Source: an uncultured Bosea sp.
GTDB lineage: Bacteria; Pseudomonadota; Alphaproteobacteria; Rhizobiales; Beijerinckiaceae
Direction of reading: 5' to 3'
Assembly (NCBI RefSeq): GCF_945957345.1
Contig: NZ_CAMFKW010000010.1
Location: forward strand, 9,231 to 73,230
DNA: 64,000 bases
Part shown: piece by piece, positions 1 to 64,000 of the stretch
Numbering within the stretch: position 1 is the first letter of the stretch
Layout of the letters: each line of letters opens with the position of its first letter
The notes under the pieces: model-generated
Seen by the model: only the letters and a program-made list of their open reading frames with translations
Told to the model about the DNA's origin: nothing
The model's database searches: none
Position numbers and translations under genes: made by a program

Positions 1-1
1 C

Positions 2-463
2 CAGCTCGACCGCTTCCTGCTCGAGATCGATGTCGGTTATCCCGACCGCGAGGCCGAGCGCCGCATCCTGCTGGAGACGACCGGAGCCGCAGAATACAAG
101 CCCACGCAGGCGATGACCGCGGAGACGCTGATGTCGATCCAGCGCCTCGTCCGCCGCCTCCCCGTCGGCGAGGCCGTCGTCGATGCGATCCTCGACCTCG
201 TCCGCTCCGCCCGTCCCGGCGAGGGCGAGGCCTCGGTCACCGACAAGCTCTCCTGGGGCCCCGGCCCGCGCGCCAGCCAGTCGCTGACGCTGGCCGTGCG
301 CGCCCGCGCGCTCGTCGAGGGCCGGCTCGCTCCTTCCATCGACGATGTCGCGGCGCTTGCGATTCCCGTCTTGAAGCACCGCGTTGCCCTGACCTTCGCC
401 GCCCGCGCCGATGGTGAGACGGTCGAGGGGCTGATCGGCAAGCTCGTGGAACGGCTGGGATAG
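2..463 (+). CDS. MoxR-family AAA+ ATPase, C-terminal part (5' end lies outside the window)
   Basis: The frame is open from base 2 (QLDRFLLEIDVGYPDREAERRILLETT...SWGPGPRASQSL...ALAIPVLKHR). This is the MoxR C-terminal lid region, and it sits directly upstream of a DUF58 gene as in MoxR operons. Confidence 0.9.
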   Translation, partial: QLDRFLLEIDVGYPDREAERRILLETTGAAEYKPTQAMTAETLMSIQRLVRRLPVGEAVVDAILDLVRSARPGEGEASVTDKLSWGPGPRASQSLTLAVRARALVEGRLAPSIDDVAALAIPVLKHRVALTFAARADGETVEGLIGKLVERLG

Positions 464-467
464 GCCG

Positions 468-1385
468 ATGTTGCGCACGCGCGTTCTGGGTCCGGGCGAA
501 AGACGGCCATCACGGCCGGTCCTTACGGAGTCGCTCGACCTCGCCGCGCGCCTGCCGCGCCTGATCCTGGAGGCGCGGCGCGTTTCCGCCAGCATCCATG
601 GCATCCATGGCCGCCGCCGCTCCGGCCCGGGCGAGACCTTCTGGCAATACCGCCCGCTGGTCGCCGGCGAATCGGCCTCGCGCATCGATTGGCGCCGCTC
701 CGCCCGCGACGGCCATCTCTTCGTCCGCGAGCGCGAATGGGAAGCCTCGCATTCGATCTGGCTCTGGATCGACCGCTCGCCCTCGATGGGCTTCGCCTCC
801 TCGCTGGCCATGGCCTCGAAGCTCGACCGCGCGCTCGTCGCCGGTTTCGCCCTGGCCGAGACGATGGTCGAAGGCGGCGAGCGCGTCGGCCATCTCGGGC
901 TGACGCGGGCGCTGGCGTCGCGCCGCATCGTCGAGATGCTGGCGCAGGCGATCCTTGCGGATGAACGCAACGCCTCCTCCGACCTGCCGCCTGAAGCGCC
1001 GCTGCCCCGATTGGCGGAAGCGATCATCATCACCGACGGTCTCTCGCCCGCCACGGCGCTGACCCAGCGGATCGCGACGCTGGCCTCGTCGGGCGCGCGC
1101 GGCCATGTCCTGCTGATCGCCGATCCGATCGAGGAGACCTTCCCCTTCAGCGGCCAGGCTGAATTGTTCGATCTGGAGGATGGGCTGACCTTGCGCGTCG
1201 GCGATGCCGGCGCCTGGGGCGATGAGTATCGCCAGCGCCTCGCCGCCCATCGCGAGGCGATCACCGAAGCCTGTCGCAAGGCCGGCTGGACCCTGACGCT
1301 GCATCGCACTGACCGGCCGGCCAGCGAAGCGGTACTGCGCATCGCGAGTCTCGTCGCCGCCTCGCGCAGCGCCTCGGGCTTCTGA
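468..1385 (+). CDS. DUF58 domain protein (vWA-like MoxR partner)
   Basis: Motifs GxHGRRRSGPGETFWQYRPL..GE.ASRIDWRRSAR and LFVREREWE, plus WLWIDRSPSM (DxSxS). Lies 4 bp downstream of moxR. Confidence 0.9.
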   Translation: MLRTRVLGPGERRPSRPVLTESLDLAARLPRLILEARRVSASIHGIHGRRRSGPGETFWQYRPLVAGESASRIDWRRSARDGHLFVREREWEASHSIWLWIDRSPSMGFASSLAMASKLDRALVAGFALAETMVEGGERVGHLGLTRALASRRIVEMLAQAILADERNASSDLPPEAPLPRLAEAIIITDGLSPATALTQRIATLASSGARGHVLLIADPIEETFPFSGQAELFDLEDGLTLRVGDAGAWGDEYRQRLAAHREAITEACRKAGWTLTLHRTDRPASEAVLRIASLVAASRSASGF

Positions 1386-1396
1386 GGGGAACGCCG

Positions 1397-4225
1397 ATGT
1401 TGAGCGCCCTGCCCTTCAGCTTCTCCGCCCCGCTCGCCCTCGCGGCGCTCGCTTTGCTGCCGGCGCTCTGGCTGATCCTGCGCGTAACGCCGCCGCGCCC
1501 GCGCCGGATCGATTTCCCGCCGCTCAAGATCATGGCGGATCTGATCGCCAAGCGCGAGACGCCGGCCCATACGCCCTGGTGGCTGCTCGCCCTGCGCATG
1601 GCGGTGGCCGCGCTCGCGATCCTCGCCGTCGCCGGTCCGGTCTGGAACCCGGTTCGCGATGCCGAGCCCTCGCGCGGCCCCGTCCTGCTGCTGATCGACA
1701 ACGGCTTCGGCGCCGCGACCGACTGGTCGGAGCGCGTCGCGGTCGCCGAATCGCGCATCGCTGCAGCTACCCGCGAAGGCCGCCCGGTCGCCGTGCTCGG
1801 TCTCGCCGAAGCGCCGGCCGCGATCACACTCGCCGAGCCGCGCACCGCGCTCGACCGGTTGCGCGCGCTCGCCCTGCAACCGCATGCGCCGGACCGCGCC
1901 GCTCATCTCCAGCGTATCGAGGCCTTCCTGCAAAGCTCGCCCAGTGCCGAGATCGTCTGGGTCGCCGATGGGCTGGGCGTTTCCGACGATGGCAGCTTCC
2001 TCGCCCGGCTGAAGCAGGATGCGCAGGCCCGCCGCCTCGCTGTTCATGCCGATCCAGCCACGCAACTCGCCCTCTCCGCGCCCGAAAATCTCGCGGGCGC
2101 CCTGACCGTCAAGGTGCTGCGCCCGAGCGCCAGTGCGCCAGCGACGGGCCAGGTCCGCGCGCTCGATCTCAAGGGCCTGCCGCTCGGCAACGCGCCCTTC
2201 ATCTTCGAGGGCAGCGGCCTTGAAACCACCGCGCGCCTGACCTTGCCGATCGAGGTCCGCAACGCCGTCTCGCGGTTGGAGATCATCGGCGAGCGCAGCG
2301 CCGGCGCCGTGGCGCTGCTCGACGACAGCGCCAAGCGCCGCCGCGTCGGCCTGGTCTCAGGCGCAACCGCCGATACCGCGCAGCCCCTGCTGTCACCGAC
2401 CTATTACCTCTCCCGCGCCCTCCAGCCCTTCGCCGAAATCCGCGAGCCGCGCCAAGGCTCGACCGACCCGATCGGCGAAATGCTGGCGCAGAATCTCTCC
2501 GTGCTCGTCCTTGCCGATATTGGCGCGCTCGATCGCGAAACGGCCGATAAGGTCACGAGCTTCGTCGAGCGCGGCGGCGTGCTGCTGCGTTTCGCCGGCG
2601 CTCGTCTCGCCGCCGCATCCGACGACCTGACGCCGGTGCGTTTGCGCCGCGGCGGTCGCACGCTCGGCGGCGGCCTGTCCTGGGAGACGCCGCGCAAGCT
2701 CGCGCCCTTCACCCGCGAGAGCCCCTTCTTCGGCCTGGCCATCAGCGACGACATCCGCGTCAGCCGTCAGATCCTGGCCGAGCCGGAACCGAACCTCTCC
2801 CGCAAGACCTGGGCGGCGCTTGAGGACGGCACGCCCGTCGTCACCGCCGAGCGGCGCGGCGACGGCCTCGTCGCCATGGTCCATGTCACCGCCGACACCA
2901 CCTGGTCGAACCTTCCGCTCTCGGGCCTCTTCGTCGACATGCTCCGCAAGATCGTGAACCTCGCCGGCAACGGCCCCGCCGCGGCTGAAACCCAGGGCGA
3001 CGACAAGCGCGTCGAGACTCTCTCGCCGACCCGCGTGCTCGACGGTATCGGCCAGTTCCGCTCGGCGCCCGCGACCGCCCAGCCGGTGGCGCGCAACTAT
3101 GCCGGCCGCGCGACGCTTGCTCACCCGCCTGGCCTCTACGGCCCGACCGACGGCTCGCTCGCGGTCAACGCACTGACGCCGACCGACACGCTTGCCGCGC
3201 TCGACCTCGCGAGCCTCGGCGTCGCCGTCTTGCCGATCGACGAGCCGGTCGCGCGCGATATCCGCCCGCCGCTTCTCGTGCTCGCCCTGCTCCTGCTCGT
3301 CGCCGACACGCTGGCGACGCTCTGGCTCGGCGGACGCCTCAGCTTCGCCCGCCTGCGCAAGGCGGCCGCGCCCGCCGCGATCCTGCTCGCACTCGGAGCC
3401 TCATTCGCGCTGGCGCCCGATCATGCTCGCGCCCAGCAACCCGCGCCAACCCCGCAAGCCGACACCCGCCCGCCGATCCCGCGCGCCCTGCTCGCCAATG
3501 GCGCGCAGACGCGGCTCGCCTATGTCGTGACCGGCGACAAGGCGGTCGACGACATGTCCAAGGCCGGCCTCACGGGCCTCAACACGGTGCTCGGCGCCCG
3601 CACGGCGCTGGAGCCCGGCGAGCCTGTCGGCGTCAGCGTCGAGCGCGACGAGCTCGCCTTCTTCCCGGTTCTGTACTGGCCGATCGTCGCCGGCCGGCCT
3701 CTGCCTTCGGCCGAGACGTTGCGCAAGCTCGAAGCCTATATGAAGGGCGGCGGCCTCGTGATTTTCGACACCCGCGACGCGATGAGTGCCCGCCCCGGCG
3801 GCGGCACCACGCCCGAGGGCGACCAGCTCAAACGCATGCTGCAGACGCTCGACATCCCCGAGCTGGAGCCGCTGCCGCGCGACCACGTCCTGACCAAGAC
3901 CTTCTACATCCTCGACGAGCTTGTCGGCCGCTACGATACCGGTACGACCTGGGTCGAGACGCTGCCGCCGGCCGACAGCGACGGGCGCCGCCCGGCGCGC
4001 GCCGGAGATAACGTCTCGCCCATCGTCATCACCGCCAACGACCTCGCCTCCGCCTGGGCGATCGATCGGCGCGGCGAAGGGCTGGTGCCGCTTTCGGGCG
4101 GCGATCCACGCCAGCGCGAACTGGCCCTGCGCGGCGGCATCAATCTCGTGATGTATGCGCTCACCGGCAACTACAAGGCCGATCAGGTCCATGTCCCGGC
4201 CCTGCTCGAGCGGCTGGGACAATAG
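1397..4225 (+). CDS. Membrane protein with N-terminal BatA-like double-TM domain and C-terminal DUF4159 domain
   Basis: N-terminus LALAALALLPALWLILR.TPPRPRRIDFPPL...TPWWLLALR. C-terminus FFPVLYWP, GGLVIFDTRD, HVLTKTFYIL, LALRGGINLVMYALTGNYKADQVH. Confidence 0.85.
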   Translation: MLSALPFSFSAPLALAALALLPALWLILRVTPPRPRRIDFPPLKIMADLIAKRETPAHTPWWLLALRMAVAALAILAVAGPVWNPVRDAEPSRGPVLLLIDNGFGAATDWSERVAVAESRIAAATREGRPVAVLGLAEAPAAITLAEPRTALDRLRALALQPHAPDRAAHLQRIEAFLQSSPSAEIVWVADGLGVSDDGSFLARLKQDAQARRLAVHADPATQLALSAPENLAGALTVKVLRPSASAPATGQVRALDLKGLPLGNAPFIFEGSGLETTARLTLPIEVRNAVSRLEIIGERSAGAVALLDDSAKRRRVGLVSGATADTAQPLLSPTYYLSRALQPFAEIREPRQGSTDPIGEMLAQNLSVLVLADIGALDRETADKVTSFVERGGVLLRFAGARLAAASDDLTPVRLRRGGRTLGGGLSWETPRKLAPFTRESPFFGLAISDDIRVSRQILAEPEPNLSRKTWAALEDGTPVVTAERRGDGLVAMVHVTADTTWSNLPLSGLFVDMLRKIVNLAGNGPAAAETQGDDKRVETLSPTRVLDGIGQFRSAPATAQPVARNYAGRATLAHPPGLYGPTDGSLAVNALTPTDTLAALDLASLGVAVLPIDEPVARDIRPPLLVLALLLLVADTLATLWLGGRLSFARLRKAAAPAAILLALGASFALAPDHARAQQPAPTPQADTRPPIPRALLANGAQTRLAYVVTGDKAVDDMSKAGLTGLNTVLGARTALEPGEPVGVSVERDELAFFPVLYWPIVAGRPLPSAETLRKLEAYMKGGGLVIFDTRDAMSARPGGGTTPEGDQLKRMLQTLDIPELEPLPRDHVLTKTFYILDELVGRYDTGTTWVETLPPADSDGRRPARAGDNVSPIVITANDLASAWAIDRRGEGLVPLSGGDPRQRELALRGGINLVMYALTGNYKADQVHVPALLERLGQ

Positions 4226-4227
4226 CC

Positions 4228-6318
4228 ATGTGGAGCGTCTCACTCGCCCCGCTAGTGCCCTTGCCGCTGCTGATCGGCTTGGCCGTGCTCGCGGCGCTGG
4301 CTGCCGGTGCGGCCATCGTGCTGGCCGGCCGCAGCGCCATCCTGCGCGCGCTCGCGCTCGTCGTGCTGACGACGGCGCTGGCCGATCCCTCGCTCGTCTT
4401 CGAGGATCGCGAGCCGGTCAAGGACGTGGTCTCGGTGGTGGTCGATCGCTCGGCCTCGAACCGCCTCGCCGATCGCGCGGCCCAGACCGATGCCGCCGTC
4501 GCCGAGATCGAGCGGCAATTGCGCGGCATCCCCAATATCGAGCCCCGGATCGTCGACCTGCGGGACGCCCAAGGGACCAATGACGGCACCCGCCTGTTCG
4601 AAGCGCTGTCGAACAGCCTCGCCGACGTGCCCTCCGAGCGTGTCGCCGGCGCCATCGCGATCACCGACGGCCTCGCCCATGACGCGCCAGCCAATGCCGA
4701 GGCCCTCGGCCTGCGTGCGCCGCTGCATGTCCTGACCACCGGCCGCAATGCCGAGATCGACCGCCGCATCGTGCTGGTCGATTCGCCGCGCTTCGGCATC
4801 GTCGGCAAGGACCAGATCATCCGGCTGCGCGTCGTCGACAAGGGCGGCCCCGGCCGCGCTGGCCTCACGATCCGCCGCGATGGCGAGATCATTGCCCGCC
4901 GCGAAGTCGCGACCGGCCAGACCGTACAGGTTCCCGTTCGCATCGACCGGGGCGGGCCGAACGTGGTCGAGATAGAGGCCGCTCCGCTCAACAACGAATT
5001 GACGCTGGCGAACAATCGCGCCGTCATCACCATCGAAGGCGTCCGCGACAAACTTCGCGTGCTGCTGGTCTCGGGCGAGCCGCATCCGGGCGAGCGTACC
5101 TGGCGCAATCTCCTCAAGGCCGACGCCAATGTCGACCTCGTGCATTTCACCATCCTGCGCCCGCCGGAGAAGCAGGACGGCACGCCGATCAACGAGCTCT
5201 CGCTGATCGCCTTCCCGACGCGCGAGCTGTTCCAGGTCAAGATCAAGGAATTCGACCTGATCATCTTCGACCGCTACGCCAACCAGTCGATCCTGCCGCT
5301 GCTCTATTTCGAGAATATCGTCCGCTATGTCCGCGACGGCGGCGCGCTGCTCGTCGCGGCAGGGCCCGAATATGCGGGCTCCCAGACGCTGGCGCGCACG
5401 CCGCTCGGCCAGATCCTGCCGGCCCTGCCCGACGGCAGCGTCATCGACGAGGCCTATCGCGCCGAAGTCAGCGAACCCGGCAAGCGCCACCCCGTCACCC
5501 GCGACCTGCCGGGCTCGGAAGTCTCGCCCCCGCGCTGGGGCGAGTGGCTGCGCATGGTTGGCGCCCAGGCGCGGGCTGGCAGCGCGCCGGTCATGACTGG
5601 CCCGGGAGACCGCCCCTTGCTGATGCTGGCGCGCGAGCAGAAGGGCCGCGTCGCGCTCTTCCTCTCCGACCATGCCTGGCTCTGGGCTCGCGGCTTCCGC
5701 GATGGCGGCCCCTATCTCGACCTGCTGCGCCGCCTGAGCCACTGGCTGATGAAGGAGCCGGAGCTGGAGGAAGAGGCCCTGCGCGCCACCGTCCGCGGCG
5801 CGACCGTCGAGGTCGAGCGCCAGACGCTGCGCGACAACCCCTCGCCTGTCACCATCACCGGGCCGGACGGCCAGTCGCGGACAGTGACGCTCGAAGCCGG
5901 GCGCCCCGGCCTGTTCACGGCTCGGATCCCGACCAGCGAACTCGGTCTCTACCGGCTGACCGCCGACAATCTCACCGCCTTCGCCAGCGTCGGCCCCGAG
6001 AACCCGCGCGAACTGATGGAAGTGGTCAGCGACCCCACCGCGCTTCAGGCATTGGCACAGGCGACCGGCGGCTCTTCCCGGCGCATCGGCCGCGAGAGCA
6101 GCTCAGCCGTCAACGTGCCGCGCATCGTGCCGGTGCGCTCAGGCAGCCAGTTCGCCGGCAATGACTGGATCGGCCTCAGGATCAGCGATTCCGGCATCGT
6201 GCGCGGCGTGCGCATCTCGCCGCTCTTCATCGGGCTGATCGGCCTCGCCGTGCTGTTCGGCGCACTCGTCGCCGGTTGGCTCGGCGAGAGCGGCAGGCGC
6301 CTCAGGCGTCAGAGCTGA
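4228..6318 (+). CDS. Membrane protein with vWA-like and class I glutamine-amidotransferase-like (DUF1355-type) domains
   Basis: N-terminal TM segments; VVVDRSAS MIDAS-like motif; VLLVSGEPHPGERTWRNLLKAD and DLIIFD...GGALLVAAGP segment; C-terminal TM. Last gene of the MoxR operon. Confidence 0.75.
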   Translation: MWSVSLAPLVPLPLLIGLAVLAALAAGAAIVLAGRSAILRALALVVLTTALADPSLVFEDREPVKDVVSVVVDRSASNRLADRAAQTDAAVAEIERQLRGIPNIEPRIVDLRDAQGTNDGTRLFEALSNSLADVPSERVAGAIAITDGLAHDAPANAEALGLRAPLHVLTTGRNAEIDRRIVLVDSPRFGIVGKDQIIRLRVVDKGGPGRAGLTIRRDGEIIARREVATGQTVQVPVRIDRGGPNVVEIEAAPLNNELTLANNRAVITIEGVRDKLRVLLVSGEPHPGERTWRNLLKADANVDLVHFTILRPPEKQDGTPINELSLIAFPTRELFQVKIKEFDLIIFDRYANQSILPLLYFENIVRYVRDGGALLVAAGPEYAGSQTLARTPLGQILPALPDGSVIDEAYRAEVSEPGKRHPVTRDLPGSEVSPPRWGEWLRMVGAQARAGSAPVMTGPGDRPLLMLAREQKGRVALFLSDHAWLWARGFRDGGPYLDLLRRLSHWLMKEPELEEEALRATVRGATVEVERQTLRDNPSPVTITGPDGQSRTVTLEAGRPGLFTARIPTSELGLYRLTADNLTAFASVGPENPRELMEVVSDPTALQALAQATGGSSRRIGRESSSAVNVPRIVPVRSGSQFAGNDWIGLRISDSGIVRGVRISPLFIGLIGLAVLFGALVAGWLGESGRRLRRQS

Positions 6319-6817
6319 AGCGCATCGAGGTCACCGCCCCGCTGCGCTGCTTCAGCACGCCCTCGACCAACTCCAGCGCCAGGAAGCGCGCCGGATCGGC
6401 CGGCCCCGGCAGCACGAGTTGGCCGGGCGGCAGGACCTTGAAGCCGAAGCGAGCGTAATAGGGCGCGTCCCCGATCAGCATGATCAGGTCATGCCCGGTC
6501 TCGCGTGCCGCCTCAATCGAGCGGTTCATCAGCGCAGCGCCGATGCCCCGGCCTTCGAAGGCGGGATCGACGGTCAGCGGCCCTAGCATCAGCGCCTTGT
6601 GGCCGCCGGCCAGGACCGCCGTCACTTTCACGGAGCCGACGAGGAAGGTGCCGACATGGGCTGCGAAAGACAGGGCATGATCCGGCGGCACGCCCTCGCG
6701 CAGGCGGAAGGCGGTGCGGGCGAAGCGGCCGGGGCCGAAGGCGCGCTCATGCAGGCGCTCGATCGCGGCGGCGTCCACGGGGAGCTCGTGGCGGATGGTC
6801 AGAGGCAGGGATGTCAT
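6302..6817 (-). CDS. GNAT-family N-acetyltransferase
   Basis: LGPLTVDPAFEGRGIGAALM (acetyl-CoA motif A) and LIGDAPYYARFGF. Confidence 0.9.
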   Translation of the reverse strand: MTSLPLTIRHELPVDAAAIERLHERAFGPGRFARTAFRLREGVPPDHALSFAAHVGTFLVGSVKVTAVLAGGHKALMLGPLTVDPAFEGRGIGAALMNRSIEAARETGHDLIMLIGDAPYYARFGFKVLPPGQLVLPGPADPARFLALELVEGVLKQRSGAVTSMRFSSDA

Positions 6818-6895
6818 GATGATCGACGCTTAAGCGGGAGGCAGGTCGGCTGAGCGAGGGCAGGCGCGTGCGGGCGCACTACCGGGAGGGCGCAT

Positions 6896-6943
6896 TCAGC
6901 GCGCCGGTCGTCGCAGGTCTCGCAGGCTCAGCCGGATCATCAT
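6896..6943 (-). CDS. Candidate 15-aa leader peptide MMIRLSLRDLRRPAR upstream of the GNAT
   Basis: Read by hand: ATG ATG ATC CGG CTG AGC CTG CGA GAC CTG CGA CGA CCG GCG CGC TGA. GAGG lies upstream of the start. Three of five Arg codons are CGA. A 9-bp inverted repeat links 6847-6855 with 6926-6934. Confidence 0.4.
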   Translation of the reverse strand: MMIRLSLRDLRRPAR

Positions 6944-7161
6944 GAAAGCGCCTCTACAGCATCGGGCCGGAAAGGGAAATCCGCCTTTAGGAAAAATCTG
7001 ATGCGACGCAATAGGACTCCCGCGCGGTGTCCACCCATCTCGTATCGATCTCCTGGGGAGACTTGCCGGCCTTGCCGGATTGGTCTCAACTCCGGTCTAC
7101 AAGCGGGGGAACAGGTCACGCAAACCGGAGGCGATCTCGCTCTTCGGAACGGAGGAAGCCG

Positions 7162-8700
7162 ATGTCCCGATCGAAGCCGCTCGCCCCTGCCCTTCTTCTC
7201 GCGGCCCTGTGCCTGCCGGCGCTGGCCCAGCAGCCGGCCCCGCCGAAGGAGCCGGTTCGGGACGAGTTCTTCTGGCTCGGCGAGATGAACAAGGCGAGCA
7301 CCGTCATCAACGCCGAGCAGGGCCTGCTCGATCGGGAACTGGCGCCGAAGCTCGCGCAGGGCATCGCGAGGGTGATCGAGGCCGGCAATAAGCCCGGCGC
7401 CAAACGGCCCTCCACGGTCATCACCTTCGAGCCGCTGATGATCAAGGAAGCCGGCGTCGAGGTCACGCTGATCCATGCCGGCCGCTCCAGCCAGGACATG
7501 CACGCGACCTACCGCGCCGCGATCATGCGCGACCGGCTCCTGACCCTGGCCGACCGCCTCAACCAGGCAACGCGGACGATGGTCGAGCTCGCCGCGGCGC
7601 ATCGCGACACGGTCGTACCCAACTACACCAACGGCGTCGCCGCCCAGCCCAACAGCTACGGCCACTACCTTCTCGGCCTCGTTGCCGGGCTCGATCGCGA
7701 CGCCCAGCGCATCCGCGAGACCTATGCCCGCGTCGACCGCTCGCCGATGGGCACGACCGTGCTCAACGGCACGAGCTGGCCGCTCGATCGCCAGCGCATG
7801 GCGGATTATCTCGGCTTCGCCGCCCTCGTCGACAATGCCTACGACGCCTCGCAGATCGCGGCGGCCGACCTGCCGGTCGAAGTCAGTGGCATCGTCACCG
7901 GCATCGCGCTGCATGTCGGCGGCTTCATCGAGGACGTGATGACGCAATATGCCCAGGCGCGGCCCTGGATCCTGCTGCGCGAAGGCGGCGGCACGACCGG
8001 CAGCGGCAACACCTATGTCTCCAGCGCCATGCCGCAGAAGCGCAATCCCGGCCTGCTCAACGGCACACGCGAGGACGCCTCGACCGCGCTCTCGCTGGCA
8101 ATGGGCCCCGTGTTCAGGGCGCATAACATCCCGCCCGGCATGCCCGACGCCAAGGACGCCAAGACCAACAGCGCGATGGTCGACAGCGCGGCCAGGTCAC
8201 TGCAGGGACTGGATCGCATCCTGAAGGCACTCGCCATCGATCCCGAACGCGCGCTGGAAGAGCTCAATAGCGACTGGACGGCGTCGCAGGAGCTCGCCGA
8301 CGTGCTGATGCGGAAATACAAGCTGCCCTTCCGCGCCGGCCATCATTTCGCGTCGGAAGTCGTCGACTACGCCAAGCTCAACAATATCAAGCCGACCGAT
8401 TTCCCCTATGCGCAGGCGCAGGCGATCTATCGCAAGGCGGCGACGGAGCTGGGTCTGGCGGCGACGGAGCTGCCGATGAGCGAGGCCGAGTTCCGCTCGA
8501 CACTCGATCCCGTCGCGATCGTGAAGAACCGCGCCACCTCCGGCGGCCCGCAGCCGGCCGAGATGGACCGGATGCTGGCCGAAGCGAAGCAGCGCATCGA
8601 CCGGCAGGATGCCTGGATCAAGGACCGGCGCGCCAAGATCGCGGCGGGACTGGCCAAGCTCGACGCCGATTTCGCGACGCTGGCAAAAAGCGCGAACTGA
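7162..8700 (+). CDS. Argininosuccinate lyase/fumarase superfamily C-N lyase with N-terminal signal peptide
   Basis: SSAMPQKRNP signature, HAGRSSQD and VVPNYTNGVAAQP regions. GGAGGA RBS before ATG 7162. N-terminus MSRSKPLAPALLLAALCLPALA-QQ is Sec-like. Confidence 0.8.
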   Translation: MSRSKPLAPALLLAALCLPALAQQPAPPKEPVRDEFFWLGEMNKASTVINAEQGLLDRELAPKLAQGIARVIEAGNKPGAKRPSTVITFEPLMIKEAGVEVTLIHAGRSSQDMHATYRAAIMRDRLLTLADRLNQATRTMVELAAAHRDTVVPNYTNGVAAQPNSYGHYLLGLVAGLDRDAQRIRETYARVDRSPMGTTVLNGTSWPLDRQRMADYLGFAALVDNAYDASQIAAADLPVEVSGIVTGIALHVGGFIEDVMTQYAQARPWILLREGGGTTGSGNTYVSSAMPQKRNPGLLNGTREDASTALSLAMGPVFRAHNIPPGMPDAKDAKTNSAMVDSAARSLQGLDRILKALAIDPERALEELNSDWTASQELADVLMRKYKLPFRAGHHFASEVVDYAKLNNIKPTDFPYAQAQAIYRKAATELGLAATELPMSEAEFRSTLDPVAIVKNRATSGGPQPAEMDRMLAEAKQRIDRQDAWIKDRRAKIAAGLAKLDADFATLAKSAN

Positions 8701-8713
8701 GGGGCCGGGTGCC

Positions 8714-9223
8714 TCACCACTCCGCCGCAGGCGGCTGCCCGGAGAGGATCTCCGCCAGCCGCCGCCGCGTCGCCGGCGTCGTCCCTTCCGGCAGGCGATC
8801 GAGCGGAAAAAAGCCGGCTTCCGCGATTTCACGATCCGGCTGCTTGACATGGTCAACCCGGAACTGCCGCAGCACATAGACCGCGACATGGTCGCGCCGC
8901 GAAATCCTGCGATTGAAGAAGAGCCCGTGCAGGATCGGCCGTTCGGTCGGAGCGATGCCCGCCTCCTCCGACAATTCGCGCTCCAGCGACAATTCCGCCG
9001 TCTCGCCGACCTCGACCCCGCCGCCCGGAAAATGCCAGCCGGGCACATAGGTGTGGCGGATCAGGAAGACCTCGCCGCGCTCGTTCAGGACGACGGCGCG
9101 CACGCCAAAAGTCATGCCGCGCGCGAAGCGGAAATAGGCATGCAGCAGCCGGGTCACGAGACGCTGCGCGAGAGTCCGCGGCCTGTCCGGATCGGCATTC
9201 GGCTGAGGCGTCGCTGATTGCAT
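8714..9223 (-). CDS. NUDIX hydrolase
   Basis: Nudix box GGGVEVGETAELSLERELSEEAG. Start taken at ATG 9223; the ORF track uses GTG 9244. Confidence 0.9.
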   Translation of the reverse strand: MQSATPQPNADPDRPRTLAQRLVTRLLHAYFRFARGMTFGVRAVVLNERGEVFLIRHTYVPGWHFPGGGVEVGETAELSLERELSEEAGIAPTERPILHGLFFNRRISRRDHVAVYVLRQFRVDHVKQPDREIAEAGFFPLDRLPEGTTPATRRRLAEILSGQPPAAEW

Positions 9224-9255
9224 CCGATCGATTCTCAAGGGCACGTTAATTGTCT

Positions 9256-9270
9256 ATGCAAAAAACGCAT
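9256..9270. promoter_or_regulatory. LysR-type operator-like palindrome ATGC-N7-GCAT
   Basis: ATGCAAAAAACGCAT fits T-N11-A with dyad symmetry. It lies in the AT-rich divergent region between NUDIX and the small ORF. Confidence 0.35.
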
Positions 9271-9358
9271 GACGGACCGTCAAGCACCTCAATTGTTCTG
9301 CCACAAACGCGCCCCAAATGAGGCAGATATCGCACTGCAACATCAGGACCCCAAGACG

Positions 9359-9475
9359 ATGCTTCTCTCTTTCATCATCGCCCGCTTCAAGGCCAAGCCG
9401 GCCTATGTCTGGAAGCCCGCCGTCACGCTGACCGATTCCCGCATCGTGTCGGAACTGACCGGCGCCGCCAACTAA
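9359..9475 (+). CDS. Candidate 38-aa small protein MLLSFIIARFKAKPAYVWKPAVTLTDSRIVSELTGAAN
   Basis: AGGA upstream of ATG 9359; GC-rich third positions typical of this genome; followed by the hairpin AAGGTC-TTTG-GACCTT; fills an otherwise empty 325-bp gap. Confidence 0.5.
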   Translation: MLLSFIIARFKAKPAYVWKPAVTLTDSRIVSELTGAAN

Positions 9476-9548
9476 GGTCTTTGGACCTTTCCGCAGTCCA
9501 GGCGCGCCACGGCGCGCTTGACTGACGGCCTCCTGCGGAGGCAAGCGC

Positions 9549-10445
9549 TTGAGCGTGTTCAAGCTCGCGCATCTGTCCGACCCGCATCTCGGCCCACTCG
9601 CCGGGTTTTCGCTGCATCAGCTCATCGGCAAGCGCGCGACCGGCTATGTCAATTGGCGGCGCAAGCGCAGGCATGCCCATGACATGGATATCCTGGCGCG
9701 TATCGTCGCCGACATCCATGCCCAGGGTCCAGATCACGTCGCCTGTACCGGCGATGTCGCCCATATCGGCCTGCCCGACGAATTCAAGACCGCCATCGCC
9801 TTCCTCGACACGCTTGGCCCGCGCGAAACGGTCAGCTTCGTGCCGGGCAACCACGATACCTATGCCCGCTCCTCGTTGAAGCCTCTGGCGGGCCTACTTG
9901 CACCCTGGACAGCCGATGACGAGGGCAAGGCCGGCTATCCCTGGTATCGCCGCCGCGGCCCCGTCGCTCTGATCGGCGTCAATAGTGGCGTGCCCACCCT
10001 CCCCCTGATGGCGACAGGCCGCGTCGGCAGCGAGCAGATCGCCCGGACCGAGGCGCTGCTGGACCGTGCCCGCGACGAGGGACTGATCCGCGTCGTGCTG
10101 ATCCATCATCCCCCCTATGTCGGCGGCGCCAAGCGCGGCCGCGAATTGGTCGATGCCGCCTCCTTCGAGGCGATGCTGAAGCGCAAGGGCGCGGACCTCG
10201 TCCTGCACGGCCATAATCACAGTTTCTCGCTGGCCTGGCGGCCTGGTCTCAGCCGCGACGTGCCGATCGTCGGCGTGCCCTCGGCCTCGATCGGCCCTCG
10301 CGGCCATGGCGAGCTTGGCACCTGGCACCTGTTCCACATCGAAGGCGCTGCCGATGCACCGCGGATCACGCTGGAACAGCGCGGCTTCGAGCCGGACGGC
10401 ACCGTCATCCATCGCCAGGAGATCATTCTGACGAAAGCGACCTGA
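9549..10445 (+). CDS. Metallophosphoesterase (Icc/CpdA-like calcineurin fold)
   Basis: Motifs HLSDPH, CTGDV, VPGNHD, LIHHPP and LHGHNH. Confidence 0.9.
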   Translation: MSVFKLAHLSDPHLGPLAGFSLHQLIGKRATGYVNWRRKRRHAHDMDILARIVADIHAQGPDHVACTGDVAHIGLPDEFKTAIAFLDTLGPRETVSFVPGNHDTYARSSLKPLAGLLAPWTADDEGKAGYPWYRRRGPVALIGVNSGVPTLPLMATGRVGSEQIARTEALLDRARDEGLIRVVLIHHPPYVGGAKRGRELVDAASFEAMLKRKGADLVLHGHNHSFSLAWRPGLSRDVPIVGVPSASIGPRGHGELGTWHLFHIEGAADAPRITLEQRGFEPDGTVIHRQEIILTKAT

Positions 10446-10448
10446 AGG

Positions 10449-10610
10449 GTGTCATCCCGTGCGCGCTGCAGCGTGCAACGCTGCGGCGCAGACACGGGAC
10501 CGCGCGACGACAGAGGCTCCCGCCGTCGCACACCCAACAGTGTGCCCTTTTCTGAGAACGGTCCCGTGTCTGCGGAGCCGCACTGCGTGCCGCAGCGCGC
10601 ACGGGAACAC
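10449..10610. repeat. Palindromic intergenic REP/RIME-like element between convergent genes
   Basis: Arms of about 53 bp at 10449-10502 and 10559-10610 are imperfect reverse complements (TCCCGTGCGCGCTGC / GCAGCGCGCACGGGA; CGCAGACACGGGACCG / CGGTCCCGTGTCTGCG). Confidence 0.75.
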
Positions 10611-10617
10611 GCGGTCC

Positions 10618-11364
10618 TCAGACGCAGCGGCCACCGTCGACGGCGAGCACCGAGCCCGTCACCATGTCGGCCTCGTCCGAGCACAGGAACAGAGCGGCAT
10701 TGGCGATGTCCTGCGGCGTCGAGAACCGGCCCCACGGGATCGAAGCCGTGAACTGCTCGCGCCGCTCGGGCGTGTCCTCGCCCATGAAGGTGGCGAGCAG
10801 CGGCGTCTCGCCGGCGACCGGCGCGATCGCGTTAACGCGGATCTTGTCCGGCGCGAGCTCGACCGCCATCGACTGCGAGATCAGGTTCGCCGCGCCCTTC
10901 GAGCCGTTGTACCAGGTCAGGCCCGGACGCGGACGCACGCCGGCCGTCGAGCCGATGTTCAGGATCACGCCGCCGCCATGCTGCCGGAAATGCGGCACGG
11001 TCGCGCGTGCCATCAGATAGATCGACTTCACGTTCACCGCGAAGATCCGGTCGAACTCCTCCTCGGTCACCTCGATCATCGGCTTGTTGCGATGGGTGGT
11101 GCCGGCATTGTTCACGACGATGTCGAGCCGCCCGACCTTGGCCAGGATCTTCTCGACCGCCTTGTCGACACTCTTGGCCTTGCCGACATCGCAGGTCACG
11201 GCAAAGGCCTTGCGGCCGATCGCCTTGGCGGCTTCCTTGGCCTTGTCGCCGTTGATGTCCAGCACCGCGACGCGCGCGCCCTCCCGCACGAAGGTCTCGG
11301 CGATGCCGAAGCCGAACCCCTGCGCCGCGCCGGTCACCAGCGCCGTCTTGCCTTTGAGTCTCAT
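10618..11364 (-). CDS. Short-chain dehydrogenase/reductase (SDR)
   Basis: TGAAQGFG, VNNAG, YNGSK (YxxxK) and IRVNAIAP. GAGGGA RBS before ATG 11364. Confidence 0.92.
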   Translation of the reverse strand: MRLKGKTALVTGAAQGFGFGIAETFVREGARVAVLDINGDKAKEAAKAIGRKAFAVTCDVGKAKSVDKAVEKILAKVGRLDIVVNNAGTTHRNKPMIEVTEEEFDRIFAVNVKSIYLMARATVPHFRQHGGGVILNIGSTAGVRPRPGLTWYNGSKGAANLISQSMAVELAPDKIRVNAIAPVAGETPLLATFMGEDTPERREQFTASIPWGRFSTPQDIANAALFLCSDEADMVTGSVLAVDGGRCV

Positions 11365-11466
11365 GGTCGTCCCTCGCGGTCTTGTGGCCACGATGTTTGA
11401 AACGATTGAGCACAGCGGTAAATGCGCTTTTGCGCGCGGGCGGATGCGGAAATGGGATGGCGGGCC

Positions 11467-13272
11467 TTAAGCCCCGATCTCCTCGCGCAGCATCTCGAGC
11501 TCCAGCCAGCGCTCCTCGGCCTCGCCGATCTCGCGTGCCACCTCTTCGAGCCGCGCCGTCGCCTTAGCGAAGAGTTTTGGATCGCGCGTGTAGAGATCGC
11601 CGGCCACCGCCGTGTTGAGTTTCGCCGCCTCGGCCTGCAACGTCTCGATCTTCTTCGGCAGTGTCTCCAGCGCATGCTTCTCGTTGAAGGAGAGCTTGCG
11701 TTTGGACGCGGACGCGGCGGGCACTGCGGCAGCCTTGGGCTCGGCAGGCACCGCCTTCTCGATCGGCCGTGCCTTGGCCCCGACGCCGCGCCCGCGCTGC
11801 GCCAGCATGTCGGAATAGCCGCCGGCGAACTCGGTCCAGACGCCGTCGCCATCCGAGATCAGCACCGAGGAGACGACGCGGTCGATGAAGTCGCGGTCAT
11901 GGCTGACCAGCAGGACGGTGCCCTGATAGTCGGCCAGCAGTTCCTGCAGCAGGTCGAGCGTCTCGAGATCGAGATCGTTGGTCGGCTCGTCGAGCACCAG
12001 GAGGTTCGAGGGCTTGGCCAGCGCGCGAGCCAGCATCAATCGCCCGCGCTCGCCGCCCGAGAGCGCGCCGACCGGCGTGCCGCGCTGGATCGGCTGGAAC
12101 AGGAAGTCCTTCATGTAGGAGATGACATGGCGCGGCTGGCCGCCGACCATGACCTGGTCCGAGCCGCCACCGGTCAGCGCATCGCCGAGCGGCGTCTCCG
12201 GATCGAGGCTCTCGCGGCGCTGGTCGAGCGTCACCATCTCCAGCGCCGTGCCGAGCTTCACCTTGCCGGAATCGGGCTTGAGCGCCCCGGTTAGCAGGTT
12301 GATCAACGTGGTCTTGCCGGCGCCGTTCGGCCCGACGATGCCGATCCGGTCGCCGCGCGCGACGCGCAGCGACAGGTTCTTGACGATCGTGTTGTCGCCA
12401 TAGGCCTTGGCGACGTCGATCGCGTCGATGACGAGCTTGCCGGAGCTCTGCGCCTCGCTGGCTTCCAGCCGGACATTGCCTTGCGCGGCGCGCGCGGTAC
12501 GGCGCTGGTCGCGCAGCGCATGCAGCTCGCCCAGGCGGCGCTGGTTACGAGTCCGGCGGGCGCTGACGCCATAGCGCAGCCAGTCCTCCTCCCGGGCGAT
12601 CTTGCGGTCGAGCTTGTGGCGGTCGAGTTCCTCCTGCGCCAGCACCTCGTCACGCCAGGCCTCGAACTCGCCGAAACCTCGCTCCGCCCGCCTGGTCACG
12701 CCGCGATCGAGCCAGATCGTCGCGCGCGACAGCGAGGTCAGGAAGCGTCTGTCGTGGCTGATCAGCACCATGGCCGAGCGCAGCGATTTCAGCTCCTGCT
12801 CCAGCCACTCGATGACCGGCAGGTCGAGATGGTTGGTCGGCTCGTCCAGCAGCAGGATGTCCGGCTCCGGCGCCAGCACGCGGGCCAGTGCCGCGCGACG
12901 ACCCTCGCCACCCGACATCGAAGCCGGGTTCTCCTGCCCGGTCAGGCCGAGCTCGGTCAGCAGGTATTGCGCGCGATAGGCATCGTCGCCCGGTCCCAAG
13001 CCGGCCTCGACATAGGCGAGCGCCGTGTCGAACCCGGTGAAATCCGGCTCCTGCGGCAGATAGCGGATGGTCGCGCCCGGTTGGACGAAGCGCTCGGCAT
13101 GATCGGGCTCCACGATCCCCGCGGCGATCTTGAGCAAAGTCGACTTGCCCGAACCGTTGCGGCCGACGAGGCAGACGCGCTCCCCGGCCGAAACCGCGAT
13201 CTCGGCAGCTTCAAGCAGCGGCTGTCCGCCGAAGGTGAGCGCGACGTCGCGCAGATGCAGCAAGGGAGCCAT
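11467..13272 (-). CDS. uup: ABC-F family ATP-binding protein (Uup-like)
   Basis: Two ABC cassettes (GRNGSGKS, MSGGE, LLLDEPTNHLD; GPNGAGKT, LSGGE, LVLDEPTNDLD), no TM domain, and a C-terminal KLSFNEKHALE coiled coil. Confidence 0.85.
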   Translation of the reverse strand: MAPLLHLRDVALTFGGQPLLEAAEIAVSAGERVCLVGRNGSGKSTLLKIAAGIVEPDHAERFVQPGATIRYLPQEPDFTGFDTALAYVEAGLGPGDDAYRAQYLLTELGLTGQENPASMSGGEGRRAALARVLAPEPDILLLDEPTNHLDLPVIEWLEQELKSLRSAMVLISHDRRFLTSLSRATIWLDRGVTRRAERGFGEFEAWRDEVLAQEELDRHKLDRKIAREEDWLRYGVSARRTRNQRRLGELHALRDQRRTARAAQGNVRLEASEAQSSGKLVIDAIDVAKAYGDNTIVKNLSLRVARGDRIGIVGPNGAGKTTLINLLTGALKPDSGKVKLGTALEMVTLDQRRESLDPETPLGDALTGGGSDQVMVGGQPRHVISYMKDFLFQPIQRGTPVGALSGGERGRLMLARALAKPSNLLVLDEPTNDLDLETLDLLQELLADYQGTVLLVSHDRDFIDRVVSSVLISDGDGVWTEFAGGYSDMLAQRGRGVGAKARPIEKAVPAEPKAAAVPAASASKRKLSFNEKHALETLPKKIETLQAEAAKLNTAVAGDLYTRDPKLFAKATARLEEVAREIGEAEERWLELEMLREEIGA

Positions 13273-13408
13273 GATCCGTCCTGTGTTCGGCCTGCGGGAT
13301 AGACCGCCACTGCTCCGCTGTCACGTCCGCAAGCCATGGCACGACGCTTGCCAGCACCGATATGCCCCTTATCGTGACCGGAATTGTGGCCTGATGAGTC
13401 CAAGAGCG

Positions 13409-13747
13409 ATGTTCAGCGAACGCCCGATCGGGATCGGCCATAATGGCGGCCCGCCGCTGAAGGAGCGAAAGCGCCGCTCCGCCACCGGCTCCGGCAATAT
13501 CGGCCGCTATTTCGACTGGCGCTTCGCCCATCGCAAGGCCTGGAAGAAGCCCCGCGACGTCGCGCTGCGGCGCGAGGAGAAGGCCTCGGCCTTGGGCCTC
13601 ACCTATGAGGAATATTCGCTGGAGGTCATGGAGCGCGGCTATTACCCGCAGCCCGAGCATGTCGAGACGATCAAGTCGAAGCGCGCCCAGCGCCGCAAGG
13701 ATGGCGGCGTGGTCGGCCAGTCGCTGAAGGGCATGAAGCTGAGCTGA
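13409..13747 (+). CDS. Small basic hypothetical protein with IGHNGGP motif
   Basis: 3' part of track ORF 13130..13747; the 5' part overlaps uup. Codon usage looks coding from about 13409 (alternative ATG 13394). Confidence 0.65.
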   Translation: MFSERPIGIGHNGGPPLKERKRRSATGSGNIGRYFDWRFAHRKAWKKPRDVALRREEKASALGLTYEEYSLEVMERGYYPQPEHVETIKSKRAQRRKDGGVVGQSLKGMKLS

Positions 13748-13750
13748 GGT

Positions 13751-14797
13751 TCACCCGCCAAGCCAGCGCCGGACAAGGCGCGTCGCCGGCTTCTCGAAGA
13801 AGCGGTAGAGCAGCAGCGCTGCAACCACCGAACCGGCAAGCGCCAGCGCTATATAGAGCGCCGGCGAATGCAGCCCGAGCCTCAGCACGACCTCGCGCAT
13901 CCCGCGGATCACGAAGGGATGGACGAGATAGAGCGCATAAGAGGCGTCACCGACCGCAGCCAGGGCCTTGATTGGCGGCAGCGGCACGATCCCCTCGCGG
14001 CCGCAGCCGGCGGCGAGCATCAGCAGAACCGCCGCGCTGCCGCGCCACAAGACGCTACTCCAGGGGCCATCCGTGCCCGGAAAATGGGCAGCAGCGACCA
14101 GCAAACCAGCACCCGCCATCGCGACGGCGATCCGCAGCGCACCGTGAAAACGCAAGCCCTTCTGCCGGAGGACCGCGATACCCATCCCTGCTGCGAATTC
14201 GAGCACGATCGGCTGCCCCCAGAAGCCGAAGGGCAGCGCCAGTGGGCCGCTCAGGCTTTCCGCCCCGACCAGCAGCACCAGCACGAGCGTGATCGCCGGC
14301 AAGGTCCAGCGCCGCGGCACCATCAGCCCGGCGGCGAACAGGGCGTAGAACAGCATCTCGTAGTTCAGCGTCCAGCCCAGCGAATAGACCGGCTGGACGA
14401 AGCCTTGGGTCGAGATCACTGGCCAGAACAGGTAGGAGCCGAGGATCTGCTGGAGGCTCGGCGTTCCGGAATTGAGCAGGGCCGGAACCGCGAGTCCGAC
14501 CAGCAGGAACAGCGTCGTCATCGCCCAGTAGAGCGGCACGATGCGCGCGAGCCTCCGCTTCAGGAACAGGCGCGCGGCGCCGTCGCGCCCGAACAGGTCC
14601 TGCGAGGCATGGACCATGATGAAGCCGGAGACGACGAAGAAGATGTCGACGCCCGCCATCCAGGGCAGCAAATCGCTGCGCGTGAAGCTCAGGCCAGCCT
14701 GCGCCGCCACGATGGCAGCATCCGGCTGGACATGATGGATCGCGACCATGAATGCCGCGAGCGCGCGCAGAACCTGGATCGAATGGATGGGCTGCAC
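13751..14797 (-). CDS. Acyltransferase family 3 (ExoZ/OafA-like) membrane protein
   Basis: IQVLRALAAFMVAIHH, GVDIFFVVSGFIM, RRLARIVPLYW, GWTLNYEMLFY and GDASYALYLVH. Start placed at GTG 14797. Confidence 0.88.
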   Translation of the reverse strand: MQPIHSIQVLRALAAFMVAIHHVQPDAAIVAAQAGLSFTRSDLLPWMAGVDIFFVVSGFIMVHASQDLFGRDGAARLFLKRRLARIVPLYWAMTTLFLLVGLAVPALLNSGTPSLQQILGSYLFWPVISTQGFVQPVYSLGWTLNYEMLFYALFAAGLMVPRRWTLPAITLVLVLLVGAESLSGPLALPFGFWGQPIVLEFAAGMGIAVLRQKGLRFHGALRIAVAMAGAGLLVAAAHFPGTDGPWSSVLWRGSAAVLLMLAAGCGREGIVPLPPIKALAAVGDASYALYLVHPFVIRGMREVVLRLGLHSPALYIALALAGSVVAALLLYRFFEKPATRLVRRWLGG

Positions 14798-14831
14798 GCG
14801 AACCTGAAGAGATGCTGAGCGGAAAGACCGC

Positions 14832-15836
14832 TCAGCCAAACCACAGCCGCTTGGGATCGTCGAGCCCGAAGCGATGGAGATTGGCGGCGATCGCCGCCAA
14901 CCCCTGCTCGGCCGCATCCGTCGCGGTGATCACATGCAGGGCGAAACGCTCGGCCAGATCCTCCATCGGCGGCTTGCCGGCGAAGGCCGCACGAATCGCC
15001 GCCTTATCCCCGAGCGGCAGCAGATGCGGCGCGATGCCGCCTGCGATGTAGACGCCGCCCGTTGCCTTGAAGACCAGCGCAAGGTCGCCGGCCACCCGCG
15101 CCAGCAGGCGCCAGAAGCAGACCACCGCCATCAGCGACGCCGGATCGCCATCATGGGCGAGCCGGGAGACGTCGGCCGCGCTGACCTCGGCCTCCAGCAT
15201 GCCGGAGGTGCGGGCGACCGCCTTGTGCAGACGCACGAGCCCATCGCCGCTCAAGAGATGCTCGACCGTCAGGCGCGGGATGCCTTCGCTCAACGCCGGC
15301 CAGATTTTCTGCTCGGTCTGGTCCTCCGGTCCGATGCCGATATGGCCGGATTCGGTCGGAATCAGCACGCCGCGCTCGCCGCGCATCAGCAGCGCCGCAG
15401 CGCCGAAACCGGTCCCCGGCCCGAGCACGAGCTTCACGCCATCCGGCTCGGGCTCGCCCTCGACCAATGTGGTGAGATCATCAGACTTCAGCACGGCGAG
15501 CGAGGCCGAAAGCGCCTCGAAATCATTGACCATCAGGCCTTGAGTCAGGCCGAGCGCACCCGCGATTCGCGGCCCCTCCAAATGCCAGACGGCATTGGTC
15601 AGTTGCGCCTCCCGTCCTTCAAGGGGGCCGGCGACGGCGAGCACAGCGGAGCGCGGCTTCTCCGCCACGTCCGCGAGAACGGCACTGAAGGCCGCTTCGG
15701 GCGTCGGATAGCTGCCCGTGCCGATCCGCGCCAATGGCTGGGGCGCGCAGTCAGCATCGTTCACCAGCGACAAGCGGCAGTTCGTGCCGCCGATATCGGC
15801 GACCAGAACCGGGTAGGAGATCGAGGGCGGACGCAT
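14832..15836 (-). CDS. glk: Glucokinase
   Basis: VLVADIGGTN, VNDFEA, LGPGTGFG, ESGHI and GGVYIAGGI. Confidence 0.85.
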   Translation of the reverse strand: MRPPSISYPVLVADIGGTNCRLSLVNDADCAPQPLARIGTGSYPTPEAAFSAVLADVAEKPRSAVLAVAGPLEGREAQLTNAVWHLEGPRIAGALGLTQGLMVNDFEALSASLAVLKSDDLTTLVEGEPEPDGVKLVLGPGTGFGAAALLMRGERGVLIPTESGHIGIGPEDQTEQKIWPALSEGIPRLTVEHLLSGDGLVRLHKAVARTSGMLEAEVSAADVSRLAHDGDPASLMAVVCFWRLLARVAGDLALVFKATGGVYIAGGIAPHLLPLGDKAAIRAAFAGKPPMEDLAERFALHVITATDAAEQGLAAIAANLHRFGLDDPKRLWFG

Positions 15837-16615
15837 CAGAGCGGCTTCCGCCAGGGTGCGAACCAGCCGAGCCCTTCGAGCGTGCCGGCTTCCGGTCGAT
15901 ATTCGCAGCCGACGAAGCCGTCATAGCCGAGACCGTCGAGCTCGGCGAACAGCGTCGGATAGTCAGGCCCCGAGGCATCCGGCTCGTGCCGGCCATTGGC
16001 GCGGGCGATCTGGACATGTCCGACGAGCGGATAGAGCGCCTTCAGCTTCGCCGAGACGTCGCCATGGATCAGTTCGCAATGATACATGTCGAATTGCAGC
16101 CGCACGTTCGGCCTGCCGGATTCGCGGACATAGGCCGCGGCCTGCTCGAAATCGTTGAGGAAATAGCCCGGCATGTCCTTGCCGTTGATCGGCTCCACCA
16201 GAAGGTCGATGCCCTGCTCGCCGAGCTTGTCGGCGGCGTAGGCCAGCGAAGCCCGATAGGTCTTCTGCGCGACGGGATCGTTGGGATCGGCGAGCCCCGC
16301 CATCATGTGCAGGCGCTTGACCCCGGTTTCATGGACGTAAGCCAGCGCGGTATCGACCGACGCCCGGAACTCGGCCTCGCGGCCTGCCAATGAGGCTATG
16401 CCGCGCTCGCCCTTGGCGAAATCGCCGGGCGGGAGATTATAGAGCGCCTGGGTGAGATTGCCTCCCGCCAGCGCAAGCCCGACCTGCTCGGGCGTATGCT
16501 CATAGGGGAAGAGAAACTCGACTGCCTCGAACCCCGCCTCGGCGGCAGCCTTGAAGCGGTCGAGGAATTCCCATTCGGTGAACATCATCGACAGGTTGGT
16601 GGCAAAACGCGGCAT
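15836..16615 (-). CDS. Hydroxypyruvate isomerase / 2-oxo-tetronate isomerase family
   Basis: MPRFATNLSMMFTE, LLVEPIN, FDMYH, GHVQIA, GRHEP and VGCEYRP. Its stop overlaps the glk start. Confidence 0.88.
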   Translation of the reverse strand: MPRFATNLSMMFTEWEFLDRFKAAAEAGFEAVEFLFPYEHTPEQVGLALAGGNLTQALYNLPPGDFAKGERGIASLAGREAEFRASVDTALAYVHETGVKRLHMMAGLADPNDPVAQKTYRASLAYAADKLGEQGIDLLVEPINGKDMPGYFLNDFEQAAAYVRESGRPNVRLQFDMYHCELIHGDVSAKLKALYPLVGHVQIARANGRHEPDASGPDYPTLFAELDGLGYDGFVGCEYRPEAGTLEGLGWFAPWRKPL

Positions 16616-16729
16616 GGAAATCTCTGCAGGCTGGGCACGATCGATCGCCACAGGCTAAACTGATGCGCCCGCCGCGTCATGGCCAAACGCGACAGGGAGG
16701 CAATGCGTTCCGCTACGGCCGTCCGGCCG

Positions 16730-17707
16730 TTACTTCCTCTCCGGCTTCGGCGGCGGGTTGGGATCGCTGGAGAAGCGCCGGAACACCATGTCGGGCGAGG
16801 ATGTGTTGTGGCGCGAATGCGTCGTGCGCCCCATCCAGATATCGGTCGCCCTGCCACCGGGATAGGACATCAGCGCCTCCTCGCGCCAGCCCTTGGCGCC
16901 GGGCTCGCGCAGCGCGATGCGGGCGACATCGTTGTTGAACTCGGTAACATACATCGAGCGCAGCGCCAGAAAGCCCTTGCCCCCCGTCACCGGCTTGTCG
17001 AGGACGGCATCGAGCACCATCCGGTTCTCGTCGACGCTGTCGAGCTTGAGGCTGCCGGATGAGCCGTCCTTGAAGCTGAGCTTGAAGGTCAGCGTCGCGG
17101 GATCGAACGCAATCTCCTTGATATTCACGACCGGGCGCCCCTCCTGCTCGATTGGCCCGAACAGGAAGGAGGAACCGTAGGACGAGAAACCGAGATGCTC
17201 CGGCGGCAGCGGCCGGGCGCGCCAGTTACCGTCCTGTGGATAGACGACGAGCACTTCGTGCGACTTGTCTTTGCCGAGCTTCCAGAGTTGGACGAGATGC
17301 AGGTTCTTCTCCACGCGGTCGCCGACGCGGAAGGTCGCCTCCGCCGGGCGCCAGAAGCTCGGGAAGGTGTAGCCGACCAGCCAGTAGTCGATCGATTCGT
17401 AGAAGGTGACGCGGCGCGGCGGCGTCGGCGGCGAGAAGGACGGATCGCCCTTCATGTCGCAATTCGTCCAGTCGGCATCCCAATTGTCGCGCACGAGCCC
17501 CGCGACATAGGCCGGATGCGCCGCCTCGATCTGGAAGCGCCTGACCTCGGGCGAGACCACCTTGATCGTGACATTGTCCTTCTCGGCGCAGAGCACCGGC
17601 TCGGATTCGTTCTTCACCTCGACGGCGACCTCGCCTGCTGCCCGCGCTATCGTCAGCGAGGCGAGAAGAGCGATGGAAACCGCGAGCGGGCGAAGAAGGC
17701 TGGTCAT
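16730..17707 (-). CDS. Secreted hypothetical protein
   Basis: Signal peptide MTSLLRPLAVSIALLASLTIARA, strong coding-like codon usage, no family recognised. Confidence 0.7.
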   Translation of the reverse strand: MTSLLRPLAVSIALLASLTIARAAGEVAVEVKNESEPVLCAEKDNVTIKVVSPEVRRFQIEAAHPAYVAGLVRDNWDADWTNCDMKGDPSFSPPTPPRRVTFYESIDYWLVGYTFPSFWRPAEATFRVGDRVEKNLHLVQLWKLGKDKSHEVLVVYPQDGNWRARPLPPEHLGFSSYGSSFLFGPIEQEGRPVVNIKEIAFDPATLTFKLSFKDGSSGSLKLDSVDENRMVLDAVLDKPVTGGKGFLALRSMYVTEFNNDVARIALREPGAKGWREEALMSYPGGRATDIWMGRTTHSRHNTSSPDMVFRRFSSDPNPPPKPERK

Positions 17708-17885
17708 GGCGATCCCTAGCAAGAGTTTGGAAACAACCTGATCACGGCGAGATGAACGCCGGCTGACCAAAGCTGCGGCAGGAATGGGCGGGAAAGCGAC
17801 GGCAACCGCGACAACGCGCCACTCTCGCCGCGCATCACGGCACTGGTAGCAATAGCGGACGAGGACGCTTCTCCCTCTGCTACCG

Positions 17886-18290
17886 ATGGGGCGATCGATG
17901 CAACCGCTGCTTCTCGGGGCCGGCGTGGTGATGGCGTTGACGGCACTGGTCCATTCGGTCGTCGGCGAGATCCTGATCTTCCGGCAACTGCGGAACGGCG
18001 GCATCGTTCCGACGCAAGGCGGCCCCTTGCTGAGAGAGCGTCATGTCCGGATACTCTGGGCAAGCTGGCATCTCGTCAGCATCCTCGGCCTGGCATTCGC
18101 CGCGATCTTGATCGCGATGGCGCAGACGCCAGGTGAGCCTCTGCCGAACACATGGCTGCTGAAGGTCACAATCGCCGGCACGCTTGCCGGCTCAGTGCTC
18201 GTGCTATTTGCGACGCGCGGCCGTCATCCCGGATGGCTCAGTCTGCTCGTGGCGGCGATCCTGGCCTGGCTCGGCAGCAGCAGCCTGTAG
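17886..18290 (+). CDS. Small multi-TM hypothetical membrane protein
   Basis: Four hydrophobic segments (ALVHSVVGE, WHLVSILG, HPGW). Converges on fkbM. Confidence 0.65.
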   Translation: MGRSMQPLLLGAGVVMALTALVHSVVGEILIFRQLRNGGIVPTQGGPLLRERHVRILWASWHLVSILGLAFAAILIAMAQTPGEPLPNTWLLKVTIAGTLAGSVLVLFATRGRHPGWLSLLVAAILAWLGSSSL

Positions 18291-18298
18291 AAGGAGCC

Positions 18299-19057
18299 TC
18301 AGCCCGTCAGGATGGCGTAGACATCGCCCGAATTGGCCTCATGCGGCAGGCTGCGCAGGTAATCGCCCATCGCCTCCGCGCTTGCCGGCTCGCCGAGTTC
18401 GAGCATCTGGCTCTCGCCGATCGCGACATTGAAACGATACGGGCCGAGCGTCTCCAACAGGACGAGGCAAGCCTCGGCGACGTCGCGCTGAATCGTCGTG
18501 AACTCGAAGGAGATCACCGGCACCACCTTGGTCAGGCCGGCCAGCACATGCGCTTCGAAGCCCTCGACATCGATCTTGAGCAGCTTCGGCAGGCCGTAGC
18601 GCTGGATCAAGCGATCGAGCGTCGTGCAGGGAACCGTGATCTCATGGTCCCATATCTGCCCTTCCCAGCCCCGAGCGCCCACGGCCGCGCCGATGAAGGC
18701 GGCCGACGCGGTCGAGACGGTCGGGTTCCGACTGTTGATCCGCAGTGCGATCGAGCCCTCATGGTCGCCGCAGGCCGCCTCGATCAGCATCACCAGCGGG
18801 TCCCGCCGATGGATCAGTCGCGTGACGCGGGCCGGCCCAGGCTGCGGCTCGAGCGCGACCACGCGCGCACCCAGCCGGCGGAAGGACGAGACCCGGTCGC
18901 CGACATGGGCGCCAATATCGAAAGCGAGATCGCCCGGCGCCAGGAACGCCCCGTAGAGCCGGTCCATCGCCGCGTTGCGCTCCTTGTCGCCGTGATAGAC
19001 ACGCAGCGAGCGCGAGAGCGCCTTCACCGTCCCCTTCGGATAGGTGACGGCGTTCAT
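18299..19057 (-). CDS. FkbM-family SAM methyltransferase
   Basis: FDIGAHVG, VALEPQP and LLKIDVEGFE. Its start overlaps the opgH stop (ATGA). Confidence 0.9.
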   Translation of the reverse strand: MNAVTYPKGTVKALSRSLRVYHGDKERNAAMDRLYGAFLAPGDLAFDIGAHVGDRVSSFRRLGARVVALEPQPGPARVTRLIHRRDPLVMLIEAACGDHEGSIALRINSRNPTVSTASAAFIGAAVGARGWEGQIWDHEITVPCTTLDRLIQRYGLPKLLKIDVEGFEAHVLAGLTKVVPVISFEFTTIQRDVAEACLVLLETLGPYRFNVAIGESQMLELGEPASAEAMGDYLRSLPHEANSGDVYAILTG

Positions 19058-20883
19058 GCCGCCTCAATGTCGCGGATCGCGGCCAACACCGGCGGCAGGT
19101 CGAAATCTTCGGGGACGCCGCAGAGCCCACGCCGCGCCAGCCAGGCGCCGCAAGCCGGCGCCGCCGTCAGCATGGCGAAGGGGATCGCCAGCACATAGCC
19201 CGCGGTCAAAGGCAGCGACCAGATCAGCACCGCAGGCGCCATCAGGCCCAGCGTGACGAACAGATAGGCCCCGAACAGCAGATGCGGCCACAGGCCCGCG
19301 AAGGCCGTCGCGAACGACAGGGCATGCACATCGCGCGCCTGCCCGTTCCAGCCGATCCTCGCCCGCCCGAAGGCGAGCCCGATCATGAACAGCGTGGTCC
19401 GAAAGCTCGACACGGCGCCTTGCAGGAACGAGAAGGCGAGTTCGATCGCAGCCGAGGTCAGGAAGCGCGCCTTGCCGCCATAGCGAACGACGCCACCCCG
19501 CGTGAGCAGGATGTCGGCGAAACCGGCGAGCTTGGGCGAGAGATACATCGCGAGGAACAGTAGATAGAGCCCGGCAGCCGTCACGATCGGATAATCGGCG
19601 ATCGCCCGATCCTCGAAGACCTTCAGCGGCAAGAGCGCGATCATCAGCGTCCAGGCCGGCAGGCCGAGGAACATCAGGATCGCCCAGATCAGCTGGAAGC
19701 GGCTCATCGGCTTGAGACCAGGGATATCGAGCAGCTTGAGATATTGCAGGTTGCCGAGGCACCAGCGCAGGTCGCGCTTGGCGAATTCGAGCATGGTCGG
19801 CGGGTTCTCCTCCCAGCTTCCGCCCTCGACCGGCAGCACCCGCACCTCGTAGCCGGCGCGGCGCATCAAGGTCGCCTCGACCTGGTCATGGCTCATCACC
19901 GCCCCGCCCAGAGGCGGCCCGCCGGGCAGCACCGGCAGATGGCAGTGATCACGGAACGGCGCGATCCGCACCAGCGCGTTATGCCCCCAGAATGGCCCGC
20001 AATCGCCGCCCCACCAGGCCGAACCCATGGTGTAGGGCCGCATGCCGTGGCGCATGCCGAACTGGAAGATGCGGGCGAAGGCCGAATTGCTGGGCATGCC
20101 GACCACGAGACTCTGCAGGATTCCGAGCTTCGGATGGGCCTGCATCATTCGGGCCATGCCGAGGATCGTCTCGCCTGCCATCACGCTGTCGGCATCGAGC
20201 GGCAACATCAATTCGTAACGCTCGCCCCAGTGTTCGCAGAAATCGCGGAGATTGCCGGCCTTGAAACCGGCATTGTCGCTGCGGCGGCGATAGGTCACCC
20301 GCGCCGGCTCGCCGATCTCGCGCGCCCAGGCTTCGGCCAGCCTTTTCTCGGCTTCGGCAACCGCCGGATCATTGCTGTCCGACAGCACGAAATAATCAAA
20401 CCAGACACCCGCGCCGGTCGCATCGAAGCTGTTCTTGACCACCTTGAGCCGGCGGAAGGCCCGCGCCGGGTCCTCATTGCGCAAAGTCATCAGCACGGCG
20501 GTGCGCAGGGTAAGCGGCGTCTCCTGCTCCCTGGCGGCGGCGAAGGGCGCGACCTCGGCAAGCCCTTCCGTCTTGCCGTGGAGGAGCCAGAGCCCGATCG
20601 CAGCGTTCCAGAAGCCGAGCACGGTCCAGGGCGCGCCGAACAGGAAGGCGATGAAGATCGCGACATCCGCGACACTCCAGCCGCCCGCACCGAGCACGCG
20701 CGCCAATCCGGCGAGCAGCAGGGCCAGGGTGACGAGATTCATGGCGAGGACAAGGAACCGCCGGCGGCGCAGCACCGTTTCCGCTTGCAGCCCGGCCGGG
20801 GTCAGGCCGTTCGGCCCGGCCTCTTGCGTCGCCCGCCGGAACGTGGTCGGAGCGGGACGCTGGTTCATGGCGGTCTCTGTCAT
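19054..20883 (-). CDS. opgH: Glucans biosynthesis glucosyltransferase OpgH/MdoH (GT2)
   Basis: RNEDP, FKAGN, LPLDADS, FWGHNALVR, SHDQVEA, WEENPP and KRDLRWCLGNLQ, with multiple TM segments. Confidence 0.88.
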   Translation of the reverse strand: MTETAMNQRPAPTTFRRATQEAGPNGLTPAGLQAETVLRRRRFLVLAMNLVTLALLLAGLARVLGAGGWSVADVAIFIAFLFGAPWTVLGFWNAAIGLWLLHGKTEGLAEVAPFAAAREQETPLTLRTAVLMTLRNEDPARAFRRLKVVKNSFDATGAGVWFDYFVLSDSNDPAVAEAEKRLAEAWAREIGEPARVTYRRRSDNAGFKAGNLRDFCEHWGERYELMLPLDADSVMAGETILGMARMMQAHPKLGILQSLVVGMPSNSAFARIFQFGMRHGMRPYTMGSAWWGGDCGPFWGHNALVRIAPFRDHCHLPVLPGGPPLGGAVMSHDQVEATLMRRAGYEVRVLPVEGGSWEENPPTMLEFAKRDLRWCLGNLQYLKLLDIPGLKPMSRFQLIWAILMFLGLPAWTLMIALLPLKVFEDRAIADYPIVTAAGLYLLFLAMYLSPKLAGFADILLTRGGVVRYGGKARFLTSAAIELAFSFLQGAVSSFRTTLFMIGLAFGRARIGWNGQARDVHALSFATAFAGLWPHLLFGAYLFVTLGLMAPAVLIWSLPLTAGYVLAIPFAMLTAAPACGAWLARRGLCGVPEDFDLPPVLAAIRDIEAA

Positions 20884-20922
20884 GGTAGGCAGACAGGCTC
20901 GGACAGACGGGATCGGACGCGA

Positions 20923-21942
20923 ATGGCGCGGGAGCTAAAGCCTGCAACACCGATTGACGCAAGGACAAAGGCTCTTGCGCTTTGGTATACAGCGCCCCGT
21001 GAATGCAACCTGAATGAGGTCACGCTGCCCACCCTCGGGCCGGAGGACTGCCTGCTCACCACGCTCTGGAGCGGTGTCAGCCGCGGCACCGAGCGATTGG
21101 TCTGCGAAGGCCGCGTGCCCTGCTCAGAGCACGAGCGCATGCGGGCGCCCTTCCAGGAAGGCAGTTTCCCGTTTCCGGTCAAATACGGCTATTGCGCCGT
21201 CGGGAGGATCGATGCCGGCCCGCAGGACATGCTCGGCCGCATAGCCTTCTGCCTTCACCCGCATCAGGACCGCTTCGTCGCGCCGCGCGACAGGCTCGTC
21301 CCGGTGCCGGAGGACGTTCCCGCCCGCCGCGCCATCCTTGCCGCCAACATGGAGACGGCGCTCAACGCCCACTGGGACGCCGGCTCCGGCCCCGGTGACA
21401 GGATCGTGATCGTCGGGGGCGGCGTCCTCGGCCTGCTGGTCGCCTGGCTGGCCGCTCGATTGCCCGGGGCAGACGTCACGCTTGTCGATGTCGAGCCAAG
21501 CCGGGCTCCTCTCGCCGCAAATCTTGGCGTCAACTTCTCACCGCCCGATGCCGCGCCGCGCGACGCCGACATCGTCTTCCATGCCAGTGCGACGGCAGCC
21601 GGTCTCACGACCGCTATCGCCGCAGCCGGCACCGAGGCGCGCATCGTCGAGCTGAGCTGGTATGGCGAAGGCGCCGTTCCCGCCCCGCTCGGCGGCGCCT
21701 TCCATGCCCGCCGCCTGCAACTCGTCTCCTCGCAGGTCGGCCTGGTCTCGGCATCCCGCCGCGCACGTTGGAGCTATGCCCGCAGGGCTGAAGCCGCCAT
21801 GGCCCTGCTGATGGACGACAGGCTCGATGCGCTGATCACCGACGAGATCGCCTTCAACGAGCTGCCACAGCGTCTGCCCGGTCTGCTCGCGCCCGGCGCG
21901 GCTGGCCTGACCGCCGCGATTTGCTATGAAACGCGGCCCTGA
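20923..21942 (+). CDS. MDR-superfamily (zinc-binding-type) dehydrogenase
   Basis: VSRGTER, FPVKYGYCAVG, CLHPHQD, AILAANMETALN and IVGGGVLG. The 5' extension in the ORF track is the opgH antisense shadow. Confidence 0.85.
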   Translation: MARELKPATPIDARTKALALWYTAPRECNLNEVTLPTLGPEDCLLTTLWSGVSRGTERLVCEGRVPCSEHERMRAPFQEGSFPFPVKYGYCAVGRIDAGPQDMLGRIAFCLHPHQDRFVAPRDRLVPVPEDVPARRAILAANMETALNAHWDAGSGPGDRIVIVGGGVLGLLVAWLAARLPGADVTLVDVEPSRAPLAANLGVNFSPPDAAPRDADIVFHASATAAGLTTAIAAAGTEARIVELSWYGEGAVPAPLGGAFHARRLQLVSSQVGLVSASRRARWSYARRAEAAMALLMDDRLDALITDEIAFNELPQRLPGLLAPGAAGLTAAICYETRP

Positions 21943-21978
21943 CCGGGCCGCATCGCCAACCCATCTCCGGGAGATCGC

Positions 21979-22380
21979 ATGTTTTCCGTCGAAGTCCGCG
22001 ACCGCATCATGATCGGCCATTCCCTGCCCGATCCCTTCTTCGGTCCGGCGCAGAACATGCACGGCGCCACCTTCGTGGTCGATGTCGCCTTCTTCCGGGA
22101 GACGCTGAACCGGCAGAACGTCGTCGTCGATATCGGCGCGGCGCTCGACACCCTCGCTGAGACGCTGAAGCCTTTGAAGTACCAGAACCTCGACGCTCTC
22201 CCGCAATTCGCGGGCGTGCTGACCACCACCGAATTCCTCTGCAAGCACATCTTCGACGCCATGGCGGCGGCGGCGAAATCCGGCGCGCTGGGCGCCGATG
22301 GCACAGGACTGAGCAAAATTCGCGTGACCCTTCACGAAACCGACCTCGCTCGCGCCAGCTACGAGGGCGCGCTCGCGTGA
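21979..22380 (+). CDS. 6-pyruvoyl-tetrahydropterin synthase fold (COG0720) protein, atypical subfamily
   Basis: IGHSL..FFGPAQNMHGATF and C-terminal VTLHET. It lacks the QueD CxxxHGH motif. GGGAGA RBS. Confidence 0.85.
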   Translation: MFSVEVRDRIMIGHSLPDPFFGPAQNMHGATFVVDVAFFRETLNRQNVVVDIGAALDTLAETLKPLKYQNLDALPQFAGVLTTTEFLCKHIFDAMAAAAKSGALGADGTGLSKIRVTLHETDLARASYEGALA

Positions 22381-23441
22381 GCGGCATCGTCTTCGCCATC
22401 CCCGGCGATATCGACGCGCCTACCGGCGGCTACGGCTATGACCGACGCCTCCTGCGCGAGTGGCGCGAGGCGGGCATCGAAGCCCGACACCTCGCCCTGC
22501 CCGGCTCCTTCCCCTTCCCGACGGCCGAGAATCTCGCGGCGACGGAACAGCTCCTCGCAGCGACCGCATCCGACGACACCCTGCTCGTCGACGGCCTCGC
22601 CTATGGCGCCTTCCCGGAAGCGCTCACGGCACGTTTCGCGGATCGACTGGTCGCGCTGGTGCATCATCCGCTGGCGCTGGAAACGGGCCACAGTCCGGAA
22701 GCCTCCGAGAAGCTGCGGCGGAGCGAAACGCTGGCGCTCAGCAGTGCACGCGCCGTCATCGTCACCAGCCCTGCAACGAAGCTGACGCTGGAAGCGGAAT
22801 TCGAAGTCCCCGCCAACAAGATCGCCGTCGCGATTCCCGGCACCGATTCGGCGCCGCGCGCTCAGGGGTCCGGACGCCGCGAAGCGCTGCACATGCTCGC
22901 GGTCGGCTCGCTCATTCCCCGCAAGGGATACGGCTTCCTCGTCGATGCTTTGGCGTCGATCGCGGACCGGCCCTGGACGCTGACCATCGCCGGCTCGCCC
23001 GATCACGCGCCAGCAACGGCAGCCGACTTGCGTAACAGCATCGCCCGCGCGGGCCTCGCGGACCGCATTGCGATGACGGGCGGCGTGGGAGCGGACAGGC
23101 TCGCCCAACTCTATGACGAGTCTGATCTTTTCATCATGTCGTCGCTCTACGAAGGCTACGGCATGGTGCTGACCGAGGCGCTGGCGCGCGGCCTGCCGAT
23201 CGTCACCACGCTGAGCGGCGCCGGCGCCGAGGCGCTGCCCGATGCCGCCGCCCTCAAGGTGCCACCCGGCGACGCTGCGGCACTTGCCAAGGCCCTCGCG
23301 AGGCTGATTGATGCGCCGGCAGAGCGTCGGCAGCGTGCCGATGCCGCGTGGGCCGCAGCCGGTGATCTGCCGCGTTGGAGTGAGACCGCGCGCATCGTCG
23401 CGCAGGCCTGCCTGCACGACGGCGGCCGAAAGGTGGGATAA
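22377..23441 (+). CDS. Glycosyltransferase family 4 (GT-B)
   Basis: TGGYGYDRRL, LVHHPL and SSLYEGYGMVLTEALARGLP (E-x7-E). Start overlaps the PTPS stop (GTGA). Confidence 0.9.
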   Translation: MSGIVFAIPGDIDAPTGGYGYDRRLLREWREAGIEARHLALPGSFPFPTAENLAATEQLLAATASDDTLLVDGLAYGAFPEALTARFADRLVALVHHPLALETGHSPEASEKLRRSETLALSSARAVIVTSPATKLTLEAEFEVPANKIAVAIPGTDSAPRAQGSGRREALHMLAVGSLIPRKGYGFLVDALASIADRPWTLTIAGSPDHAPATAADLRNSIARAGLADRIAMTGGVGADRLAQLYDESDLFIMSSLYEGYGMVLTEALARGLPIVTTLSGAGAEALPDAAALKVPPGDAAALAKALARLIDAPAERRQRADAAWAAAGDLPRWSETARIVAQACLHDGGRKVG

Positions 23442-24280
23442 TGGCTGGTTTCTCTCCGGAATGGCTCGCATTGCGCGAGCCGGCGGATCATGCGGCACGC
23501 AACCCGCAGGTTCTCGCGGCGGTTGGCGGCTATTTCGCCGACAAGACCTCGCTCTCGGTGCTCGATCTCGGTTGCGGTGCCGGCTCCAACCTGCGCGCGA
23601 CCTATGCGGCCCTGCCCGATCGCCAGCACTGGACGCTCGTCGATCACGATGCCGACCTGCTTGCCTTCGCCCGTGAGCGCCTTGCCGATTGGGCCGACGA
23701 GGCGCGCGAGCAGGGCGAGGAGCTCGTGCTCGCCAAGGACAGCAAGTCGATCACGGTCGACACCCGCAAGGTCGACCTGAACACCGATCTCGAATGGGTA
23801 CTGGGCTGGCAACCCGACCTCGTCACCGCTGCCGCGCTGTTCGACCTCGCCTCGAAGCGCTGGATCGAACGCTTCGTCGCGGCGCTCGCCAGCCAGCACC
23901 TGCCGCTCTACGCCGTGCTCACTCATGACGGCCGCGAAGCCTGGCTGCCGGAGCATCCGGCCGATGCCGGCATCCATGCCGCCTTCACCGGCCACCAGCA
24001 TCGCGACAAGGGCTTTGGCCCCGCCGCCGGCCCGGAGGCTACCGAGATCATGGCGGAAGCCTTCCGGAAGTCGGGCTTCGCGGTTTCGAGCGGGGACAGC
24101 AACTGGCTGCTCGACGCGAAGCGCCGCTCCTTGCAGGAAGCGCTCGCCGAAGGCATCGCTGCAGCCGTTGGCGAGACCGATCGCCTGGATGCCAGGACGA
24201 TCTCGGAATGGCTCGCGGCACGGCGCGAGGCGCAGTCCGCGATGATCGGCCATCAGGACCTCTGGGCCCGGCCGATCTAG
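23441..24280 (+). CDS. Class I SAM-dependent methyltransferase
   Basis: WLALREPADHAAR and VLDLGCGAGSN. Start overlaps the GT stop (TAATG). Confidence 0.85.
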   Translation: MAGFSPEWLALREPADHAARNPQVLAAVGGYFADKTSLSVLDLGCGAGSNLRATYAALPDRQHWTLVDHDADLLAFARERLADWADEAREQGEELVLAKDSKSITVDTRKVDLNTDLEWVLGWQPDLVTAAALFDLASKRWIERFVAALASQHLPLYAVLTHDGREAWLPEHPADAGIHAAFTGHQHRDKGFGPAAGPEATEIMAEAFRKSGFAVSSGDSNWLLDAKRRSLQEALAEGIAAAVGETDRLDARTISEWLAARREAQSAMIGHQDLWARPI

Positions 24281-24287
24281 GAAAGCG

Positions 24288-24851
24288 CTACTTCGCCCAA
24301 GGCAGCATCCGCCGCATCACGCCGTCTTTGAGGATCAGGTAGTGGTGCAGCGCCGCGCCGATATGCACGAGCGCAAGCGCGCCGGTCGCCAACGCAAGCT
24401 TGCCATGGATGGAGAGCACCCGCTTGGCCGCCTCTTCGTTGGGCTTGGCCAGCGCCGGCAGGTCGAACAGGTCGAAGATCGTCAGCGCCGGAAACAGCGA
24501 CACCCCGATCCAGCCCAGCAGCGGCACGACGATGAGCAGCCCATAGAGCAGCCAATGCACGAGATGCGAGGCCGCCTTCTGCCACCAGGCCAGCGTCGGC
24601 TCGTCCGGCGGCGCGCCGTGCACGAGCCGATAGGCGAGCCGTCCGACCATCAGCCAAAGCAGCAGAAACCCGGTGAGCTTATGCGCGCTGTAGAGCCCGT
24701 TGGTCAGCCCGTCCCAGATATCTAGCACATTGCCGCGATAGCTCATCGTAAGGCCGACCGGGATCATCACCAGAACCGCAGCCACCGCGATCCAATGCAA
24801 CGTCCGGGCGACCGGGCTGTAGGCGCGGGTTGCCGGCATTTCGCCCTGCAT
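24288..24851 (-). CDS. Cytochrome b561 (di-haem cytochrome b)
   Basis: RTLHW, AHKLTG, SHLVHWLLY, HGKLA and HIGAALHHY, with four TM helices. Confidence 0.88.
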   Translation of the reverse strand: MQGEMPATRAYSPVARTLHWIAVAAVLVMIPVGLTMSYRGNVLDIWDGLTNGLYSAHKLTGFLLLWLMVGRLAYRLVHGAPPDEPTLAWWQKAASHLVHWLLYGLLIVVPLLGWIGVSLFPALTIFDLFDLPALAKPNEEAAKRVLSIHGKLALATGALALVHIGAALHHYLILKDGVMRRMLPWAK

Positions 24852-24916
24852 CGGAAAGCCTCCTATCCTGCGGCCTGAGTGATATTCATCTCACGTTCAA
24901 GCCTATGCGCCCATAG

Positions 24917-24941
24917 GACGGCGAGACGCTCCGGAAGTTCC
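24917..24941 (-). promoter_or_regulatory. Candidate sigma-EcfG (general stress response) promoter for cytochrome b561
   Basis: Minus strand reads GGAAC-N16-CGTC; the consensus is GGAAC-N16/17-CGTT. Confidence 0.45.
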
Positions 24942-24986
24942 CGTTTTTGTTTGCCGCCGGACACCATCTGACGTGGTTTTGATCAT

Positions 24987-25012
24987 GGAACCTGCACTGT
25001 CCCGGCCACGTT
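24987..25012 (+). promoter_or_regulatory. Sigma-EcfG-type promoter upstream of GTP cyclohydrolase II
   Basis: GGAAC-CTGCACTGTCCCGGCCA-CGTT is an exact GGAAC-N17-CGTT match. Confidence 0.65.
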
Positions 25013-25106
25013 GCTGGCAGAGTGCACTGCAACGCCCTATATCGATACCCGATGGTGCCCTGGATGCTCCTCGGCCGGTCGCCGGCCCAATCTGACGGAC
25101 TTTTCG

Positions 25107-26234
25107 ATGCCTGAGTCGCGTACGCTCTTCGGCCCATCCCTCCAGACGGATCTCGTGAAGGTCGAACGCGCGATCGCCGAGTTTCGCGCTGGTCGGCCCG
25201 TGCTGCTTCGCGATGGCGAGCGGCTGGCGCTCGCCCTCTCCGCAGAGCTGGCCGACGCTGAACTCGCGCACCGCTTCGACACACTCGCGCAGGGGCGCGG
25301 TCATCTCGTGCTCAGCGCCGCACGTCTGCGCCGCCTCGGCGCCAAGGGGCGCCTTGAGACCGGCATCTTCGCCTTGCCGACCATCGACACCGCCCGCATC
25401 GAAACGCTCGCGCTCAAGATCGACGGCCGTATGGACGCACCCGTCGCCCCGGCTTCAGCGCTGGATGAGGCTGCGCTGGAACTGGCGCGGCTGTCGCTCG
25501 TGCTGCCTGCGGTGATCCTCGTGTCGGTGAGTGCCGAGGCGGTCGCGAACGAGCCGCTCGTCGAGGTCGTCATCGCCGCCGTGAACGGCTACCGCGCCGA
25601 GCAGGCCGCGACGCTCAAGATCGTCGGCCGTGCGCCGGTGCCGCTCGAGGGCGCGCCCGACACCGAGTTCGTCGTCTTCCGCGGCGGCGAAGGCCTGCGC
25701 GACCAGGTCGCGATCATCGTCGGCAAGCCCGATCTGGCGGCGGCCGTGCCTGTGCGCCTGCATTCGGCCTGCCTGACGGGGGATCTCTTCGGCTCGCTGA
25801 AATGCGATTGCGGCGATCAGCTCCGCGAGACCGTGCAGTGGATGGCAGAGAACGAGGGCGGCGTCCTGCTCTATCTGGACCAGGAAGGCCGCGGCAACGG
25901 CATCTCCAACAAGATGCGGGCCTACAAGCTGCAGAGCCAGGGCTGGGACACCTACGATGCCGACGAGGTGCTCGGTTTCGATCTCGACCAGCGCCATTTC
26001 GACTTCGCCGCGACCATGCTGACGCAACTCGGCGTCTCCCGCGTTGTCGCGCTGACCAACAACCCGCAGAAGATCGGTGCGATCGAGGCAGCAGGTCTCG
26101 AGGTCGCCGCGACCCAGCGCGTGCTCGGTCGTCCGAACGCGCATAATGTCCGCTATCTCGCCTCCAAGCGCGACCGTGCCGGGCATTTCATCGACATGGA
26201 CGCGCTGATGGCGCGCGCCGCGCCGACGGATTGA
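25107..26234 (+). CDS. ribA: GTP cyclohydrolase II with degenerate RibB-like N-terminal domain
   Basis: Zn motif HSACLTGDLFGSLKCDCGDQL, DQEGRGNG, KMRAYKLQ and LTNNPQK. N-terminus ERAIAEFRAGRPVLL is RibB-like. Confidence 0.88.
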   Translation: MPESRTLFGPSLQTDLVKVERAIAEFRAGRPVLLRDGERLALALSAELADAELAHRFDTLAQGRGHLVLSAARLRRLGAKGRLETGIFALPTIDTARIETLALKIDGRMDAPVAPASALDEAALELARLSLVLPAVILVSVSAEAVANEPLVEVVIAAVNGYRAEQAATLKIVGRAPVPLEGAPDTEFVVFRGGEGLRDQVAIIVGKPDLAAAVPVRLHSACLTGDLFGSLKCDCGDQLRETVQWMAENEGGVLLYLDQEGRGNGISNKMRAYKLQSQGWDTYDADEVLGFDLDQRHFDFAATMLTQLGVSRVVALTNNPQKIGAIEAAGLEVAATQRVLGRPNAHNVRYLASKRDRAGHFIDMDALMARAAPTD

Positions 26235-26265
26235 CCGCGGGCTCGTTTGCGATCAGGCCTGGCCG

Positions 26266-28659
26266 ATGCCCGAGCCCGACAAGACCCTGCTCGACAGTCC
26301 GGGACGCTGGCCGCTCGCCAGCGTCTGCGCGATCGTGTTCATCGCCTGGCTCGCCTTGTCCTGGCCCTGGCTGTCGGGCACCGTCACCATTCCCTGGGAC
26401 GCCAAAGCGCATTTCCATCCGCAGCTCCAGTTCCTCGCCGATGCCTGGCACAAGGGCCTCTCGCCCTTCTGGACGCCCTATGTCTTTTCCGGTTCGCCGC
26501 AAGTCGCCGATCCGCAATCTCTAATCTTCTCGCCCTCCTTCGCCTTGATCGCCGCGCTGAACCCCGCTCCCGATTTCCGCTGGAGCGACGGCGCCCTGCT
26601 CGGCACCTTGCTGCTCGGCGCACTCGCGATCGTCGTGATCTTCCGCGACCGCGGCTGGCATCCGGCCGGTGCCGTCGTCGCCGCCCTCTCCTTCGCTTTC
26701 GGCGCGGCCGCAGCCTGGCGCATCCAGCATGTCGGGCAGGTCCTGAGCCTCAGCTATTTCGCGATCACGCTGTTCCTGCTCTCGCGGGCGCTGGAACGCG
26801 GCTCGATCGGCTATGGCTTCGCCGCCGGCATCATCTCAGGCTTCATGGTTCTGGGCCGTGATCAGGTCGCGCTTCTTGGCGTCTATGTGCTCGCCGGCCT
26901 CACCATCACCGCGATCCTGATGGCGCAAAGCCCTTGGCGCGCTTTCCGCGCCAGCCTGCCGCCGCTCATCGCCGGCACGGTCGGCGCCATTCTGGTTGCT
27001 ACGATCCCGATCCTGCTGACCGCCTTCATCGCGCAGGAATCGAACCGTCCCGCCATCGATTTCGTCGAGGCCGGCAAGGGCTCGCTCCACCCGGCGGCCC
27101 TGCTGACCGGGCTCTTCGCCAATCTCTATGGCGCGGCCGGCCCGCTCGCCGATTTCTGGGGTGCACCGAGCCCGGCCTGGGAAGCGCGCTTCGGCCCGCT
27201 CAGCCTCTTCCTCGCCCGCAACATGAGCCAGCTCTATCTCGGCCTGCTGCCGATGGGCCTGATCCTCACCATCGGCTTCGTCCGCGGCGCGCTCTGGCGA
27301 CGCGAGATCGTCCCACTCACCGTCGCGGCGATCGTCGTCCTGCTCTTCGCGCTCGGCCGCTATACGCCGGCCTTCAGGGTGCTGTTCGAGCTGCCCGGCA
27401 TCAGCTTCTACCGCCGCCCGGCCGACGCTCTCTTCATTCTCGGCGCCCTGCTCGCCCTGCTCGGCGGCTACCTGACCCATCTCGTCATGACGGGAGCCGC
27501 TCCGAAGGCGCGACCCTGGCAGATCGCGCTCGAGGCCCTGATCTTCATCGGCGCGCTCGCGCTTGCGCTCTGGCTGGCCTGGACGGTCGGGCGCATCCCT
27601 GTCGCGATCATGCCCCTCGTCATGGCCGCGCTATGCGGAATGCTCTCGCTCGGTAGCCTCGTCGCCGCTCACGGCCTGGCGAAGCGGGGCTCCGTGCTCG
27701 CCGCGACCTTGATTCTCGCCGCGACGCTGACCATCGACCTCGCGGTCAATAACGGCCCGAGCGAGTCCACCGCCCTGCCCGCGCAAACCTATGATGTGCT
27801 GCGCAAGGACAGCACCAACGACACCATCGCCCTTTTGAAGCGCGAGACGGCCCGCACCATGGCGCCTGATCGGCGCGACCGCATCGAACTCGCCGGCATC
27901 GGCTTCCACTGGCCCAATGCCAGCCTCGTCCACGATCTCGACAACACGCTGGGTTACAACCCGCTCCGGCTCGGCCTCTACACTAAGGCGACCGGCGCCG
28001 GTGACCATGTCGCCCTGCCCGACCAGCGCACCTTCTCCCCGCTGATGCCGGGCTATCGCTCGTTGCTCGCCGACATGCTCGGCCTGCGCTTCATCGCGAC
28101 CGGCGTCCCCGTCGAGGAGATCGACAAGCGCCTCAAGCCCGGCGACCTCAAGCAGATCGCCCGCACCAAGGACGCCTTCGTCTACGAGAACCCGCGCGCC
28201 CTGCCCCGTGTGCTGCTCGTCCCGCAGGCGCAGACGGCCGATTTCGATGCGATCCTGGCAAGCGGGCAATGGCCCCAGGGCTTCGACCCCACCCGGACCG
28301 CGCTGCTGGACCACGCCGTACCTCCGCCTCTCCCGAGCCCGGCCCTGCCGCTGCTGGACCGGGGCGGCCGCGAGCTACCCGGGTCGGCCCGGATCGTCGA
28401 CTACGGCACGACGCAGGTCCTGCTCGAAGCCGATGCGCCGCGCGGCGGCTATCTCGTGCTCAACGATGTCTGGCACCATTGGTGGCAGGTCGAGATCGAC
28501 GGCCAGCCCGCCGAATTGCTGCGCGCCAACGTCCTGTTCCGTGCTGTCGTCGTGCCGCCCGGCAAATCGACGGTGCGCTTCGTCTTCCGTCCGCTGGACG
28601 GGCTCTGGCACGATATCGTCGCCTATCTGCGCAAGCCTCAGGCAAGGCAGCCGGGCTAG
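26266..28659 (+). CDS. YfhO-like polytopic membrane protein (putative GT-C fold glycosyltransferase)
   Basis: More than 10 TM segments; PFWTPYVFSGSPQVADPQSLIFSP loop; C-terminal GYLVLNDVWHHWWQVEIDG...ANVLFRAV typical of YfhO-type proteins. Confidence 0.65.
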   Translation: MPEPDKTLLDSPGRWPLASVCAIVFIAWLALSWPWLSGTVTIPWDAKAHFHPQLQFLADAWHKGLSPFWTPYVFSGSPQVADPQSLIFSPSFALIAALNPAPDFRWSDGALLGTLLLGALAIVVIFRDRGWHPAGAVVAALSFAFGAAAAWRIQHVGQVLSLSYFAITLFLLSRALERGSIGYGFAAGIISGFMVLGRDQVALLGVYVLAGLTITAILMAQSPWRAFRASLPPLIAGTVGAILVATIPILLTAFIAQESNRPAIDFVEAGKGSLHPAALLTGLFANLYGAAGPLADFWGAPSPAWEARFGPLSLFLARNMSQLYLGLLPMGLILTIGFVRGALWRREIVPLTVAAIVVLLFALGRYTPAFRVLFELPGISFYRRPADALFILGALLALLGGYLTHLVMTGAAPKARPWQIALEALIFIGALALALWLAWTVGRIPVAIMPLVMAALCGMLSLGSLVAAHGLAKRGSVLAATLILAATLTIDLAVNNGPSESTALPAQTYDVLRKDSTNDTIALLKRETARTMAPDRRDRIELAGIGFHWPNASLVHDLDNTLGYNPLRLGLYTKATGAGDHVALPDQRTFSPLMPGYRSLLADMLGLRFIATGVPVEEIDKRLKPGDLKQIARTKDAFVYENPRALPRVLLVPQAQTADFDAILASGQWPQGFDPTRTALLDHAVPPPLPSPALPLLDRGGRELPGSARIVDYGTTQVLLEADAPRGGYLVLNDVWHHWWQVEIDGQPAELLRANVLFRAVVVPPGKSTVRFVFRPLDGLWHDIVAYLRKPQARQPG

Positions 28660-28760
28660 CGGCCGGGCATCGCCAGCAGGCGAAATTCCCACTCCTGCCA
28701 GGTTCCGCCGCTATCGCGTGGCAGGCAGCCCCGCAGACGATCGATACCTGTGAGACGACG

Positions 28761-30293
28761 ATGACGGCGACGACCGCTTCGACCCAGAGCGAGAGGAAAG
28801 CGACGCGGCGCGAATGGATCGGCCTGATCGCGATCGCCCTGCCCTGCATGATCTATTCGATGGATCTGACGGTGCTGAATCTCGCGGTGCCGACGCTGAC
28901 GCGCGAGTTGAAGCCGAGCGCCAGCCAGCTCCTCTGGATCATCGACATCTACGGCTTCATGGTCGCAGGCTTCCTGATGACCATGGGCACGCTGGGGGAC
29001 CGTATCGGCCGTCGCCGCCTGCTGATGATCGGCGCCGCCTTCTTCGGCGTCGCCTCGACCGTCGCCGCCTTCTCGAACAGCGCCGAGATGCTGATCGCGA
29101 TGCGTGCCGTGCTCGGCATCGCCGGCGCGACGCTGGCGCCCTCGACGCTTTCGCTGATCACCGTGATGTTCACCGACGAGAAGGAGCGCACCTTCGCGAT
29201 CTCGATGTGGATCGCCAGCTTCTCGGTCGGTGCCATTGTCGGCCCGGTCGCGGGCGGTTTCCTGATCGAGTATTTCTGGTGGGGCTCGGTCTTCCTGATC
29301 GCGGTGCCGCCGATGCTGCTCCTGCTCGCGATCGGTCCGGTGTTGCTGCCGGAGTACCGCGCTCCGGATGCCGGTCGCATCGACATCCTCAGCGCCCTGC
29401 TCTCGCTCGCTGCCGTGCTCGGCCTGATCTACGGCATCAAGCACTGGGCGGCCGACGGCTTCGACTGGGTGGGCGCAGCCGCGATCCTCGTCGGGCTCGC
29501 CTTCGTCGGGATCTTCATTCGCCGTCAGAAGCGGCTCCCCGATCCGATGGTCGATCTCGCCATGTTCCGCATCCCGGCCTTTCGGGCGGCGCTGGCGATC
29601 AACCTCGCCGGCATCCTCTTCATGTTCGGCAGCTTCATCTTCGTGGCGCAGTATTTCCAGCTCGTCGCCGGCTTGACGCCATTGCAGGCCGGGTTCTGGT
29701 CCCTGCCCTCGGCGATCGCCTTCACCCTCGCCTCCATCGTCACGCCGGCGCTGGTCGGCCGCTACAAGCTGGCGACGCTGATGGCCGGCGGCATGGCGGT
29801 TTCGGCACTCGGCTTCGTCTGGCTCGTCTTCGCGCCAGGCCTGGTGCAGATTGTCGCGGCCTCGGTCGTGTTCTCGATCGGCTTCACGCCGGTGATCACG
29901 CTGACGACCGGCATCGTCGTTGGCTCGGCTCCGCCCGAGCGAACCGGGGCAGCGTCGGCCATGTCGGAAACCTCAGTGGAACTTGGCGGAGCGCTCGGCA
30001 TCGCCGTGCTCGGCAGCCTCGGCGCCGCGCTCTATCGCAGCCGCATGGCGGATATCGCAGTGCCCGGCATCGGCACGGATGCGCTCGCCCCCGCGCGCTC
30101 GACGCTGGGCGGCGCGCTGGCGCTGGCTTCAGGACTGTCGGCGGATCAGGCCGCGCCGATGCTGGCGCGCGCCAGCGAGGCCTTCATGGCCGGCTTCCGG
30201 GCCTCCGCCATGCTCTCGATCGTCGGCATGCTGTTCTGTATTGCCGTCATCCTGACGAGCTTGCGCGACGCCAAGTCCGGCGGCGCGCACTGA
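28761..30293 (+). CDS. MFS drug:H+ antiporter-2 (QacA/EmrB-like, 14 TM)
   Basis: MDLTVLNLAVP, WIIDIY, GTLGDRIGRRR, GPVAGG and GAASAMSET. Confidence 0.9.
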   Translation: MTATTASTQSERKATRREWIGLIAIALPCMIYSMDLTVLNLAVPTLTRELKPSASQLLWIIDIYGFMVAGFLMTMGTLGDRIGRRRLLMIGAAFFGVASTVAAFSNSAEMLIAMRAVLGIAGATLAPSTLSLITVMFTDEKERTFAISMWIASFSVGAIVGPVAGGFLIEYFWWGSVFLIAVPPMLLLLAIGPVLLPEYRAPDAGRIDILSALLSLAAVLGLIYGIKHWAADGFDWVGAAAILVGLAFVGIFIRRQKRLPDPMVDLAMFRIPAFRAALAINLAGILFMFGSFIFVAQYFQLVAGLTPLQAGFWSLPSAIAFTLASIVTPALVGRYKLATLMAGGMAVSALGFVWLVFAPGLVQIVAASVVFSIGFTPVITLTTGIVVGSAPPERTGAASAMSETSVELGGALGIAVLGSLGAALYRSRMADIAVPGIGTDALAPARSTLGGALALASGLSADQAAPMLARASEAFMAGFRASAMLSIVGMLFCIAVILTSLRDAKSGGAH

Positions 30294-30302
30294 GCGTCGG
30301 CT

Positions 30303-31163
30303 TCAGGCCAGCGCACCCATCGCCGCGATCGGCTGGACGGGGAGCCCGTCCAGCACCTTGGCGAGGCCGGCCGGTTCGACCTCCCCGCCGCGCATCGTCT
30401 CGTCGCGGTGGATGCCACCGGCAATGAACAGGCTATCGAAGCCCATCAGGCGCGCGCCGGCCAAATCGGTGCGCACGGCGTCGCCGATCACCAGCACCTT
30501 GCCGGGCTCGACCGAACGGCCGCCCCGCGCATCGGCCGCTGCCGCGAGCGCGAGGTCATAGGCCGGGCGATAGGGTTTGCCGGCCCAGGCGACGGAGCCA
30601 CCGAGCTGCTCGTAGATCGTCGCGAGCGCGCCAGCGCAGGGCAGCAGGTCCTCGCCGACATGCACGACGAGATCGGGATTGCCGCAGATGAAGGGCAGGC
30701 CGCGCCGGGCGAAGCGCTCCAATAGCGGCCGATACTGCTCCGGCGTCTCGGTGCGGTAGTCGTTGAGCTCGGTCGCGACGACGATATCGGCCTTGTCCTC
30801 GTCGACCAGCTCGACATCGAGACCCTCGAAAACGGCCCGATCGCTCTGCCAGCCGATATGATAGGCGCGCTTGTGGTGGCTTTGCGCGATCAGCGCACGC
30901 GTCACGTCGCCGGAGGTGACGAGCCGGTCCCAGGCCTCGCGCGGCACGCGCTTGGCGTCGAGCAGTCCGGCGACCTGCTGCGACGGCCCCGGCGCATTCG
31001 AGAGCAGCACCACCGTGCCGCCGCGCTCGCGGAAGGCCATCAGCGCGTCGCAGGCCGGCTCCAGAGCCCAGAGCCCGTCATGCACGACGCCCCAGACATC
31101 GCTGATCAGCACATCGTAGCCGGCGAGGAGATCGCCCGCCCGCTTCAGAACCCGCACGTTCAT
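30303..31163 (-). CDS. HAD-superfamily subfamily IIA hydrolase
   Basis: DVWGVVHDG, LLSNAP, GKPY and IGDAVRTDLAGA. Confidence 0.88.
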   Translation of the reverse strand: MNVRVLKRAGDLLAGYDVLISDVWGVVHDGLWALEPACDALMAFRERGGTVVLLSNAPGPSQQVAGLLDAKRVPREAWDRLVTSGDVTRALIAQSHHKRAYHIGWQSDRAVFEGLDVELVDEDKADIVVATELNDYRTETPEQYRPLLERFARRGLPFICGNPDLVVHVGEDLLPCAGALATIYEQLGGSVAWAGKPYRPAYDLALAAAADARGGRSVEPGKVLVIGDAVRTDLAGARLMGFDSLFIAGGIHRDETMRGGEVEPAGLAKVLDGLPVQPIAAMGALA

Positions 31164-32101
31164 CAGGACCGCGCCTCCGCGGCGATGCGCGCCTCGACAT
31201 CGGCGCGGCGCGGCAGCGGCGCCACCGCCCCATAGCCCAGCGTCGACAAGGCCGCCGCGACATTGGCATAGGCACCGGCCGCGAAGGCATCGCCCGTGCG
31301 CAGATACTCGGCGAGGAAGGCGCCGTCATAGCAATCGCCCGCACCGGTCGCGTCGATCGCATCGACCTTGATCGGCCGGAACCGCTCACGCCGCACCGGC
31401 GTCGCCACCAGCGAACCCTCATGGCCGAGCGTCAGCGCGACCACGCGCGCGCCGAGCCCGAGATAGAAATCGACGATGGCGTCGGGATTGTTCAGGCCCG
31501 TGAGCTGCGTCGCGTCGTCGAGGCCGGGCAGGATGATGTCGGCCATGGCGCAGGCGGCATGAATGATCGCCTTGGCCCGGGTCAGCGGCCAGAGCTTCAG
31601 GCGCAGGTTGGTGTCATATGCGGTGAGCACGCCGGCCTTGCGCGCGGTGTCGAAAGCCTCGAACACGGCATCGCAGGCGCTGGCCGAGATCGCCTGGCTG
31701 ATGCCGGAGGCCTGGATGATCCGTGCGGAACGGATCAGGTCGCGCGGCAGGTCGCGCGGCCCGTAGAGGCTCGCGGCCGAGCCGGCACGCAGATAGGAGA
31801 AGACGTGGCCGGAAGGGCCGTGATCGACGAAATAGAGCCCGGTCGGCGCGCTCGGATGGGTGGCGACATGCGTGTCGTCGACGCCTTCGCGCTTCCACAG
31901 GCCACGGATCGAATGCCCGGCGCTGTCATCGCCCAGCGCCCCGAGATAGCCGACCGACATGCCCTGCCGCGCCGCCGCGACCGCGCAGTTCGAGGTATCG
32001 CCGCCATGGCCGAACAGGAAGCCGCCGCTCTCGGCGTGGGTCGCGTTGAACTCGCCGAGCGGTTCGCCGAGGCAAAGGAGATCGAAGCGGCTGTCGGTCA
32101 C
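31163..32101 (-). CDS. PfkB-family sugar kinase (KdgK-like)
   Basis: GGDTSNCAVAAARQG, YDTNLR and DATGAGDCYDGAF. Translationally coupled to the HAD gene. Confidence 0.85.
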   Translation of the reverse strand: MTDSRFDLLCLGEPLGEFNATHAESGGFLFGHGGDTSNCAVAAARQGMSVGYLGALGDDSAGHSIRGLWKREGVDDTHVATHPSAPTGLYFVDHGPSGHVFSYLRAGSAASLYGPRDLPRDLIRSARIIQASGISQAISASACDAVFEAFDTARKAGVLTAYDTNLRLKLWPLTRAKAIIHAACAMADIILPGLDDATQLTGLNNPDAIVDFYLGLGARVVALTLGHEGSLVATPVRRERFRPIKVDAIDATGAGDCYDGAFLAEYLRTGDAFAAGAYANVAAALSTLGYGAVAPLPRRADVEARIAAEARS

Positions 32102-32148
32102 GTTTCAAACCATTCAGATGGCGCGGAATGCCAGGGAATACAGCCTTC

Positions 32149-32180
32149 CTAGAGCATCGAATGGCAAAGTGAAATCCGGT
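32149..32180. repeat. Degenerate partial copy of the element at 50163
   Basis: CTAGAGCATCGAATGGCAAAGTGAAATCCGGT resembles TAGCATCGGTTCGAAAACTGGGAACCGG. Confidence 0.3.
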
Positions 32181-32227
32181 GTCGGCGAAGAATTCGACAG
32201 TCGGTCGGCGATGGCAAATGGCCGCGC

Positions 32228-33472
32228 CTATTCCGCCGCTTCGCGCTTCGGCGCCGCATTCATGAGTCGGTCGGCCAGCTTGACGATTTCCTGGCGCAGA
32301 GCCGTGTCCTTGGCTCCCGCCCCCCCGGCTTTGCGCAAGGCCGAAATCTCGTCCATGAGCTGGGTCCGGTCGGTTCTCGCCTGGGTCAGAGCACCCTGCA
32401 GGGTCTGGAGCTCGGCCCGCAATATCGCGATCTGGCTCTCGCGTTCGTTTTGGGCGTCCTGCAAGGTCGCGATCTCCTCCCGGTTCCGCCGCTTGGCCGC
32501 CTCATGATCGTCCTTTGCGGCGGTCAGCGCCAAGTCCAGCGCTCCGCGCATGTCCCTGGTCGCGGCATGCTCGGCCTGTTCCTGCCGAAGCTGCGTGTCG
32601 AGCTGCTGCGCCGCGACACCCGCCGCGCTGGCGCGGGCATCGGCCGCGGCAAGCCCGGCTTCGGCCTGTGCGGCGCGCGCGTCAAAGGCATCGGCCCGCA
32701 CCCGCTCGCCGTCGCGCTCGCCGGTCATCGCGGAAAGGGCTGCCTCGCTGCCTGCAAGGCGCTTTTCGGTCAGGGCGAGCTTATCGGCAAGATCGTCGCC
32801 CTTGCCTTGCAGAACCAGAATGCGGGTCCCGTCCTCGACATGCTCGACGCGCAGCTTTTCGGCAGTGCTGCGGCTCTCGGCCAATTCCCGTTCACGCTCA
32901 GCCAGAAGCGCTTCGATCCGCCCAACGGTCTCGCGTTCCCTGGCCAGCTCGTCATTGCGCGTGTTCAGGTCTGCGCCGGTGCCGGTCAAGGCCGAGCGAA
33001 CTTCTTCCAGGCTGCGTTCGACGCTTGCGAGATCGGCGACCCGCTTCTCCAGCGCCGCGGTCGTTTCGCCGTGGTTTGTACGCTCGCTCGCAAGCGCGGC
33101 CCGCGTGTTGGAAAGGTCGCTGCGTGTCCTCGCCAGATCGGTTTCGAGCCCATCGATACGGCCGTCACGCTCACCGAGCTCGCGTTCCAGCCGGCCGATC
33201 GTCATGTCGCGCCGGCCCAGCTCCTGCATGGCTCCGGCCTTGGCGGCAAAGCCGCGCTCCGCATCCTGCTCGGCCGAGCGCATGCGCAGCGCAAGCTCGG
33301 CGCGCAGGTGATCGCGATCGGCGGCGATTTCGGCAAGCGACAACGGGAATGCAGCTTCGGCCCGCTTGCGCGCCAGCCTGTCGGCCCGCCGCGCCAGCGC
33401 CGGCACGGCCGCGAGGGCCAGCAAGGCGGCACAGAGGAAGCCGAGCGCGAACAGCATGGCGGCTTCGATCAA
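32228..33472 (-). CDS. Membrane-anchored long coiled-coil protein
   Basis: One N-terminal TM helix followed by ARRADRL...PLSLAEIAADRDHLRAE and about 330 aa of heptad-rich Ala/Glu/Arg sequence. TTG start with GGGAG upstream. Confidence 0.8.
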   Translation of the reverse strand: MIEAAMLFALGFLCAALLALAAVPALARRADRLARKRAEAAFPLSLAEIAADRDHLRAELALRMRSAEQDAERGFAAKAGAMQELGRRDMTIGRLERELGERDGRIDGLETDLARTRSDLSNTRAALASERTNHGETTAALEKRVADLASVERSLEEVRSALTGTGADLNTRNDELARERETVGRIEALLAERERELAESRSTAEKLRVEHVEDGTRILVLQGKGDDLADKLALTEKRLAGSEAALSAMTGERDGERVRADAFDARAAQAEAGLAAADARASAAGVAAQQLDTQLRQEQAEHAATRDMRGALDLALTAAKDDHEAAKRRNREEIATLQDAQNERESQIAILRAELQTLQGALTQARTDRTQLMDEISALRKAGGAGAKDTALRQEIVKLADRLMNAAPKREAAE

Positions 33473-33585
33473 GTCTCAGGGCTCCCGCATGAGGGCTGAG
33501 GTCGAATCTGCCATGACGGCCGCGTTATGACCAGAGACAGTCCGTCCGATATCAGGACGTTCCTGAAACTTCCGCCGGCCAACGG

Positions 33586-34173
33586 CTAGAACGGGTTCCA
33601 GGTCGCCTGCTGCGTGAACTTGAGATAGCCGAGATTGACGCCGAGACGCCAGCCGACACCGGTACGGATCGGGACGACCATGATGCCTTCCGCCGTCAAC
33701 GCGGTGAAGCCGAAGCCGCCGATGAAATAGGCCGAACCGTCCACCCCCGCGAAGCGCTGGTAGAGCGCGTCGACCACCGGCAGGTTGTAGACCAGCATCA
33801 TCGTGCGGGCGCCCTCGCCGCCGAAATCGAAGCCGATCGACGGCCCCTGCCAGAACACACGGCGATCGCCGGCATTGCGCGTATAGAGCTGGCCCTCGCC
33901 ATAGCGCAGGCCGCCGACGAAGGCGCCGGAGGCTTCCTGGCCGAGGACATAGCCGTTCGGCTCGCCCCAGCGGCGCACCGCCTCCTCGATCGTCAGCGCG
34001 AGGCCGCGCGACACGTTGCCGAAGAACTTGTGGCCGGAGCCGACCAACTCGTTCTGGCTGAACGACTGCTGGTTCTGGTAGTTCTGGGCGCGCGCGGCAA
34101 GCGGCATTCCGCTCAGGCTCGCGCCGGCCACGGCGAGACCGCCCGTGATCAGGTTGCGGCGGGTCTGGGTCAT
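33586..34173 (-). CDS. eipA: DUF1134 / envelope integrity protein EipA
   Basis: GEPNGYVLGQEASGAFVGGLRYGEG, FWQGPSIGFD, PIRTGVGWRLGVNLGYLKFT and Tat-like TRRNLI. Linkage to chpT-ctrA matches known eipA synteny. Alternative start 34182. Confidence 0.85.
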   Translation of the reverse strand: MTQTRRNLITGGLAVAGASLSGMPLAARAQNYQNQQSFSQNELVGSGHKFFGNVSRGLALTIEEAVRRWGEPNGYVLGQEASGAFVGGLRYGEGQLYTRNAGDRRVFWQGPSIGFDFGGEGARTMMLVYNLPVVDALYQRFAGVDGSAYFIGGFGFTALTAEGIMVVPIRTGVGWRLGVNLGYLKFTQQATWNPF

Positions 34174-34364
34174 CAGCGACATCTCCAGGCAGGGCGCCAG
34201 ACAAGGCAGGACGCCGGGGCGGTTCGATCGTCCGTCCGCCCGGCACCGGCGGCGGCTGCGTGGCAGCCGGCTCGGGATGGATGCGGCACGGGCCGGGAGG
34301 CGGGCCGATCCTGGGCCATCCGCCGCCCGACCGAACGTCGAAACGGGACGTCCGGCGAATGCGA

Positions 34365-34387
34365 ATCAATTCGGTAACGAATTTGAT
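34365..34387. promoter_or_regulatory. AT-rich imperfect palindrome in the eipA/YHS divergent region
   Basis: ATCAATTCG-GTAA-CGAATTTGAT, with GANTC sites at 34363 and 34415. Confidence 0.3.
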
Positions 34388-34467
34388 ACGCTGCAAATCT
34401 ATCCAAGGCGTGAAGATTCCGGAGAGCCATTTGGCCCGGGACGGGACTTGCCAAAGGATTTGGTGCG

Positions 34468-35019
34468 ATGAAGGCCGCAACAAGGCAGCGTTGGCTCTCG
34501 CTCGCCGCAGGCTTCCTCGCGCTCTCCCCGATCGGCCAGATGGCGCTCGCCAGCGCACCGCTGGCCGCGCCCGAGACCCCCGCCCTCTCCTCGACCCTGC
34601 CCTCGGGCCTGCCGGGCCTGCCTTCGCTCGGCGAGGTGATGCAGCGGAACCTGAGCACCGGCCTCGCTATCAACGGCTTCGATCCGGTTTCCTACCGGCT
34701 AGGGGCAAAGCCTGCGGCCGGACGTCCCGAATACGAACTCCTCCAGGATCGGTTCGTCTGGCGCTTCGCCTCGCAGGCCAATCTCGAAGCTTTCCGGGAC
34801 GCCCCCGATGTCTACACGCCTGCTTTCGGCGGGTTCGACCCGACCGGCATCGCCAAGGGTGTCGCGGTCGAGAGCGACCCGAGCCAATTCGCGGTTATCG
34901 GATCGCGTCTGTATCTGTTCCGCTCCGCCGACAACCGGCAGCGGTTCCTGCAAAATGCCGAATTGCTGGCGCAGGCGGAAAATCGCTGGGACGCGGTGCT
35001 GCGCTTGATCGCCCGCTAG
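34468..35019 (+). CDS. Exported YHS-domain protein
   Basis: Signal peptide; AINGFDPVSY, WRFASQANLEAF, YTPAFGGFD and LYLF. Confidence 0.8.
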   Translation: MKAATRQRWLSLAAGFLALSPIGQMALASAPLAAPETPALSSTLPSGLPGLPSLGEVMQRNLSTGLAINGFDPVSYRLGAKPAAGRPEYELLQDRFVWRFASQANLEAFRDAPDVYTPAFGGFDPTGIAKGVAVESDPSQFAVIGSRLYLFRSADNRQRFLQNAELLAQAENRWDAVLRLIAR

Positions 35020-35022
35020 GCC

Positions 35023-35856
35023 TTAGCCGCCGCAATCCCCGGCGATGGCCCGGCGCGCCAGCGCCTCGCTCGACGCCGCGACGAAGGGCGGGTTGCGGAA
35101 CTGGCGCTCGCTGCGGCCGTAATCGGGCAAGGTGCCCTCCAGCGTCAGCACGATGCCGCCCGCCGCGGACAGGATCGCATCGCCGGCCGCGATGTCCCAT
35201 TCCATCGTCTGGCCGCAGCGGACATGGATATCGGCCTCACCCGAGGCGATCATCCCGAACTTCACGGCCGACGAAACCGGAATGCCCTTGCTGCAGCACA
35301 TCGACGCCGCGATGCCGTCGCTGCGGCCATCGCCATGGAAGCGACTGACCAGCGCGACCGGCCCTTCGCCCGGCACTGCCCGGACGCTCGTGCGCTTGGC
35401 CCCACCCAGAAGGGTGCCATCGCGGTCGAAATCCTGCGCATAGGCATGCGTGCCGGAGAACCAGAGCCGCCCCAGCGCCGGCGCAGCGATTGCGCCTGCG
35501 ATCGGCCGCCCGTCACTGACCACCGCGATCGCAACGCAATAGCTGTCGCCACCCGCGAGGAACTCGCGCGTGCCGTCGAGCGGGTCGAGCAGGATGAAGA
35601 TCGCGCCGGGCGCCGCATCCTGCGCCGTTTCTTCGCTGACGATCGGAAAGCCAGGCAGCAGGCGCGTCAACGCCACCTTGGCGGCATAGTCGGCCGCAAG
35701 ATCGGCGGAGCAGACCGGCGAACCGTCGCTTTTGAGCTTGACGTCGCGCGCCGCCCGCTTGGCCAGCAGGACGGCGGCACTCAACCCGGCAGCTTCCGCA
35801 AGTTTCCGCCCCAGCCCGTCGCGATCGCGCAGGCGGGGATCGTCATGGCCGATCAT
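35023..35856 (-). CDS. cysQ: CysQ / inositol monophosphatase family phosphatase
   Basis: KSDGSPV..AD, IVSEE, LDPLDGTREF and EWDIAAGDAIL. Confidence 0.75.
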   Translation of the reverse strand: MIGHDDPRLRDRDGLGRKLAEAAGLSAAVLLAKRAARDVKLKSDGSPVCSADLAADYAAKVALTRLLPGFPIVSEETAQDAAPGAIFILLDPLDGTREFLAGGDSYCVAIAVVSDGRPIAGAIAAPALGRLWFSGTHAYAQDFDRDGTLLGGAKRTSVRAVPGEGPVALVSRFHGDGRSDGIAASMCCSKGIPVSSAVKFGMIASGEADIHVRCGQTMEWDIAAGDAILSAAGGIVLTLEGTLPDYGRSERQFRNPPFVAASSEALARRAIAGDCGG

Positions 35857-35982
35857 CGCGGCCCATCCTTCCAGTAATCGCCCCTGATATGGCGATTAAC
35901 CACATGAAAACCAAGATAGCAGCATATCGGGTGAGAACGACGCCGCAATCCGGCGCGCCCCCGCTTCCAGGACCTCGCCCCC

Positions 35983-36624
35983 ATGACCGACATCTCGCTC
36001 GAGCCGCTCGATCTGGCTGCGCTTCTCTGCAGCCGCGTCTGTCATGACGTGATCAGCCCGGTTGGCGCGATTGTCAACGCTCTCGAAGTTCTGGAAGAAG
36101 ACGATCCCTCAATGCGCGATTTCGCGTTGGAGCTGATCAAGAAGAGCGCGCGGGCCGCCTCCGCCCGCCTGCAATTCGCCCGTCTCGCCTTCGGCGCGGC
36201 CGGTTCCGCCGGCGCGATGATCGATCTCGGCGATGCCGGCAACGTCGCCAACGGCTTCCTCAACGACGAGAAGCTCTCGCTCGACTGGGAAGCGCCGCGC
36301 GCCCTGCTGCCGAAGAACCAGGTCAAGCTGCTGCTCAACCTTCTGGTTATCGCCACCCAGGCCGTGCCGCGGGGCGGCAAGCTCGTCTCGCGCGCAACCG
36401 TCGAGGGCGAGCAGGGCACGTTCGAGATCACCGCGACCGGCTCGCATGCCCGTATCCCCGCCCATGTCGAGGAGCTTCTGGCCGGCCGTTCCGAGACCGG
36501 AACGATCGACGCCCATGCCGTCCAGCCGCTCTATGCCGGCATGGTCGCCCGCGCCGCCCAGATGGGCATCACCTTCGCCATCGAGGGCGATACCGTGACG
36601 ATAAAGGCCGCCAAGGCGGCCTGA
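35983..36624 (+). CDS. chpT: Histidine phosphotransferase ChpT
   Basis: LAALLCSRVCHDVISPVGAIVNALE...LQFARLAFGAAGSAG, the ChpT H-box. Confidence 0.93.
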   Translation: MTDISLEPLDLAALLCSRVCHDVISPVGAIVNALEVLEEDDPSMRDFALELIKKSARAASARLQFARLAFGAAGSAGAMIDLGDAGNVANGFLNDEKLSLDWEAPRALLPKNQVKLLLNLLVIATQAVPRGGKLVSRATVEGEQGTFEITATGSHARIPAHVEELLAGRSETGTIDAHAVQPLYAGMVARAAQMGITFAIEGDTVTIKAAKAA

Positions 36625-36716
36625 ACGATCGTTACCGGTCGAGGCGCGATCTCAACCGATCATAAACCGTTCTCCTGCTTTAGTTCCTGCAGCGTGCCGC
36701 GTTGAGTGAAGCCTGC

Positions 36717-39341
36717 ATGGACGAGTTGCTGCAAGAGTTCCTGACGGAGACCGGCGAGAATCTCGACACGGTCGACCGGGAACTCGTCCGCTTCGAGCAG
36801 GACCCCAACGACCGCGACGTCCTGCGGAATATTTTTCGGCTGGTCCACACCGTCAAGGGTACCTGCGGCTTCATCGGTCTGCCCCGGCTGGAAGCACTGA
36901 CCCATGCCGCGGAATCGGTGATCGGGCAGTTCCGTGATGGCGCCACCGTCAAGCCCACTGCCGTCACCGCGATCCTCGAGACCATCGACCGGATCAAGGA
37001 CATCCTTGCCGAACTCGCCGAGAAGGGGCAGGAGCCCGAGGGCAACGACGAGACGCTGATCGGCGAGCTTCTCGCCCTGGCCGATCGCGCCAAGGGCGAG
37101 CTCAAGCAGCAGCCGCCTTCGGAGGCCTCGCTCGATCCGGTTGCTGCCTATCTCGCCCGCCACGGTCAGGCTGTTCCCGAGACGAGCGCGGAGGACATCG
37201 TCTTCCGCAGCGCACCAGGGCCGCAGCGCGGGCGCGACGGCCGGATCGAGGGGCTCGAGGCCCCTGCCGCCGCCGAGGACGCGCCCGGCCCCGTCCGCAG
37301 CAGCGGCCCGGCGACGCTGCGCGTCAATGTCGACACCATCGAGCATCTGATGACGATGGTCTCTGAGCTCGTGCTGACGCGCAACCAGCTCCTCGAGGTC
37401 GCCAGGCGGCAGGAGGATGCCGGCCTCAAGGCCCCGCTCCAGCGCCTGTCGCTCATCACCGCCGAATTGCAGGACGGTGTGATGAAGACGCGCATGCAGC
37501 CGATCGGCAACGCCTGGTCGAAGCTGCCGCGCATCGTGCGCGATCTCAGCGCCGAACTGGGCAAGCGTATCGAATTGCTGACGGAAGGCGCCGAGACCGA
37601 GCTCGACCGCCAGATCCTCGACCTGATCAAGGACCCGCTGATCCACATGGTCCGCAACTGCGCCGATCATGCGATCGAATTGCCGGCCGACCGGCGCGAG
37701 GCCGGCAAGCCCGAGCACGGCAGCATTCGGCTCGCCGCCTATCACGAGGGCGGATCGGTCACGATCTCCATCGCCGACGACGGTCGCGGCCTCGACATCG
37801 AGCGCATCCGCAGCAAGGCCATCGCCAAGGGCCTCGCGGCCGAAGCGGAGCTGGACAAGCTCAGCGACGCGCAGATCGGCCGCTTCATCTTCCACCCCGG
37901 CTTCTCCACGGCCGACAGCGTCACCGCGGTCTCCGGCCGCGGTGTCGGCATGGATGTCGTCAAGGCCAATGTCGATTCGATCGGCGGCACGGTCGATGTC
38001 GCCAGCCGTCCCGGCCTCGGCACGACCATCACCATCAAGATCCCGCTCACGCTCGCGATCATCTCGGCGCTGATCGTGGTCGCGGGCGAGGATCGCTACG
38101 CAATCCCCCAGATCGCGGTACGCGAACTGGTCCGGGCCAAGGCCGGCGGCGACCACCGCATCGAGGAGATCAACGGCGCTCCGGTCCTGCGGTTGCGCGG
38201 GCGCCTGCTGCCGATCGTGTCCTTGCCCGGGCTCATGGCCTGCCCCGGCCGGGAACCGGCCCCGCGGGTGGATGGCGAGGGTTTCATCGTCGTCACCCAG
38301 ATCGGTGAGCGGCAGTTCGGTATCCTCGTCGACAGCGTCTTCCACACCGAGGAAATCGTGGTGAAGCCGATGTCGAGCAAGCTTCGCCACATCCATCTGT
38401 TTTCCGGCAACACCATCCTCGGCGACGGCACGGTGGTGCTGATCGTCGACCCCAACGGCGTCGCGCGGCTGGTGGGAGCGGCCATCTCCGAAAGCGTGGA
38501 GGCGGAGCCGCGCCAGGCTGCCGCTCAGGTCCATCGCGGCGAACGCACGACGATGCTCGTCTTCCGTGCCGGCGCCGACGGGTTGCAGGCCCTGCCGCTG
38601 TCGCTGGTGACGCGGCTGGAGGAGATCGAGGCCGGCGAGTTCCAGCGCAGCGGCGGCCGGACGCTGCTGCACTATCGCGGACGCCTGGTCTCGGTGACGC
38701 CGGTGGCGGGCACCCAGTTGCGCTCTGAGGGCATCCAGCCGCTGGTCATCATCTCTAATGGGGACCTCACCGTCGCGCTCGCCGTCGAGGAGATCGTCGA
38801 CATCGTCGAGGAGACCTTCGAGCTGGAGATGGCAGCGACGGAGGGGCGCGGCATCATCGGCTCGGCCATGATCCGCGGGCGAGCCACCGACATCCTCGAT
38901 CTCGCTCATTACCTGCCGCTGAACGAGCCCGGCTGGTTCGGAGCGGGCCGCAACGCCGAACTCCCCGGCCGCATCCTGCTGGTCGAGCCGTCCGACTTCC
39001 TGCGCGACATGCTCAGCCCGGTCCTGAAGGCCTCCGGCCGGATCATCGCGCCGCTGGCGGATTTTACGGAGGCCAGTCTCGCCTCGGCCGGCGAACCGAT
39101 CATGCTCGCGCTGCTCGACCTCGACAGCGACAGCGAAGCCGCCTTCGCCTTTGCCGCATTGCTGCGCGAGCGCACCAAGGGCGAGCGCCTGCGCATACTC
39201 GGCCTCACCACCTGCGCCACGCCGGACCTGCATATGCGCGCGGTCCAGGCCGGTCTCGACGACGTCATCGCGAAATTCGACCGCCGAGCCGTGCTGAGCG
39301 AACTCAACACGGCCGGCGCCGACCTGAGGCATGCGGCATGA
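36717..39341 (+). CDS. cheA: Chemotaxis histidine kinase CheA with HPt, kinase, two CheW-like domains and a degenerate C-terminal receiver
   Basis: IFRLVHTVKG, RVNVDTIEHLM, HMVRNCADH, ADDGRG, PGFSTA and GRGVGMDVV. C-terminus ILLVEPS...LLDLD...IAKFD. Confidence 0.93.
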   Translation: MDELLQEFLTETGENLDTVDRELVRFEQDPNDRDVLRNIFRLVHTVKGTCGFIGLPRLEALTHAAESVIGQFRDGATVKPTAVTAILETIDRIKDILAELAEKGQEPEGNDETLIGELLALADRAKGELKQQPPSEASLDPVAAYLARHGQAVPETSAEDIVFRSAPGPQRGRDGRIEGLEAPAAAEDAPGPVRSSGPATLRVNVDTIEHLMTMVSELVLTRNQLLEVARRQEDAGLKAPLQRLSLITAELQDGVMKTRMQPIGNAWSKLPRIVRDLSAELGKRIELLTEGAETELDRQILDLIKDPLIHMVRNCADHAIELPADRREAGKPEHGSIRLAAYHEGGSVTISIADDGRGLDIERIRSKAIAKGLAAEAELDKLSDAQIGRFIFHPGFSTADSVTAVSGRGVGMDVVKANVDSIGGTVDVASRPGLGTTITIKIPLTLAIISALIVVAGEDRYAIPQIAVRELVRAKAGGDHRIEEINGAPVLRLRGRLLPIVSLPGLMACPGREPAPRVDGEGFIVVTQIGERQFGILVDSVFHTEEIVVKPMSSKLRHIHLFSGNTILGDGTVVLIVDPNGVARLVGAAISESVEAEPRQAAAQVHRGERTTMLVFRAGADGLQALPLSLVTRLEEIEAGEFQRSGGRTLLHYRGRLVSVTPVAGTQLRSEGIQPLVIISNGDLTVALAVEEIVDIVEETFELEMAATEGRGIIGSAMIRGRATDILDLAHYLPLNEPGWFGAGRNAELPGRILLVEPSDFLRDMLSPVLKASGRIIAPLADFTEASLASAGEPIMLALLDLDSDSEAAFAFAALLRERTKGERLRILGLTTCATPDLHMRAVQAGLDDVIAKFDRRAVLSELNTAGADLRHAA

Positions 39342-39841
39342 CGGCGAACGCACCCCACATCCCAGAACCCGCGGCTCCCGGCTTCAGCGACTCGCTGGAC
39401 TATGTGACGATCCGCATCGGCGAGCAGCTTCTCGGCCTGCCGATCGGCCGCGTCCAGGACGTGTTCATCACCAACCGCATCACCGTGGTTCCGCGCGCGC
39501 CGGACGAGATCGTCGGCCTGATCAACCTGCGCGGCCGCATCGTCACGGCCATCTGCCTGCGCAAGCGTCTGGGGCGTCCGGTCGAGTTCAAGCGCGGCTG
39601 CCAGGGCAGCGACGAATTGACCGCGATCGGTATCGACCACCACGGCGAGGCCTACGCGCTTATCGTCGACGCGGTCGGCGAGGTCATCCGGCTCGACCGG
39701 TCCACCTTCGAGCCGCTTCCGGTCCATCTCGATCGCGTTTGGGCGGCGCTGGGGACAGGTATCCATCGCCTCGCCGACGAATTGCTCGTCGTTCTCGACC
39801 TCGACGCCGTTCTCGATCTCGATCTTCGCAGCGCGGCCTGA
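39338..39841 (+). CDS. cheW: Chemotaxis coupling protein CheW
   Basis: ITVVPRAPDEIVGLINLRGRIVTAI and LIVDAVGEV. Confidence 0.92.
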   Translation: MTANAPHIPEPAAPGFSDSLDYVTIRIGEQLLGLPIGRVQDVFITNRITVVPRAPDEIVGLINLRGRIVTAICLRKRLGRPVEFKRGCQGSDELTAIGIDHHGEAYALIVDAVGEVIRLDRSTFEPLPVHLDRVWAALGTGIHRLADELLVVLDLDAVLDLDLRSAA

Positions 39842-39872
39842 CGGCGGCGCCCCAATTCTGGAGACAAAAGTC

Positions 39873-40238
39873 ATGAAATACTGTCTCGTCGTCGACGACT
39901 CGGCGGTGATCCGCAAGGTGGCCCGCCGCATCCTCGAAGGGCTGCAGTTCCGCATTGCCGAGGCCGAGGACGGCGCGCGTGCCATCGACGCCTGCAAGGG
40001 CGAGATGCCGGATGCGGTCCTGCTCGACTGGAACATGCCGATCATGGACGGCTACGAATTCCTGCGCACCTTGCGCCAGATGCCGGGTGGCAAGCGCCCC
40101 AAGGTGGTCTTCTGCACCACCGAGAACGATATCGCCCATATCGCGCGCGCCATGCATGCCGGTGCGGACGAGTACATCATGAAGCCCTTCGACAAGGAGA
40201 TCGTGGCTTCCAAATTCCATCAGGTCGGGCTGCTCTGA
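39873..40238 (+). CDS. cheY: Chemotaxis response regulator CheY
   Basis: LVVDDS, LLDWNMP, FCTT and YIMKPF. Confidence 0.92.
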   Translation: MKYCLVVDDSAVIRKVARRILEGLQFRIAEAEDGARAIDACKGEMPDAVLLDWNMPIMDGYEFLRTLRQMPGGKRPKVVFCTTENDIAHIARAMHAGADEYIMKPFDKEIVASKFHQVGLL

Positions 40239-40326
40239 GCAGATGCGTTCCGGTGCGGCCGCGCATCGGGCACGCCGGGTCTGAAATATCTTCGCCCATC
40301 TCGCCGATCCAGTGAGAAACATCCTC

Positions 40327-41442
40327 ATGTTGTCTCCACGCGCGAATCCCGCAGGCCCCTCATCGCGGCACAAGACCGTGGTGATTGCCGACGATTCCGT
40401 CGTCGTCCGCGGGCTTTTTGCGCGCTGGCTGGGCGAGGCCGGCAATTTCCATGTCGTCGCGGTCGCCGGCGACGGCGAGACCGCCGTCGCCCACGCCACC
40501 CGCTTCAAGCCGGACGTGATGGTGCTCGACCTCGACATGCCCGGCGTCGACGGCGCCACCGCCCTGCCCCAGATTCTCAAGGAAAGCCCCAATACCGGCA
40601 TCCTGCTCGCAGCGACCCTGAACGAGCGTAACACCCGCCTCGCGCTGGAATGCATGACGCGGGGCGCGATGGATGTGGTCTCCAAGCCCGACAGCCGCAG
40701 CGGCATGACGCTGTCGCTCGACTTCCGCAGCGAATTCCTGCTCAAGCTCGGCAACATCGTCCAGACGCCGATGAAACCAGGCTCGCTGCCGCCGGAGATC
40801 GACACCGACCTGCCGCATGCCGGGCCGGTCAACCTGCGCCCGCTCGTCTCGGTGATGCCGCGCTATCTTGTGATCGGCGCCTCGACCGGCGGCCCTCGCG
40901 CGGTCGCCAAGGTGCTGTTCGATATCGGCGAGGGCTTAAACGACCTCACGACGATCATCGTCCAGCATATGCCGCCGCTCTTCACCGCCTCCTTCGCCGA
41001 GCAGGTCGCCGCCCATATCGGCGTCCCTGCCCGCGAGCCCTTCGACGGCGAGCGGCTGATGCGCGGCACGGTCTATATCGCACCCGGCGGCCGCCATCTC
41101 GGCATCGATCGCCGGCTGGGCCATATCGTCGCGCGCATCGGCGACGAACCGCCCGTCAATTTCTGCCGGCCTGCCGTCGACGTGCTCTTCGGCGAGGCCG
41201 CCCGCCATCTCGGCCCGGCCGCGCTCGGTCTCGTCCTCACGGGCATGGGCAGCGACGGCACCGACGGCGCCGGCGCCCTGCGCAAGGTCGGTGCAGCCGT
41301 CATCGCCCAGGACGAGCCGAGCAGCACGATCTGGGGCATGCCCGGCTCGGTCGTGCGCGCCCGCCATGCCAGCGCGGTGATCGCGCTCGACGAGATCGGC
41401 GCCTCGATCCGCTGCCTCGTCCGCGGGGTCCAGCCGGTATGA
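40327..41442 (+). CDS. cheB: Chemotaxis methylesterase CheB
   Basis: Receiver domain (IADDS, LDLDMP) plus the catalytic triad motifs GASTGG, QHMP and GMGSDG. Confidence 0.93.
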   Translation: MLSPRANPAGPSSRHKTVVIADDSVVVRGLFARWLGEAGNFHVVAVAGDGETAVAHATRFKPDVMVLDLDMPGVDGATALPQILKESPNTGILLAATLNERNTRLALECMTRGAMDVVSKPDSRSGMTLSLDFRSEFLLKLGNIVQTPMKPGSLPPEIDTDLPHAGPVNLRPLVSVMPRYLVIGASTGGPRAVAKVLFDIGEGLNDLTTIIVQHMPPLFTASFAEQVAAHIGVPAREPFDGERLMRGTVYIAPGGRHLGIDRRLGHIVARIGDEPPVNFCRPAVDVLFGEAARHLGPAALGLVLTGMGSDGTDGAGALRKVGAAVIAQDEPSSTIWGMPGSVVRARHASAVIALDEIGASIRCLVRGVQPV

Positions 41443-42326
41443 CCGAAGCCGATTTCGCCTTCCTGCGCCTCCTGCTGCAGCAGCGCTCCGGTCTGTCGCT
41501 GACCGCGGACAAGCGCTACCTCGCCGAGAGCCGGCTCGGCATTCTCTGCCGCCGGCGCGGCATCGCCGATATCGAGACGCTCGTCCGCCAGCTCAGGCTT
41601 TCCCGCGATGCAAGTCTGGAAAGCGCCGTGGTCGATGCCATGACCACCAACGAGACCCTGTTCTTCCGCGACCAGACGCCCTTCAACCTGTTCCGGGACG
41701 TGATCCTGCCGGAGCGCCTCGCCGCCAACGCCGCCAGCCGCTCGCTCCGGATCTGGTGTGCGGCCGTCTCCAGCGGCCAGGAGGCCTACTCGCTGGCCAT
41801 GCTGATCGACGAGCTCGGCGATCGGCTCGCCGGCTGGAAGATCGAGATCCTGGGCACCGATATCTCCGCAGAAATCCTGGAAAAGGCCCGCGCCGGCATC
41901 TACAGCCAATTCGAGATCCAGCGCGGCCTGCCTATCCAGATGCTGCTGAAGCATTTCCAGCAGGTCGGCGACAAATGGCAGGTCTCGCAGCGGATTCGCG
42001 CGATGGTAGAGTTCAAGCAGCACAACCTGCTGGATCGCAACGACCAGTTCGGGCGCTTCGACGTGATCTTCTGCCGCAACGTCCTGATCTATTTCGACGT
42101 GCCGACCAAGGTGAAGGTGCTGGAGCAGATCGCGCCGCGCCTCGTACCGGATGGGGCCTTCGTGCTCGGCGCCGCCGAGACGGTGCTGGGACTGGCGACG
42201 AAGCTCGTCTGCGACCCGCAGCACCGCGGTCTCTACCGGCACGCATCGATGGCCGCCCCGATAGCCGCCTCCGCTGCGCCCAGCCTCCGGCCGCGCACCG
42301 CCATCGGGGCCGCCCTGCGCGGCTGA
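41439..42326 (+). CDS. cheR: Chemotaxis methyltransferase CheR
   Basis: MTTNETLFFRD, RIWCAAVSSGQEAYS, GTDIS and DVIFCRNVLIYFD. Start overlaps the cheB stop (ATGA). Confidence 0.93.
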   Translation: MTEADFAFLRLLLQQRSGLSLTADKRYLAESRLGILCRRRGIADIETLVRQLRLSRDASLESAVVDAMTTNETLFFRDQTPFNLFRDVILPERLAANAASRSLRIWCAAVSSGQEAYSLAMLIDELGDRLAGWKIEILGTDISAEILEKARAGIYSQFEIQRGLPIQMLLKHFQQVGDKWQVSQRIRAMVEFKQHNLLDRNDQFGRFDVIFCRNVLIYFDVPTKVKVLEQIAPRLVPDGAFVLGAAETVLGLATKLVCDPQHRGLYRHASMAAPIAASAAPSLRPRTAIGAALRG

Positions 42327-42393
42327 GCCGGCCCGTCCGTCGTCCAGAGCTTCGCCTGCCGGAAAAGTCCGCGCCCCCAAAATGCGGGCCTTC

Positions 42394-42488
42394 CCGTCAT
42401 GGTCGGGCTTGTCCCGGCCATCCACGTCTTCACCGATCAAGGTCCGTGTTCAAGACGTGGATGCTCGCCACAAGGGCGAGCATGACGG
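42394..42488. repeat. Alphaproteobacterial REP-type palindromic element
   Basis: CCGTCATG-GTCGGGCTTGTCCCGGC-CATCCACGTCTT...AAGACGTGGATG-CTCGCCACAAGGGCGAG-CATGACGG, between convergent cheR and ctrA. Confidence 0.8.
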
Positions 42489-42525
42489 TATGATAGCCGG
42501 CCCGCCGTCCCGAACACCGCACAAA

Positions 42526-42550
42526 CAAAAACCCCGCCTCTCGGCGGGGT
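42526..42550 (-). terminator. Rho-independent terminator downstream of ctrA
   Basis: ACCCCGCC-TCTC-GGCGGGGT stem followed by a U tract on the minus strand. Confidence 0.75.
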
Positions 42551-42646
42551 CCCCGTCGACCTGTCGTGTACATCCGACGATCAGGTCAAGAACTGGTATG
42601 GCGTCGCTTCATGACCGCCCGATGACGGGCGGGCGACGGAATTGCG

Positions 42647-43348
42647 TCAGGCCGGGATGCGCTCGTCGACATCGGACGGCTCGCGCAGGACGTAGCCGCG
42701 GCCCCAGACGGTCTCGATGTAGTTCTTGCCGTCCGACGCATTGGCGAGCTTCTTGCGCAGCTTGCAGATGAAGACGTCGATGATCTTGAGCTCGGGCTCG
42801 TCCATGCCGCCATAGAGATGGTTGAGGAACATCTCCTTGGTGAGCGTCGTACCCTTGCGGAGCGAGAGCAGCTCCAGCATCTGGTATTCCTTGCCGGTGA
42901 GGTGGACGCGGGCGGCGTCGACTTCCACGGTCTTGGTATCGAGATTGACGACCAGGTCGCCCGTCGTGATGACCGACTGGGCGTGGCCCTTCGAGCGGCG
43001 CACGATCGCGTGGATGCGGGCGACCAGCTCATCCTTGTGGAACGGCTTGGTGAGGTAGTCGTCGGCGCCGAAGCCGAGGCCCTTCACCTTGTCCTCGATG
43101 CCGGCAAGGCCGGAGAGGATCAGGATCGGCGTCTTGACCTTCGCGACGCGCAGGCTGCGCAGAACCTCGTAACCCGACATGTCGGGGAGGTTCAGGTCGA
43201 GCAGGATGATGTCGTAATCGTAGAGCTTGCCGAGATCGACGCCCTCTTCGCCGAGGTCCGTCGTATAGACGTTGAAGCTCTCCGATTTGAGCATGAGCTC
43301 GATGCTTTGAGCGGTCGCGCTATCGTCCTCGATCAGCAGAACCCGCAT
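42647..43348 (-). CDS. ctrA: Cell-cycle master regulator CtrA
   Basis: [56 protein letters not shown]...[18 protein letters not shown]...ETVWGRGY. Confidence 0.97.
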
Positions 43349-43469
43349 GTCCACGTCCCCAATTTCGCCCGCAGGGCAGGTTTGACCGTTGTTCCGCCCG
43401 GACCTTCCCGGCCCTCGGCGACGACGCACTTGCCCAATGAAACGCCACGCGACACGCTACGAGGAAACT

Positions 43470-43541
43470 GGTTAACAAACCGTGATTCCCGAGCGCAAGC
43501 GCTTCCTCAGAGAAAGTGAACGATCCTTGTCGAGGTGAGTC
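43470..43541 (-). promoter_or_regulatory. ctrA promoter region with a CtrA half-site and two CcrM (GANTC) sites
   Basis: GGTTAAC at 43470-43476, GATTC at 43484 and GAGTC at 43537. Confidence 0.45.
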
Positions 43542-43656
43542 GAATTTGACACGGATCGCTGAACTTCTCGGCCGCGAAAGCGCCTTTCGCGGAGGGTTGC
43601 CTCGGGAAACAGGGCGATAATGGCCCTGCGACACGCGGCAGCCTCGATCTGCAGTC

Positions 43657-43684
43657 TTAACCACAGAGCTTAACAGCTGGTAAA
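43657..43684. promoter_or_regulatory. CtrA-box cluster upstream of fliI
   Basis: TTAA-CAGCTGG-TAAA (43670-43684, one mismatch to TTAA-N7-TTAA), preceded by a TTAACC half-site at 43657. Confidence 0.5.
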
Positions 43685-43783
43685 TGAGCGCAATTTGTTA
43701 GGAACCCTTACCAAATCATCCACAGGGGTTCCGCCAGCTGATAGCGCTGATCTGCACATGACCGATAACCTCGAAATATCCCG

Positions 43784-45130
43784 ATGAGTTCCCCCTCGCA
43801 CGGCCATGACCGCCTCACCGCCCTCGCGACCGCCATCGAGAATATCGAAGGCGTGACGATCTATGGCCGCGTCATCGGCGTGCGCGGCCTGCTGGTCGAG
43901 GTCGCCGGGCCGATCGGCACGATGAGCCTTGGCGGCCGCGTCGGCATTGAGATCGCGCCGGGCACGCGCGTTCCCTGCGAGGTTGTCGGCTTCTCCGGCG
44001 ACAAGGCGCTTGTCATGCCCTTCGGCGGGCTCGACGGCGTCCGCCGCGGCTGCCCCGTCCATGTCGATCGCGCCCAGCCGGGCTTGAGGCCGACGCCGGC
44101 TTGGCTCGGCCGCGTCGTCGACGCTCTCGGCCGCCCCGTCGATGGCGGACCGCCCTTGCCGCAGGGCGACACGCTCTTCGCATACCGCAACGATCCCCCG
44201 AATGCCCATAAGCGCCGCCGCGTCGGCCGGCCACTCGATCTCGGCGTGCGCGCGCTCAACACCTTCCTGACCTGCTGCATCGGCCAGCGCATGGGCATCT
44301 TCGCCGGCTCCGGCGTCGGCAAATCCGTGCTGCTCTCGATGCTCGCCCGCTATGCCCAGGCCGACGTCAACATCATCGGCCTCGTCGGCGAACGCGGCCG
44401 CGAGGTGCAGGAATTCCTCCAGGAGGATCTCGGCCCGCAGGGCCTCGCCCGCTCGATCGTCGTGGTCGCGACCTCGGACGAGCCCGCCCTGATGCGCAAG
44501 CAGGCGGCGCTGACCACGCTGACGCTTGCCGAGTATTTCCGGGATCGCGGCCTGCAGGTGATGTGCCTGATGGATTCGGTGACGCGCTTCGCCATGGCGA
44601 TGCGCGAGATCGGCCTCGCCGCCGGCGAGCCGCCGACGACCAAAGGTTATACTCCGACCGTCTTCGCCGAGCTGCCCCGCCTGCTCGAACGCGCCGGCCC
44701 CGGCACCGGCGACGGCGCCATCACCGGCCTCTTCACCGTGCTGGTCGATGGCGGCGACCATGACGAGCCCGTCGCCGACGCGGTGCGCGGCATTCTCGAC
44801 GGCCACATCGTCATGGAACGCTCCATCGCCGAGCGCGGACGCTACCCCGCGGTCAACATCCTGAAATCGGTCTCGCGCACGATGCCGCGCTCCTGTGACC
44901 CGGCCTATTATCCCGTCGTGCAGAAGGCGCGCTCGACGCTCGCGACCTATGCCGACATGGAGGAGTTGATCCGGCTCGGCGCCTATCGCCAGGGTGCCTC
45001 GGCCGAGGTCGACGAGGCGATCCGTCTCCATCCTGCGCTCGAAGCCTTCCTCAAGCAGGCCAAGGACGACGCGACGCCGCTGCACGAATGCTACGCACGC
45101 CTCGCCGCTATCATGAGTGGAACCGTCTGA
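43784..45130 (+). CDS. fliI: Flagellar export ATPase FliI
   Basis: [51 protein letters not shown] and [12 protein letters not shown]. Confidence 0.95.
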
Positions 45131-45483
45131 TGATCGCAGCGCTCCTGATCGGCCTCGTTGCGCTGATCCATGTCTACATCGTCATTCTGGAGATGCTGTG
45201 GTGGGACACCCCGCGCGGCCACAAGGCCTTCGGTCTCACGCCGGACTTCGCCGCACGCTCGAAGGTGCTTGCCGCCAATCAGGGGCTCTATAACGGCTTC
45301 CTCGTCGCCGGCCTCGTCTGGGGGCTCTGGCTTGGCGCGGAAGGCTTCGCGATCAAGCTGTTCTTCCTGGCCTGCGTTCTTGTCGCCGGGCTCTTCGGCG
45401 CGGCGACGGCCAGCCGCAAGATTCTCTACATCCAGGCCTTGCCCGCCGCGCTCGCCATTGTGGCACTGCTGGCTCGGTTCTGA
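45130..45483 (+). CDS. DUF1304 family membrane protein
   Basis: ALIHVYIVILEM...AANQGLYNGFL. Start overlaps the fliI stop (TGATG). Confidence 0.85.
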   Translation: MIAALLIGLVALIHVYIVILEMLWWDTPRGHKAFGLTPDFAARSKVLAANQGLYNGFLVAGLVWGLWLGAEGFAIKLFFLACVLVAGLFGAATASRKILYIQALPAALAIVALLARF

Positions 45484-45490
45484 GCAGGCC

Positions 45491-46759
45491 TCAGCCTCGC
45501 GCCACCATCCGCACCAGCGCGAACATCGCAGCGAAGCCGACGGCCTGAATCGCTGCCGAGATCATCAGCGTCGGGTTCACCCCGAGCCGCTCGACCATCA
45601 CCGCAAAGAGCAGCGGCGCTGCCGCGAAGGTCATGTTCTGGGGCACGGTGAGCTTGCCGAGCATCGCAGCGAAGCCATTCCGGCCGAACAGGGCGAGCGG
45701 CAGCGTCGCCCGCGCCACCGAGATCACGCCGAGCGCCGCACTGAACAAGGCGATGAAGATCGCCGCGGTCGTGATCGTCATCGGCACGAAGGGCAGCGCG
45801 AGGCAAAGCACCGGCCCCAGCAGCAGGCCGAACAGCGAGACCTTCTCCGCCGGCAGGCGCTCGCCCAAGGTCGCGTCGATAGCACGTGCGGCAAGCGTCG
45901 CCGGGCCGCTCAGGGTCGCGACCCAGACGGCCTCGGACTGCGTCAGTCCCGCCTCCTGGAACAACGTGATCAAATGCAGCGGCAATCCCCAGGACACGAG
46001 CCCACTCGCCGAGAAGGCAAGCGCCACCAGCCAGAAAGCAGCCCTGCGCGAATGCGCTGCCACGCTGCCTTGTTCGCTGGCAGAGGTCGCTCCGGCAACG
46101 TCAGCCGGCTTGGCCTCGGGCGCCGGCGCATGCCGGTAACGCGGGATCGACGCATAGATCGGCAGCACGATGACGAGCTGCATCGCCGCGAAGACGATAA
46201 GCGTGATCCGCCAGCCGAAGGCGTTCATCAGCGTGGCGGTCAACGGCCAGAACACGCTGGAGGCGAGCCCGGTGACCAGCATCATCAGGCCGATGACGCG
46301 CCGCGTCCGCTCGCCCATCAACTGGGCGATGGTGACATTGCCTGTATTGGCCAGCGACATCGCATGGCCGAGCCCGATCACGAGCCAGCTCGCGAGGTAG
46401 CTCACCGGTCCCTGCGCCAGCGATAGCACACCAAGCCCGAGCGCGCAGATCACGGCGCCCACGCACATCGAGCGCCGCGTGCCCTCGCGGTCGAGCACGC
46501 GCCCGATCGCGGGGGCGACAAGAGCACCTGTGATCAGCAGGATGGTAATGCCGCCGAAGACGATCTCGGCATTGAGTCCGATCTCGCGATCGAGCGCGCC
46601 GACCAGCACCGAGGGCGAATAGAAGGTCGAGCCCCAGCCGATGATGCGTGTGAGCGCGAGGCCCAGCAGCAGAGGGCCGTGCGCGCCGAAACGAGAAGTG
46701 GCAGCCAAGAGAGGGAATCCGCGGAGCAGGAGGCCGGGCGGCCTCGCCTCCCGATTCAC
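45491..46759 (-). CDS. MFS transporter
   Basis: RIIGWGSTFY, GLASSVFWP, FGWR and 12 predicted TM segments. Confidence 0.85.
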   Translation of the reverse strand: MNREARPPGLLLRGFPLLAATSRFGAHGPLLLGLALTRIIGWGSTFYSPSVLVGALDREIGLNAEIVFGGITILLITGALVAPAIGRVLDREGTRRSMCVGAVICALGLGVLSLAQGPVSYLASWLVIGLGHAMSLANTGNVTIAQLMGERTRRVIGLMMLVTGLASSVFWPLTATLMNAFGWRITLIVFAAMQLVIVLPIYASIPRYRHAPAPEAKPADVAGATSASEQGSVAAHSRRAAFWLVALAFSASGLVSWGLPLHLITLFQEAGLTQSEAVWVATLSGPATLAARAIDATLGERLPAEKVSLFGLLLGPVLCLALPFVPMTITTAAIFIALFSAALGVISVARATLPLALFGRNGFAAMLGKLTVPQNMTFAAAPLLFAVMVERLGVNPTLMISAAIQAVGFAAMFALVRMVARG

Positions 46760-46830
46760 TAGATCATCCCGACAACCCGTGGCAGCAGCCGGGGCGCGAC
46801 CTGATCATGCGTAAAAGGCAGCCCGTTCCG

Positions 46831-46846
46831 GTAAGGAAAGGTCAAC
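46831..46846 (+). promoter_or_regulatory. Degenerate CtrA box upstream of fliJ
   Basis: GTAA-GGAAAGG-TCAAC (two mismatches). Confidence 0.35.
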
Positions 46847-46942
46847 CTCCTTGCGCCATGTTGCTCCACGTCTCGCGTATGGAGTTCGGGCGCGCGCCGA
46901 GGGGTCGGCAGCGCCGATGCGTAATCAGGAGTTGAAAACGAC

Positions 46943-47347
46943 ATGAAGTCGCGAGAGACGCTTCTTCGGCTCAAGCGCTTCCAGGTCGACGAGAAACGTC
47001 GCCGGGTAAGCCAGATCGAGATGATGATCGCCGATTTTCATCGGATGGCGAGCGATCTCGATCGCGAGATCCAGGCCGAGGAATCGCGCGCCGGCATCGC
47101 GGACCCCGCCCATTTCGCCTATCCGACCTATGCCAAGGCAGCCCTCGGCCGCCGCGACAACCTGCGCCAGTCGGCCGACAACCTGAAGGGCCAGCTCGAC
47201 GAGGCCAAGGCCGAATTGCAGGAAGCCTTCGAGGACATGAAGAAGGTCGAGATTCTCGACGATCGCGAACGCGCTTCGGAGCGCGCGGCGGAAGCCGCCC
47301 GCGACCAGGCCACGATGGACGCGATCGGGCTGCGCTCGCGCGTCTGA
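46943..47347 (+). CDS. fliJ: Flagellar export chaperone FliJ
   Basis: MKSRETLLRLKRFQVDEKRRRVSQIE...HFAYPTYAKAA...FEDMKKVE, the alphaproteobacterial FliJ pattern. AGGAG RBS. Confidence 0.9.
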   Translation: MKSRETLLRLKRFQVDEKRRRVSQIEMMIADFHRMASDLDREIQAEESRAGIADPAHFAYPTYAKAALGRRDNLRQSADNLKGQLDEAKAELQEAFEDMKKVEILDDRERASERAAEAARDQATMDAIGLRSRV

Positions 47348-47367
47348 GCCCGTTTTCAAGAATTCAG

Positions 47368-47400
47368 AAAAAGGCGGCGTCCTCGGGGCGCCGCCTTTTT
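47368..47400. terminator. Bidirectional Rho-independent terminator between fliJ and the GNAT
   Basis: AAAAAGGCGGCGTCC-TCG-GGGCGCCGCCTTTTT. Confidence 0.85.
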
Positions 47401-48014
47401 CATGCAATGACGGGATGGTGCACGACGGAGTCGCGCCGCAGCTTGCCGCTCAGGCGTGGATCGTCGTCGACCTCGACCCCGCGCTTGAACACGGTGAAGC
47501 CCGAGCGCTGGTAGAAGGCGAGCGCGGCCGGGTGGTCGAGCGTGCAGGTATGCACCCAGAAGCGCGAGATCGGCTTGGCCCAGGCCAGCGCCAGCGCCCG
47601 GTTCATCAGCCAGCGCCCCGCACCCTTGCCGACCACGGGCTCGTCCAGCCCGAAGAAGGCGAGCTCGCCCTCCCCCGCCACGCGGAAATCCAGCTCGAGC
47701 AAGCCGACATCGCGCCCCTCATGGCGAACGGCGTAGACCTCGATGGCCGGGTCGGCGAACACCGCCCCGAGCTCGGCACGCGGCTTGGTCAGGCGGCTGA
47801 ACCACATCCAGCGCTCGCCGAGCAGCCGGTAGACGGCAAGATAGCGCTCGATCTCGGCGCGGCCGATCCCTTCGAGCGAAAAACCTTCCATGCCAGGAGG
47901 ATCGGGCCGCTCCGGCGGCCGTGCGAACATCTCCAGCGAAGTCACGATCGTCGCGATCTTGCCGGGCGGCAGGTCGGTCGTTCCGGTTAGGGTGATGGTC
48001 AGGCTCTGGGACAT
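47400..48014 (-). CDS. GNAT-family acetyltransferase
   Basis: LAFFGLDEPVVGKGAGRWLM and WVHTCTLDHPAALAFYQRSGF. Confidence 0.88.
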   Translation of the reverse strand: MSQSLTITLTGTTDLPPGKIATIVTSLEMFARPPERPDPPGMEGFSLEGIGRAEIERYLAVYRLLGERWMWFSRLTKPRAELGAVFADPAIEVYAVRHEGRDVGLLELDFRVAGEGELAFFGLDEPVVGKGAGRWLMNRALALAWAKPISRFWVHTCTLDHPAALAFYQRSGFTVFKRGVEVDDDPRLSGKLRRDSVVHHPVIA

Positions 48015-48054
48015 GGAAGGCAGGCGCGCTCGGCTCGAAAATCGGGATCGTCGC

Positions 48055-48075
48055 CGCGATCATGACATGATCGCG
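48055..48075. promoter_or_regulatory. Perfect 10-1-10 palindrome, candidate operator
   Basis: CGCGATCATG-A-CATGATCGCG, 20 bp upstream of ORF 48095 and 41 bp from the divergent GNAT start. Confidence 0.5.
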
Positions 48076-48094
48076 TTCGAAAGATCACGACGCA

Positions 48095-48517
48095 ATGATG
48101 CATGCCCGGCCTGAGAGCACAGACGGATCGAGGCGACGACCGCAAAGTCGTCGGCCCGCCAGCTGGCTGTTCGGCCTCCTGGTGATGTGCTTCGCTGTGC
48201 TGCCGCATCTCACGCTGGCAGCGTCGATGATGTGCATGCCGGTTCCTGCCCCAGAACACCATGCCGTGAGCATGCAGGCGACTTCGGGCGAACAGGCGCA
48301 CGCGCCGGCCCCCTGCCACAAGACCGGAGACGCGCAAGCAGCCGCAGGTCCGCCCTGCTGCATCATCGGCTGTGGCTTGATCGCCGAAGCCCCTGCCGCG
48401 CCCATGCGGCCGATCGCGGTCCGCTGGTCGCGGTTGCCGCCCGCCTCGGCCACGGTGGTTCAAGACCGTTCGACAGAACCGGCGGAGCGACCGCCGCGAC
48501 CGGCGCGTTTCGCCTGA
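48095..48517 (+). CDS. DUF2946/CopL/CutF-like exported Cys/His-rich protein with C-terminal RPPR motif
   Basis: Hydrophobic export signal, His/Met-rich middle, PCH and PCCIIGCG, C-terminal EPAERPPRPARFA. Confidence 0.65.
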   Translation: MMHARPESTDGSRRRPQSRRPASWLFGLLVMCFAVLPHLTLAASMMCMPVPAPEHHAVSMQATSGEQAHAPAPCHKTGDAQAAAGPPCCIIGCGLIAEAPAAPMRPIAVRWSRLPPASATVVQDRSTEPAERPPRPARFA

Positions 48518-48591
48518 AGCCGATTTTCCAGGGGATCACGATGCCGCCTCGCGGCACGGTCCGCCTATCCATCGATCAAGGATCTAGACAG

Positions 48592-48966
48592 ATGAAGCGT
48601 AACACCATTGCCCTCGCCGCCCTGCTTGCCGCCAGCCTGCTTGCCGGCACCGCCCAGGCCCAGCAGTCCCATGCGGGCCATGGCACCACCGCGCCCACGA
48701 AGGCTGGCGACAGCGCCTCGACCAGGGCCTATCGCGACGCCAATATGAAGATGCACAAGGAGATGGACATCCCCTATTCCGGCGATGCCGATGCCGATTT
48801 CGTCCGCGGCATGATCCCGCATCATCAGGGCGCGATCGACATGGCCAGGATCGTCCTGGCCCATGGCAAGGACCCCGAGATCCGCAAGCTCGCCGAAAGC
48901 GTCATCCGCGACCAGGAGAAGGAGGTCGCGATGATGAAGGACTGGCTGAAGAAGAACGGCAAGTAG
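48592..48966 (+). CDS. DUF305 (CopM-like) periplasmic metal-binding protein
   Basis: Signal peptide, HAGH, MKMHKEM, DADFVRGMIPHHQGAIDMA and IRDQEKEVAMM. Confidence 0.88.
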   Translation: MKRNTIALAALLAASLLAGTAQAQQSHAGHGTTAPTKAGDSASTRAYRDANMKMHKEMDIPYSGDADADFVRGMIPHHQGAIDMARIVLAHGKDPEIRKLAESVIRDQEKEVAMMKDWLKKNGK

Positions 48967-49125
48967 CCGCTCCTTCCCTCCCTTGACCCTGGGTGAGGAC
49001 GGGCAGTCTCAAATGCTTGCCCTCGCCCTTCCCCACTGGCAGAGAGGGGAAAGGTTCGCGCCGCAGCGGTGACGACGTGGGCCAGCCGTTGCCCGTCACC
49101 ATCCTGTTCAGAACCCGCGGCCTCC

Positions 49126-50163
49126 ATGAAACGTTATCTCGACTATCTCTGGCCGATCATCGGGCTCGTCGCGGTCGTCTGGTCCGTCGAACTGCTCTGG
49201 AGCAAGCTCAAGGCCGAAGCCGGCTCCGACGCCACGATCGAGGCGCTGCTCGCCGATGCCAGCCTCTGGCAGAGCATCAAGATCATCGCCCACCGCATCG
49301 GCCACAAGATCGCGGTGATCCCGCCGGAAGCCTTCTTCCATGCCGCGCTGGCGACGCTGGTCGCCTATGCCGCGCTCGCCTGGTACGACCGCATCGCCCT
49401 GATCCATCTCGGCAAGGAGAAGGGCATTTCCTGGTTCTATATCTCGCTCTGCTCCTTCGTGACCTATGCGCTCTCGCACAATATCGGCGCCTCGGTCTTC
49501 TCCGGCGGCATGGTGCGCTACCGTGCCTATACGGCGAAGGGCCTGACGGCGGCGGAGGTCGCCGTCCTCGTCGCGCTTTGCTCCTTCACCTTCGCCTTCG
49601 GCACGATCTTTCTGATGGGGCTGGTGCTGCTCTACGAGCCGCAGATCCTGCATCCGCTGGAACGGATGTCGAAATGGTTCGCGATCAGCGATGGCACGGC
49701 GCGCCTGATCGGCGTCGGCATGCTCGCCTTCGTCGCGCTCTACACCATCGGCTCGTGGCTGCGCTTCAGGCCGCTGAAGATCGGCAAGTTCGAGATCATC
49801 TATCCGCGGCTGCCCATCGTCTTCAGGCAGTATCTCGCAGCCCCGCTCGAACTCGCGGGCGCCGCCGGCATCATCTATTTCGCCCTGCCCGACCAGGGCA
49901 ATCCGGGCTTCCTGATCGTGCTGGGCGCCTTCCTGCTCTCCTTCTCGGCCGGGCTGCTCAGCCAGGTTCCCGGCGGCGTCGGCGTCATGGAGGCTGTCTT
50001 CCTGGCGGTGATGCCGACCGTGCCGGCACCGGCCGTCTTCGCCGCGCTGCTGATTTGGCGGCTGTTCTATCTCATCTTGCCGCTGGTCTTCTCGCTGCCG
50101 ATCGTGCTCGCCTTCGAGCGCGCGCAACTCAAGCGCAGCACCCGCATCGCCCCGCCGCCCTAG
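49126..50163 (+). CDS. UPF0104 / lysylphosphatidylglycerol-synthase TM-region (YbhN-like) protein
   Basis: YAALAWYDRIAL, YALSHNIGASVFSGGMVRYRAY, SQVPGGVGVMEAVF and ALLIWRLFY. Confidence 0.85.
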   Translation: MKRYLDYLWPIIGLVAVVWSVELLWSKLKAEAGSDATIEALLADASLWQSIKIIAHRIGHKIAVIPPEAFFHAALATLVAYAALAWYDRIALIHLGKEKGISWFYISLCSFVTYALSHNIGASVFSGGMVRYRAYTAKGLTAAEVAVLVALCSFTFAFGTIFLMGLVLLYEPQILHPLERMSKWFAISDGTARLIGVGMLAFVALYTIGSWLRFRPLKIGKFEIIYPRLPIVFRQYLAAPLELAGAAGIIYFALPDQGNPGFLIVLGAFLLSFSAGLLSQVPGGVGVMEAVFLAVMPTVPAPAVFAALLIWRLFYLILPLVFSLPIVLAFERAQLKRSTRIAPPP

Positions 50164-50208
50164 CATCGGTTCGAAAACTGGGAACCGGCTTTCGGGGCAA
50201 GCCGATGC
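50163..50208. repeat. Short palindromic intergenic repeat (Rhizobiales-type)
   Basis: GCATCGG...CCGATGC terminal inverted repeat around CGAAAACTGGGAACCGGCTTTCG, between convergent genes. Confidence 0.6.
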
Positions 50209-50221
50209 GCAAAAAAGGCCG

Positions 50222-51109
50222 TCAGCGCTTGAGCGCGATCGCCGCCGCGCCGAACATGAGCAACGCGCCGATCGCTTCCGACCAGCCGAAGGGCTCGCTG
50301 AGCGCCAGAACGCCGACCGCGACCGCGATGGCCGGGCTGACGAAGGCATAGAGCCCGGCCCGGAAAGCGCCCCAGTCGCGCAGCAGCCGCATATAGATGG
50401 TGAAGCCCATCAGCGAGCCGCCGATCACGAGGAAGACCACGGCCGGCAGGACCGGCCAGCTCGCCAGTGCTCGGACATCGGCATAGCTGATCGGCTCCAG
50501 CGCGAGCGAAACCGCGGTCAAGCCGATGCCGCCGATCAGCGTCTGCCAGCCGGCCAGCGTCAGCGTCGGCATCGTCCTGGCGATCGGCCGGGAGAGCACC
50601 GCGCCGACGCAGTAGAACAGCGTGCCACCTGCGACCGCCGCAAGCCCCATCGCTTCAAGCGGATCGCCATGGGCGACTGAGAGCCCGCCCATCGCCCGCG
50701 TCGCGAACAGGAAGCAAAGCCCGACGGTTCCGAGCGCAATCGCGGCGATCTTGCGCCCGTCGATGTGCACGCCCTCGATCGCCCGGCTGGCCAGCAGGGT
50801 ATAGATCGGGATGGTCGCGAAATTGACGATGGCCGCGAGCCCGGTCGGCGCGTGTTTCGTGCCCCAGAACAGCAAGGCATAATTGACGGTATTGAGCAGC
50901 AGAGCCGTGCCGATCAAACGGGGCCAGGCGCTGGCCGGCACCTTGGGCGCATCACGCCCGGCCCAGACCAGCATCAGGAAACCGGCGATCGAAAAGCGCA
51001 CCGCCGCCAGGAAGACCGGCGGCACATGCGTCGATCCGACCTTGACCGGCAGCCACGTCAGACCCCAGACGAGGCACATGACGGCGAAGAGGAGAGCGTT
51101 GCGCGACAT
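50222..51109 (-). CDS. EamA/DMT-family transporter
   Basis: VWGLTW, two EamA repeats and AFVSPAIAVAVG. Confidence 0.9.
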   Translation of the reverse strand: MSRNALLFAVMCLVWGLTWLPVKVGSTHVPPVFLAAVRFSIAGFLMLVWAGRDAPKVPASAWPRLIGTALLLNTVNYALLFWGTKHAPTGLAAIVNFATIPIYTLLASRAIEGVHIDGRKIAAIALGTVGLCFLFATRAMGGLSVAHGDPLEAMGLAAVAGGTLFYCVGAVLSRPIARTMPTLTLAGWQTLIGGIGLTAVSLALEPISYADVRALASWPVLPAVVFLVIGGSLMGFTIYMRLLRDWGAFRAGLYAFVSPAIAVAVGVLALSEPFGWSEAIGALLMFGAAAIALKR

Positions 51110-51192
51110 GATGTCCGCTTAGCCGCAGCCTATGGCGCTGACCATTGCGCCGCAGGCATCGCGCCCCCGTGGAAACGGGTGGCGCAAAGGGC

Positions 51193-53322
51193 TCAGACGC
51201 TGCCGACCGTCTTGAGGCGCACGCGCGGATGAATCTCGGCCTGCGACAGCACCGGCGTCTCCCGGCGGAAGCGCTCGATGATCTGGCGGGCGAAGGGCCG
51301 CGCCATCGCCGAAGTGACCAGCGCCGGCATCTCGCCGATGCGGGCGGCATCCTCGAACTTGTCGCGGACGTGATGCACGAATTCCTGCAGGCGCGAGGGC
51401 TGCATGGCGAGATGGCGATCCTCGCCCTGGCCGATGATCGACTCGGCGAAGACGCCTTCCCAGGCCGGCGACAGCGTGATGATCGGCAGCACGCCCTGCA
51501 TGTTGGAGAACTGGGCGCAGATTTGGCGGGCGAGGCGCGCGCGGACATGCTCGGCGATCTCGCGCGGATTGCGCATGCTCGCCGAAACCTCTGCGATCCC
51601 CTCGATGATCGTCGGCAGGTCGCGGATCGAGATGCGCTCGGAGAGCAGGAGCTGCAACACGCGCTGGATGCCGGTGGTCGAGATCTGGCTCGGCACGATC
51701 TCCTTGACGAGATCGGCATGGTCCTTCGGCAGCTCGCGCAGAAGCTTCTGCACTTCGGAATGCGAGAGCAACTCCGGCATGTTCGACTTCAACACCTCCG
51801 TGAGATGCGTCGAGATCACGGTCGCGGCGTCGACCACGGTGTAGCCGCGCAACTGCGCCTCGTCCTGCAGCGCCGCGTCGATCCAGGTCGCCGGCAGGCC
51901 GAAGGTCGGCTCCAGCACGTTGTGACCCGGCAGGTTCACGGCCCCGCCCATGGGATCCATCGCCATGTACTGGCCGGCATAGACGATGCCCTGGCCGGCA
52001 TCGATCTCCTTGATCTTGATGAAGTAGTGGTTCGCCTCGAGCTGGACGTTGTCGACGATGCGCACCGCCGGCATGACGAAGCCGAGTTCGGCCGCCAGCT
52101 GCCGGCGCAAGGCCCGGACCTGATCGGTGAGCCGGTCCTGCCCGCTCGGCGCGTTGACCAGCGGCAGGAGGCCGTAACCGATCTCGATCTTGAGCTCGTC
52201 CATCTTGAGGAGGTCGTTGAGCGTCTCCTCGCGTGGCGTACCATCCGCCGCGACCGTCCCCCCGGCCTGCGCCGGATCAAGCACACCCTGCTGCGCCTCG
52301 CGCGCCTTGGCCGCCTTGCCGAAACGATAGGCCAGGAAGCCCGCACCGGCCGCCAGCAGCAGGAAGGGCAGCATCGGGATGCCCGGTAGCAGCGCGATCA
52401 GCAGCATGACGGCGGCCGACATGCCGAGCGCCTTGGGATAGCTGGAGAGCTGCTTACCGAGCGCCTTGTCGGCCGCGCCGCGGACGCCCGCCTTCGAGAC
52501 GAGCAGGCCCGCTGCGGTCGAGACGATCAGCGCCGGCACTTGGCTGACGAGGCCGTCGCCGACGGTGAGCAGGGTATAGTTATGCGCCGCCTGGCCGAAG
52601 CTCAGCCCCTGCTGCGCCACGCCGATGACGATGCCGCCGAGCACGTTGATGAAGGTGATCAGCAGGGCGGCGATGGCGTCGCCGCGGACGAATTTCGAGG
52701 CACCGTCCATCGAGCCGAAGAAGGAGGATTCGTCCTCCAGCGCCTTGCGACGAACCTTTGCTGTATCCTGGTCGATGAGGCCGGCGGAAAGGTCGGCGTC
52801 GATCGCCATCTGCTTGCCGGGCATGGCATCGAGGGTGAAGCGCGCCGCGACTTCGGCGATACGGCCCGAGCCCTTGGTGATGACGACGAAGTTCACGATG
52901 ATCAGGATCGTGAAGACGATCACGCCGATCACGAAATTGCCGCTCATCACGAAGCCTGCGAAGGCCTCGATGACGTGGCCCGCAGCGGAAGTCCCCTCGT
53001 GGCCATGGGCCAGGATCAGGCGCGTCGAGGCGAGGTTCAGTGCCAGGCGGAACATCGTGACGATCAGCAGCACCGTCGGAAAGGCCGAGAATTCCAACGG
53101 CTCCTCGATGAACAGCGCCGTCATCAGCACCAGCACCGACACAATGATCGAGAGTGCCAGCATCAGATCGAGCAGGATCGCCGGCATCGGGAAGATGAGC
53201 ACCACCAGGATGCCCATGACGCCGACGGCAAGGAACAGGTCGGGACGGTTGAACAGCTTCCCGAGCGCGCCGCGATCGGGAATGGCGAAGCCTCCGCCCT
53301 GACCTGCCGTCACATCGGTCAT
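51193..53322 (-). CDS. flhA: Flagellar export apparatus protein FlhA
   Basis: FSAFPTVLL, RLALNLASTRLIL, KGSGRIAEVAARFTLDAMPGKQMAIDADL and FFGSMDGASKFVRGDAIA. Confidence 0.96.
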   Translation of the reverse strand: MTDVTAGQGGGFAIPDRGALGKLFNRPDLFLAVGVMGILVVLIFPMPAILLDLMLALSIIVSVLVLMTALFIEEPLEFSAFPTVLLIVTMFRLALNLASTRLILAHGHEGTSAAGHVIEAFAGFVMSGNFVIGVIVFTILIIVNFVVITKGSGRIAEVAARFTLDAMPGKQMAIDADLSAGLIDQDTAKVRRKALEDESSFFGSMDGASKFVRGDAIAALLITFINVLGGIVIGVAQQGLSFGQAAHNYTLLTVGDGLVSQVPALIVSTAAGLLVSKAGVRGAADKALGKQLSSYPKALGMSAAVMLLIALLPGIPMLPFLLLAAGAGFLAYRFGKAAKAREAQQGVLDPAQAGGTVAADGTPREETLNDLLKMDELKIEIGYGLLPLVNAPSGQDRLTDQVRALRRQLAAELGFVMPAVRIVDNVQLEANHYFIKIKEIDAGQGIVYAGQYMAMDPMGGAVNLPGHNVLEPTFGLPATWIDAALQDEAQLRGYTVVDAATVISTHLTEVLKSNMPELLSHSEVQKLLRELPKDHADLVKEIVPSQISTTGIQRVLQLLLSERISIRDLPTIIEGIAEVSASMRNPREIAEHVRARLARQICAQFSNMQGVLPIITLSPAWEGVFAESIIGQGEDRHLAMQPSRLQEFVHHVRDKFEDAARIGEMPALVTSAMARPFARQIIERFRRETPVLSQAEIHPRVRLKTVGSV

Positions 53323-53369
53323 CGACCGCTCCGCCCCACGCCTCATACGCCCCGAAGCAGGGCGCAGCT

Positions 53370-53408
53370 CGGCAATTCTTGCCGGGCATATGGTGAACGA
53401 GTGGTTAA
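53370..53408 (-). promoter_or_regulatory. Class II flagellar promoter of flhA: CtrA box plus FlbD ftr-like element
   Basis: Minus strand TTAA-CCACTCG-TTCA (53394-53408) and perfect palindrome CGGCAA-TTC-TTGCCG (53370-53384). Confidence 0.65.
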
Positions 53409-53430
53409 GACCGCCCAGGAAATTCCATCT

Positions 53431-53455
53431 GGAACCTTTTCCTGAACGCCCTGTT
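53431..53455 (+). promoter_or_regulatory. Sigma-EcfG-type promoter for Tat peptide 1
   Basis: GGAAC-N16-TGTT. Confidence 0.45.
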
Positions 53456-53546
53456 ATCGAAAGACCCTGTTACGGCCGCATTCGACCCGAGACTTCGGGA
53501 ACGGGCCGACAAACCGGCGTTTCAAGCCGGACTTGAGGAGGATCAA

Positions 53547-53876
53547 TTGGATAGACGTTCTTTCATCACCAGCCTTTTCGGTGGTCTCGCGATCGCCAGC
53601 ATCGGCGGCGCCGCCCTGGCAGGGACCGACCTTGCAAAGGCCGCTGCTCCGGCGCCTCAACCTTTGCCCCCTGCCGATCCACAGGCGCTCGACGCAAAAA
53701 CCGCGCGCAAGCTCGATGAGGCCGATGCCGAATTCACCCAGGTCGTCCGTCGTGAACGGGTTTATCGCCATAACCGCCGTGGCCGTCCCGTCGTCGTCGA
53801 TCGGCGCGTCGTGGTGCGGCGCGATCGGTTCGGCCGGCCCGTGCGCCGCGTCGTGACACGCCGCCGCGTCTACTGA
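53547..53876 (+). CDS. Tat-signal small protein with Arg/Val-rich C-terminal tail (paralog 1)
   Basis: TTG start after GAGGAGGA; MDRRSFI twin-Arg motif; DAEFTQ followed by a 44-aa tail with 18 Arg and 13 Val. Confidence 0.8.
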   Translation: MDRRSFITSLFGGLAIASIGGAALAGTDLAKAAAPAPQPLPPADPQALDAKTARKLDEADAEFTQVVRRERVYRHNRRGRPVVVDRRVVVRRDRFGRPVRRVVTRRRVY

Positions 53877-53882
53877 CGCCTC

Positions 53883-53935
53883 GCGGGCTTCTGCCCGCTC
53901 CTGGAAAGCCCCGCCGCTTCCGCCGGGAGCGGCGG
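53883..53935 (+). terminator. Two hairpins after the peptide gene (terminator-like, weak U tract)
   Basis: GCGGGC-TTCT-GCCCGC (53883-53898) and CCGCCGCTTCC-GCC-GGGAGCGGCGG (53911-53935). Confidence 0.45.
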
Positions 53936-53952
53936 TTCGATGGGAGGACGTC

Positions 53953-55401
53953 GTGCCGGCCCCTGACCTGACAGACGCAGCGCCTGTCATCGTCGAAACC
54001 GACGTGCCCGCCCGGCTCGACCGCCTGCCCTGGTCGCGCTTTCACACGCTCGTGGTCGTCGCCCTCGGCATCACCTGGATCCTCGATGGGCTCGAAGTCA
54101 CGCTCGCCGGCTCGGTCTCGGGCGCCCTCAAGGAAAGCCCGGCCCTCAAATTCACCAATACCGAGATCGGCATGGCCGGTGCCGCCTATATCGCCGGCGC
54201 GGTGCTTGGCGCGGTGTTCTTCGGCTGGCTCACCGACCGGTTGGGCCGCAAGAAGCTCTTCACGATCACGGTGCTCGTTTATCTCACCGCCGCGGCAGCC
54301 ACCGCCTTCTCCTGGAATGTCTGGAGCTTCATCCTCTTTCGCTTTTTCACAGGCATGGGCATCGGCGGCGAATACACGGCGATCAACTCGACGATCCAGG
54401 AACTGGTCCCGGCCCGTGTGCGCGGCTGGACCGATCTCGTCATCAACGGCTCGTTCTGGATCGGCGCTGCGCTGGGCGCGCTCGGCGCCATCGTCCTGCT
54501 CGATCCCGCTCTGATCGCCCCCGAATATGGCTGGCGCCTCGCCTTCTTCATCGGTGCGGCGCTCGGCCTCGTCATTCTCTTCCTGCGGCAATGGATTCCG
54601 GAAAGCCCGCGCTGGCTGATCAGCCATGGTCACCCCGAGCGCGCCGCGGCGATCGTCGCCGATATCGAGCGCCGGGCCGGCTTCGTCTCGCCTGCCGGCG
54701 AGGTCCTGCCCCTGACCCGCCTGCGCCCCCGCGCCGCGACACCGCTCGGCGAGGTCTTCCGGGCGCTTTTCGTCGTCCATCGCGAGCGCGCCCTGGTCGG
54801 ACTCATGCTGATGCTGTCGCAGGCGTTCTTCTACAACGCGATCTTCTTCACCTATGCGCTGATTTTGACCGATTTCTACGCCGTGCCCTCGCAGAAGATC
54901 GGCTGGTTCATCCTGCCCTTCGCGGCCGGCAATTTCCTCGGGCCCCTTCTGATCGGCCGCTTCTTCGATACGCTCGGCCGGCGCGTCATGATCGCCGCGA
55001 CCTATGCCCTGTCGGGGCTGTTGCTGACCGGAACCGGCTACCTCTTCTGGAAGGATTGGCTCACGGCCTCGCAGCTCACGCTCTGCTGGAGCGTCGTCTT
55101 CTTCTTCGCCTCGGCCGCTGCGAGTTCCGCCTATCTCACCGTCTCCGAGACCTTCCCGGTCGAGATGCGCGCGCTCGCCATCGCGATGTTCTATGCGCTC
55201 GGCACCGGCGCGGGCGGCATCGCCGGCCCCTGGCTCTTCGGCATCCTCATCGACACCGGTTCGCGTGGCAGCGTCTTCGGCGGCTATCTGCTGGGGGCCG
55301 TCCTGATGCTGGCGGCGGCCCTGATCGCGGCGCGCTTCGCGATCCGGGCCGAGCGCCAGCCGCTCGAAAGCGTGGCGAGGCCGCTCAATGCCGTCGATTG
55401 A
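53953..55401 (+). CDS. MFS transporter (sugar/aromatic acid porter-like)
   Basis: WILDGLEV, GWLTDRLGRKK, GIGGEY, PESPRWL, DTLGRR and ETFPVEMRA. Confidence 0.9.
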   Translation: MPAPDLTDAAPVIVETDVPARLDRLPWSRFHTLVVVALGITWILDGLEVTLAGSVSGALKESPALKFTNTEIGMAGAAYIAGAVLGAVFFGWLTDRLGRKKLFTITVLVYLTAAAATAFSWNVWSFILFRFFTGMGIGGEYTAINSTIQELVPARVRGWTDLVINGSFWIGAALGALGAIVLLDPALIAPEYGWRLAFFIGAALGLVILFLRQWIPESPRWLISHGHPERAAAIVADIERRAGFVSPAGEVLPLTRLRPRAATPLGEVFRALFVVHRERALVGLMLMLSQAFFYNAIFFTYALILTDFYAVPSQKIGWFILPFAAGNFLGPLLIGRFFDTLGRRVMIAATYALSGLLLTGTGYLFWKDWLTASQLTLCWSVVFFFASAAASSAYLTVSETFPVEMRALAIAMFYALGTGAGGIAGPWLFGILIDTGSRGSVFGGYLLGAVLMLAAALIAARFAIRAERQPLESVARPLNAVD

Positions 55402-55441
55402 CGCGCCGCGCGTAACCATAGCGCGCGAAAACCGCCCCAAT

Positions 55442-55467
55442 GGAACAAAGCATCATTTAAATGCATT
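55442..55467 (+). promoter_or_regulatory. Sigma-EcfG-type promoter for Tat peptide 2
   Basis: GGAAC-N17-CATT. Confidence 0.5.
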
Positions 55468-55535
55468 ATTCCCCACCGGCATTCCCTCACTAAGAATGCT
55501 GCTGGAGATAGGGTGACAACAGCCTGGAGGCCGTC

Positions 55536-55844
55536 GTGGACAGACGCTCATTCCTGATGACACTGGTCGGTGGTTTTGCCGCAGCCGGCATGGGCGGCAT
55601 CGCCGTTGCCGAAGCGGCCCAGCCCAAGCTGGCACCGCTTCCGGACGCCGAGCCCGCCAAGGGCGAGGAAGCCGTGACCGCCGAGATGAAGGAGGCGCTC
55701 GACAAGACCGACGCCGAATTCAGCCAGTACTACTACTATCGCCGGCCGCGCTACTACCGGCGCCACTACTACCGCCCGCGCTACTACTACCGGCCGCGCT
55801 ACTACGCACGCCCGCGCTACTATTACCGCAGGCGCTACTGGTAA
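55536..55844 (+). CDS. Tat-signal small protein with Tyr/Arg-rich C-terminal tail (paralog 2)
   Basis: GTG start after GGAGG; MDRRSFL; DAEFSQ followed by a 38-aa tail with 17 Tyr and 14 Arg. Confidence 0.8.
   Translation: MDRRSFLMTLVGGFAAAGMGGIAVAEAAQPKLAPLPDAEPAKGEEAVTAEMKEALDKTDAEFSQYYYYRRPRYYRRHYYRPRYYYRPRYYARPRYYYRRRYW
55773..55826 (+). repeat. Three tandem 18-bp repeats encoding RPRYY(Y/A)
   Basis: CGCCCGCGCTACTACTAC / CGGCCGCGCTACTACGCA / CGCCCGCGCTACTATTAC. Confidence 0.8.
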
Positions 55845-55860
55845 CGGCTGAACGCCCGGG

Positions 55861-57225
55861 TCAGGCAGCGCTGATGCGCGTCTGGCCCGGCTCGGCGACC
55901 GTGATCCCCGCCGACGTATATTCGCTGAGCTTGTTGCGCAGCGTGCGGATCGAGATTCCCAGGATCTTGGCGGCATGCGTGCGGTTGCCAAGGCAGTGAT
56001 CTAGCGTATCGAGGATCAGCTCGCGCTCGACATCGGCGACGGTATGTCCGACCAGCGAGCGCGTCATCGCCTCCGCCGTTTGGGCCGCGCGTGCAGCCGG
56101 ATCGCGTGACGGGGCCGGCGCCAGCGCCTCCCCTTCCGGGCTGAGCACGGCGGTCGCCGCGATTTCCGGCCCGCTCGCCAACAGCACCGCCCGGTGCATC
56201 GTGTTCTCAAGTTCCCGCACATTGCCGCGCCACGCACTGGTGAGCAGCAGCTTGCGTGCATCGGCCGCGATCGGCCTGGGCGGCAACCCGTTCAGATCAG
56301 CATATTTCTTGGCGAAATGATCGGCCAGCGCCAGGATATCGCCCGGCCGCTCGCGCAACGCCGGCAGGCGCAGATGCACGACATTGAGCCGATAGAGCAG
56401 GTCCTCGCGGAACGAGCCTTCGCGCACGGCGTCGGCAAGGTTGCGGTTCGAGGTCGCGATGATCCGGATATCGACCTTGACCGGCTGCGTGCCGCCGACG
56501 CGGTCGATCATGCGCTCCTGCAGCGCGCGCAGAAGCTTGGCCTGCAAGCGGACATCCATTTCCGAGATTTCGTCGAGCAGCAGCGTGCCGCCATTAGCCT
56601 CCTCGAACTTGCCGATGCGGCGCGCGATAGCGCCGGTGAAGGCGCCCTTCTCATGGCCGAACAACTCGGATTCGAGCAGATTGTCGGGAATCGCGGCGCA
56701 GTTCACCGCAACGAAGGGCCGGTCCTTGCGCCCCGATTTCTGGTGGAGGTGGCGCGCAATCACCTCCTTGCCGGTGCCGCTCTCGCCGGTGACGAGCACC
56801 GGCGCTTCCGAGCGCGCGATCTGCGTGGCGAGCTGCACGACGCGCTCCATCGCCGGATCCCGCCAGATCAGGCTGGACTGGTCGGCCGCAACCGCCTCCA
56901 GCACCGCCGCGATCAATTCCGGATCGGGCGGCAGCGGCACGTATTCGCGGGCGCCAGCCTGGATTGCGGCTACGGCGGCGCGCGTATCGGTCGAGGTGCC
57001 GCAGGCAACGATCGGCGTGCGGATGCGCTCGCTGTCCAGCGCCGCGACATAAGCCGCGATCGGCTGCACGACGTCGATCATCAGCAAATCGGCACCCTTG
57101 GCGCGCAGCACGGCCAGCGTCTGGTCGAGGCTTTCCGTATGGGTCACGGCCGCGCCATGCGACATGGCGATCTTGGCGGCTGCGATGATCTGTCCCTTGA
57201 GACCGCCGGCGATGATGAGGCGCAT
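55861..57225 (-). CDS. flbD: Sigma54-dependent flagellar activator FlbD
   Basis: GESGTGKE, ELFGHEKGAFTGA, LLDEISE, FREDLLYRL and C-terminal HTH GNRTHAAKILGIS. Located directly after fliF-G-H-N. Confidence 0.9.
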   Translation of the reverse strand: MRLIIAGGLKGQIIAAAKIAMSHGAAVTHTESLDQTLAVLRAKGADLLMIDVVQPIAAYVAALDSERIRTPIVACGTSTDTRAAVAAIQAGAREYVPLPPDPELIAAVLEAVAADQSSLIWRDPAMERVVQLATQIARSEAPVLVTGESGTGKEVIARHLHQKSGRKDRPFVAVNCAAIPDNLLESELFGHEKGAFTGAIARRIGKFEEANGGTLLLDEISEMDVRLQAKLLRALQERMIDRVGGTQPVKVDIRIIATSNRNLADAVREGSFREDLLYRLNVVHLRLPALRERPGDILALADHFAKKYADLNGLPPRPIAADARKLLLTSAWRGNVRELENTMHRAVLLASGPEIAATAVLSPEGEALAPAPSRDPAARAAQTAEAMTRSLVGHTVADVERELILDTLDHCLGNRTHAAKILGISIRTLRNKLSEYTSAGITVAEPGQTRISAA

Positions 57226-57266
57226 GGCTCAGGTCCTTCCGTTCGTCGATGTCATGGGGCGGGCCG

Positions 57267-57617
57267 TCACCGGTCCGCCTTGATGATTTCCGTCATGGTC
57301 ACGCCGAGCCGGTCCTCGACGACGACAACCTCGCCGCGTGCGACCAGCCGCTCGTTGACGAAGATGTCGATCGCTTCACCGACGCGCCGGTCGAGCTCCA
57401 GCACCGCGCCGGGCACGATCTGCAAGAGGTCGCCGACCGCGACCTTCGAAGAGCCGAGCACGGCGGAGACCGTGACTGGCACGTCGAAGACCTGCTCGAG
57501 ATCCTCGGCCGTCTTGACCGGCACCGGGCCGGAACGGGCGACCGACATGTCGCCTTGGTCGAAGGACAGGTCGGCCTGGTTCAGCGGCGGCAGATTGAGA
57601 TCGTTCTCCGGGCTCAT
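57267..57617 (-). CDS. fliN: Flagellar motor switch protein FliN
   Basis: VFDVPVTVSAVLG, LELDRRVGEAIDIFVN and ARGEVVVVEDRLGV. Confidence 0.93.
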   Translation of the reverse strand: MSPENDLNLPPLNQADLSFDQGDMSVARSGPVPVKTAEDLEQVFDVPVTVSAVLGSSKVAVGDLLQIVPGAVLELDRRVGEAIDIFVNERLVARGEVVVVEDRLGVTMTEIIKADR

Positions 57618-57628
57618 GGCTCAGACCT

Positions 57629-58213
57629 TCATGGTTGGCCATGGCCGAACACGCGCGCGACCGCCTGTTCGACCAGAGCCGTGAGTTGCTGGCTGTCGAG
57701 GACGAAGCCGCCCTCCGCCCATTCGATACGCCCGTCGCCGGGCACGATGTCGGATTGCCCGAGCACGATCAGCTTGCCGGCGAAGCCGTGTTCGGCCGCG
57801 AGCTTCCGGACCAGTTCTTCGGCCGCCTCGACCATGCTCTCATGGACGCGCAGCACCAGATGCGGCGCGGTGCGGGCATGGCTCAGGCACTCGCGAACGG
57901 CCCCTTCCAGAGCGGCCAACGGCTTCTCGGCCAGCGCCGCCCCAGCCAGTGCCTTCGCCGTCGCGATCGCGACATGCGCCGCATGTTCCTCGACCGCAGC
58001 CGTACGGGCCGCCTCCTGGGCGAACAGCCGCTCGGCCGACCGCGCGAGCTGCCCCGTCAGGCCGGCAAGCTGGCCCTGCGCCTCGCGATGCGCATGGTCG
58101 ACCCCGGCGTGAAACCCCTCCGCGCGCGCGGCGGCGAGTTCGGCCTCGCCGGCAGCCTTGCGGCTGCCTTCGCGGAAGTCGGTTCCAAACATGAATTTCT
58201 TCGCGGACGTCAT
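57629..58213 (-). CDS. fliH: Flagellar assembly protein FliH
   Basis: KFMFGTDF, ARAEGFHAG and GDGRIEWAEGG. Sits between fliG and fliN. Confidence 0.85.
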   Translation of the reverse strand: MTSAKKFMFGTDFREGSRKAAGEAELAAARAEGFHAGVDHAHREAQGQLAGLTGQLARSAERLFAQEAARTAAVEEHAAHVAIATAKALAGAALAEKPLAALEGAVRECLSHARTAPHLVLRVHESMVEAAEELVRKLAAEHGFAGKLIVLGQSDIVPGDGRIEWAEGGFVLDSQQLTALVEQAVARVFGHGQP

Positions 58214-58214
58214 C

Positions 58215-59294
58215 TCAGTAAACCAACTCGTCGTCGGCGCTGCCCTTGGACAGCACGATCTCGCCCTTTTCGGCCAGGTCCTTGGTCATCTGGACGAGCG
58301 TCGTCTGAGCCTCGTCAACCTCCTTGAGGCGCAAGGGGCCCAGGGTCGCCATGTCGTCCTGCATGTTCTTGGCGGCACGCTGTGACATGGCGCCGAAGAA
58401 GAGGTCGCGCATCGACTGGCTGGCGCCCTTGAGCGCGCGCGCCAGCATGCTCTTGTCGGCCTGGCTCACCAGGGTCTGCAACCCGGCGGGATCGAGCTTG
58501 GCGAGATCGTCGAAGGTGAACATCAGGGCGCGGATGCGTTCCGCCGAATCCTGGTTCGATGCATCCAGCGCCGCGAGGAAGCGCAGCTCGGTCTGCCGGT
58601 CGAAGCCGTTGAAGATCTCGGCCATCATCTCGTGCGGATCGCGCCGGCGCGTCTGGGTCAAGGTCGAGACGAATTCGGTGCGCAGCGTGTTCTCGATATG
58701 GTCGAGCGCTTCCTTCTGCACCGATTCCAGCCGCAGCATGCGGCCGACGACTTCGATCGAGAGATCGTTCGGCAGGTTGCGCAGGACGTTGGCGGCATGC
58801 TCGGGCCGGATCTTCGACAGGATCACCGCAATGGTCTGCGGATATTCGTTCTTGAGGAAGTTCGCGAGCACCACGGCGTCGATATTGCCGAGCTTCTGCC
58901 ACATGTTGCGGCCGGCAGGCCCGCGGATCTCCTCCATGATCAGCGCGACCTGGTCGGTCGGCAGGATCTTCTCGAGCAGCGAGATGGTCCGGTCGAACGA
59001 TCCCGTCACTGCGCCGGCGCTGGAGAGCTTGCCGACGAAGTCGAGCATCAGCCTTTCGACCTCGTCGGCATCGACCGTCCCGAGCTCCGCCATGGCGCGT
59101 GTGATGATCCGGATCTCGTCATCGTCGAATTCCTGCCAGATCGCGCGGCCGTGATCCTCGCCCAGCACGAGCAAGATGACGGCGGCGCGCTGCGGGCCGC
59201 TCATCTCGGCGACGGTGGTCACGCCGAAGCCGCCGCCCTCGATGGCGTCCTGGAAACCGGAGTTCCGCGGTGCGATGGATCGGGATTCGGCCAT
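58215..59294 (-). CDS. fliG: Flagellar motor switch protein FliG
   Basis: [37 protein letters not shown] and [12 protein letters not shown]. Confidence 0.95.
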
Positions 59295-59308
59295 GGTTCA
59301 GCGCCCCG

Positions 59309-61006
59309 TCACGCGGCGGACTTCTCGTGAATCCAGCTCCGCAGAACCGCGACCGAATCGGACGGGTTCTGCGAGACCAGGACCCCGATCTTTTCCACGG
59401 ACTGTGCCTTGAGCTGGCCCTTGACCTGCGCGATCGCCAGCATCCGCTCGGAAGGCGGCGCATCAACCTCGATGGGAAGCGGCTCGCCATCGGGACCGAC
59501 CGTCACCGCCCGCACGCTGCTGGCAGGGTCGCCGGTCGCACCGGCAGGCCCGGCCAGGGCGGTGCCGCCATTGCGCATGAAGGAGGGGATCGCACGGACA
59601 TTGCTGTTGTCGGAAGCCAGTACCTGCTTCAGCAGCGGGCGCACCACCGTCATCAGCACGATCACGGTGAGCAGCGAGATGACGCCGAGTTCGGCGAAGC
59701 GGACGAGGTCCTCGCGGGTGAAGGAGGTGAGCTGCTGCAGCAGCGTCTGCTCGGCGAGTTCGGCCGGCGGCGGCGGTGCCTCGGCGAAGCGCAGGTTGAC
59801 GACCTCGACCTTGTCGCCTCGGCCCTGATCGAAGCCGACAGCCGTGCGCACGAGCTCGCCGATGCGGTCCAGTTCCTCGTTGTTGCGCGGCTGATAGGAC
59901 AGTTCGCCGGCCGGGCTGCGGGTGTAGTTGCCGTCGACGAGGACGGCGACCGAGAGCTTCTTGACCCGCCCACCTTCCAGCACCTCGGTGCGGGTCGTGC
60001 GCGAGATCTCGTAATTGGCGACTTCCTCGTTCTTCGAGGAGTTCTCGCGCTGGTTCTGCTGCGCCCCTTGCGTCTGCTGCGCGCCGGGCAACTCGTTACC
60101 GACGGTCACCGTGCCGTTGCCGCCCTCGGTCGTGGTCGAGGCCTCCGTGCGGTTCTGGCTGGAGCGCAGGACGCGGCTTTCCGGATCGTAGCTCTCGGAG
60201 CGGCTCTCGACGCGGTTGGTGTCGAGCGCAGCCGAAACCTGCACCCGCGCCCGGCCGTAGCCGACGACGCTGGCGACGATGTCCTCGACCTGCGACTTGA
60301 TGCGCTTCTCGATCGCGGTCTGGCGCTCCTCGATGCCGAGGCCGATCAGGCCCTGGTCGCTCTGGGCGCCGTCCGCCAAAAGCCGGCCGCGCTCGTCGAC
60401 GATCGAGACGCGCTCGGGCTTCAGGCCATCGACGGCCGAGGCGACGAGATGGCGCACGGCCCGGACCTGCGCGGCGTCGAGATCGCCCGCGAGCTTGAGC
60501 GCGATCGAGGCGCGCGGCGGCTCGCGGTCGCGCTCGAACAGGCGCCGCTCGGGAATGACGAGATGGACGCGCGCCGACTGCACCCGGCCGATCGAGCGGA
60601 TGGTGCGCGACAGTTCGCCCTCGAGCGCGCGGAGATGATTGATGTTCTGGACGAAGCTGGTCGAGGAGAAGGCGTCGCCCTTGTCGAAGATCTCGTAGCC
60701 GACGCCGCCGCCGGCCGGGATACCCTTGCTGGCGAGGTCGAGGCGCAGGCGCGGCACATCGGCCTTCGGCACCAGCACCGTCTGCCCGTCGCCGCGGAGC
60801 TCATATTTGATGCCGCGCGCGTCGAGATCCTTGAGGATGGCGCTGACATCCTGGCTTCCCAGATCCGAGAACAGCACGCTCATCGCCGGCTGGGACATCC
60901 GCAGCATGACGAAGCCGAAGAAGCCGACGAGCACCAGCGTGACGGCCAGCATGGCCGCCAGGCGCGCCGCTCCGAATTTGGCAAACTGCTCGATCAGGCC
61001 GTTCAC
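59309..61006 (-). CDS. fliF: Flagellar MS-ring protein FliF
   Basis: GVGYEIFD, RALEGELSRTI, SARVHLVIPER, NYEISR and KKLSVAVLVDG. GTG start at 61006. Confidence 0.95.
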   Translation of the reverse strand: MNGLIEQFAKFGAARLAAMLAVTLVLVGFFGFVMLRMSQPAMSVLFSDLGSQDVSAILKDLDARGIKYELRGDGQTVLVPKADVPRLRLDLASKGIPAGGGVGYEIFDKGDAFSSTSFVQNINHLRALEGELSRTIRSIGRVQSARVHLVIPERRLFERDREPPRASIALKLAGDLDAAQVRAVRHLVASAVDGLKPERVSIVDERGRLLADGAQSDQGLIGLGIEERQTAIEKRIKSQVEDIVASVVGYGRARVQVSAALDTNRVESRSESYDPESRVLRSSQNRTEASTTTEGGNGTVTVGNELPGAQQTQGAQQNQRENSSKNEEVANYEISRTTRTEVLEGGRVKKLSVAVLVDGNYTRSPAGELSYQPRNNEELDRIGELVRTAVGFDQGRGDKVEVVNLRFAEAPPPPAELAEQTLLQQLTSFTREDLVRFAELGVISLLTVIVLMTVVRPLLKQVLASDNSNVRAIPSFMRNGGTALAGPAGATGDPASSVRAVTVGPDGEPLPIEVDAPPSERMLAIAQVKGQLKAQSVEKIGVLVSQNPSDSVAVLRSWIHEKSAA

Positions 61007-61060
61007 GCCGCCATCCGTCCCACAGAATCGCGGGGTACGGCACACCTGTCCCGCCCCACT

Positions 61061-61099
61061 AGGCAAGTTTTTCCCGGTGCATGGTTAGCGGCTGGTTAA
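61061..61099 (-). promoter_or_regulatory. Class II flagellar promoter of fliF: CtrA box plus ftr-like element
   Basis: Minus strand TTAA-CCAGCCG-CTAA (61085-61099) and AGGCAAGTTTTTCCCG (61061-61076), spaced exactly as at flhA. Confidence 0.65.
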
Positions 61100-61208
61100 T
61101 TTTTCCGGGCCAGGCGTTAACTTTATCGCAAAGCCTGACGCGCAAACGCCAAAGGCGCCGGCCTTGTTCGGGCCGACGCCTTTGAAAAGAAACGAGAATA
61201 TCTGCTTC

Positions 61209-61484
61209 TTACTGGCGGTAGTGCTGGATCCGGGTCGTCCGCAGGCCGGCGAGGCCGTGCTGGTCGATCGACATCTGCCAGCTCAGGAACTCGTCGACGG
61301 TCAGCGTATAGCGCTGGCACGCCTCTTCGAGGCTCAGCAGCCCGCCGCGCACGGCAGCCACCACCTCGGCCTTTCGCCGGATGACCCAGCGCCTGGTATT
61401 CATCGGGGGCAGGTCCGCGATCGTCAGCGGACTTCCGTCCGGTCCGATCACGTACTTCACCCGCGGTCGCAATGGCTCGGTCAT
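61209..61484 (-). CDS. sciP: CtrA inhibitor SciP (DUF1153)
   Basis: MTEPLRPRVKYVIGPDGSPLTIADLPP..TRRWVIRRKAEVVAAVRGGLLSLEEACQRY..GLRTTRIQHYR. Confidence 0.95.
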   Translation of the reverse strand: MTEPLRPRVKYVIGPDGSPLTIADLPPMNTRRWVIRRKAEVVAAVRGGLLSLEEACQRYTLTVDEFLSWQMSIDQHGLAGLRTTRIQHYRQ

Positions 61485-61537
61485 GGTACTCTCACACAAC
61501 TCAACAGAGCTACTGAGGGCAGCATAAGAGGCTGGCT

Positions 61538-61552
61538 TTAAGAATTGGCTAA
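61538..61552. promoter_or_regulatory. CtrA box upstream of sciP
   Basis: TTAA-GAATTGG-CTAA (one mismatch). Confidence 0.6.
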
Positions 61553-61591
61553 AACGATCGCCTCGGATGTCCACGACTGATTCGCCGCTGC

Positions 61592-62263
61592 TCAATCGCC
61601 GCGCACCACGCTCTTGACCTTGTCGATCGGCACCGTGATCGAGCCGATCTTGAGCATCGGGATCGACGAGGTGAAGTCGACGCCGTCGACCACGCCGCTG
61701 ACCTGCGTCTTCGCCGTGACGCTCTCGCCCAGCACATTCTTGGCGTCGATCGAGATGCTGTACTCGCCATCCGGCGCGGTGGTGCCGAGCGAGGTCGAGC
61801 CGTCCCAGCTGAAGGTCTGATCGCCAGCGGTCAGCGTCCGGGTCATCGTCTGGACGACGCTGCCGCTGGAGTTCTTGATGGTGATCGTGCCGGTGCCGGC
61901 CGAAGCCATGTTGACCTTCCAGTCGGCCTTGCCGTTGGCCAGTCGCGTCGTGGTGCCGTCGGCCGTGATCGTCGAGCCGATGAAGCCGACCGCGTTCGTC
62001 GCCGTCCCCGCCGCGCTGAGGCTGAGCAGGGAGCCCAGCGTCTCATTGGTCTTGAGCTGCTGCTCGACGCCGGCGAACTGCACGAGCTGCTGGGTGAACT
62101 GGTTGGTGTCGAGCGGGTCCAGCGGCGACTGGTTCTTGAGCTGCGTCGTCAGCAGCGTCAGGAACTGGTCGAAATTATTGGCGATGCCGCTCGTGGTGCC
62201 GGTCACACCGCTGGAGCTGGTGCCCGATGTGCCGGAAGTGCCTGATGTTCCGGAAACAGCCAT
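61592..62263 (-). CDS. flgD: Flagellar hook capping protein FlgD
   Basis: FLTLLTTQLKNQSPLDPLDTNQFTQQLVQFAGVEQQ and FSWDG. Confidence 0.94.
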   Translation of the reverse strand: MAVSGTSGTSGTSGTSSSGVTGTTSGIANNFDQFLTLLTTQLKNQSPLDPLDTNQFTQQLVQFAGVEQQLKTNETLGSLLSLSAAGTATNAVGFIGSTITADGTTTRLANGKADWKVNMASAGTGTITIKNSSGSVVQTMTRTLTAGDQTFSWDGSTSLGTTAPDGEYSISIDAKNVLGESVTAKTQVSGVVDGVDFTSSIPMLKIGSITVPIDKVKSVVRGD

Positions 62264-62278
62264 GGCGCTTGTCCTCGT

Positions 62279-63784
62279 TCAGATGCTGAGATCGACGCCG
62301 CCGAGCCGGACAAAGCGGCGCTGTGGGGCGGGGTCGGTCGAAAGGGGGGCGTCTTCGGTGAGTTCGAGACCGCTGGGCTGCCGCTGGCGCTGCGGCGCCT
62401 CGTCCTGCTGGCGGTTCTGGCGGAAGGCCGATTGATCGGACGGGTCGCGCAAGGTGATGTCGACGCCGCCATCGGACGGCTTCAAGCCCGCCTGCTCGAA
62501 GGCGCGCTCCAGCGTGCGTGCATCGCGCTGCAGGAGATGCAGAGTCTCGACCCGGTCCACAACCAGCTTAGCGCTGACCTCGCCCTTGTCGGAGATCGAC
62601 AGGTTGACGTCGACGCGGCCGAGCTCGTCGGGATCAAGCCGGATGTCGAACTGCCGCGAGCCGGACATCGCCCGCAGGCCGATCTCGATCGGCACGACAT
62701 GGATCGGCGTCGGCTGCTGGCTGCTCGCTGTACCCTGTCCGGGAGCTCCGGGCGCTGTGCCCGCCGCCGCATTCGGATCGAACGGCTGGAGCAGACGATC
62801 CTGTCCAGGCTTTCCGGGCACTTGCAACAGGGTGGACAGGTCGAACGGAGCCGCCGGCTGCTGCTGGAGAGCGTCGAACGCCTTCGCATCGGCGGAAGCC
62901 GCTGCACCTTTGGCGGCAGCCGGCTGATCGGCCTTGGCCAGGATGTCGGCGAATTCCTGCGCGCCCTGCCCCGTCGTCCCTGCGGCGTGGGCGTTGCCCG
63001 GCACTGCCTTGCCATCCGCCGCCGAAGCGGCCCCTGCCTGCGGCTGTTCCGGCGTTGAGAGCGCAACCAGCGGCAGCCCGGCGGCCGCGACGGCAAGGCC
63101 CGGCTTCGCGGTATCCTTCTTCGCTCCACCTTCGGCCGAGACGGCTTCCGTGGCCTCGCCGGCGGCTCCATCGACGGCAATCAGCGCCCCTTGCTGAAGC
63201 AGAGCAGGCACGATCGTCACTGCGACCGGCGTCGCCACAGCCTGATTTTGGGTCACCGGAACGGCGCCAGCCGCCGCGGCCTCGCCTTTATCTTCGGCTG
63301 CTGCCTTGCCTTCTTTCTTCGTCCCGTCCTTGCCGGCCTCGCCCACGGCCTCCCCGGCTTTCGTCGCGACACCTTCGCCAGCCGCATCGGGCTGAGTGCC
63401 GGCCTGGGCGGCGGCCATCGCGATCAGGAAGGCGATTCCGCTCGCGTCCGCCTTCGCGGCCGGCGGGGCGGGTTTGCCGGATGCTGCGGGCGCCGTGACA
63501 GGCACGGCCGGCACGACGGCGGTTTGAGATGCATTCGCTTGCGCCTGGACTTTGGCGGGATCGACGACCAGCTCGGCAACCGCGGCTTCCTGGGCCGCCA
63601 CGACCTCGCCGGAAGCAGCCGCCTTCCCTGTCGTGCCTGCCTTGGCCACGCCGGTGTCGACGGCGTCGGTCTCGGGCAGCGTGAAGACCTCGCCGCCCTC
63701 GCGCTGCTCGGTTTGAGCAGTGCGCGACCGGGCAGCCGGAGCGTCGGCAGTGGCCTGACTGGTGAACGCAGACTGGATCGGCAT
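62279..63784 (-). CDS. fliK: Flagellar hook-length control protein FliK
   Basis: Long Ala-rich N-region and C-terminal FDIRLDPDELGRVDVNL...LQRDARTLERAFEQAGL. Directly upstream of flgD. Confidence 0.9.
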   Translation of the reverse strand: MPIQSAFTSQATADAPAARSRTAQTEQREGGEVFTLPETDAVDTGVAKAGTTGKAAASGEVVAAQEAAVAELVVDPAKVQAQANASQTAVVPAVPVTAPAASGKPAPPAAKADASGIAFLIAMAAAQAGTQPDAAGEGVATKAGEAVGEAGKDGTKKEGKAAAEDKGEAAAAGAVPVTQNQAVATPVAVTIVPALLQQGALIAVDGAAGEATEAVSAEGGAKKDTAKPGLAVAAAGLPLVALSTPEQPQAGAASAADGKAVPGNAHAAGTTGQGAQEFADILAKADQPAAAKGAAASADAKAFDALQQQPAAPFDLSTLLQVPGKPGQDRLLQPFDPNAAAGTAPGAPGQGTASSQQPTPIHVVPIEIGLRAMSGSRQFDIRLDPDELGRVDVNLSISDKGEVSAKLVVDRVETLHLLQRDARTLERAFEQAGLKPSDGGVDITLRDPSDQSAFRQNRQQDEAPQRQRQPSGLELTEDAPLSTDPAPQRRFVRLGGVDLSI

Positions 63785-63838
63785 GAACGGTCCCGTGACG
63801 CGGGCAACAACGCGCCCGACCCTGTCCAGCAAGTTGCA

Positions 63839-63854
63839 AGCCAGAAACGTGCCG
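63839..63854 (-). promoter_or_regulatory. Sigma54 (-24/-12) promoter of fliK-flgD
   Basis: Minus strand CGGCACGTTTCTGGCT gives GG-N10-GC with GGCACG. Confidence 0.7.
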
Positions 63855-63859
63855 TTTTG

Positions 63860-63872
63860 AATCAAGGCCTTA
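63860..63872. promoter_or_regulatory. IHF binding site
   Basis: AATCAA-GGCC-TTA is an exact WATCAANNNNTTR match next to the -24 element. Confidence 0.6.
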
Positions 63873-63926
63873 GAGCGGTTGCGCCACGGCAGACAGGCAA
63901 GATGAGCCCGGTTTCGCAGCCCGGAT

Positions 63927-63941
63927 CGGCAGGATTTGCCG
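63927..63941. promoter_or_regulatory. FlbD ftr-like enhancer
   Basis: CGGCAG-GAT-TTGCCG within GATCGGCA-GGATT-TGCCGATC, about 75-90 bp upstream of the sigma54 site. Confidence 0.6.
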
Positions 63942-64000
63942 ATCCTGCTGGCGGCATCCGGCCAAAGCCGGTATAGAGCCGGCACATGCGCCGATGCCCG

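Follow-up and report, generated by a model that had tools for sequence, protein, structure and literature searches.

Copper-sensing leader peptides such as CutF and CruR are a recently recognised readout of periplasmic metal through the translating ribosome. To our knowledge, only two such leaders have been studied in mechanistic detail, one acting in the opposite direction to the other. Other arrest peptides, such as SecM and the RAPP peptides (among them ApdA/ApdP), carry the motifs RAGP or RAPP and sense export force, not metal.

CutF is a small exported protein of 118 aa, encoded by the first gene of the copper-related unit cutFOG of Rhodobacter capsulatus, with a central CxxxC motif and the C-terminus P109EPEGPPPRL118 (10.1101/2025.02.05.636593). 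Mutation of either the CxxxC or the Pro motif causes the loss of copper-dependent CutO production (PMC8456105; 10.1101/2025.02.05.636593). The idea that CutF is a chaperone has been replaced by a model of a cis-acting sensor, and CutF itself could not be detected in vivo (PMC9973294). Its mechanism is a copper-induced, EF-P-sensitive stalling at the Pro motif, operating in cis only; a stem-loop in the short intergenic region shields the Shine-Dalgarno (SD) sequence of the next gene, which codes for a Tat-exported multicopper oxidase. CruR (BP2923), a DUF2946 protein from Bordetella pertussis, combines a CxxC motif with a RAPP motif situated ca. 3 residues from its end, separated by 45 intervening residues, a constant spacing of this sort being necessary for function (Roy et al. 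2022, PMC9426467). The cruR gene is followed by a 162-nt intergenic region with Rho termination and controls a TonB-dependent importer, which is repressed by copper. CopL, described as a small Cys-containing, cis-acting leader upstream of copA-copB in Xanthomonas and Stenotrophomonas, is needed for the copper-induced expression of the next gene and has been grouped with the CutF-like proteins (PMC9973294). The rules proposed for CutF-like proteins (Ozturk 2021/2023) are a length below 150 aa (2023) or 170 aa (2021), an N-terminal Sec-type signal, a same-strand gene at less than 100 nt, a central CxxxC or a Cys-containing variant of it, and PP within the last 15 residues.

The DNA analyzed here (the window) is a 64,000-nt stretch of contig NZ_CAMFKW010000010.1 from an uncultured Bosea sp., and all coordinates are window positions. 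It contains, on the forward strand, an ORF of 140 codons plus stop (48,095–48,517), with an ATG start and a TGA stop at 48,515–48,517. By the above rules on size, motifs and neighboring gene its product is CutF-like, since it has 140 aa, the motif C89-I-I-G-C93, the pair P133-P134 and a same-strand copM-like gene located 74 nt away. The N-terminal region is rich in Arg and is followed by a hydrophobic stretch, WLFGLLVMCFAVLPHLTLAAS. AlphaFold2 predicts here a helix (residues 21–46; 48,155–48,232, forward strand), a candidate export signal or signal anchor (TLA/AS), which is the sole confident element of the protein (pLDDT of ca. 90); the remainder has pLDDT values of 42–57 and no folded domain is predicted. 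SignalP assigned the Bosea ortholog to Sec/SPI with a probability of only 0.29 (Ozturk 2021 supplement). A Tat signal was also considered for the SRRP sequence of the n-region, and rejected because it is not conserved as a twin-arginine motif among the homologs.

Residues 45–60 form a His/Met patch, after which there are three conserved motifs, all on the forward strand. The first is P73-C74-H75 (48,311–48,319), in which C74 is invariant and the other two residues are at least 90 % conserved. The second, C88-C89-I-I-G-C93-G94 (48,356–48,376), is a candidate copper-binding CxxxC motif that is invariant in 32 aligned proteins and directly preceded by P86-P87. The third, E128-P-A-E-R-P133-P134-R135 (48,476–48,499), is a candidate ribosome-arrest motif ending 5 residues before the stop codon; it is followed by the unconserved tail PARFA and the stop (48,500–48,517). 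The preliminary description of this DNA had reported a 140-aa protein with a His/Met patch, the string PCCIIGCG and this C-terminus, and all of these motifs were found at 48,095–48,517.

Searches with the leader recovered 31 homologs at E ≤ 1e-3, and in the resulting alignment of 32 proteins C74, C88, C89, I90, G92, C93, G94, E128, P129, P133, P134, and R135 were invariant; C88 and C93 remained so in a wider alignment of 52 sequences. The N-terminus M-x-H is also conserved. Only 50 representative homologs, with the same architecture, were found among 1.84 billion proteins, and the members of the family range from 81 to 175 aa. In a set of 21 genomic loci, the EP..PPR motif was present in every one, and most of 24 invariant residues were each specified by two to four different synonymous codons. 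This pattern of variation indicates that the leader is a real, translated and fast-evolving gene. As judged from the alignments, strict constraint is limited to the predicted export helix, to the motifs with Cys and His and, exactly 40 residues after the last Cys, to E-P-x-x-x-P-P-R.

The preliminary description had assigned the leader to the DUF2946 type and proposed an HMM search. In the strict Pfam sense this assignment does not hold: the leader matched PF11162 with an E value of 0.066 and 14.4 bits, below the gathering threshold of 23.7 bits, although the weak similarity is nearly full-length (model positions 3–111 of 117). The best E value among the 32 family members was 0.0065, still below threshold, and of ten distant members one matched at E 0.023 while nine had no match at E ≤ 0.1. 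A search of the leader against NCBIfam produced no match, and a second profile search for relatives carrying a PF11162 label returned the same family, with no Pfam labels. One family member (P0028) is labeled in UniRef as DUF2946 domain-containing. Remote relatives of the leader (profile E of ca. 1e-4) are situated upstream of multicopper oxidase genes, in copA-copB and CsoR contexts, as it occurs with CutF and CopL; the remote relative P0075 precedes a cupredoxin gene, after which come copA and copB.

The distance from Cys93 to Pro133 was exactly 40 residues in 68 of 80 family proteins, and 40–42 in 76 of the 80. The linker is fixed in length and variable in sequence. Conservation ends at R135, and the tail that follows varies from 0 to 13 residues, none of them reaching a majority in the alignment; in the window, P133-P134 are 6–7 residues from the C-terminus. 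The codon for R135 is the rare CGA in 13 of 21 loci, as compared to 3 of 209 Arg codons (1.4 %) in the neighboring genes. The residue before PPR is R, H, K or P in the family (E-R-P-P-R in the window), and most members have PPR instead of PPPR. In sequence terms, the fixed spacing, the abrupt end of conservation after PPR and the CGA codon are hallmarks of an arrest leader of the CutF/CruR type. The PP-R sequence is a candidate arrest sequence and does not belong to the demonstrated strong ones.

The similarity to CutF extends to several levels. Besides a central CxxxC, both proteins contain E-P-x-x-x-P-P-R (EPEGPPPR in CutF and EPAERPPR in the window) with a Cys-to-Pro spacing of about 40–42, and the gene of each opens a copper-related unit and is followed by a short intergenic region in which there is a stem-loop. 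However, the tail after PPR has a single residue in CutF and five here, the next gene codes here for a CopM/DUF305 protein with a Sec signal instead of a Tat-exported oxidase, and the copper-induced stalling described for CutF would be a putative property in Bosea. With CruR the leader shares a candidate exported upstream ORF in a copper-related operon and a Cys motif at a fixed spacing, conserved to within 1–2 residues, from a C-terminal Arg/Pro arrest-like motif. It differs from it in having CxxxC (CCxxGC) and RPPR 5 residues from the end, 38–39 intervening residues, an intergenic region of 74 nt and copM as the following gene. CopL likewise precedes a gene other than copM. As in SecM and the RAPP-type peptides, the motif closes the C-terminal part of a leader with a candidate export signal, the later residues are unconstrained and the next cistron would be regulated; the motif is nevertheless RPPR, and not RAGP or RAPP, and its arrest activity is a candidate property deduced from the sequence. 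We thus consider the leader, on these similarities, an uncharacterised addition to the known CutF/CruR class of copper sensors, and not a new type of system.

The gene downstream of the leader (48,592–48,966, forward strand) codes for a copM-like product of 124 aa, with a Sec signal peptide ending at AQA/QQ, an N-terminus rich in His and one DUF305 domain. It matched Pfam DUF305 (PF03713) with an E value of 5.8e-19 and 69.1 bits (cutoff of 27), the NCBIfam model for the CopM family metallochaperone (NF049983) with 2.1e-36 and 123.8 bits (cutoff of 90), and the solved CopM structures 5FFA and 5FEJ with 2e-25, which bears out the earlier identification of a CopM-like, DUF305 product. The 74 nt described between the leader stop and the copM ATG (48,592) are also exact, and this distance is 72–91 nt across 20 loci. 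By analogy with its family (PMC4335983), this CopM would bind copper and take part in copper tolerance. CopM from Synechocystis PCC 6803 is likewise a DUF305 copper-binding periplasmic or extracellular protein and is copper-induced and protective, but its gene is under the transcriptional control of CopRS within copMRS (PMC4335983), whereas the Bosea gene has no adjacent two-component system and has a CutF-like leader upstream; we also count as a difference the single-domain organization of the Bosea product. Additionally, one CopM has been treated as a metallophore feeding the OprC importer (PMC11836926).

The order leader-copM was found at every locus with enough sequence, including those of the distant members P0058, P0060, and P0073. 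Wherever the flanks of DUF305-paired loci were visible, the gene order was GNAT (in one case a metallophosphatase), leader, copM, and a mprF-like gene. Since these visible loci are all one orthologous locus, the linkage of leader and copM represents a single evolutionary event and not a repeated association. The pairing with DUF305 had been presented as undescribed. Ozturk et al. 2021, however, had already tabulated it at this locus in their supplementary material, though without discussing it: protein A0A1N6S3Q9 from Bosea sp. TND4EK4 is listed there as CutF-like with DUF305 adjacent, from the iterative profile search of those authors; judging by synteny, A0A1N6S3Q9 is probably the ortholog of the window leader.

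After the leader stop codon there is a spacer (48,518–48,530, forward strand) containing GAUUUUCC. Over 20 loci, the 25 nt that follow the stop were poor in G (17.6 % vs. 32.8 %) and rich in T (28 % vs. 15 %), with a UUUU(U)C tract in most of them; the corresponding 25 nt of the window are not C-rich (six C and seven G). Folding predicts next a stem-loop at ca. 48,531–48,566 (forward strand), with an outer stem GGAUC/GGUCC and an inner stem UGCCGC/GCGGCA. The hairpin TGCCG-CCTCG-CGGCA pointed out previously is real, and constitutes the inner part (48,542–48,556) of this longer structure. Most of the 20 loci have a predicted hairpin at the same relative position, and its sequence differs among them. 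The global alignment of the 20 intergenic regions yielded neither a consensus structure nor covariation support, and the z-scores for folding were modest (mean of –0.9). In the close clade, 96 % of the stem-loop cells were paired with almost no covariation; this alignment was too invariant for a covariation analysis, and its single compensatory pair did not exceed those in shuffled alignments. Within this clade the intergenic region was conserved at 74–85 %, more than the leader DNA at 68–80 %.

The SD sequence of copM, AAGGA (48,578–48,582, forward strand), appears in the orthologous loci as AAGGA or GAGGA 5–9 nt before the ATG. In the window it is outside of the stem-loop and has a predicted unpaired probability of 0.68, so that the stem-loop, unlike that of CutF, excludes an SD predicted to be largely accessible; among the orthologs this probability varies from 0.01 to 0.93. 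It had been proposed that an ATCC/GGAT pairing covers this SD. Both segments exist (48,567–48,570 and 48,580–48,583), but their pairing is feeble and unconserved, with 2–3 bp in the closest relatives: in the six closest ones, the two C-G pairs are present in 6/6, the U-A pair in 5/6 and the A-U pair in 2/6. We computed the accessibility of the SD for the 20 loci in three states, namely ribosome-free RNA and RNA with a ribosome positioned either on PPR or on the stop codon, and found no consistent opening or masking of the SD; masking is thus rejected as a conserved feature of these loci. The claim that the logic of CutF/CruR would operate at copM is accordingly supported in part: the features of the leader, including the likeness of EPAERPPR to EPEGPPPR, speak for it, whereas masking of the ribosome binding site is unsupported, given a hairpin that leaves out the SD, a weak and unconserved ATCC/GGAT pairing and a mostly open SD. 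A ribosome stalled at P133/P134 would only reach to ca. 48,506–48,509, short of the stop codon and the hairpin, and this candidate stall site is ca. 85 nt upstream of the copM SD. In the minimum-energy fold of the window the PPR-coding region also pairs at long range with the hairpin, but this recurs only in one other locus (L006) and was considered a GC-rich coincidence. The possibility that the leader ends in an intrinsic terminator, or that the intergenic hairpin is one, was rejected as well: scanning for terminators gave just two terminator-like matches, both outside of the leader-copM region at ca. 50,045–50,062, and U-tracts 3′ of the hairpin occur in few loci. A search of Rfam produced no match within 47,900–49,200 at E ≤ 1.

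Taken as a whole, we lean towards the 140-aa ORF being a CutF-like, cis-acting leader that would act as a nascent-chain copper sensor for copM. The N-terminal helix would target the nascent chain to the Sec translocon; with the ribosome at P133-P134, and the slow CGA codon for Arg next, the CxxxC motif would trail by roughly the length of the exit tunnel, from which the PCH and His/Met segments would already have emerged. Binding of copper to the emerging chain may then alter the dwell of the ribosome at PP-R, which would set the expression of copM. The output would be other than the simple RBS-masking hairpin of CutF; more probably, occupancy of the leader end by the ribosome would govern what follows immediately, a spacer poor in G and rich in U and then the hairpin, possibly through access for Rho or a ribonuclease, or through refolding of the RNA. 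We favor that copper raises the output of copM, as in CutF, because Synechocystis CopM is a copper-induced resistance protein. A bolder version of this reading, which we regard as doubtful, is that the Bosea-type sub-family represents a third output design for Cys/Pro copper leaders, in addition to the SD masking of CutF and the Rho region of CruR: dwell at PP-R(CGA), set by copper bound to the chain 40 residues back, would decide the exposure of the spacer to Rho or a ribonuclease and hence the production of secreted CopM, possibly from a leaderless transcript under a conserved palindromic operator.

The same elements could be wired with the polarity of CruR, so that a constitutive stall at the Pro motif is relieved by copper, the ribosome leaves and Rho terminates transcription; copper would then shut copM off, and CopM would participate in copper acquisition. 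This is the route used by CruR itself (PMC9426467), and it would suit a post-stop stretch that is G-poor and pyrimidine-rich across the loci, followed by a possible pause hairpin, as well as the treatment of one CopM as a metallophore; since the SD is unmasked in most loci, a transcriptional output is attractive. Nevertheless, we deem it unlikely, given an intergenic region of just 72–91 nt, half of it hairpin, against 162 nt in CruR, a window spacer that is not C-rich, a motif and spacing nearer to CutF (CxxxC, EPxxxPPR, about 40–42) than to CruR (CxxC, RAPP, 45), and the protective, copper-induced CopM of Synechocystis. In a strict copy of CutF, the ribosome stalled on the leader would melt a stem-loop hiding the copM SD. 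In favor of this, a CUUC-type anti-SD is situated 3–7 nt before the SD in L014 and in a sub-clade formed by L009, L012, L013, L017, and L020, with SD unpaired probabilities of 0.01–0.46; the anti-SD of CutF is likewise CTTC (PMC9973294). The open SD of the window, its short ATCC/GGAT helix, the position of the main hairpin, the distance of the stall site and the inconsistent effect of the ribosome in silico make this very improbable for the locus.

A function of the protein itself has also to be weighed: anchored in the membrane or periplasmic, it would be a small copper-binding protein that assists CopM as a partner or chaperone, with the Pro motif serving for protein interaction and no role in cis. 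Such was the original hypothesis for CutF (PMC8456105), and it would agree with the conserved ligand-type Cys, His and Met residues, the predicted export signal and RNA elements lacking a clear regulatory logic. It appears improbable for a product with no predicted fold beyond the signal helix, whose linker is fixed in length but not in sequence, whose conservation stops sharply after PPR with a tail of variable length, and which has a rare CGA codon after PP; the chaperone was moreover abandoned in CutF for the cis-acting sensor. Lastly, the GC-rich window contains many overlapping spurious ORFs, and several gene callers picked shorter starts or gave no name to this one, as would occur with a chance ORF that is no gene. 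The chance of this is negligible, being effectively refuted by the synonymous variation at invariant residues, to which the conserved M-x-H and the 50 representative homologs of the same architecture can be added.

As a CutF-like leader, this would be a compact and well-conserved third case, allowing a clean test of which features of the class are general, presumably the Cys motif, the fixed spacing of tunnel length and the PP pause, and which are variable, namely the RNA output. It differs from the other two by acting on CopM/DUF305, a target on whose role opinions still diverge, and by an intergenic region that fits neither of the published output mechanisms. We suggest annotating the gene upstream of Bosea copM as a CutF-like leader and not as a hypothetical protein.

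Ahead of the leader ORF, at a distance of 20–40 nt, there is a perfect inverted repeat, CGCGATCATGaCATGATCGCG (48,055–48,075, forward strand), which is present as a single copy in the 64-kb window, with 0.08 matches expected by chance. For the oxidase-paired relatives L026 and L027, no convincing copy of the palindrome was found before the leader. The core of the palindrome, ATCATGACATGAT, has no mismatch in 15 of the 20 loci from the genome scan (L001–L020) and one to three in all the other DUF305-paired loci checked. The repeat is a candidate promoter (–35-like TGACA) and/or operator of the leader-copM unit.

The leader ORF (48095–48517, forward strand; ATG start, 140 codons, TGA stop) codes for a product with an Arg-rich N-region, followed by the hydrophobic stretch WLFGLLVMCFAVLPHLTLAAS and by a segment with His and Met; its export signal was judged by eye. 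Two Cys/His motifs, P73-C74-H75 and C88-C89-I-I-G-C93-G94, precede the C-terminal motif E128-P-A-E-R-P133-P134-R135, after which there are only the residues PARFA and the stop codon. Exactly 74 nt after the ORF, on the same strand, starts a copM-like gene (48592–48966, 124 aa) with an AAGGA Shine-Dalgarno sequence (SD; 48578–48582). The preliminary description had thus correctly reported the ORF, its motifs, the gap and the DUF305 gene. The N-terminus of the copM product is rich in His and carries a classical Sec signal peptide whose last residues are AQA, before QQ. The product scores above the curated cutoff of the NCBIfam CopM family metallochaperone model, and also has matches to Pfam DUF305 (E 5.8e-19) and to the structures solved for CopM of Synechocystis (E 2e-25). 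A GTG-started ORF of 259 aa in the copM frame (48187–48966), which crosses the leader in another frame, was discarded as a GC-rich artefact; the true copM start is 48592, as its SD, its signal peptide and the aligned homologs show.

When 5.8 billion proteins were searched with a word index, 31 leader homologs were identified, mainly from Bosea and unnamed Hyphomicrobiales. The family is small: among 1.84 billion cluster representatives, searched exhaustively with an HMM, just 50 matched (E≤1e-3). Residues C74, C88, C89, I90, G92, C93, G94, E128, P129, P133, P134 and R135 are invariant in an alignment of 32 sequences, whose mean identity is 49%. Across 21 genomic loci, most of 24 invariant residues are specified by two to four synonymous codons, which argues for selection on the peptide and not on the RNA; judging from its sequence, the leader ORF is a real gene. 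The N-terminal M-x-H-x-R is also kept among homologs, supporting the long start at 48095; some database gene calls use the internal Met31. There is no convincing SD upstream of the leader ATG (48076–48097). In most loci a conserved block, GAAAGATC / GGAGACATC, ends 5–8 nt 5′ of this ATG and, speculatively, could be a −10-like element producing a leaderless or nearly leaderless mRNA.

Beyond the presence of the motifs, several features of the peptide point to an arrest-type leader. Conservation ends abruptly at R135, and the tail after PPR comprises 0–13 unconserved residues. In 68/80 family proteins the first Pro of PPR lies 40 residues after the last Cys of CxxxC, and in 76/80 it lies 40–42 residues after it, despite the poor sequence conservation of this linker; Roy et al. 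(PMC9426467) showed that a fixed Cys-Pro spacing characterises the CruR family and that regulation requires it. The invariant Arg after PP is specified by CGA (48497–48499) in 13 of the 21 loci, compared to 9/105 of the remaining Arg codons inside the leaders and 3/209 (1.4%) in nine neighbouring window genes. A slow codon such as CGA, decoded directly behind PP, is consistent with a programmed pause, and shared ancestry and RNA constraints could contribute to this preference.

Both motifs of Rhodobacter capsulatus CutF, a Sec-exported protein of 118 aa with C69xxxC73 and the C-terminus P109EPEGPPPRL118, are essential for the copper-induced production of the downstream oxidase CutO, and ribosomes stall at the Pro motif in a copper-induced, EF-P-sensitive manner (PMC8456105, PMC9973294, bioRxiv 10.1101/2025.02.05.636593). 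The CutF sequence EPEGPPPR aligns residue for residue with EPAERPPR of the leader, and the Cys-to-Pro distance of 40 is close to that of CutF (42), unlike that of CruR (45 intervening residues). By the rule-based definition, the leader is also CutF-like in its size, its CxxxC, its C-terminal PP and its short same-strand intergenic region. Conversely, CruR and DUF2946 proteins contain CxxC and RAPP, in place of CxxxC and RPPR, and the proposed DUF2946 membership, taken strictly as a Pfam assignment, did not hold in an HMM search (14.4 bits vs. a cutoff of 23.7, which no member of the leader family passed). A profile search located the remote members P0077, flanked by genes for a CsoR-type repressor and a multicopper oxidase, and P0075, upstream of a cupredoxin, copA and copB and beside a two-component system, which are classical CutF or CopL gene contexts.

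The pairing with DUF305 had been noted as one not known from earlier work. Nevertheless, protein A0A1N6S3Q9 from Bosea sp. TND4EK4 is entered as CutF-like in a neighbourhood table in the supplement of Ozturk et al. (2021), with exactly the gene order of the window's locus, so both assignment and adjacency were on record there, undiscussed. DUF305 and CopM are absent from the main texts of the key CutF and CruR papers checked for both, and a literature search revealed no paper joining DUF305 with CutF, CruR or DUF2946. Published work or its supplements already contain the concept, the family assignment and even the adjacency, and the leader is an uncharacterised further case within a known class. 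Our analysis adds the set of invariant motifs, the ruler of 40 residues, the use of a rare codon, the finding that the SD-masking model does not fit and a very conserved upstream palindrome; its value to specialists would be greater only if the output step turns out mechanistically distinct.

The order fliJ, GNAT (minus strand), leader, copM and mprF-like gene is kept in 19/19 genome loci with enough sequence, with a leader-copM gap of 72–91 nt, and DUF305 also directly follows the leader in the distant members P0058, P0060 and P0073. Where flanking genes are visible, all cases belong to a single orthologous locus, so that the linkage, though old and stable, amounts essentially to one evolutionary event.

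The hairpin noticed earlier (TGCCG/CGGCA) is real, forming the core of a stem-loop at about 48531–48566, and most of 20 loci have a hairpin of different sequence at the equivalent position. Support for it is modest (mean fold z-score −0.9 in 20 loci): global alignment of the intergenic regions gave no consensus structure, and the helix of the closest clade shows 96% pairing but is nearly invariant, with one compensatory pair, not exceeding shuffles. Between the leader stop codon and the hairpin, a U-rich spacer (48518–48530, at the same position in the 20 loci) is depleted in G (17.6% vs. 32.8% background) and in most loci contains the tract UUUU(U)C, being a candidate entry site for Rho or RNase E. 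Neither an intrinsic terminator nor an Rfam family was detected in the leader-copM region.

We somewhat favour a model in which the leader is a cis-acting copper sensor: its nascent chain would be exported co-translationally, and a copper-dependent ribosome dwell at PP-R(CGA) would set the level of copM expression. A ribosome stalled at P133/P134 would cover only up to about 48506–48509, and what becomes of the spacer and hairpin thus left exposed might be controlled via Rho loading, ribonuclease access or refolding, which we think a likelier output than direct SD unmasking. Since copper induces the resistance protein CopM in Synechocystis (PMC4335983), by analogy we favour that copper raises copM expression; the opposite, CruR-like design, with copper repressing copM, is a serious but rather unlikely rival. 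A stand-alone structural role of the leader protein is similarly improbable: AlphaFold2 with the family alignment, which is shallow, predicted only an N-terminal helix (residues 21–46, pLDDT about 90) and no structure elsewhere (pLDDT 42–57), as would be expected if the protein acts as a nascent-chain sensor rather than as a folded chaperone.

A strict copy of CutF is given less credit still. In one sub-clade a CUUC-type anti-SD lies 3 nt upstream of the SD and resembles the CTTC anti-SD of CutF, but the hairpin leaves out the copM SD, which is predicted to be 68% unpaired in the window and from 0.01 to 0.93 among orthologs. Likewise, the ATCC/GGAT pairing postulated over the SD does not persist over all 4 bp in close relatives (two C-G pairs in 6/6, U-A in 5/6, A-U in 2/6), and modelling a ribosome at PPR or at the stop codon caused no consistent change in SD accessibility across orthologs. 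CutF logic is thus strongly indicated for the peptide, and not for the RNA as first proposed.

The best-conserved non-coding element of the locus is a perfect inverted repeat, CGCGATCATGaCATGATCGCG (48055–48075), in the gap that separates the leader ORF from the divergent GNAT gene. Its core is unchanged in 15 of the 20 genome-scan loci and lies within 1–3 mismatches in all other DUF305-paired loci checked; the repeat probably serves as an operator and/or a −35 element (TGACA). No convincing copy was found upstream of the leader in oxidase-paired relatives. These remote relatives of the leader, in L026 (4001–4408) and L027 (880–1281), lie ahead of multicopper oxidase genes, from which longer gaps of 303 and 138 nt, respectively, separate them, and are possible comparison cases for the output RNA.

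Starting 159 nt after copM, on the same strand and syntenic with both genes in every locus examined, is a gene for a 345-aa protein consisting solely of an MprF-type flippase/LPG_synthase transmembrane domain and lacking a synthase domain (49126–50163), which may belong to the same unit. The copper locus sits inside a flagellar gene cluster (43784–53346) that includes genes for a FliI-like ATPase (43784–45130), fliJ (46943–47347) and flhA (51193–53346, minus strand), an arrangement kept across Bosea-type genomes.

What the first reader, a model, noticed from the sequence alone, without database searches (positions are those of the whole stretch)
53547..55844. Two paralogous Tat-exported precursor-like peptides with a shared DAEFxQ junction and divergent polycationic tails, flanking an MFS transporter
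Seen: both begin MDRRSF(I/L)xxLxGG, continue through an Ala/Pro/acidic spacer and share LD-x-x-DAEF(T/S)Q. The tails then diverge: 44 aa with 18 Arg and 13 Val versus 38 aa with 17 Tyr and 14 Arg. Both have strong RBSs and non-ATG starts. An MFS gene lies between them, and the trio interrupts the flhA-flbD region. Established: signal, acidic pro-region and cationic core is the layout of antimicrobial and RiPP precursors, and Arg/Tyr-rich sequences drive cation-pi condensation and adhesion. Inference: a family of processed secreted peptides acting as antimicrobials, as binders of EPS, eDNA or polyphosphate, or as a stress-protective periplasmic matrix. No modifying enzyme is adjacent.
Basis: partly seen in the sequence, partly recalled or inferred. 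Interest (0 to 1): 0.8.

Follow-up and report, generated by a model that had tools for sequence, protein, structure and literature searches.

The report
Exported arginine-rich mini-proteins of Bosea
Two small genes flanking a transporter gene in a Bosea-type flagellar cluster encode members of an uncharacterised family of exported ~100-residue proteins whose tails are about 40% arginine plus tyrosine or valine; they are real, conserved, transcribed and sit behind stress-sigma-type promoters, but their job is still only inferred.

Summary
ORF A (53547-53876) and ORF B (55536-55844) are paralogs: a twin-arginine-type signal, an acidic Ala/Pro linker ending in LDxxDAEFxQ, then a 44-aa Arg/Val tail or a 38-aa Tyr/Arg/Pro tail.

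They are real genes. Only this frame is open in all 46 and 55 distinct orthologs, pN/pS is below 1, the RBSs are strong, and contigs from nine RNA runs cover them.

They belong to an unnamed family: no Pfam or NCBIfam model, 395 clusters at 50% identity, found in Bosea, Beijerinckiaceae, Methylobacteriaceae and other Hyphomicrobiales. Pooled tails are 42% Arg, 26% Tyr and 0.1% Lys. Some end in a Cys-bracketed hairpin.

flhA | A | MFS | B | flbD is the commonest arrangement in Bosea (36 of 48 loci). Outside Bosea the MFS is not linked, and no modifying enzyme recurs.

New here: a position-conserved ECF-sigma-type promoter (GGAAC-N16-YGTTAT, like the alphaproteobacterial general-stress EcfG consensus) lies upstream of A. 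Where A is missing it lies upstream of the MFS. A looser version precedes B.

Best reading: stress-induced, exported polycations that bind anionic envelope or matrix components. This is inferred, not shown. An antimicrobial role is not excluded. A RiPP reading is not supported.

The parts
53431..53456 (+). ECF-sigma-type promoter upstream of ORF A: GGAAC-N16-TGTTAT, -35 at 53431-53435 and -10 at 53452-53456
   Evidence: Present at -109 to -122 in 41 of 49 A-type upstream regions; canonical CGTT in 14. GGAAC and GTTAT columns are >=90% conserved while the flanks vary. It matches the EcfG consensus GGAAC-N16-CGTT (PMC3892343). RNA contigs begin at 53475 and 53491, just downstream.
53535..53541 (+). 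Ribosome-binding site GAGGAGG of ORF A, 5 nt before the TTG
   Evidence: Read from the sequence. The GGAGG block is conserved in the alignment of upstream regions.
53547..53621 (+). ORF A residues 1-25: twin-arginine-type signal MDRRSFITSLFGGLAIASIGGAALA, with a predicted signal-peptidase site after ALA
   Evidence: RRSF(I/L/V) motif, a Gly/Ala-rich hydrophobic region and an AxA site. TIGR01409 TAT_signal_seq hits 8 of 34 family members, best E 4.8e-5. For ORF A itself the only hit is TIGR02811 at E=0.084. AlphaFold predicts a helix at 3-19. The cleavage site is inferred.
53622..53741 (+). ORF A residues 26-65: Ala/Pro/acidic linker ending in the conserved junction LDEADAEFTQ
   Evidence: L56, D57, A61, F63 and Q65 are invariant in 23 A-type sequences. 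Predicted helix 50-59. Net charge -3.
53742..53876 (+). ORF A residues 66-109 and stop: Arg/Val tail (18 R, 13 V) with two RxGRP turns
   Evidence: Composition. AlphaFold predicts a three-stranded beta-meander (E66-75, E81-92, E98-108) with block pLDDT 79-87. Foldseek finds no PDB match. Orthologous tails vary widely: R/V, R/H/P, R/H.
53911..53935 (+). GC-rich hairpin (8-bp stem CCGCCGCT/AGCGGCGG, 9-nt loop) between ORF A and the MFS gene; possibly a partial terminator
   Evidence: Read from the sequence. The terminator scan did not call it because there is no T-run. An RNA contig runs through it to 54012. Weak evidence.
53953..55401 (+). MFS transporter, 482 aa, sugar-porter/metabolite:H+ symporter type; probably co-transcribed with ORF A
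   Evidence: Pfam Sugar_tr 6.8e-42 and MFS_1 3.8e-33. The NCBIfam hits (aromatic acid, metabolite, ProP-like symporters) are all below their cutoffs. In four of six examined Bosea loci that lack A, the GGAAC-N16-CGTT/GGTT motif sits upstream of the MFS.
55442..55468 (+). ECF-like promoter candidate upstream of ORF B: GGAAC-N17-CATTA, overlapping the palindrome AATGCATT in an AT-rich patch
   Evidence: GGAAC lies at -92 to -100 in the window's clade. In L008, L010 and L011 it reads GGAAC-N16-CGTTAT. 28 of 57 B upstream regions fit GGAAC-N16/17-N[GA]TT. RNA contigs start at 55485-55533 in six runs. Less certain than the A promoter.
55526..55530 (+). Ribosome-binding site GGAGG of ORF B, 5 nt before the GTG
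   Evidence: Read from the sequence. >=90% conserved in 55 upstream regions.
55536..55616 (+). ORF B residues 1-27: twin-arginine-type signal MDRRSFLMTLVGGFAAAGMGGIAVAEA, with a predicted cleavage after AEA
   Evidence: Same motif as A. Neither Tat HMM reaches E<=1 for this protein. Predicted helix 3-27. The cleavage site is inferred.
55617..55727 (+). ORF B residues 28-64: acidic linker ending in LDKTDAEFSQ
   Evidence: D56, D59, F62, S63 and Q64 are invariant in 12 B-type sequences. Predicted helix 44-67, block pLDDT 60-78. Net charge -5.
55728..55844 (+). ORF B residues 65-102 and stop: Tyr/Arg/Pro tail built from about six copies of an 18-nt (YYYRPR) unit
   Evidence: 17 Y, 14 R, 4 P. TRF array 55730-55839, period 18, 6.3 copies. 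Tail pN/pS is 0.16 across 57 orthologs. AlphaFold leaves it disordered, pLDDT about 50.

Best explanation
ORF A and ORF B are genuine, expressed genes of an uncharacterised Hyphomicrobiales family of roughly 90-130-residue preproteins. Each has three parts: (1) an N-terminal twin-arginine-type signal peptide with an AxA signal-peptidase site; (2) a short acidic, partly helical linker ending in an almost invariant (D/E)x(F/Y)xQ junction; (3) a lysine-free tail in which Arg-rich and Arg-Pro blocks alternate with blocks of beta-prone residues (V, I, T, Y, F, W). The tail either folds as a small beta-meander or hairpin or stays disordered.

Proposed mechanism, all inferred. An ECF sigma factor of the alphaproteobacterial general-stress (EcfG) type switches the genes on, A together with the MFS and B from its own promoter. 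The preproteins are exported across the inner membrane. Tat is the likely route, because a cargo of about +14 net charge is a poor Sec substrate and Tat tolerates short unstructured hydrophilic cargo. Signal peptidase then removes the signal. The released mini-proteins (net about +9 to +12) bind polyanionic envelope or matrix components through guanidinium-phosphate/carboxylate and cation-pi contacts. Candidate targets are lipid and LPS phosphates, peptidoglycan, anionic periplasmic glucans or EPS. The effect would be to cross-bridge or stabilise the envelope under stress such as desiccation, osmotic shock or divalent-cation loss.

Shown here: coding status, family, architecture, synteny, transcription, and conservation of the promoter motif. 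Inferred: sigma identity, export route, cleavage, location, ligand and physiological role.
For: Coding:
- Frame +0 is the only frame open in all 46 A and 55 B orthologs.
- pN/pS is 0.42-0.61, and 0.16 for the B tail.
- The RBSs are conserved.
- RNA-run contigs cover A (two runs) and B (eight runs; nine runs in all). None matches the intervening MFS of this organism, apart from one in X7.

Family:
- 24 and 172 homologs for A and B, 556 with a profile of divergent members, and 395 clusters at 50% identity. Nearly all are 90-130 aa and align end to end.
- There are no Pfam or NCBIfam models for it.

Export:
- The RRxF(L/I/V) motif, hydrophobic region and AxA site are conserved.
- TIGR01409 hits 8 of 34 members and PF10518 hits 5 of 34. 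NCBI names some members as Tat-signal proteins.
- 17 of 211 tails carry a Cys pair bracketing a turn, which fits an oxidising compartment.
- Tat tolerance of unstructured hydrophilic cargo up to about 100-120 aa is reviewed in PMC6708511.

Stress promoter:
- GGAAC-N16-[C/T/G]GTTAT sits at a fixed distance in 41 of 49 A upstream regions.
- The same motif drives the MFS where A is absent.
- Canonical GGAAC-N16-CGTT also occurs upstream of distant members in L068 and L082.
- The EcfG consensus is taken from PMC3892343.

Against an antagonism role: the genes are syntenic core genes across Bosea (36 of 48 loci with the full trio), and no immunity, processing or dedicated export genes recur.

Composition: exclusive use of Arg (42%) over Lys (0.1%) although the linkers do contain Lys.
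Against: - No functional data of any kind exist for the family.
- The window's own -10 elements are TGTT (A) and CATT (B), not CGTT. Other ECF groups also use GGAAC/CGT-type promoters.
- The motif is absent upstream of several distant members (L071, L072, L074, L077, L080, L083).
- The bare pattern is over-represented in the window in general (6 matches against 0.48 expected), including sites inside genes.
- Neither window protein reaches a Tat-signal HMM.
- The RNA evidence comes from unstranded assembled contigs of low depth, which can contain DNA.
- The fast turnover of A-type tails (pN/pS 0.61; R/V to R/H/P) and the Arg/Trp/Tyr, Cys-stapled hairpins are also what antimicrobial peptides look like.
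- A high periplasmic dose of such polycations could harm the producer.
- Repeated placement next to the flhA-flbD flagellar genes in three lineages is unexplained by this model.
Confidence: 0.4

Rival explanations
1. Secreted antimicrobial or antagonistic peptides. The signal exports a precursor, the acidic linker acts as a pro-piece, cleavage near the invariant Q frees an Arg/aromatic or Arg/Val beta-hairpin or Pro-Arg-type peptide that attacks competitors' membranes or intracellular targets, and in Bosea the co-transcribed MFS gives self-protection.
For: - The signal / acidic spacer / polycationic core layout is present.
- Tails are rich in R, W, Y, V and P. 17 of 211 have a Cys-x(8-16)-Cys bracket around a Gly/Asn turn, which resembles single-disulfide beta-hairpin peptides (the resemblance is from memory).
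- A is predicted to form a beta-meander.
- A-type tails diversify strongly, and paralogs are frequent, including a tandem pair in L072.
- An MFS shares the transcription unit in Bosea.
Against: - These are core, syntenic genes rather than strain-variable islands.
- No immunity, protease or dedicated exporter recurs in about 12 contexts.
- The MFS is of the solute:H+ symporter type, not a drug-efflux type, and is absent next to non-Bosea members.
- The B tail is under strong purifying selection (pN/pS 0.16).
- The spacer neutralises only 3-5 of about 15 charges.
- A general-stress-type promoter is unusual for bacteriocins.
- There is no obvious route across the outer membrane.
Confidence: 0.2
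2. Extracellular or surface matrix component. The polycations bind eDNA, acidic exopolysaccharide, polyphosphate or oxyanions, or mineral and plant surfaces, and act in adhesion or biofilm building, possibly coordinated with the motile-to-sessile switch given their flagellar neighbourhood.
For: - Arg/Tyr 'sticker' composition, with no Lys.
- The B tail is disordered and repeat-built.
- Placement inside or beside the flhA-flbD interval recurs in Bosea, in a second Hyphomicrobiales lineage (L071, L077) and in a Beijerinckiaceae MAG (L081).
- B-type transcripts are detected in rhizosphere metatranscriptomes.
Against: - No secretion route beyond the inner membrane is evident.
- There is no sigma-54/FlbD-type promoter upstream of either gene.
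- Many members lie in unrelated contexts.
- No polysaccharide or adhesin genes are linked.
Confidence: 0.12
3. Sacrificial periplasmic scavengers, analogous to the Met-rich peptide MrpX. The Tyr/Trp/His/Arg-rich tails would soak up reactive chlorine, nitrogen, radical or dicarbonyl species under an ECF-sigma response.
For: - MrpX gives a precedent: a small, compositionally extreme periplasmic protein under an ECF sigma (PMC4436054).
- An ECF-type promoter is present here.
- Pooled tails are 26% Tyr plus 5% Trp.
Against: - The one shared feature of all tails is Arg, not an oxidisable residue. The Arg/Val tails (ORF A) have almost no Tyr, Trp, Met or His.
- No repair enzyme such as YedY/MsrP is linked.
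- The promoter resembles EcfG, not the SigF type (the SigF comparison is from memory).
Confidence: 0.08
4. Flagellum-associated periplasmic accessory proteins, regulated with the flagellar hierarchy.
For: The position between flhA and the fliF-fliG-fliH-fliN-flbD operon is kept in 48 of 48 Bosea loci that hold both flanks, and in two further lineages.
Against: - There is no sigma-54 promoter.
- The flagellar-type conserved block in the flhA-A spacer lies on the flhA side.
- Other non-flagellar genes (EamA, DUF305, acetyltransferase, LPG_synthase_TM) also interrupt this cluster.
- Paralogs occur far from flagellar genes.
Confidence: 0.05
5. RiPP precursors whose tails are post-translationally modified by enzymes encoded elsewhere.
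For: A leader-like conserved region is followed by a hypervariable, repeat-rich core with aromatic-x-Arg spacing.
Against: - No radical-SAM, P450, cyclodehydratase, protease or ABC genes are adjacent in any of about 12 contexts.
- A cleavable export signal on a RiPP precursor is atypical (from general knowledge).
Confidence: 0.03
6. Spurious ORFs in GC-rich DNA: not translated.
For: They are short, of low complexity and have non-ATG starts. An antisense ORF overlaps each.
Against: - This is the only frame open in all orthologs. The antisense frame is open in 29 of 46 (A) and 4 of 55 (B).
- pN/pS is below 1.
- RBS and start are conserved.
- There are hundreds of full-length homologs.
- RNA contigs cover both genes.
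Confidence: 0.02

Closest known systems
Small stand-alone Tat-signal proteins (NCBIfam TIGR01409 TAT_signal_seq; TIGR02811 'formate dehydrogenase region TAT target')
   Same: A short protein that begins with an RRxF(L/I/V) motif, a Gly/Ala-rich hydrophobic region and an AxA site. 8 of 34 family members hit TIGR01409, and ORF A weakly hits TIGR02811 (E=0.084).
   Different: Neither window protein reaches either curated cutoff. The cargo is a polycationic, partly disordered tail rather than a cofactor-bearing or enzyme-partner domain. There is no redox-enzyme neighbour.
Cationic host-defence-type peptide precursors (signal + anionic pro-piece + cationic core; beta-hairpin peptides such as arenicin, tachyplesin and lactoferricin; Pro/Arg-rich peptides) - comparison from memory
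   Same: Three-part layout. Arg plus aromatic or Val composition. Predicted beta-meander in A. Cys-bracketed hairpins in 17 of 211 members. RPR/PRP repeats in B.
   Different: There is no sequence homology. The origin is bacterial, with a Tat-type signal. The pro-piece is only weakly anionic. No processing, immunity or export genes are linked. The genes are core and syntenic with a stress-type promoter.
MrpX, the methionine-rich periplasmic peptide of Azospira suillum (PMC4436054)
   Same: A small, compositionally extreme, signal-bearing protein transcribed from an ECF-sigma promoter as part of an envelope stress response.
   Different: Different residue bias (Met against Arg/Tyr/Val). No linked repair reductase. 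The sigma type appears different. No homology.
EcfG (sigma-T / RpoE2) general stress regulon of Alphaproteobacteria
   Same: The promoter architecture GGAAC-N16/17-CGTT (PMC3892343) is matched, exactly or with one -10 substitution, at a conserved position upstream of A, of the MFS where A is absent, and of several B-type and distant members.
   Different: Dependence on EcfG/PhyR is untested. The window copies have TGTT and CATT. Other ECF groups recognise similar boxes.
Stress-protective disordered proteins and periplasmic osmoprotective proteins (hydrophilins/LEA, OsmY) - comparison from memory
   Same: Small, highly hydrophilic and stress-promoter-driven. Composition rather than exact sequence appears to be conserved in A-type tails.
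   Different: Not Gly-rich. Extreme positive charge. No BON or LEA motifs (no Pfam hits).
Protamines and other Arg-rich nucleic-acid condensers
   Same: Arg content above 40% with no Lys.
   Different: These proteins carry an export signal, so they are not expected to meet the chromosome. Pfam Protamine_P2 hits 1 of 34 members at E=0.12 only.

Membership tests
Tat (twin-arginine) signal peptide | Consensus (S/T)-R-R-x-F-L-K at the n/h-region boundary | tested here: met
   D-R-R-S-F-(I/L) in both ORFs. R3, R4 and L10 are invariant and F6 is nearly invariant in 34 diverse members. The trailing K is absent.
Tat (twin-arginine) signal peptide | Match to the curated signal models TIGR01409 / PF10518 | tested here: inconclusive
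   Neither window ORF scores at E<=1. 8 of 34 members hit TIGR01409 (best 4.8e-5) and 5 of 34 hit PF10518 (best 0.018).
Tat (twin-arginine) signal peptide | Export depends on TatABC and on the RR pair | not testable with these tools
   Needs a tatC mutant or RR-to-KK reporter fusions.
EcfG general-stress regulon | Promoter GGAAC-N16/17-CGTT at a suitable distance upstream | tested here: inconclusive
   Window A: GGAAC-N16-TGTT (53431-53455). Window B: GGAAC-N17-CATT. Orthologs: 41 of 49 A regions fit GGAAC-N16/17-N[GA]TT and 14 are canonical; for B, 28 of 57 fit and 4 are canonical. The position is conserved. The bare pattern is also over-represented window-wide.
EcfG general-stress regulon | Transcription induced by stress and lost in ecfG/phyR mutants | not testable with these tools
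   Only unstranded RNA contigs from unrelated runs were available.
RiPP precursor | Co-located modifying enzyme(s), leader protease or transporter | tested here: not met
   None is adjacent in the window or in about 12 independent contexts.
Bacteriocin / antimicrobial peptide locus | Linked immunity and/or dedicated export or processing genes; strain-variable distribution | tested here: not met
   Only a symporter-type MFS is linked, and only in Bosea. The trio is syntenic in 36 of 48 Bosea loci.
Bacteriocin / antimicrobial peptide locus | Growth-inhibitory activity of the mature peptide | not testable with these tools
   Needs peptide assays.
Anionic-propiece / cationic-core precursor | The pro-region charge roughly balances the core | tested here: not met
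   Linker net -3 (A) and -5 (B) against tails of +15 and +14.
Sigma-54 / FlbD flagellar class III-IV gene | TGGCAC-N5-TTGC promoter upstream | tested here: not met
   No match with <=2 mismatches lies in either upstream region. The only nearby hit, at 53621, is inside ORF A and lacks the GG.
Any described protein family (Pfam-A, NCBIfam) or solved fold | Significant HMM or structural match beyond the signal | tested here: not met
   The two window ORFs have no Pfam match and no significant NCBIfam match (only TIGR02811 at E=0.084 for A). Only noise-level hits appear across 34 members. Best Foldseek PDB E-value is 0.11.

The most novel reading that the evidence does not exclude
These genes could define a previously unrecognised class of bacterial stress effectors. 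In this reading they are Tat-exported, lysine-free Arg/Tyr (or Arg/Val) 'sticker' mini-proteins, made on a general-stress signal, that condense with anionic envelope polymers into a protective periplasmic or surface gel or coacervate. That would be a prokaryotic, extracytoplasmic counterpart of desiccation-protective disordered proteins. Equally novel would be a family of unmodified, Tat-exported beta-hairpin / Pro-Arg antimicrobial peptides made by Gram-negative soil bacteria.
Probability: 0.2. Interest if true: 0.8.

Novelty: new variant of a known kind. Interest (0 to 1): 0.55.

Why it matters
The family is widespread in soil, rhizosphere and water Hyphomicrobiales, yet it has no name, model or study. 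It combines a twin-arginine-type signal with a cargo that is among the most arginine-rich known in bacteria. That raises a concrete transport question: how is a cargo of about +14 net charge, partly unfolded, moved against the membrane potential? It also raises a physiological one: what does a Gram-negative cell do with polycations in its own envelope under stress? The conserved promoter gives an immediate handle through ecfG/phyR mutants and stress induction. The small size of the proteins makes synthesis, binding, condensation and activity assays straightforward. If the tails prove to be membrane-active or condensate-forming, they would be a new source of peptide scaffolds. If they stabilise the envelope, they would add an unrecognised arm to the alphaproteobacterial general stress response.

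Tried and rejected
- Pfam and NCBIfam scans of A and B gave no significant match: only TIGR02811 at E=0.084 for A and sub-threshold Tat-signal hits in relatives.
- Foldseek of the A model against the PDB gave nothing below E=0.1.
- AlphaFold on B left the tail disordered, so no fold search was done.
- A genome-collection scan with the broad alignment A1 failed because no stretch was conserved enough. The narrower alignment A2 worked, but its patterns bias the result towards Bosea.
- Sigma-70 promoter and intrinsic terminator scans found no promoter. The three terminator-like hits all lie inside the MFS gene.
- A sigma-54 scan found nothing upstream of either gene.
- Rfam found no RNA family in the UTRs.
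- The composition profile and repeat search gave no sign of a mobile element or foreign DNA around the trio.
- Antisense ORFs 53454-53990 and 55548-55991 were rejected as genes because they are not kept open in orthologs.
- Other window matches to GGAAC-N16/17-YGTT (448, 24987, 50706) lie inside or at the edge of unrelated genes and were not pursued.
- Literature searches for Arg/Tyr-rich exported bacterial proteins, Bosea, or Tat plus polycationic cargo found no description of this family.
- Cluster look-ups gave only 'hypothetical', 'conserved exported hypothetical' or 'Tat signal domain-containing' names.

Full report
**1. The observation**

- ORF A is 53547-53876, TTG start, 109 aa.
- ORF B is 55536-55844, GTG start, 102 aa.
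- Each is preceded by a strong Shine-Dalgarno sequence 5 nt upstream: GAGGAGG at 53535-53541 and GGAGG at 55526-55530.

Both begin MDRRSF(I/L)xxLxGG, continue through an Ala/Pro/acidic stretch, and share LD-x-x-DAEF(T/S)Q. The tail counts are exact:
- A has 44 residues with 18 Arg and 13 Val.
- B has 38 residues with 17 Tyr, 14 Arg and 4 Pro.

A 482-aa MFS transporter lies between them at 53953-55401 (Pfam Sugar_tr 6.8e-42). flhA lies upstream and flbD-fliN-fliH-fliG-fliF downstream, all on the minus strand.

The two ORFs are paralogs rather than a coincidence:
- BLASTP gives E=0.002 over the N-terminal 65 residues.
- The junction is 84% identical at the DNA level over 31 nt.
- A single profile retrieves both tail types.

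No further copy is in the window.

The acidic spacer carries only -3 (A) and -5 (B), against +15 and +14 in the tails, so it cannot neutralise them.

**2. Are they genes?**

In a 67% G+C window long spurious ORFs are common, and each ORF is overlapped by an antisense ORF. Four lines of evidence say the plus-strand frames are real.
- Among 46 distinct A-type and 55 distinct B-type orthologous genes from Bosea genomes, the annotated frame is the only one open in all. The antisense frame is open in 29 of 46 (A) and 4 of 55 (B).
- Pooled pairwise pN/pS is 0.49 for the A N-terminal part and 0.61 for the A tail. It is 0.42 for the B N-terminal part and 0.16 for the B tail.
- The RBS and start position are conserved. 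Starts are mostly TTG for A and GTG or ATG for B.
- Contigs assembled from public RNA runs cover the small genes. A is covered in two runs (53475-54012 and 53491-53748). B is covered in eight runs; in six of them the contig begins at 55485-55533. By contrast, only one contig matches the MFS gene closely (X7, 54010-54245). The other MFS hits, mostly in the metatranscriptomes, are short 90-95% matches to conserved motifs, probably from other organisms. These contigs are unstranded, of low depth and could contain DNA, so this is supporting evidence only.

The B tail is encoded by about six copies of an 18-nt unit (YYYRPR). This explains the length variation and the occasional frameshifted database entries such as P0037 and P0015.

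**3. The family**

Neither protein matches any Pfam-A or NCBIfam model. The only hit is ORF A to TIGR02811, at E=0.084. Homology searches gave:
- 24 relatives of A;
- 172 relatives of B;
- 556 relatives with a profile of divergent members;
- 395 representatives of 50%-identity clusters at E<=0.001 in an exhaustive scan, 91 of them at <=1e-10.

Almost all are 90-130 residues and align end to end.

Named sources are Bosea species, Beijerinckiaceae, Methylobacteriaceae and unclassified Hyphomicrobiales. The names given are 'hypothetical protein', 'conserved exported hypothetical protein' or 'twin-arginine translocation signal domain-containing protein'. The window itself is closest to Bosea sp. 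ASV33: B 97%, flhA 96% and flbD 98% identical.

The architecture is constant.
- The start is M(D/E/N)RRxF(L/I/V).
- A Gly/Ala-rich hydrophobic segment ends in AxA.
- A linker of 25-45 residues ends in an acidic stretch and a nearly invariant xQ.
- The tail usually starts YYY or VV.

Pooled over 211 members, the last 35 residues are 42% Arg, 26% Tyr, 8% Pro, 6% Val, 5% Trp and 0.1% Lys. The linkers do contain Lys, so the exclusive use of Arg in the tails is selected. Seventeen tails end in a Cys-x(8-16)-Cys segment around a Gly/Asn turn, for example RVVCRTYWRRGRPFRSCHRVWW.

AlphaFold results differ for the two proteins.
- A, with 23 sequences: a three-stranded beta-meander (66-75, 81-92, 98-108, with turns at the two RxGRP motifs) at block pLDDT 79-87, and a short helix at 50-59.
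- B, with 49 sequences: a helix through the junction (44-67) and a disordered tail.

No PDB fold matches the A model.

**4. Genomic context**

Of 63 loci recovered from one-genome-per-species contigs, 48 hold both flhA and flbD. The search patterns were taken from Bosea-type sequences, so the taxonomic spread is biased. In those 48 loci the gap contains:
- A + MFS + B in 36;
- MFS + B in 9;
- B alone in 2;
- A + B in 1.

The trio is therefore a conserved, genus-wide feature of Bosea, not an island. Nothing in base composition or repeats suggests mobility.

A-type tails differ greatly between species (Arg/Val, Arg/His/Pro, Arg/His). B-type tails stay Tyr/Arg/Pro.

Outside Bosea:
- A member again lies between flhA and flbD in a second Hyphomicrobiales lineage. 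There its neighbours are a methyltransferase, an SBF transporter and an AMP-ligase, with no MFS (L071, L077).
- Another member lies near the 3' end of the flbD operon in a Beijerinckiaceae MAG (L081).
- Others lie in unrelated places: next to lepA, HIT, TctC, bacterioferritin or sulfite-reductase genes. One locus has two members in tandem (L072).

No modifying enzyme, protease, immunity gene or dedicated exporter recurs. The MFS link is Bosea-specific.

**5. Regulation: the main new result**

Upstream of ORF A the window has GGAAC-N16-TGTTAT at 53431-53456.
- The same element, GGAAC-N16-(C/T/G)GTTAT, sits 109-122 nt upstream of the start in 41 of 49 A-type genes. Fourteen have the canonical CGTT.
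- In an alignment of 45 distinct upstream regions, the GGAAC and GTTAT columns are >=90% conserved while their surroundings vary.
- Six Bosea loci that lack ORF A were examined. In four of them a GGAAC-N16-CGTT or GGTT box remains in the same place, now in front of the MFS gene. An RNA contig reads from A past a GC hairpin (53911-53935) into the MFS. A and the MFS therefore look like one transcription unit.

Upstream of ORF B the window has GGAAC-N17-CATTA at 55442-55468, in an unusually AT-rich patch. Some Bosea species have GGAAC-N16-CGTTAT there. Overall 28 of 57 B upstream regions fit the loose pattern. Canonical boxes also precede distant members in L068 and L082.

The 5' ends of the RNA contigs (53475 and 53491 for A; 55485-55504 for B) fall just downstream of the predicted -10 boxes.

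GGAAC-N16-CGTT is the published promoter motif of sigma-EcfG, the general-stress sigma factor specific to Alphaproteobacteria (PMC3892343).

Caveats:
- The window copies deviate by one base in the -10 box.
- Other ECF sigmas use related boxes.
- Several distant members lack the motif.
- The bare pattern is over-represented in the window in general, including sites inside genes.

The argument therefore rests on positional conservation, not on a single match.

No sigma-54 promoter (the FlbD type) and no sigma-70 consensus promoter is present upstream of either gene. No Rfam element lies in the leaders.

**6. How it most likely works**

Shown: coding status, the three-part architecture, family size and distribution, synteny, transcription and a conserved ECF-type promoter.

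Inferred, in order of decreasing confidence:
- (a) The proteins are exported and the signal is removed at AxA.
- (b) Export uses Tat. The RRxF(L/I/V) motif is invariant, 8 of 34 members reach TIGR01409, and NCBI names some members as Tat-signal proteins. Neither window protein reaches the HMMs, however. A cargo of about +14 charge is a poor Sec substrate (general knowledge). Tat is reported to tolerate unstructured hydrophilic cargo up to about 100-120 residues (PMC6708511).
- (c) Transcription is driven by the general stress response.
- (d) The mature polycations bind anionic envelope or matrix components, and so stabilise or cross-bridge the envelope under stress.

Step (d) fits several observations: the exclusive use of Arg; the composition-level rather than sequence-level conservation of A tails; the core-genome status; the stress promoter; co-transcription with a symporter-type MFS that resembles metabolite and osmoprotectant importers (all NCBIfam hits below cutoff); and the Cys-stapled tails, which imply an oxidising compartment. 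It remains a hypothesis, and I give the whole chain 0.4.

**7. Rivals**

- Antimicrobial role (0.2). It is favoured by the Arg/Trp/Tyr/Val composition, the hairpins, the tail turnover and the paralogy. It is disfavoured by the synteny, the lack of immunity, processing or export genes, the strong constraint on B, the weak 'pro-piece' and the type of promoter.
- Matrix or adhesion role outside the cell (0.12). This would fit the recurring flagellar neighbourhood, which my main model does not explain.
- Sacrificial scavenger role, modelled on the Met-rich, ECF-controlled MrpX (PMC4436054) (0.08). It fits the Tyr/Trp-rich tails but not the Arg/Val ones.
- Flagellar accessory (0.05), RiPP precursor (0.03) and artefact (0.02) readings are poorly supported.

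**8. Comparison with what is known, and novelty**

Full-text searches found no description of such a family. It works somewhat like known things: small Tat substrates, cationic peptide precursors, ECF-controlled periplasmic 'bulk' peptides and stress-induced envelope proteins. It is a member of none of them by any test I could run.

I rate it a new variant of a known kind (small exported cationic proteins), with moderate-to-good interest. The function is still open.

Noticed in passing
window 53369-53415: A 47-nt block in the flhA / ORF A spacer, CTCGGCAATTCTTGCCGGGCATATGGTGAACGAGTGGTTAAGAC, is >=90% conserved across 45 Bosea upstream regions. It contains the palindrome GGCAA-TTC-TTGCC and a TTAAC half-site. 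It is probably the flhA (class II, CtrA-type?) promoter or operator rather than part of the peptide gene.
   Followed up: partly
window 51193-53346 (minus strand): The longest flhA ORF (717 aa, start 53346) is 8 codons longer than the gene called on identical contigs (709 aa, equivalent to a start at 53322). The true start is probably the inner one.
   Followed up: no
window 448, 16686, 20754, 24987, 50706 and 53431: GGAAC-N16/17-YGTT occurs 6 times in the window against 0.48 expected from shuffles. Of the three other sites examined, 50706 is inside a gene and 448 and 24987 lie at gene ends next to the start of the following gene. The excess is unexplained (codon or composition effect, or further ECF promoters).
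   Followed up: partly
window 55455-55468: An AT-rich patch with the perfect palindrome AATGCATT overlaps the putative -10 of ORF B. It is conserved as TTTAAATGCATTA in the window's clade and is a possible regulator site.
   Followed up: no
window 53470-53490 (5' leader of ORF A): Parts of the roughly 80-nt leader (CTGTTACGGCCGCATTCGACC) are conserved across Bosea although non-coding. This could be a post-transcriptional control element. There is no Rfam match.
   Followed up: partly
L072 6709-7311: Two family members lie in tandem in a Beijerinckiaceae MAG: a 77-aa Arg/Trp-tailed one, followed by the 101-aa Cys-hairpin one.
   Followed up: partly
L072 7414-7842; L080 6402-6827: A HIT-family (DcpS_C/HIT) gene follows the family member about 100 nt downstream on the same strand in two separate genomes, with FemAB_like and AzlCD genes nearby. 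This may be a second conserved neighbourhood.
   Followed up: no
L001 1-9800 (same species as the window; equivalent to window about 43500-53300): The flagellar cluster is interrupted by several non-flagellar genes: another MFS, an acetyltransferase, DUF305, an LPG_synthase_TM-like protein and an EamA transporter.
   Followed up: no
window 47229-48942 and 61219-61770: Besides ORFs A and B, these stretches are among the few parts of the last 20 kb of the window covered by full-length RNA-run contigs (runs X1, X3, X4). The genes there were not identified.
   Followed up: no
P0037, P0015, P0193, P0259, P0260, P0278, P0291: Several database members have the normal N-terminal part but a tail replaced by unrelated sequence. 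These look like frameshifts in the repetitive tail DNA or assembly errors.
   Followed up: no
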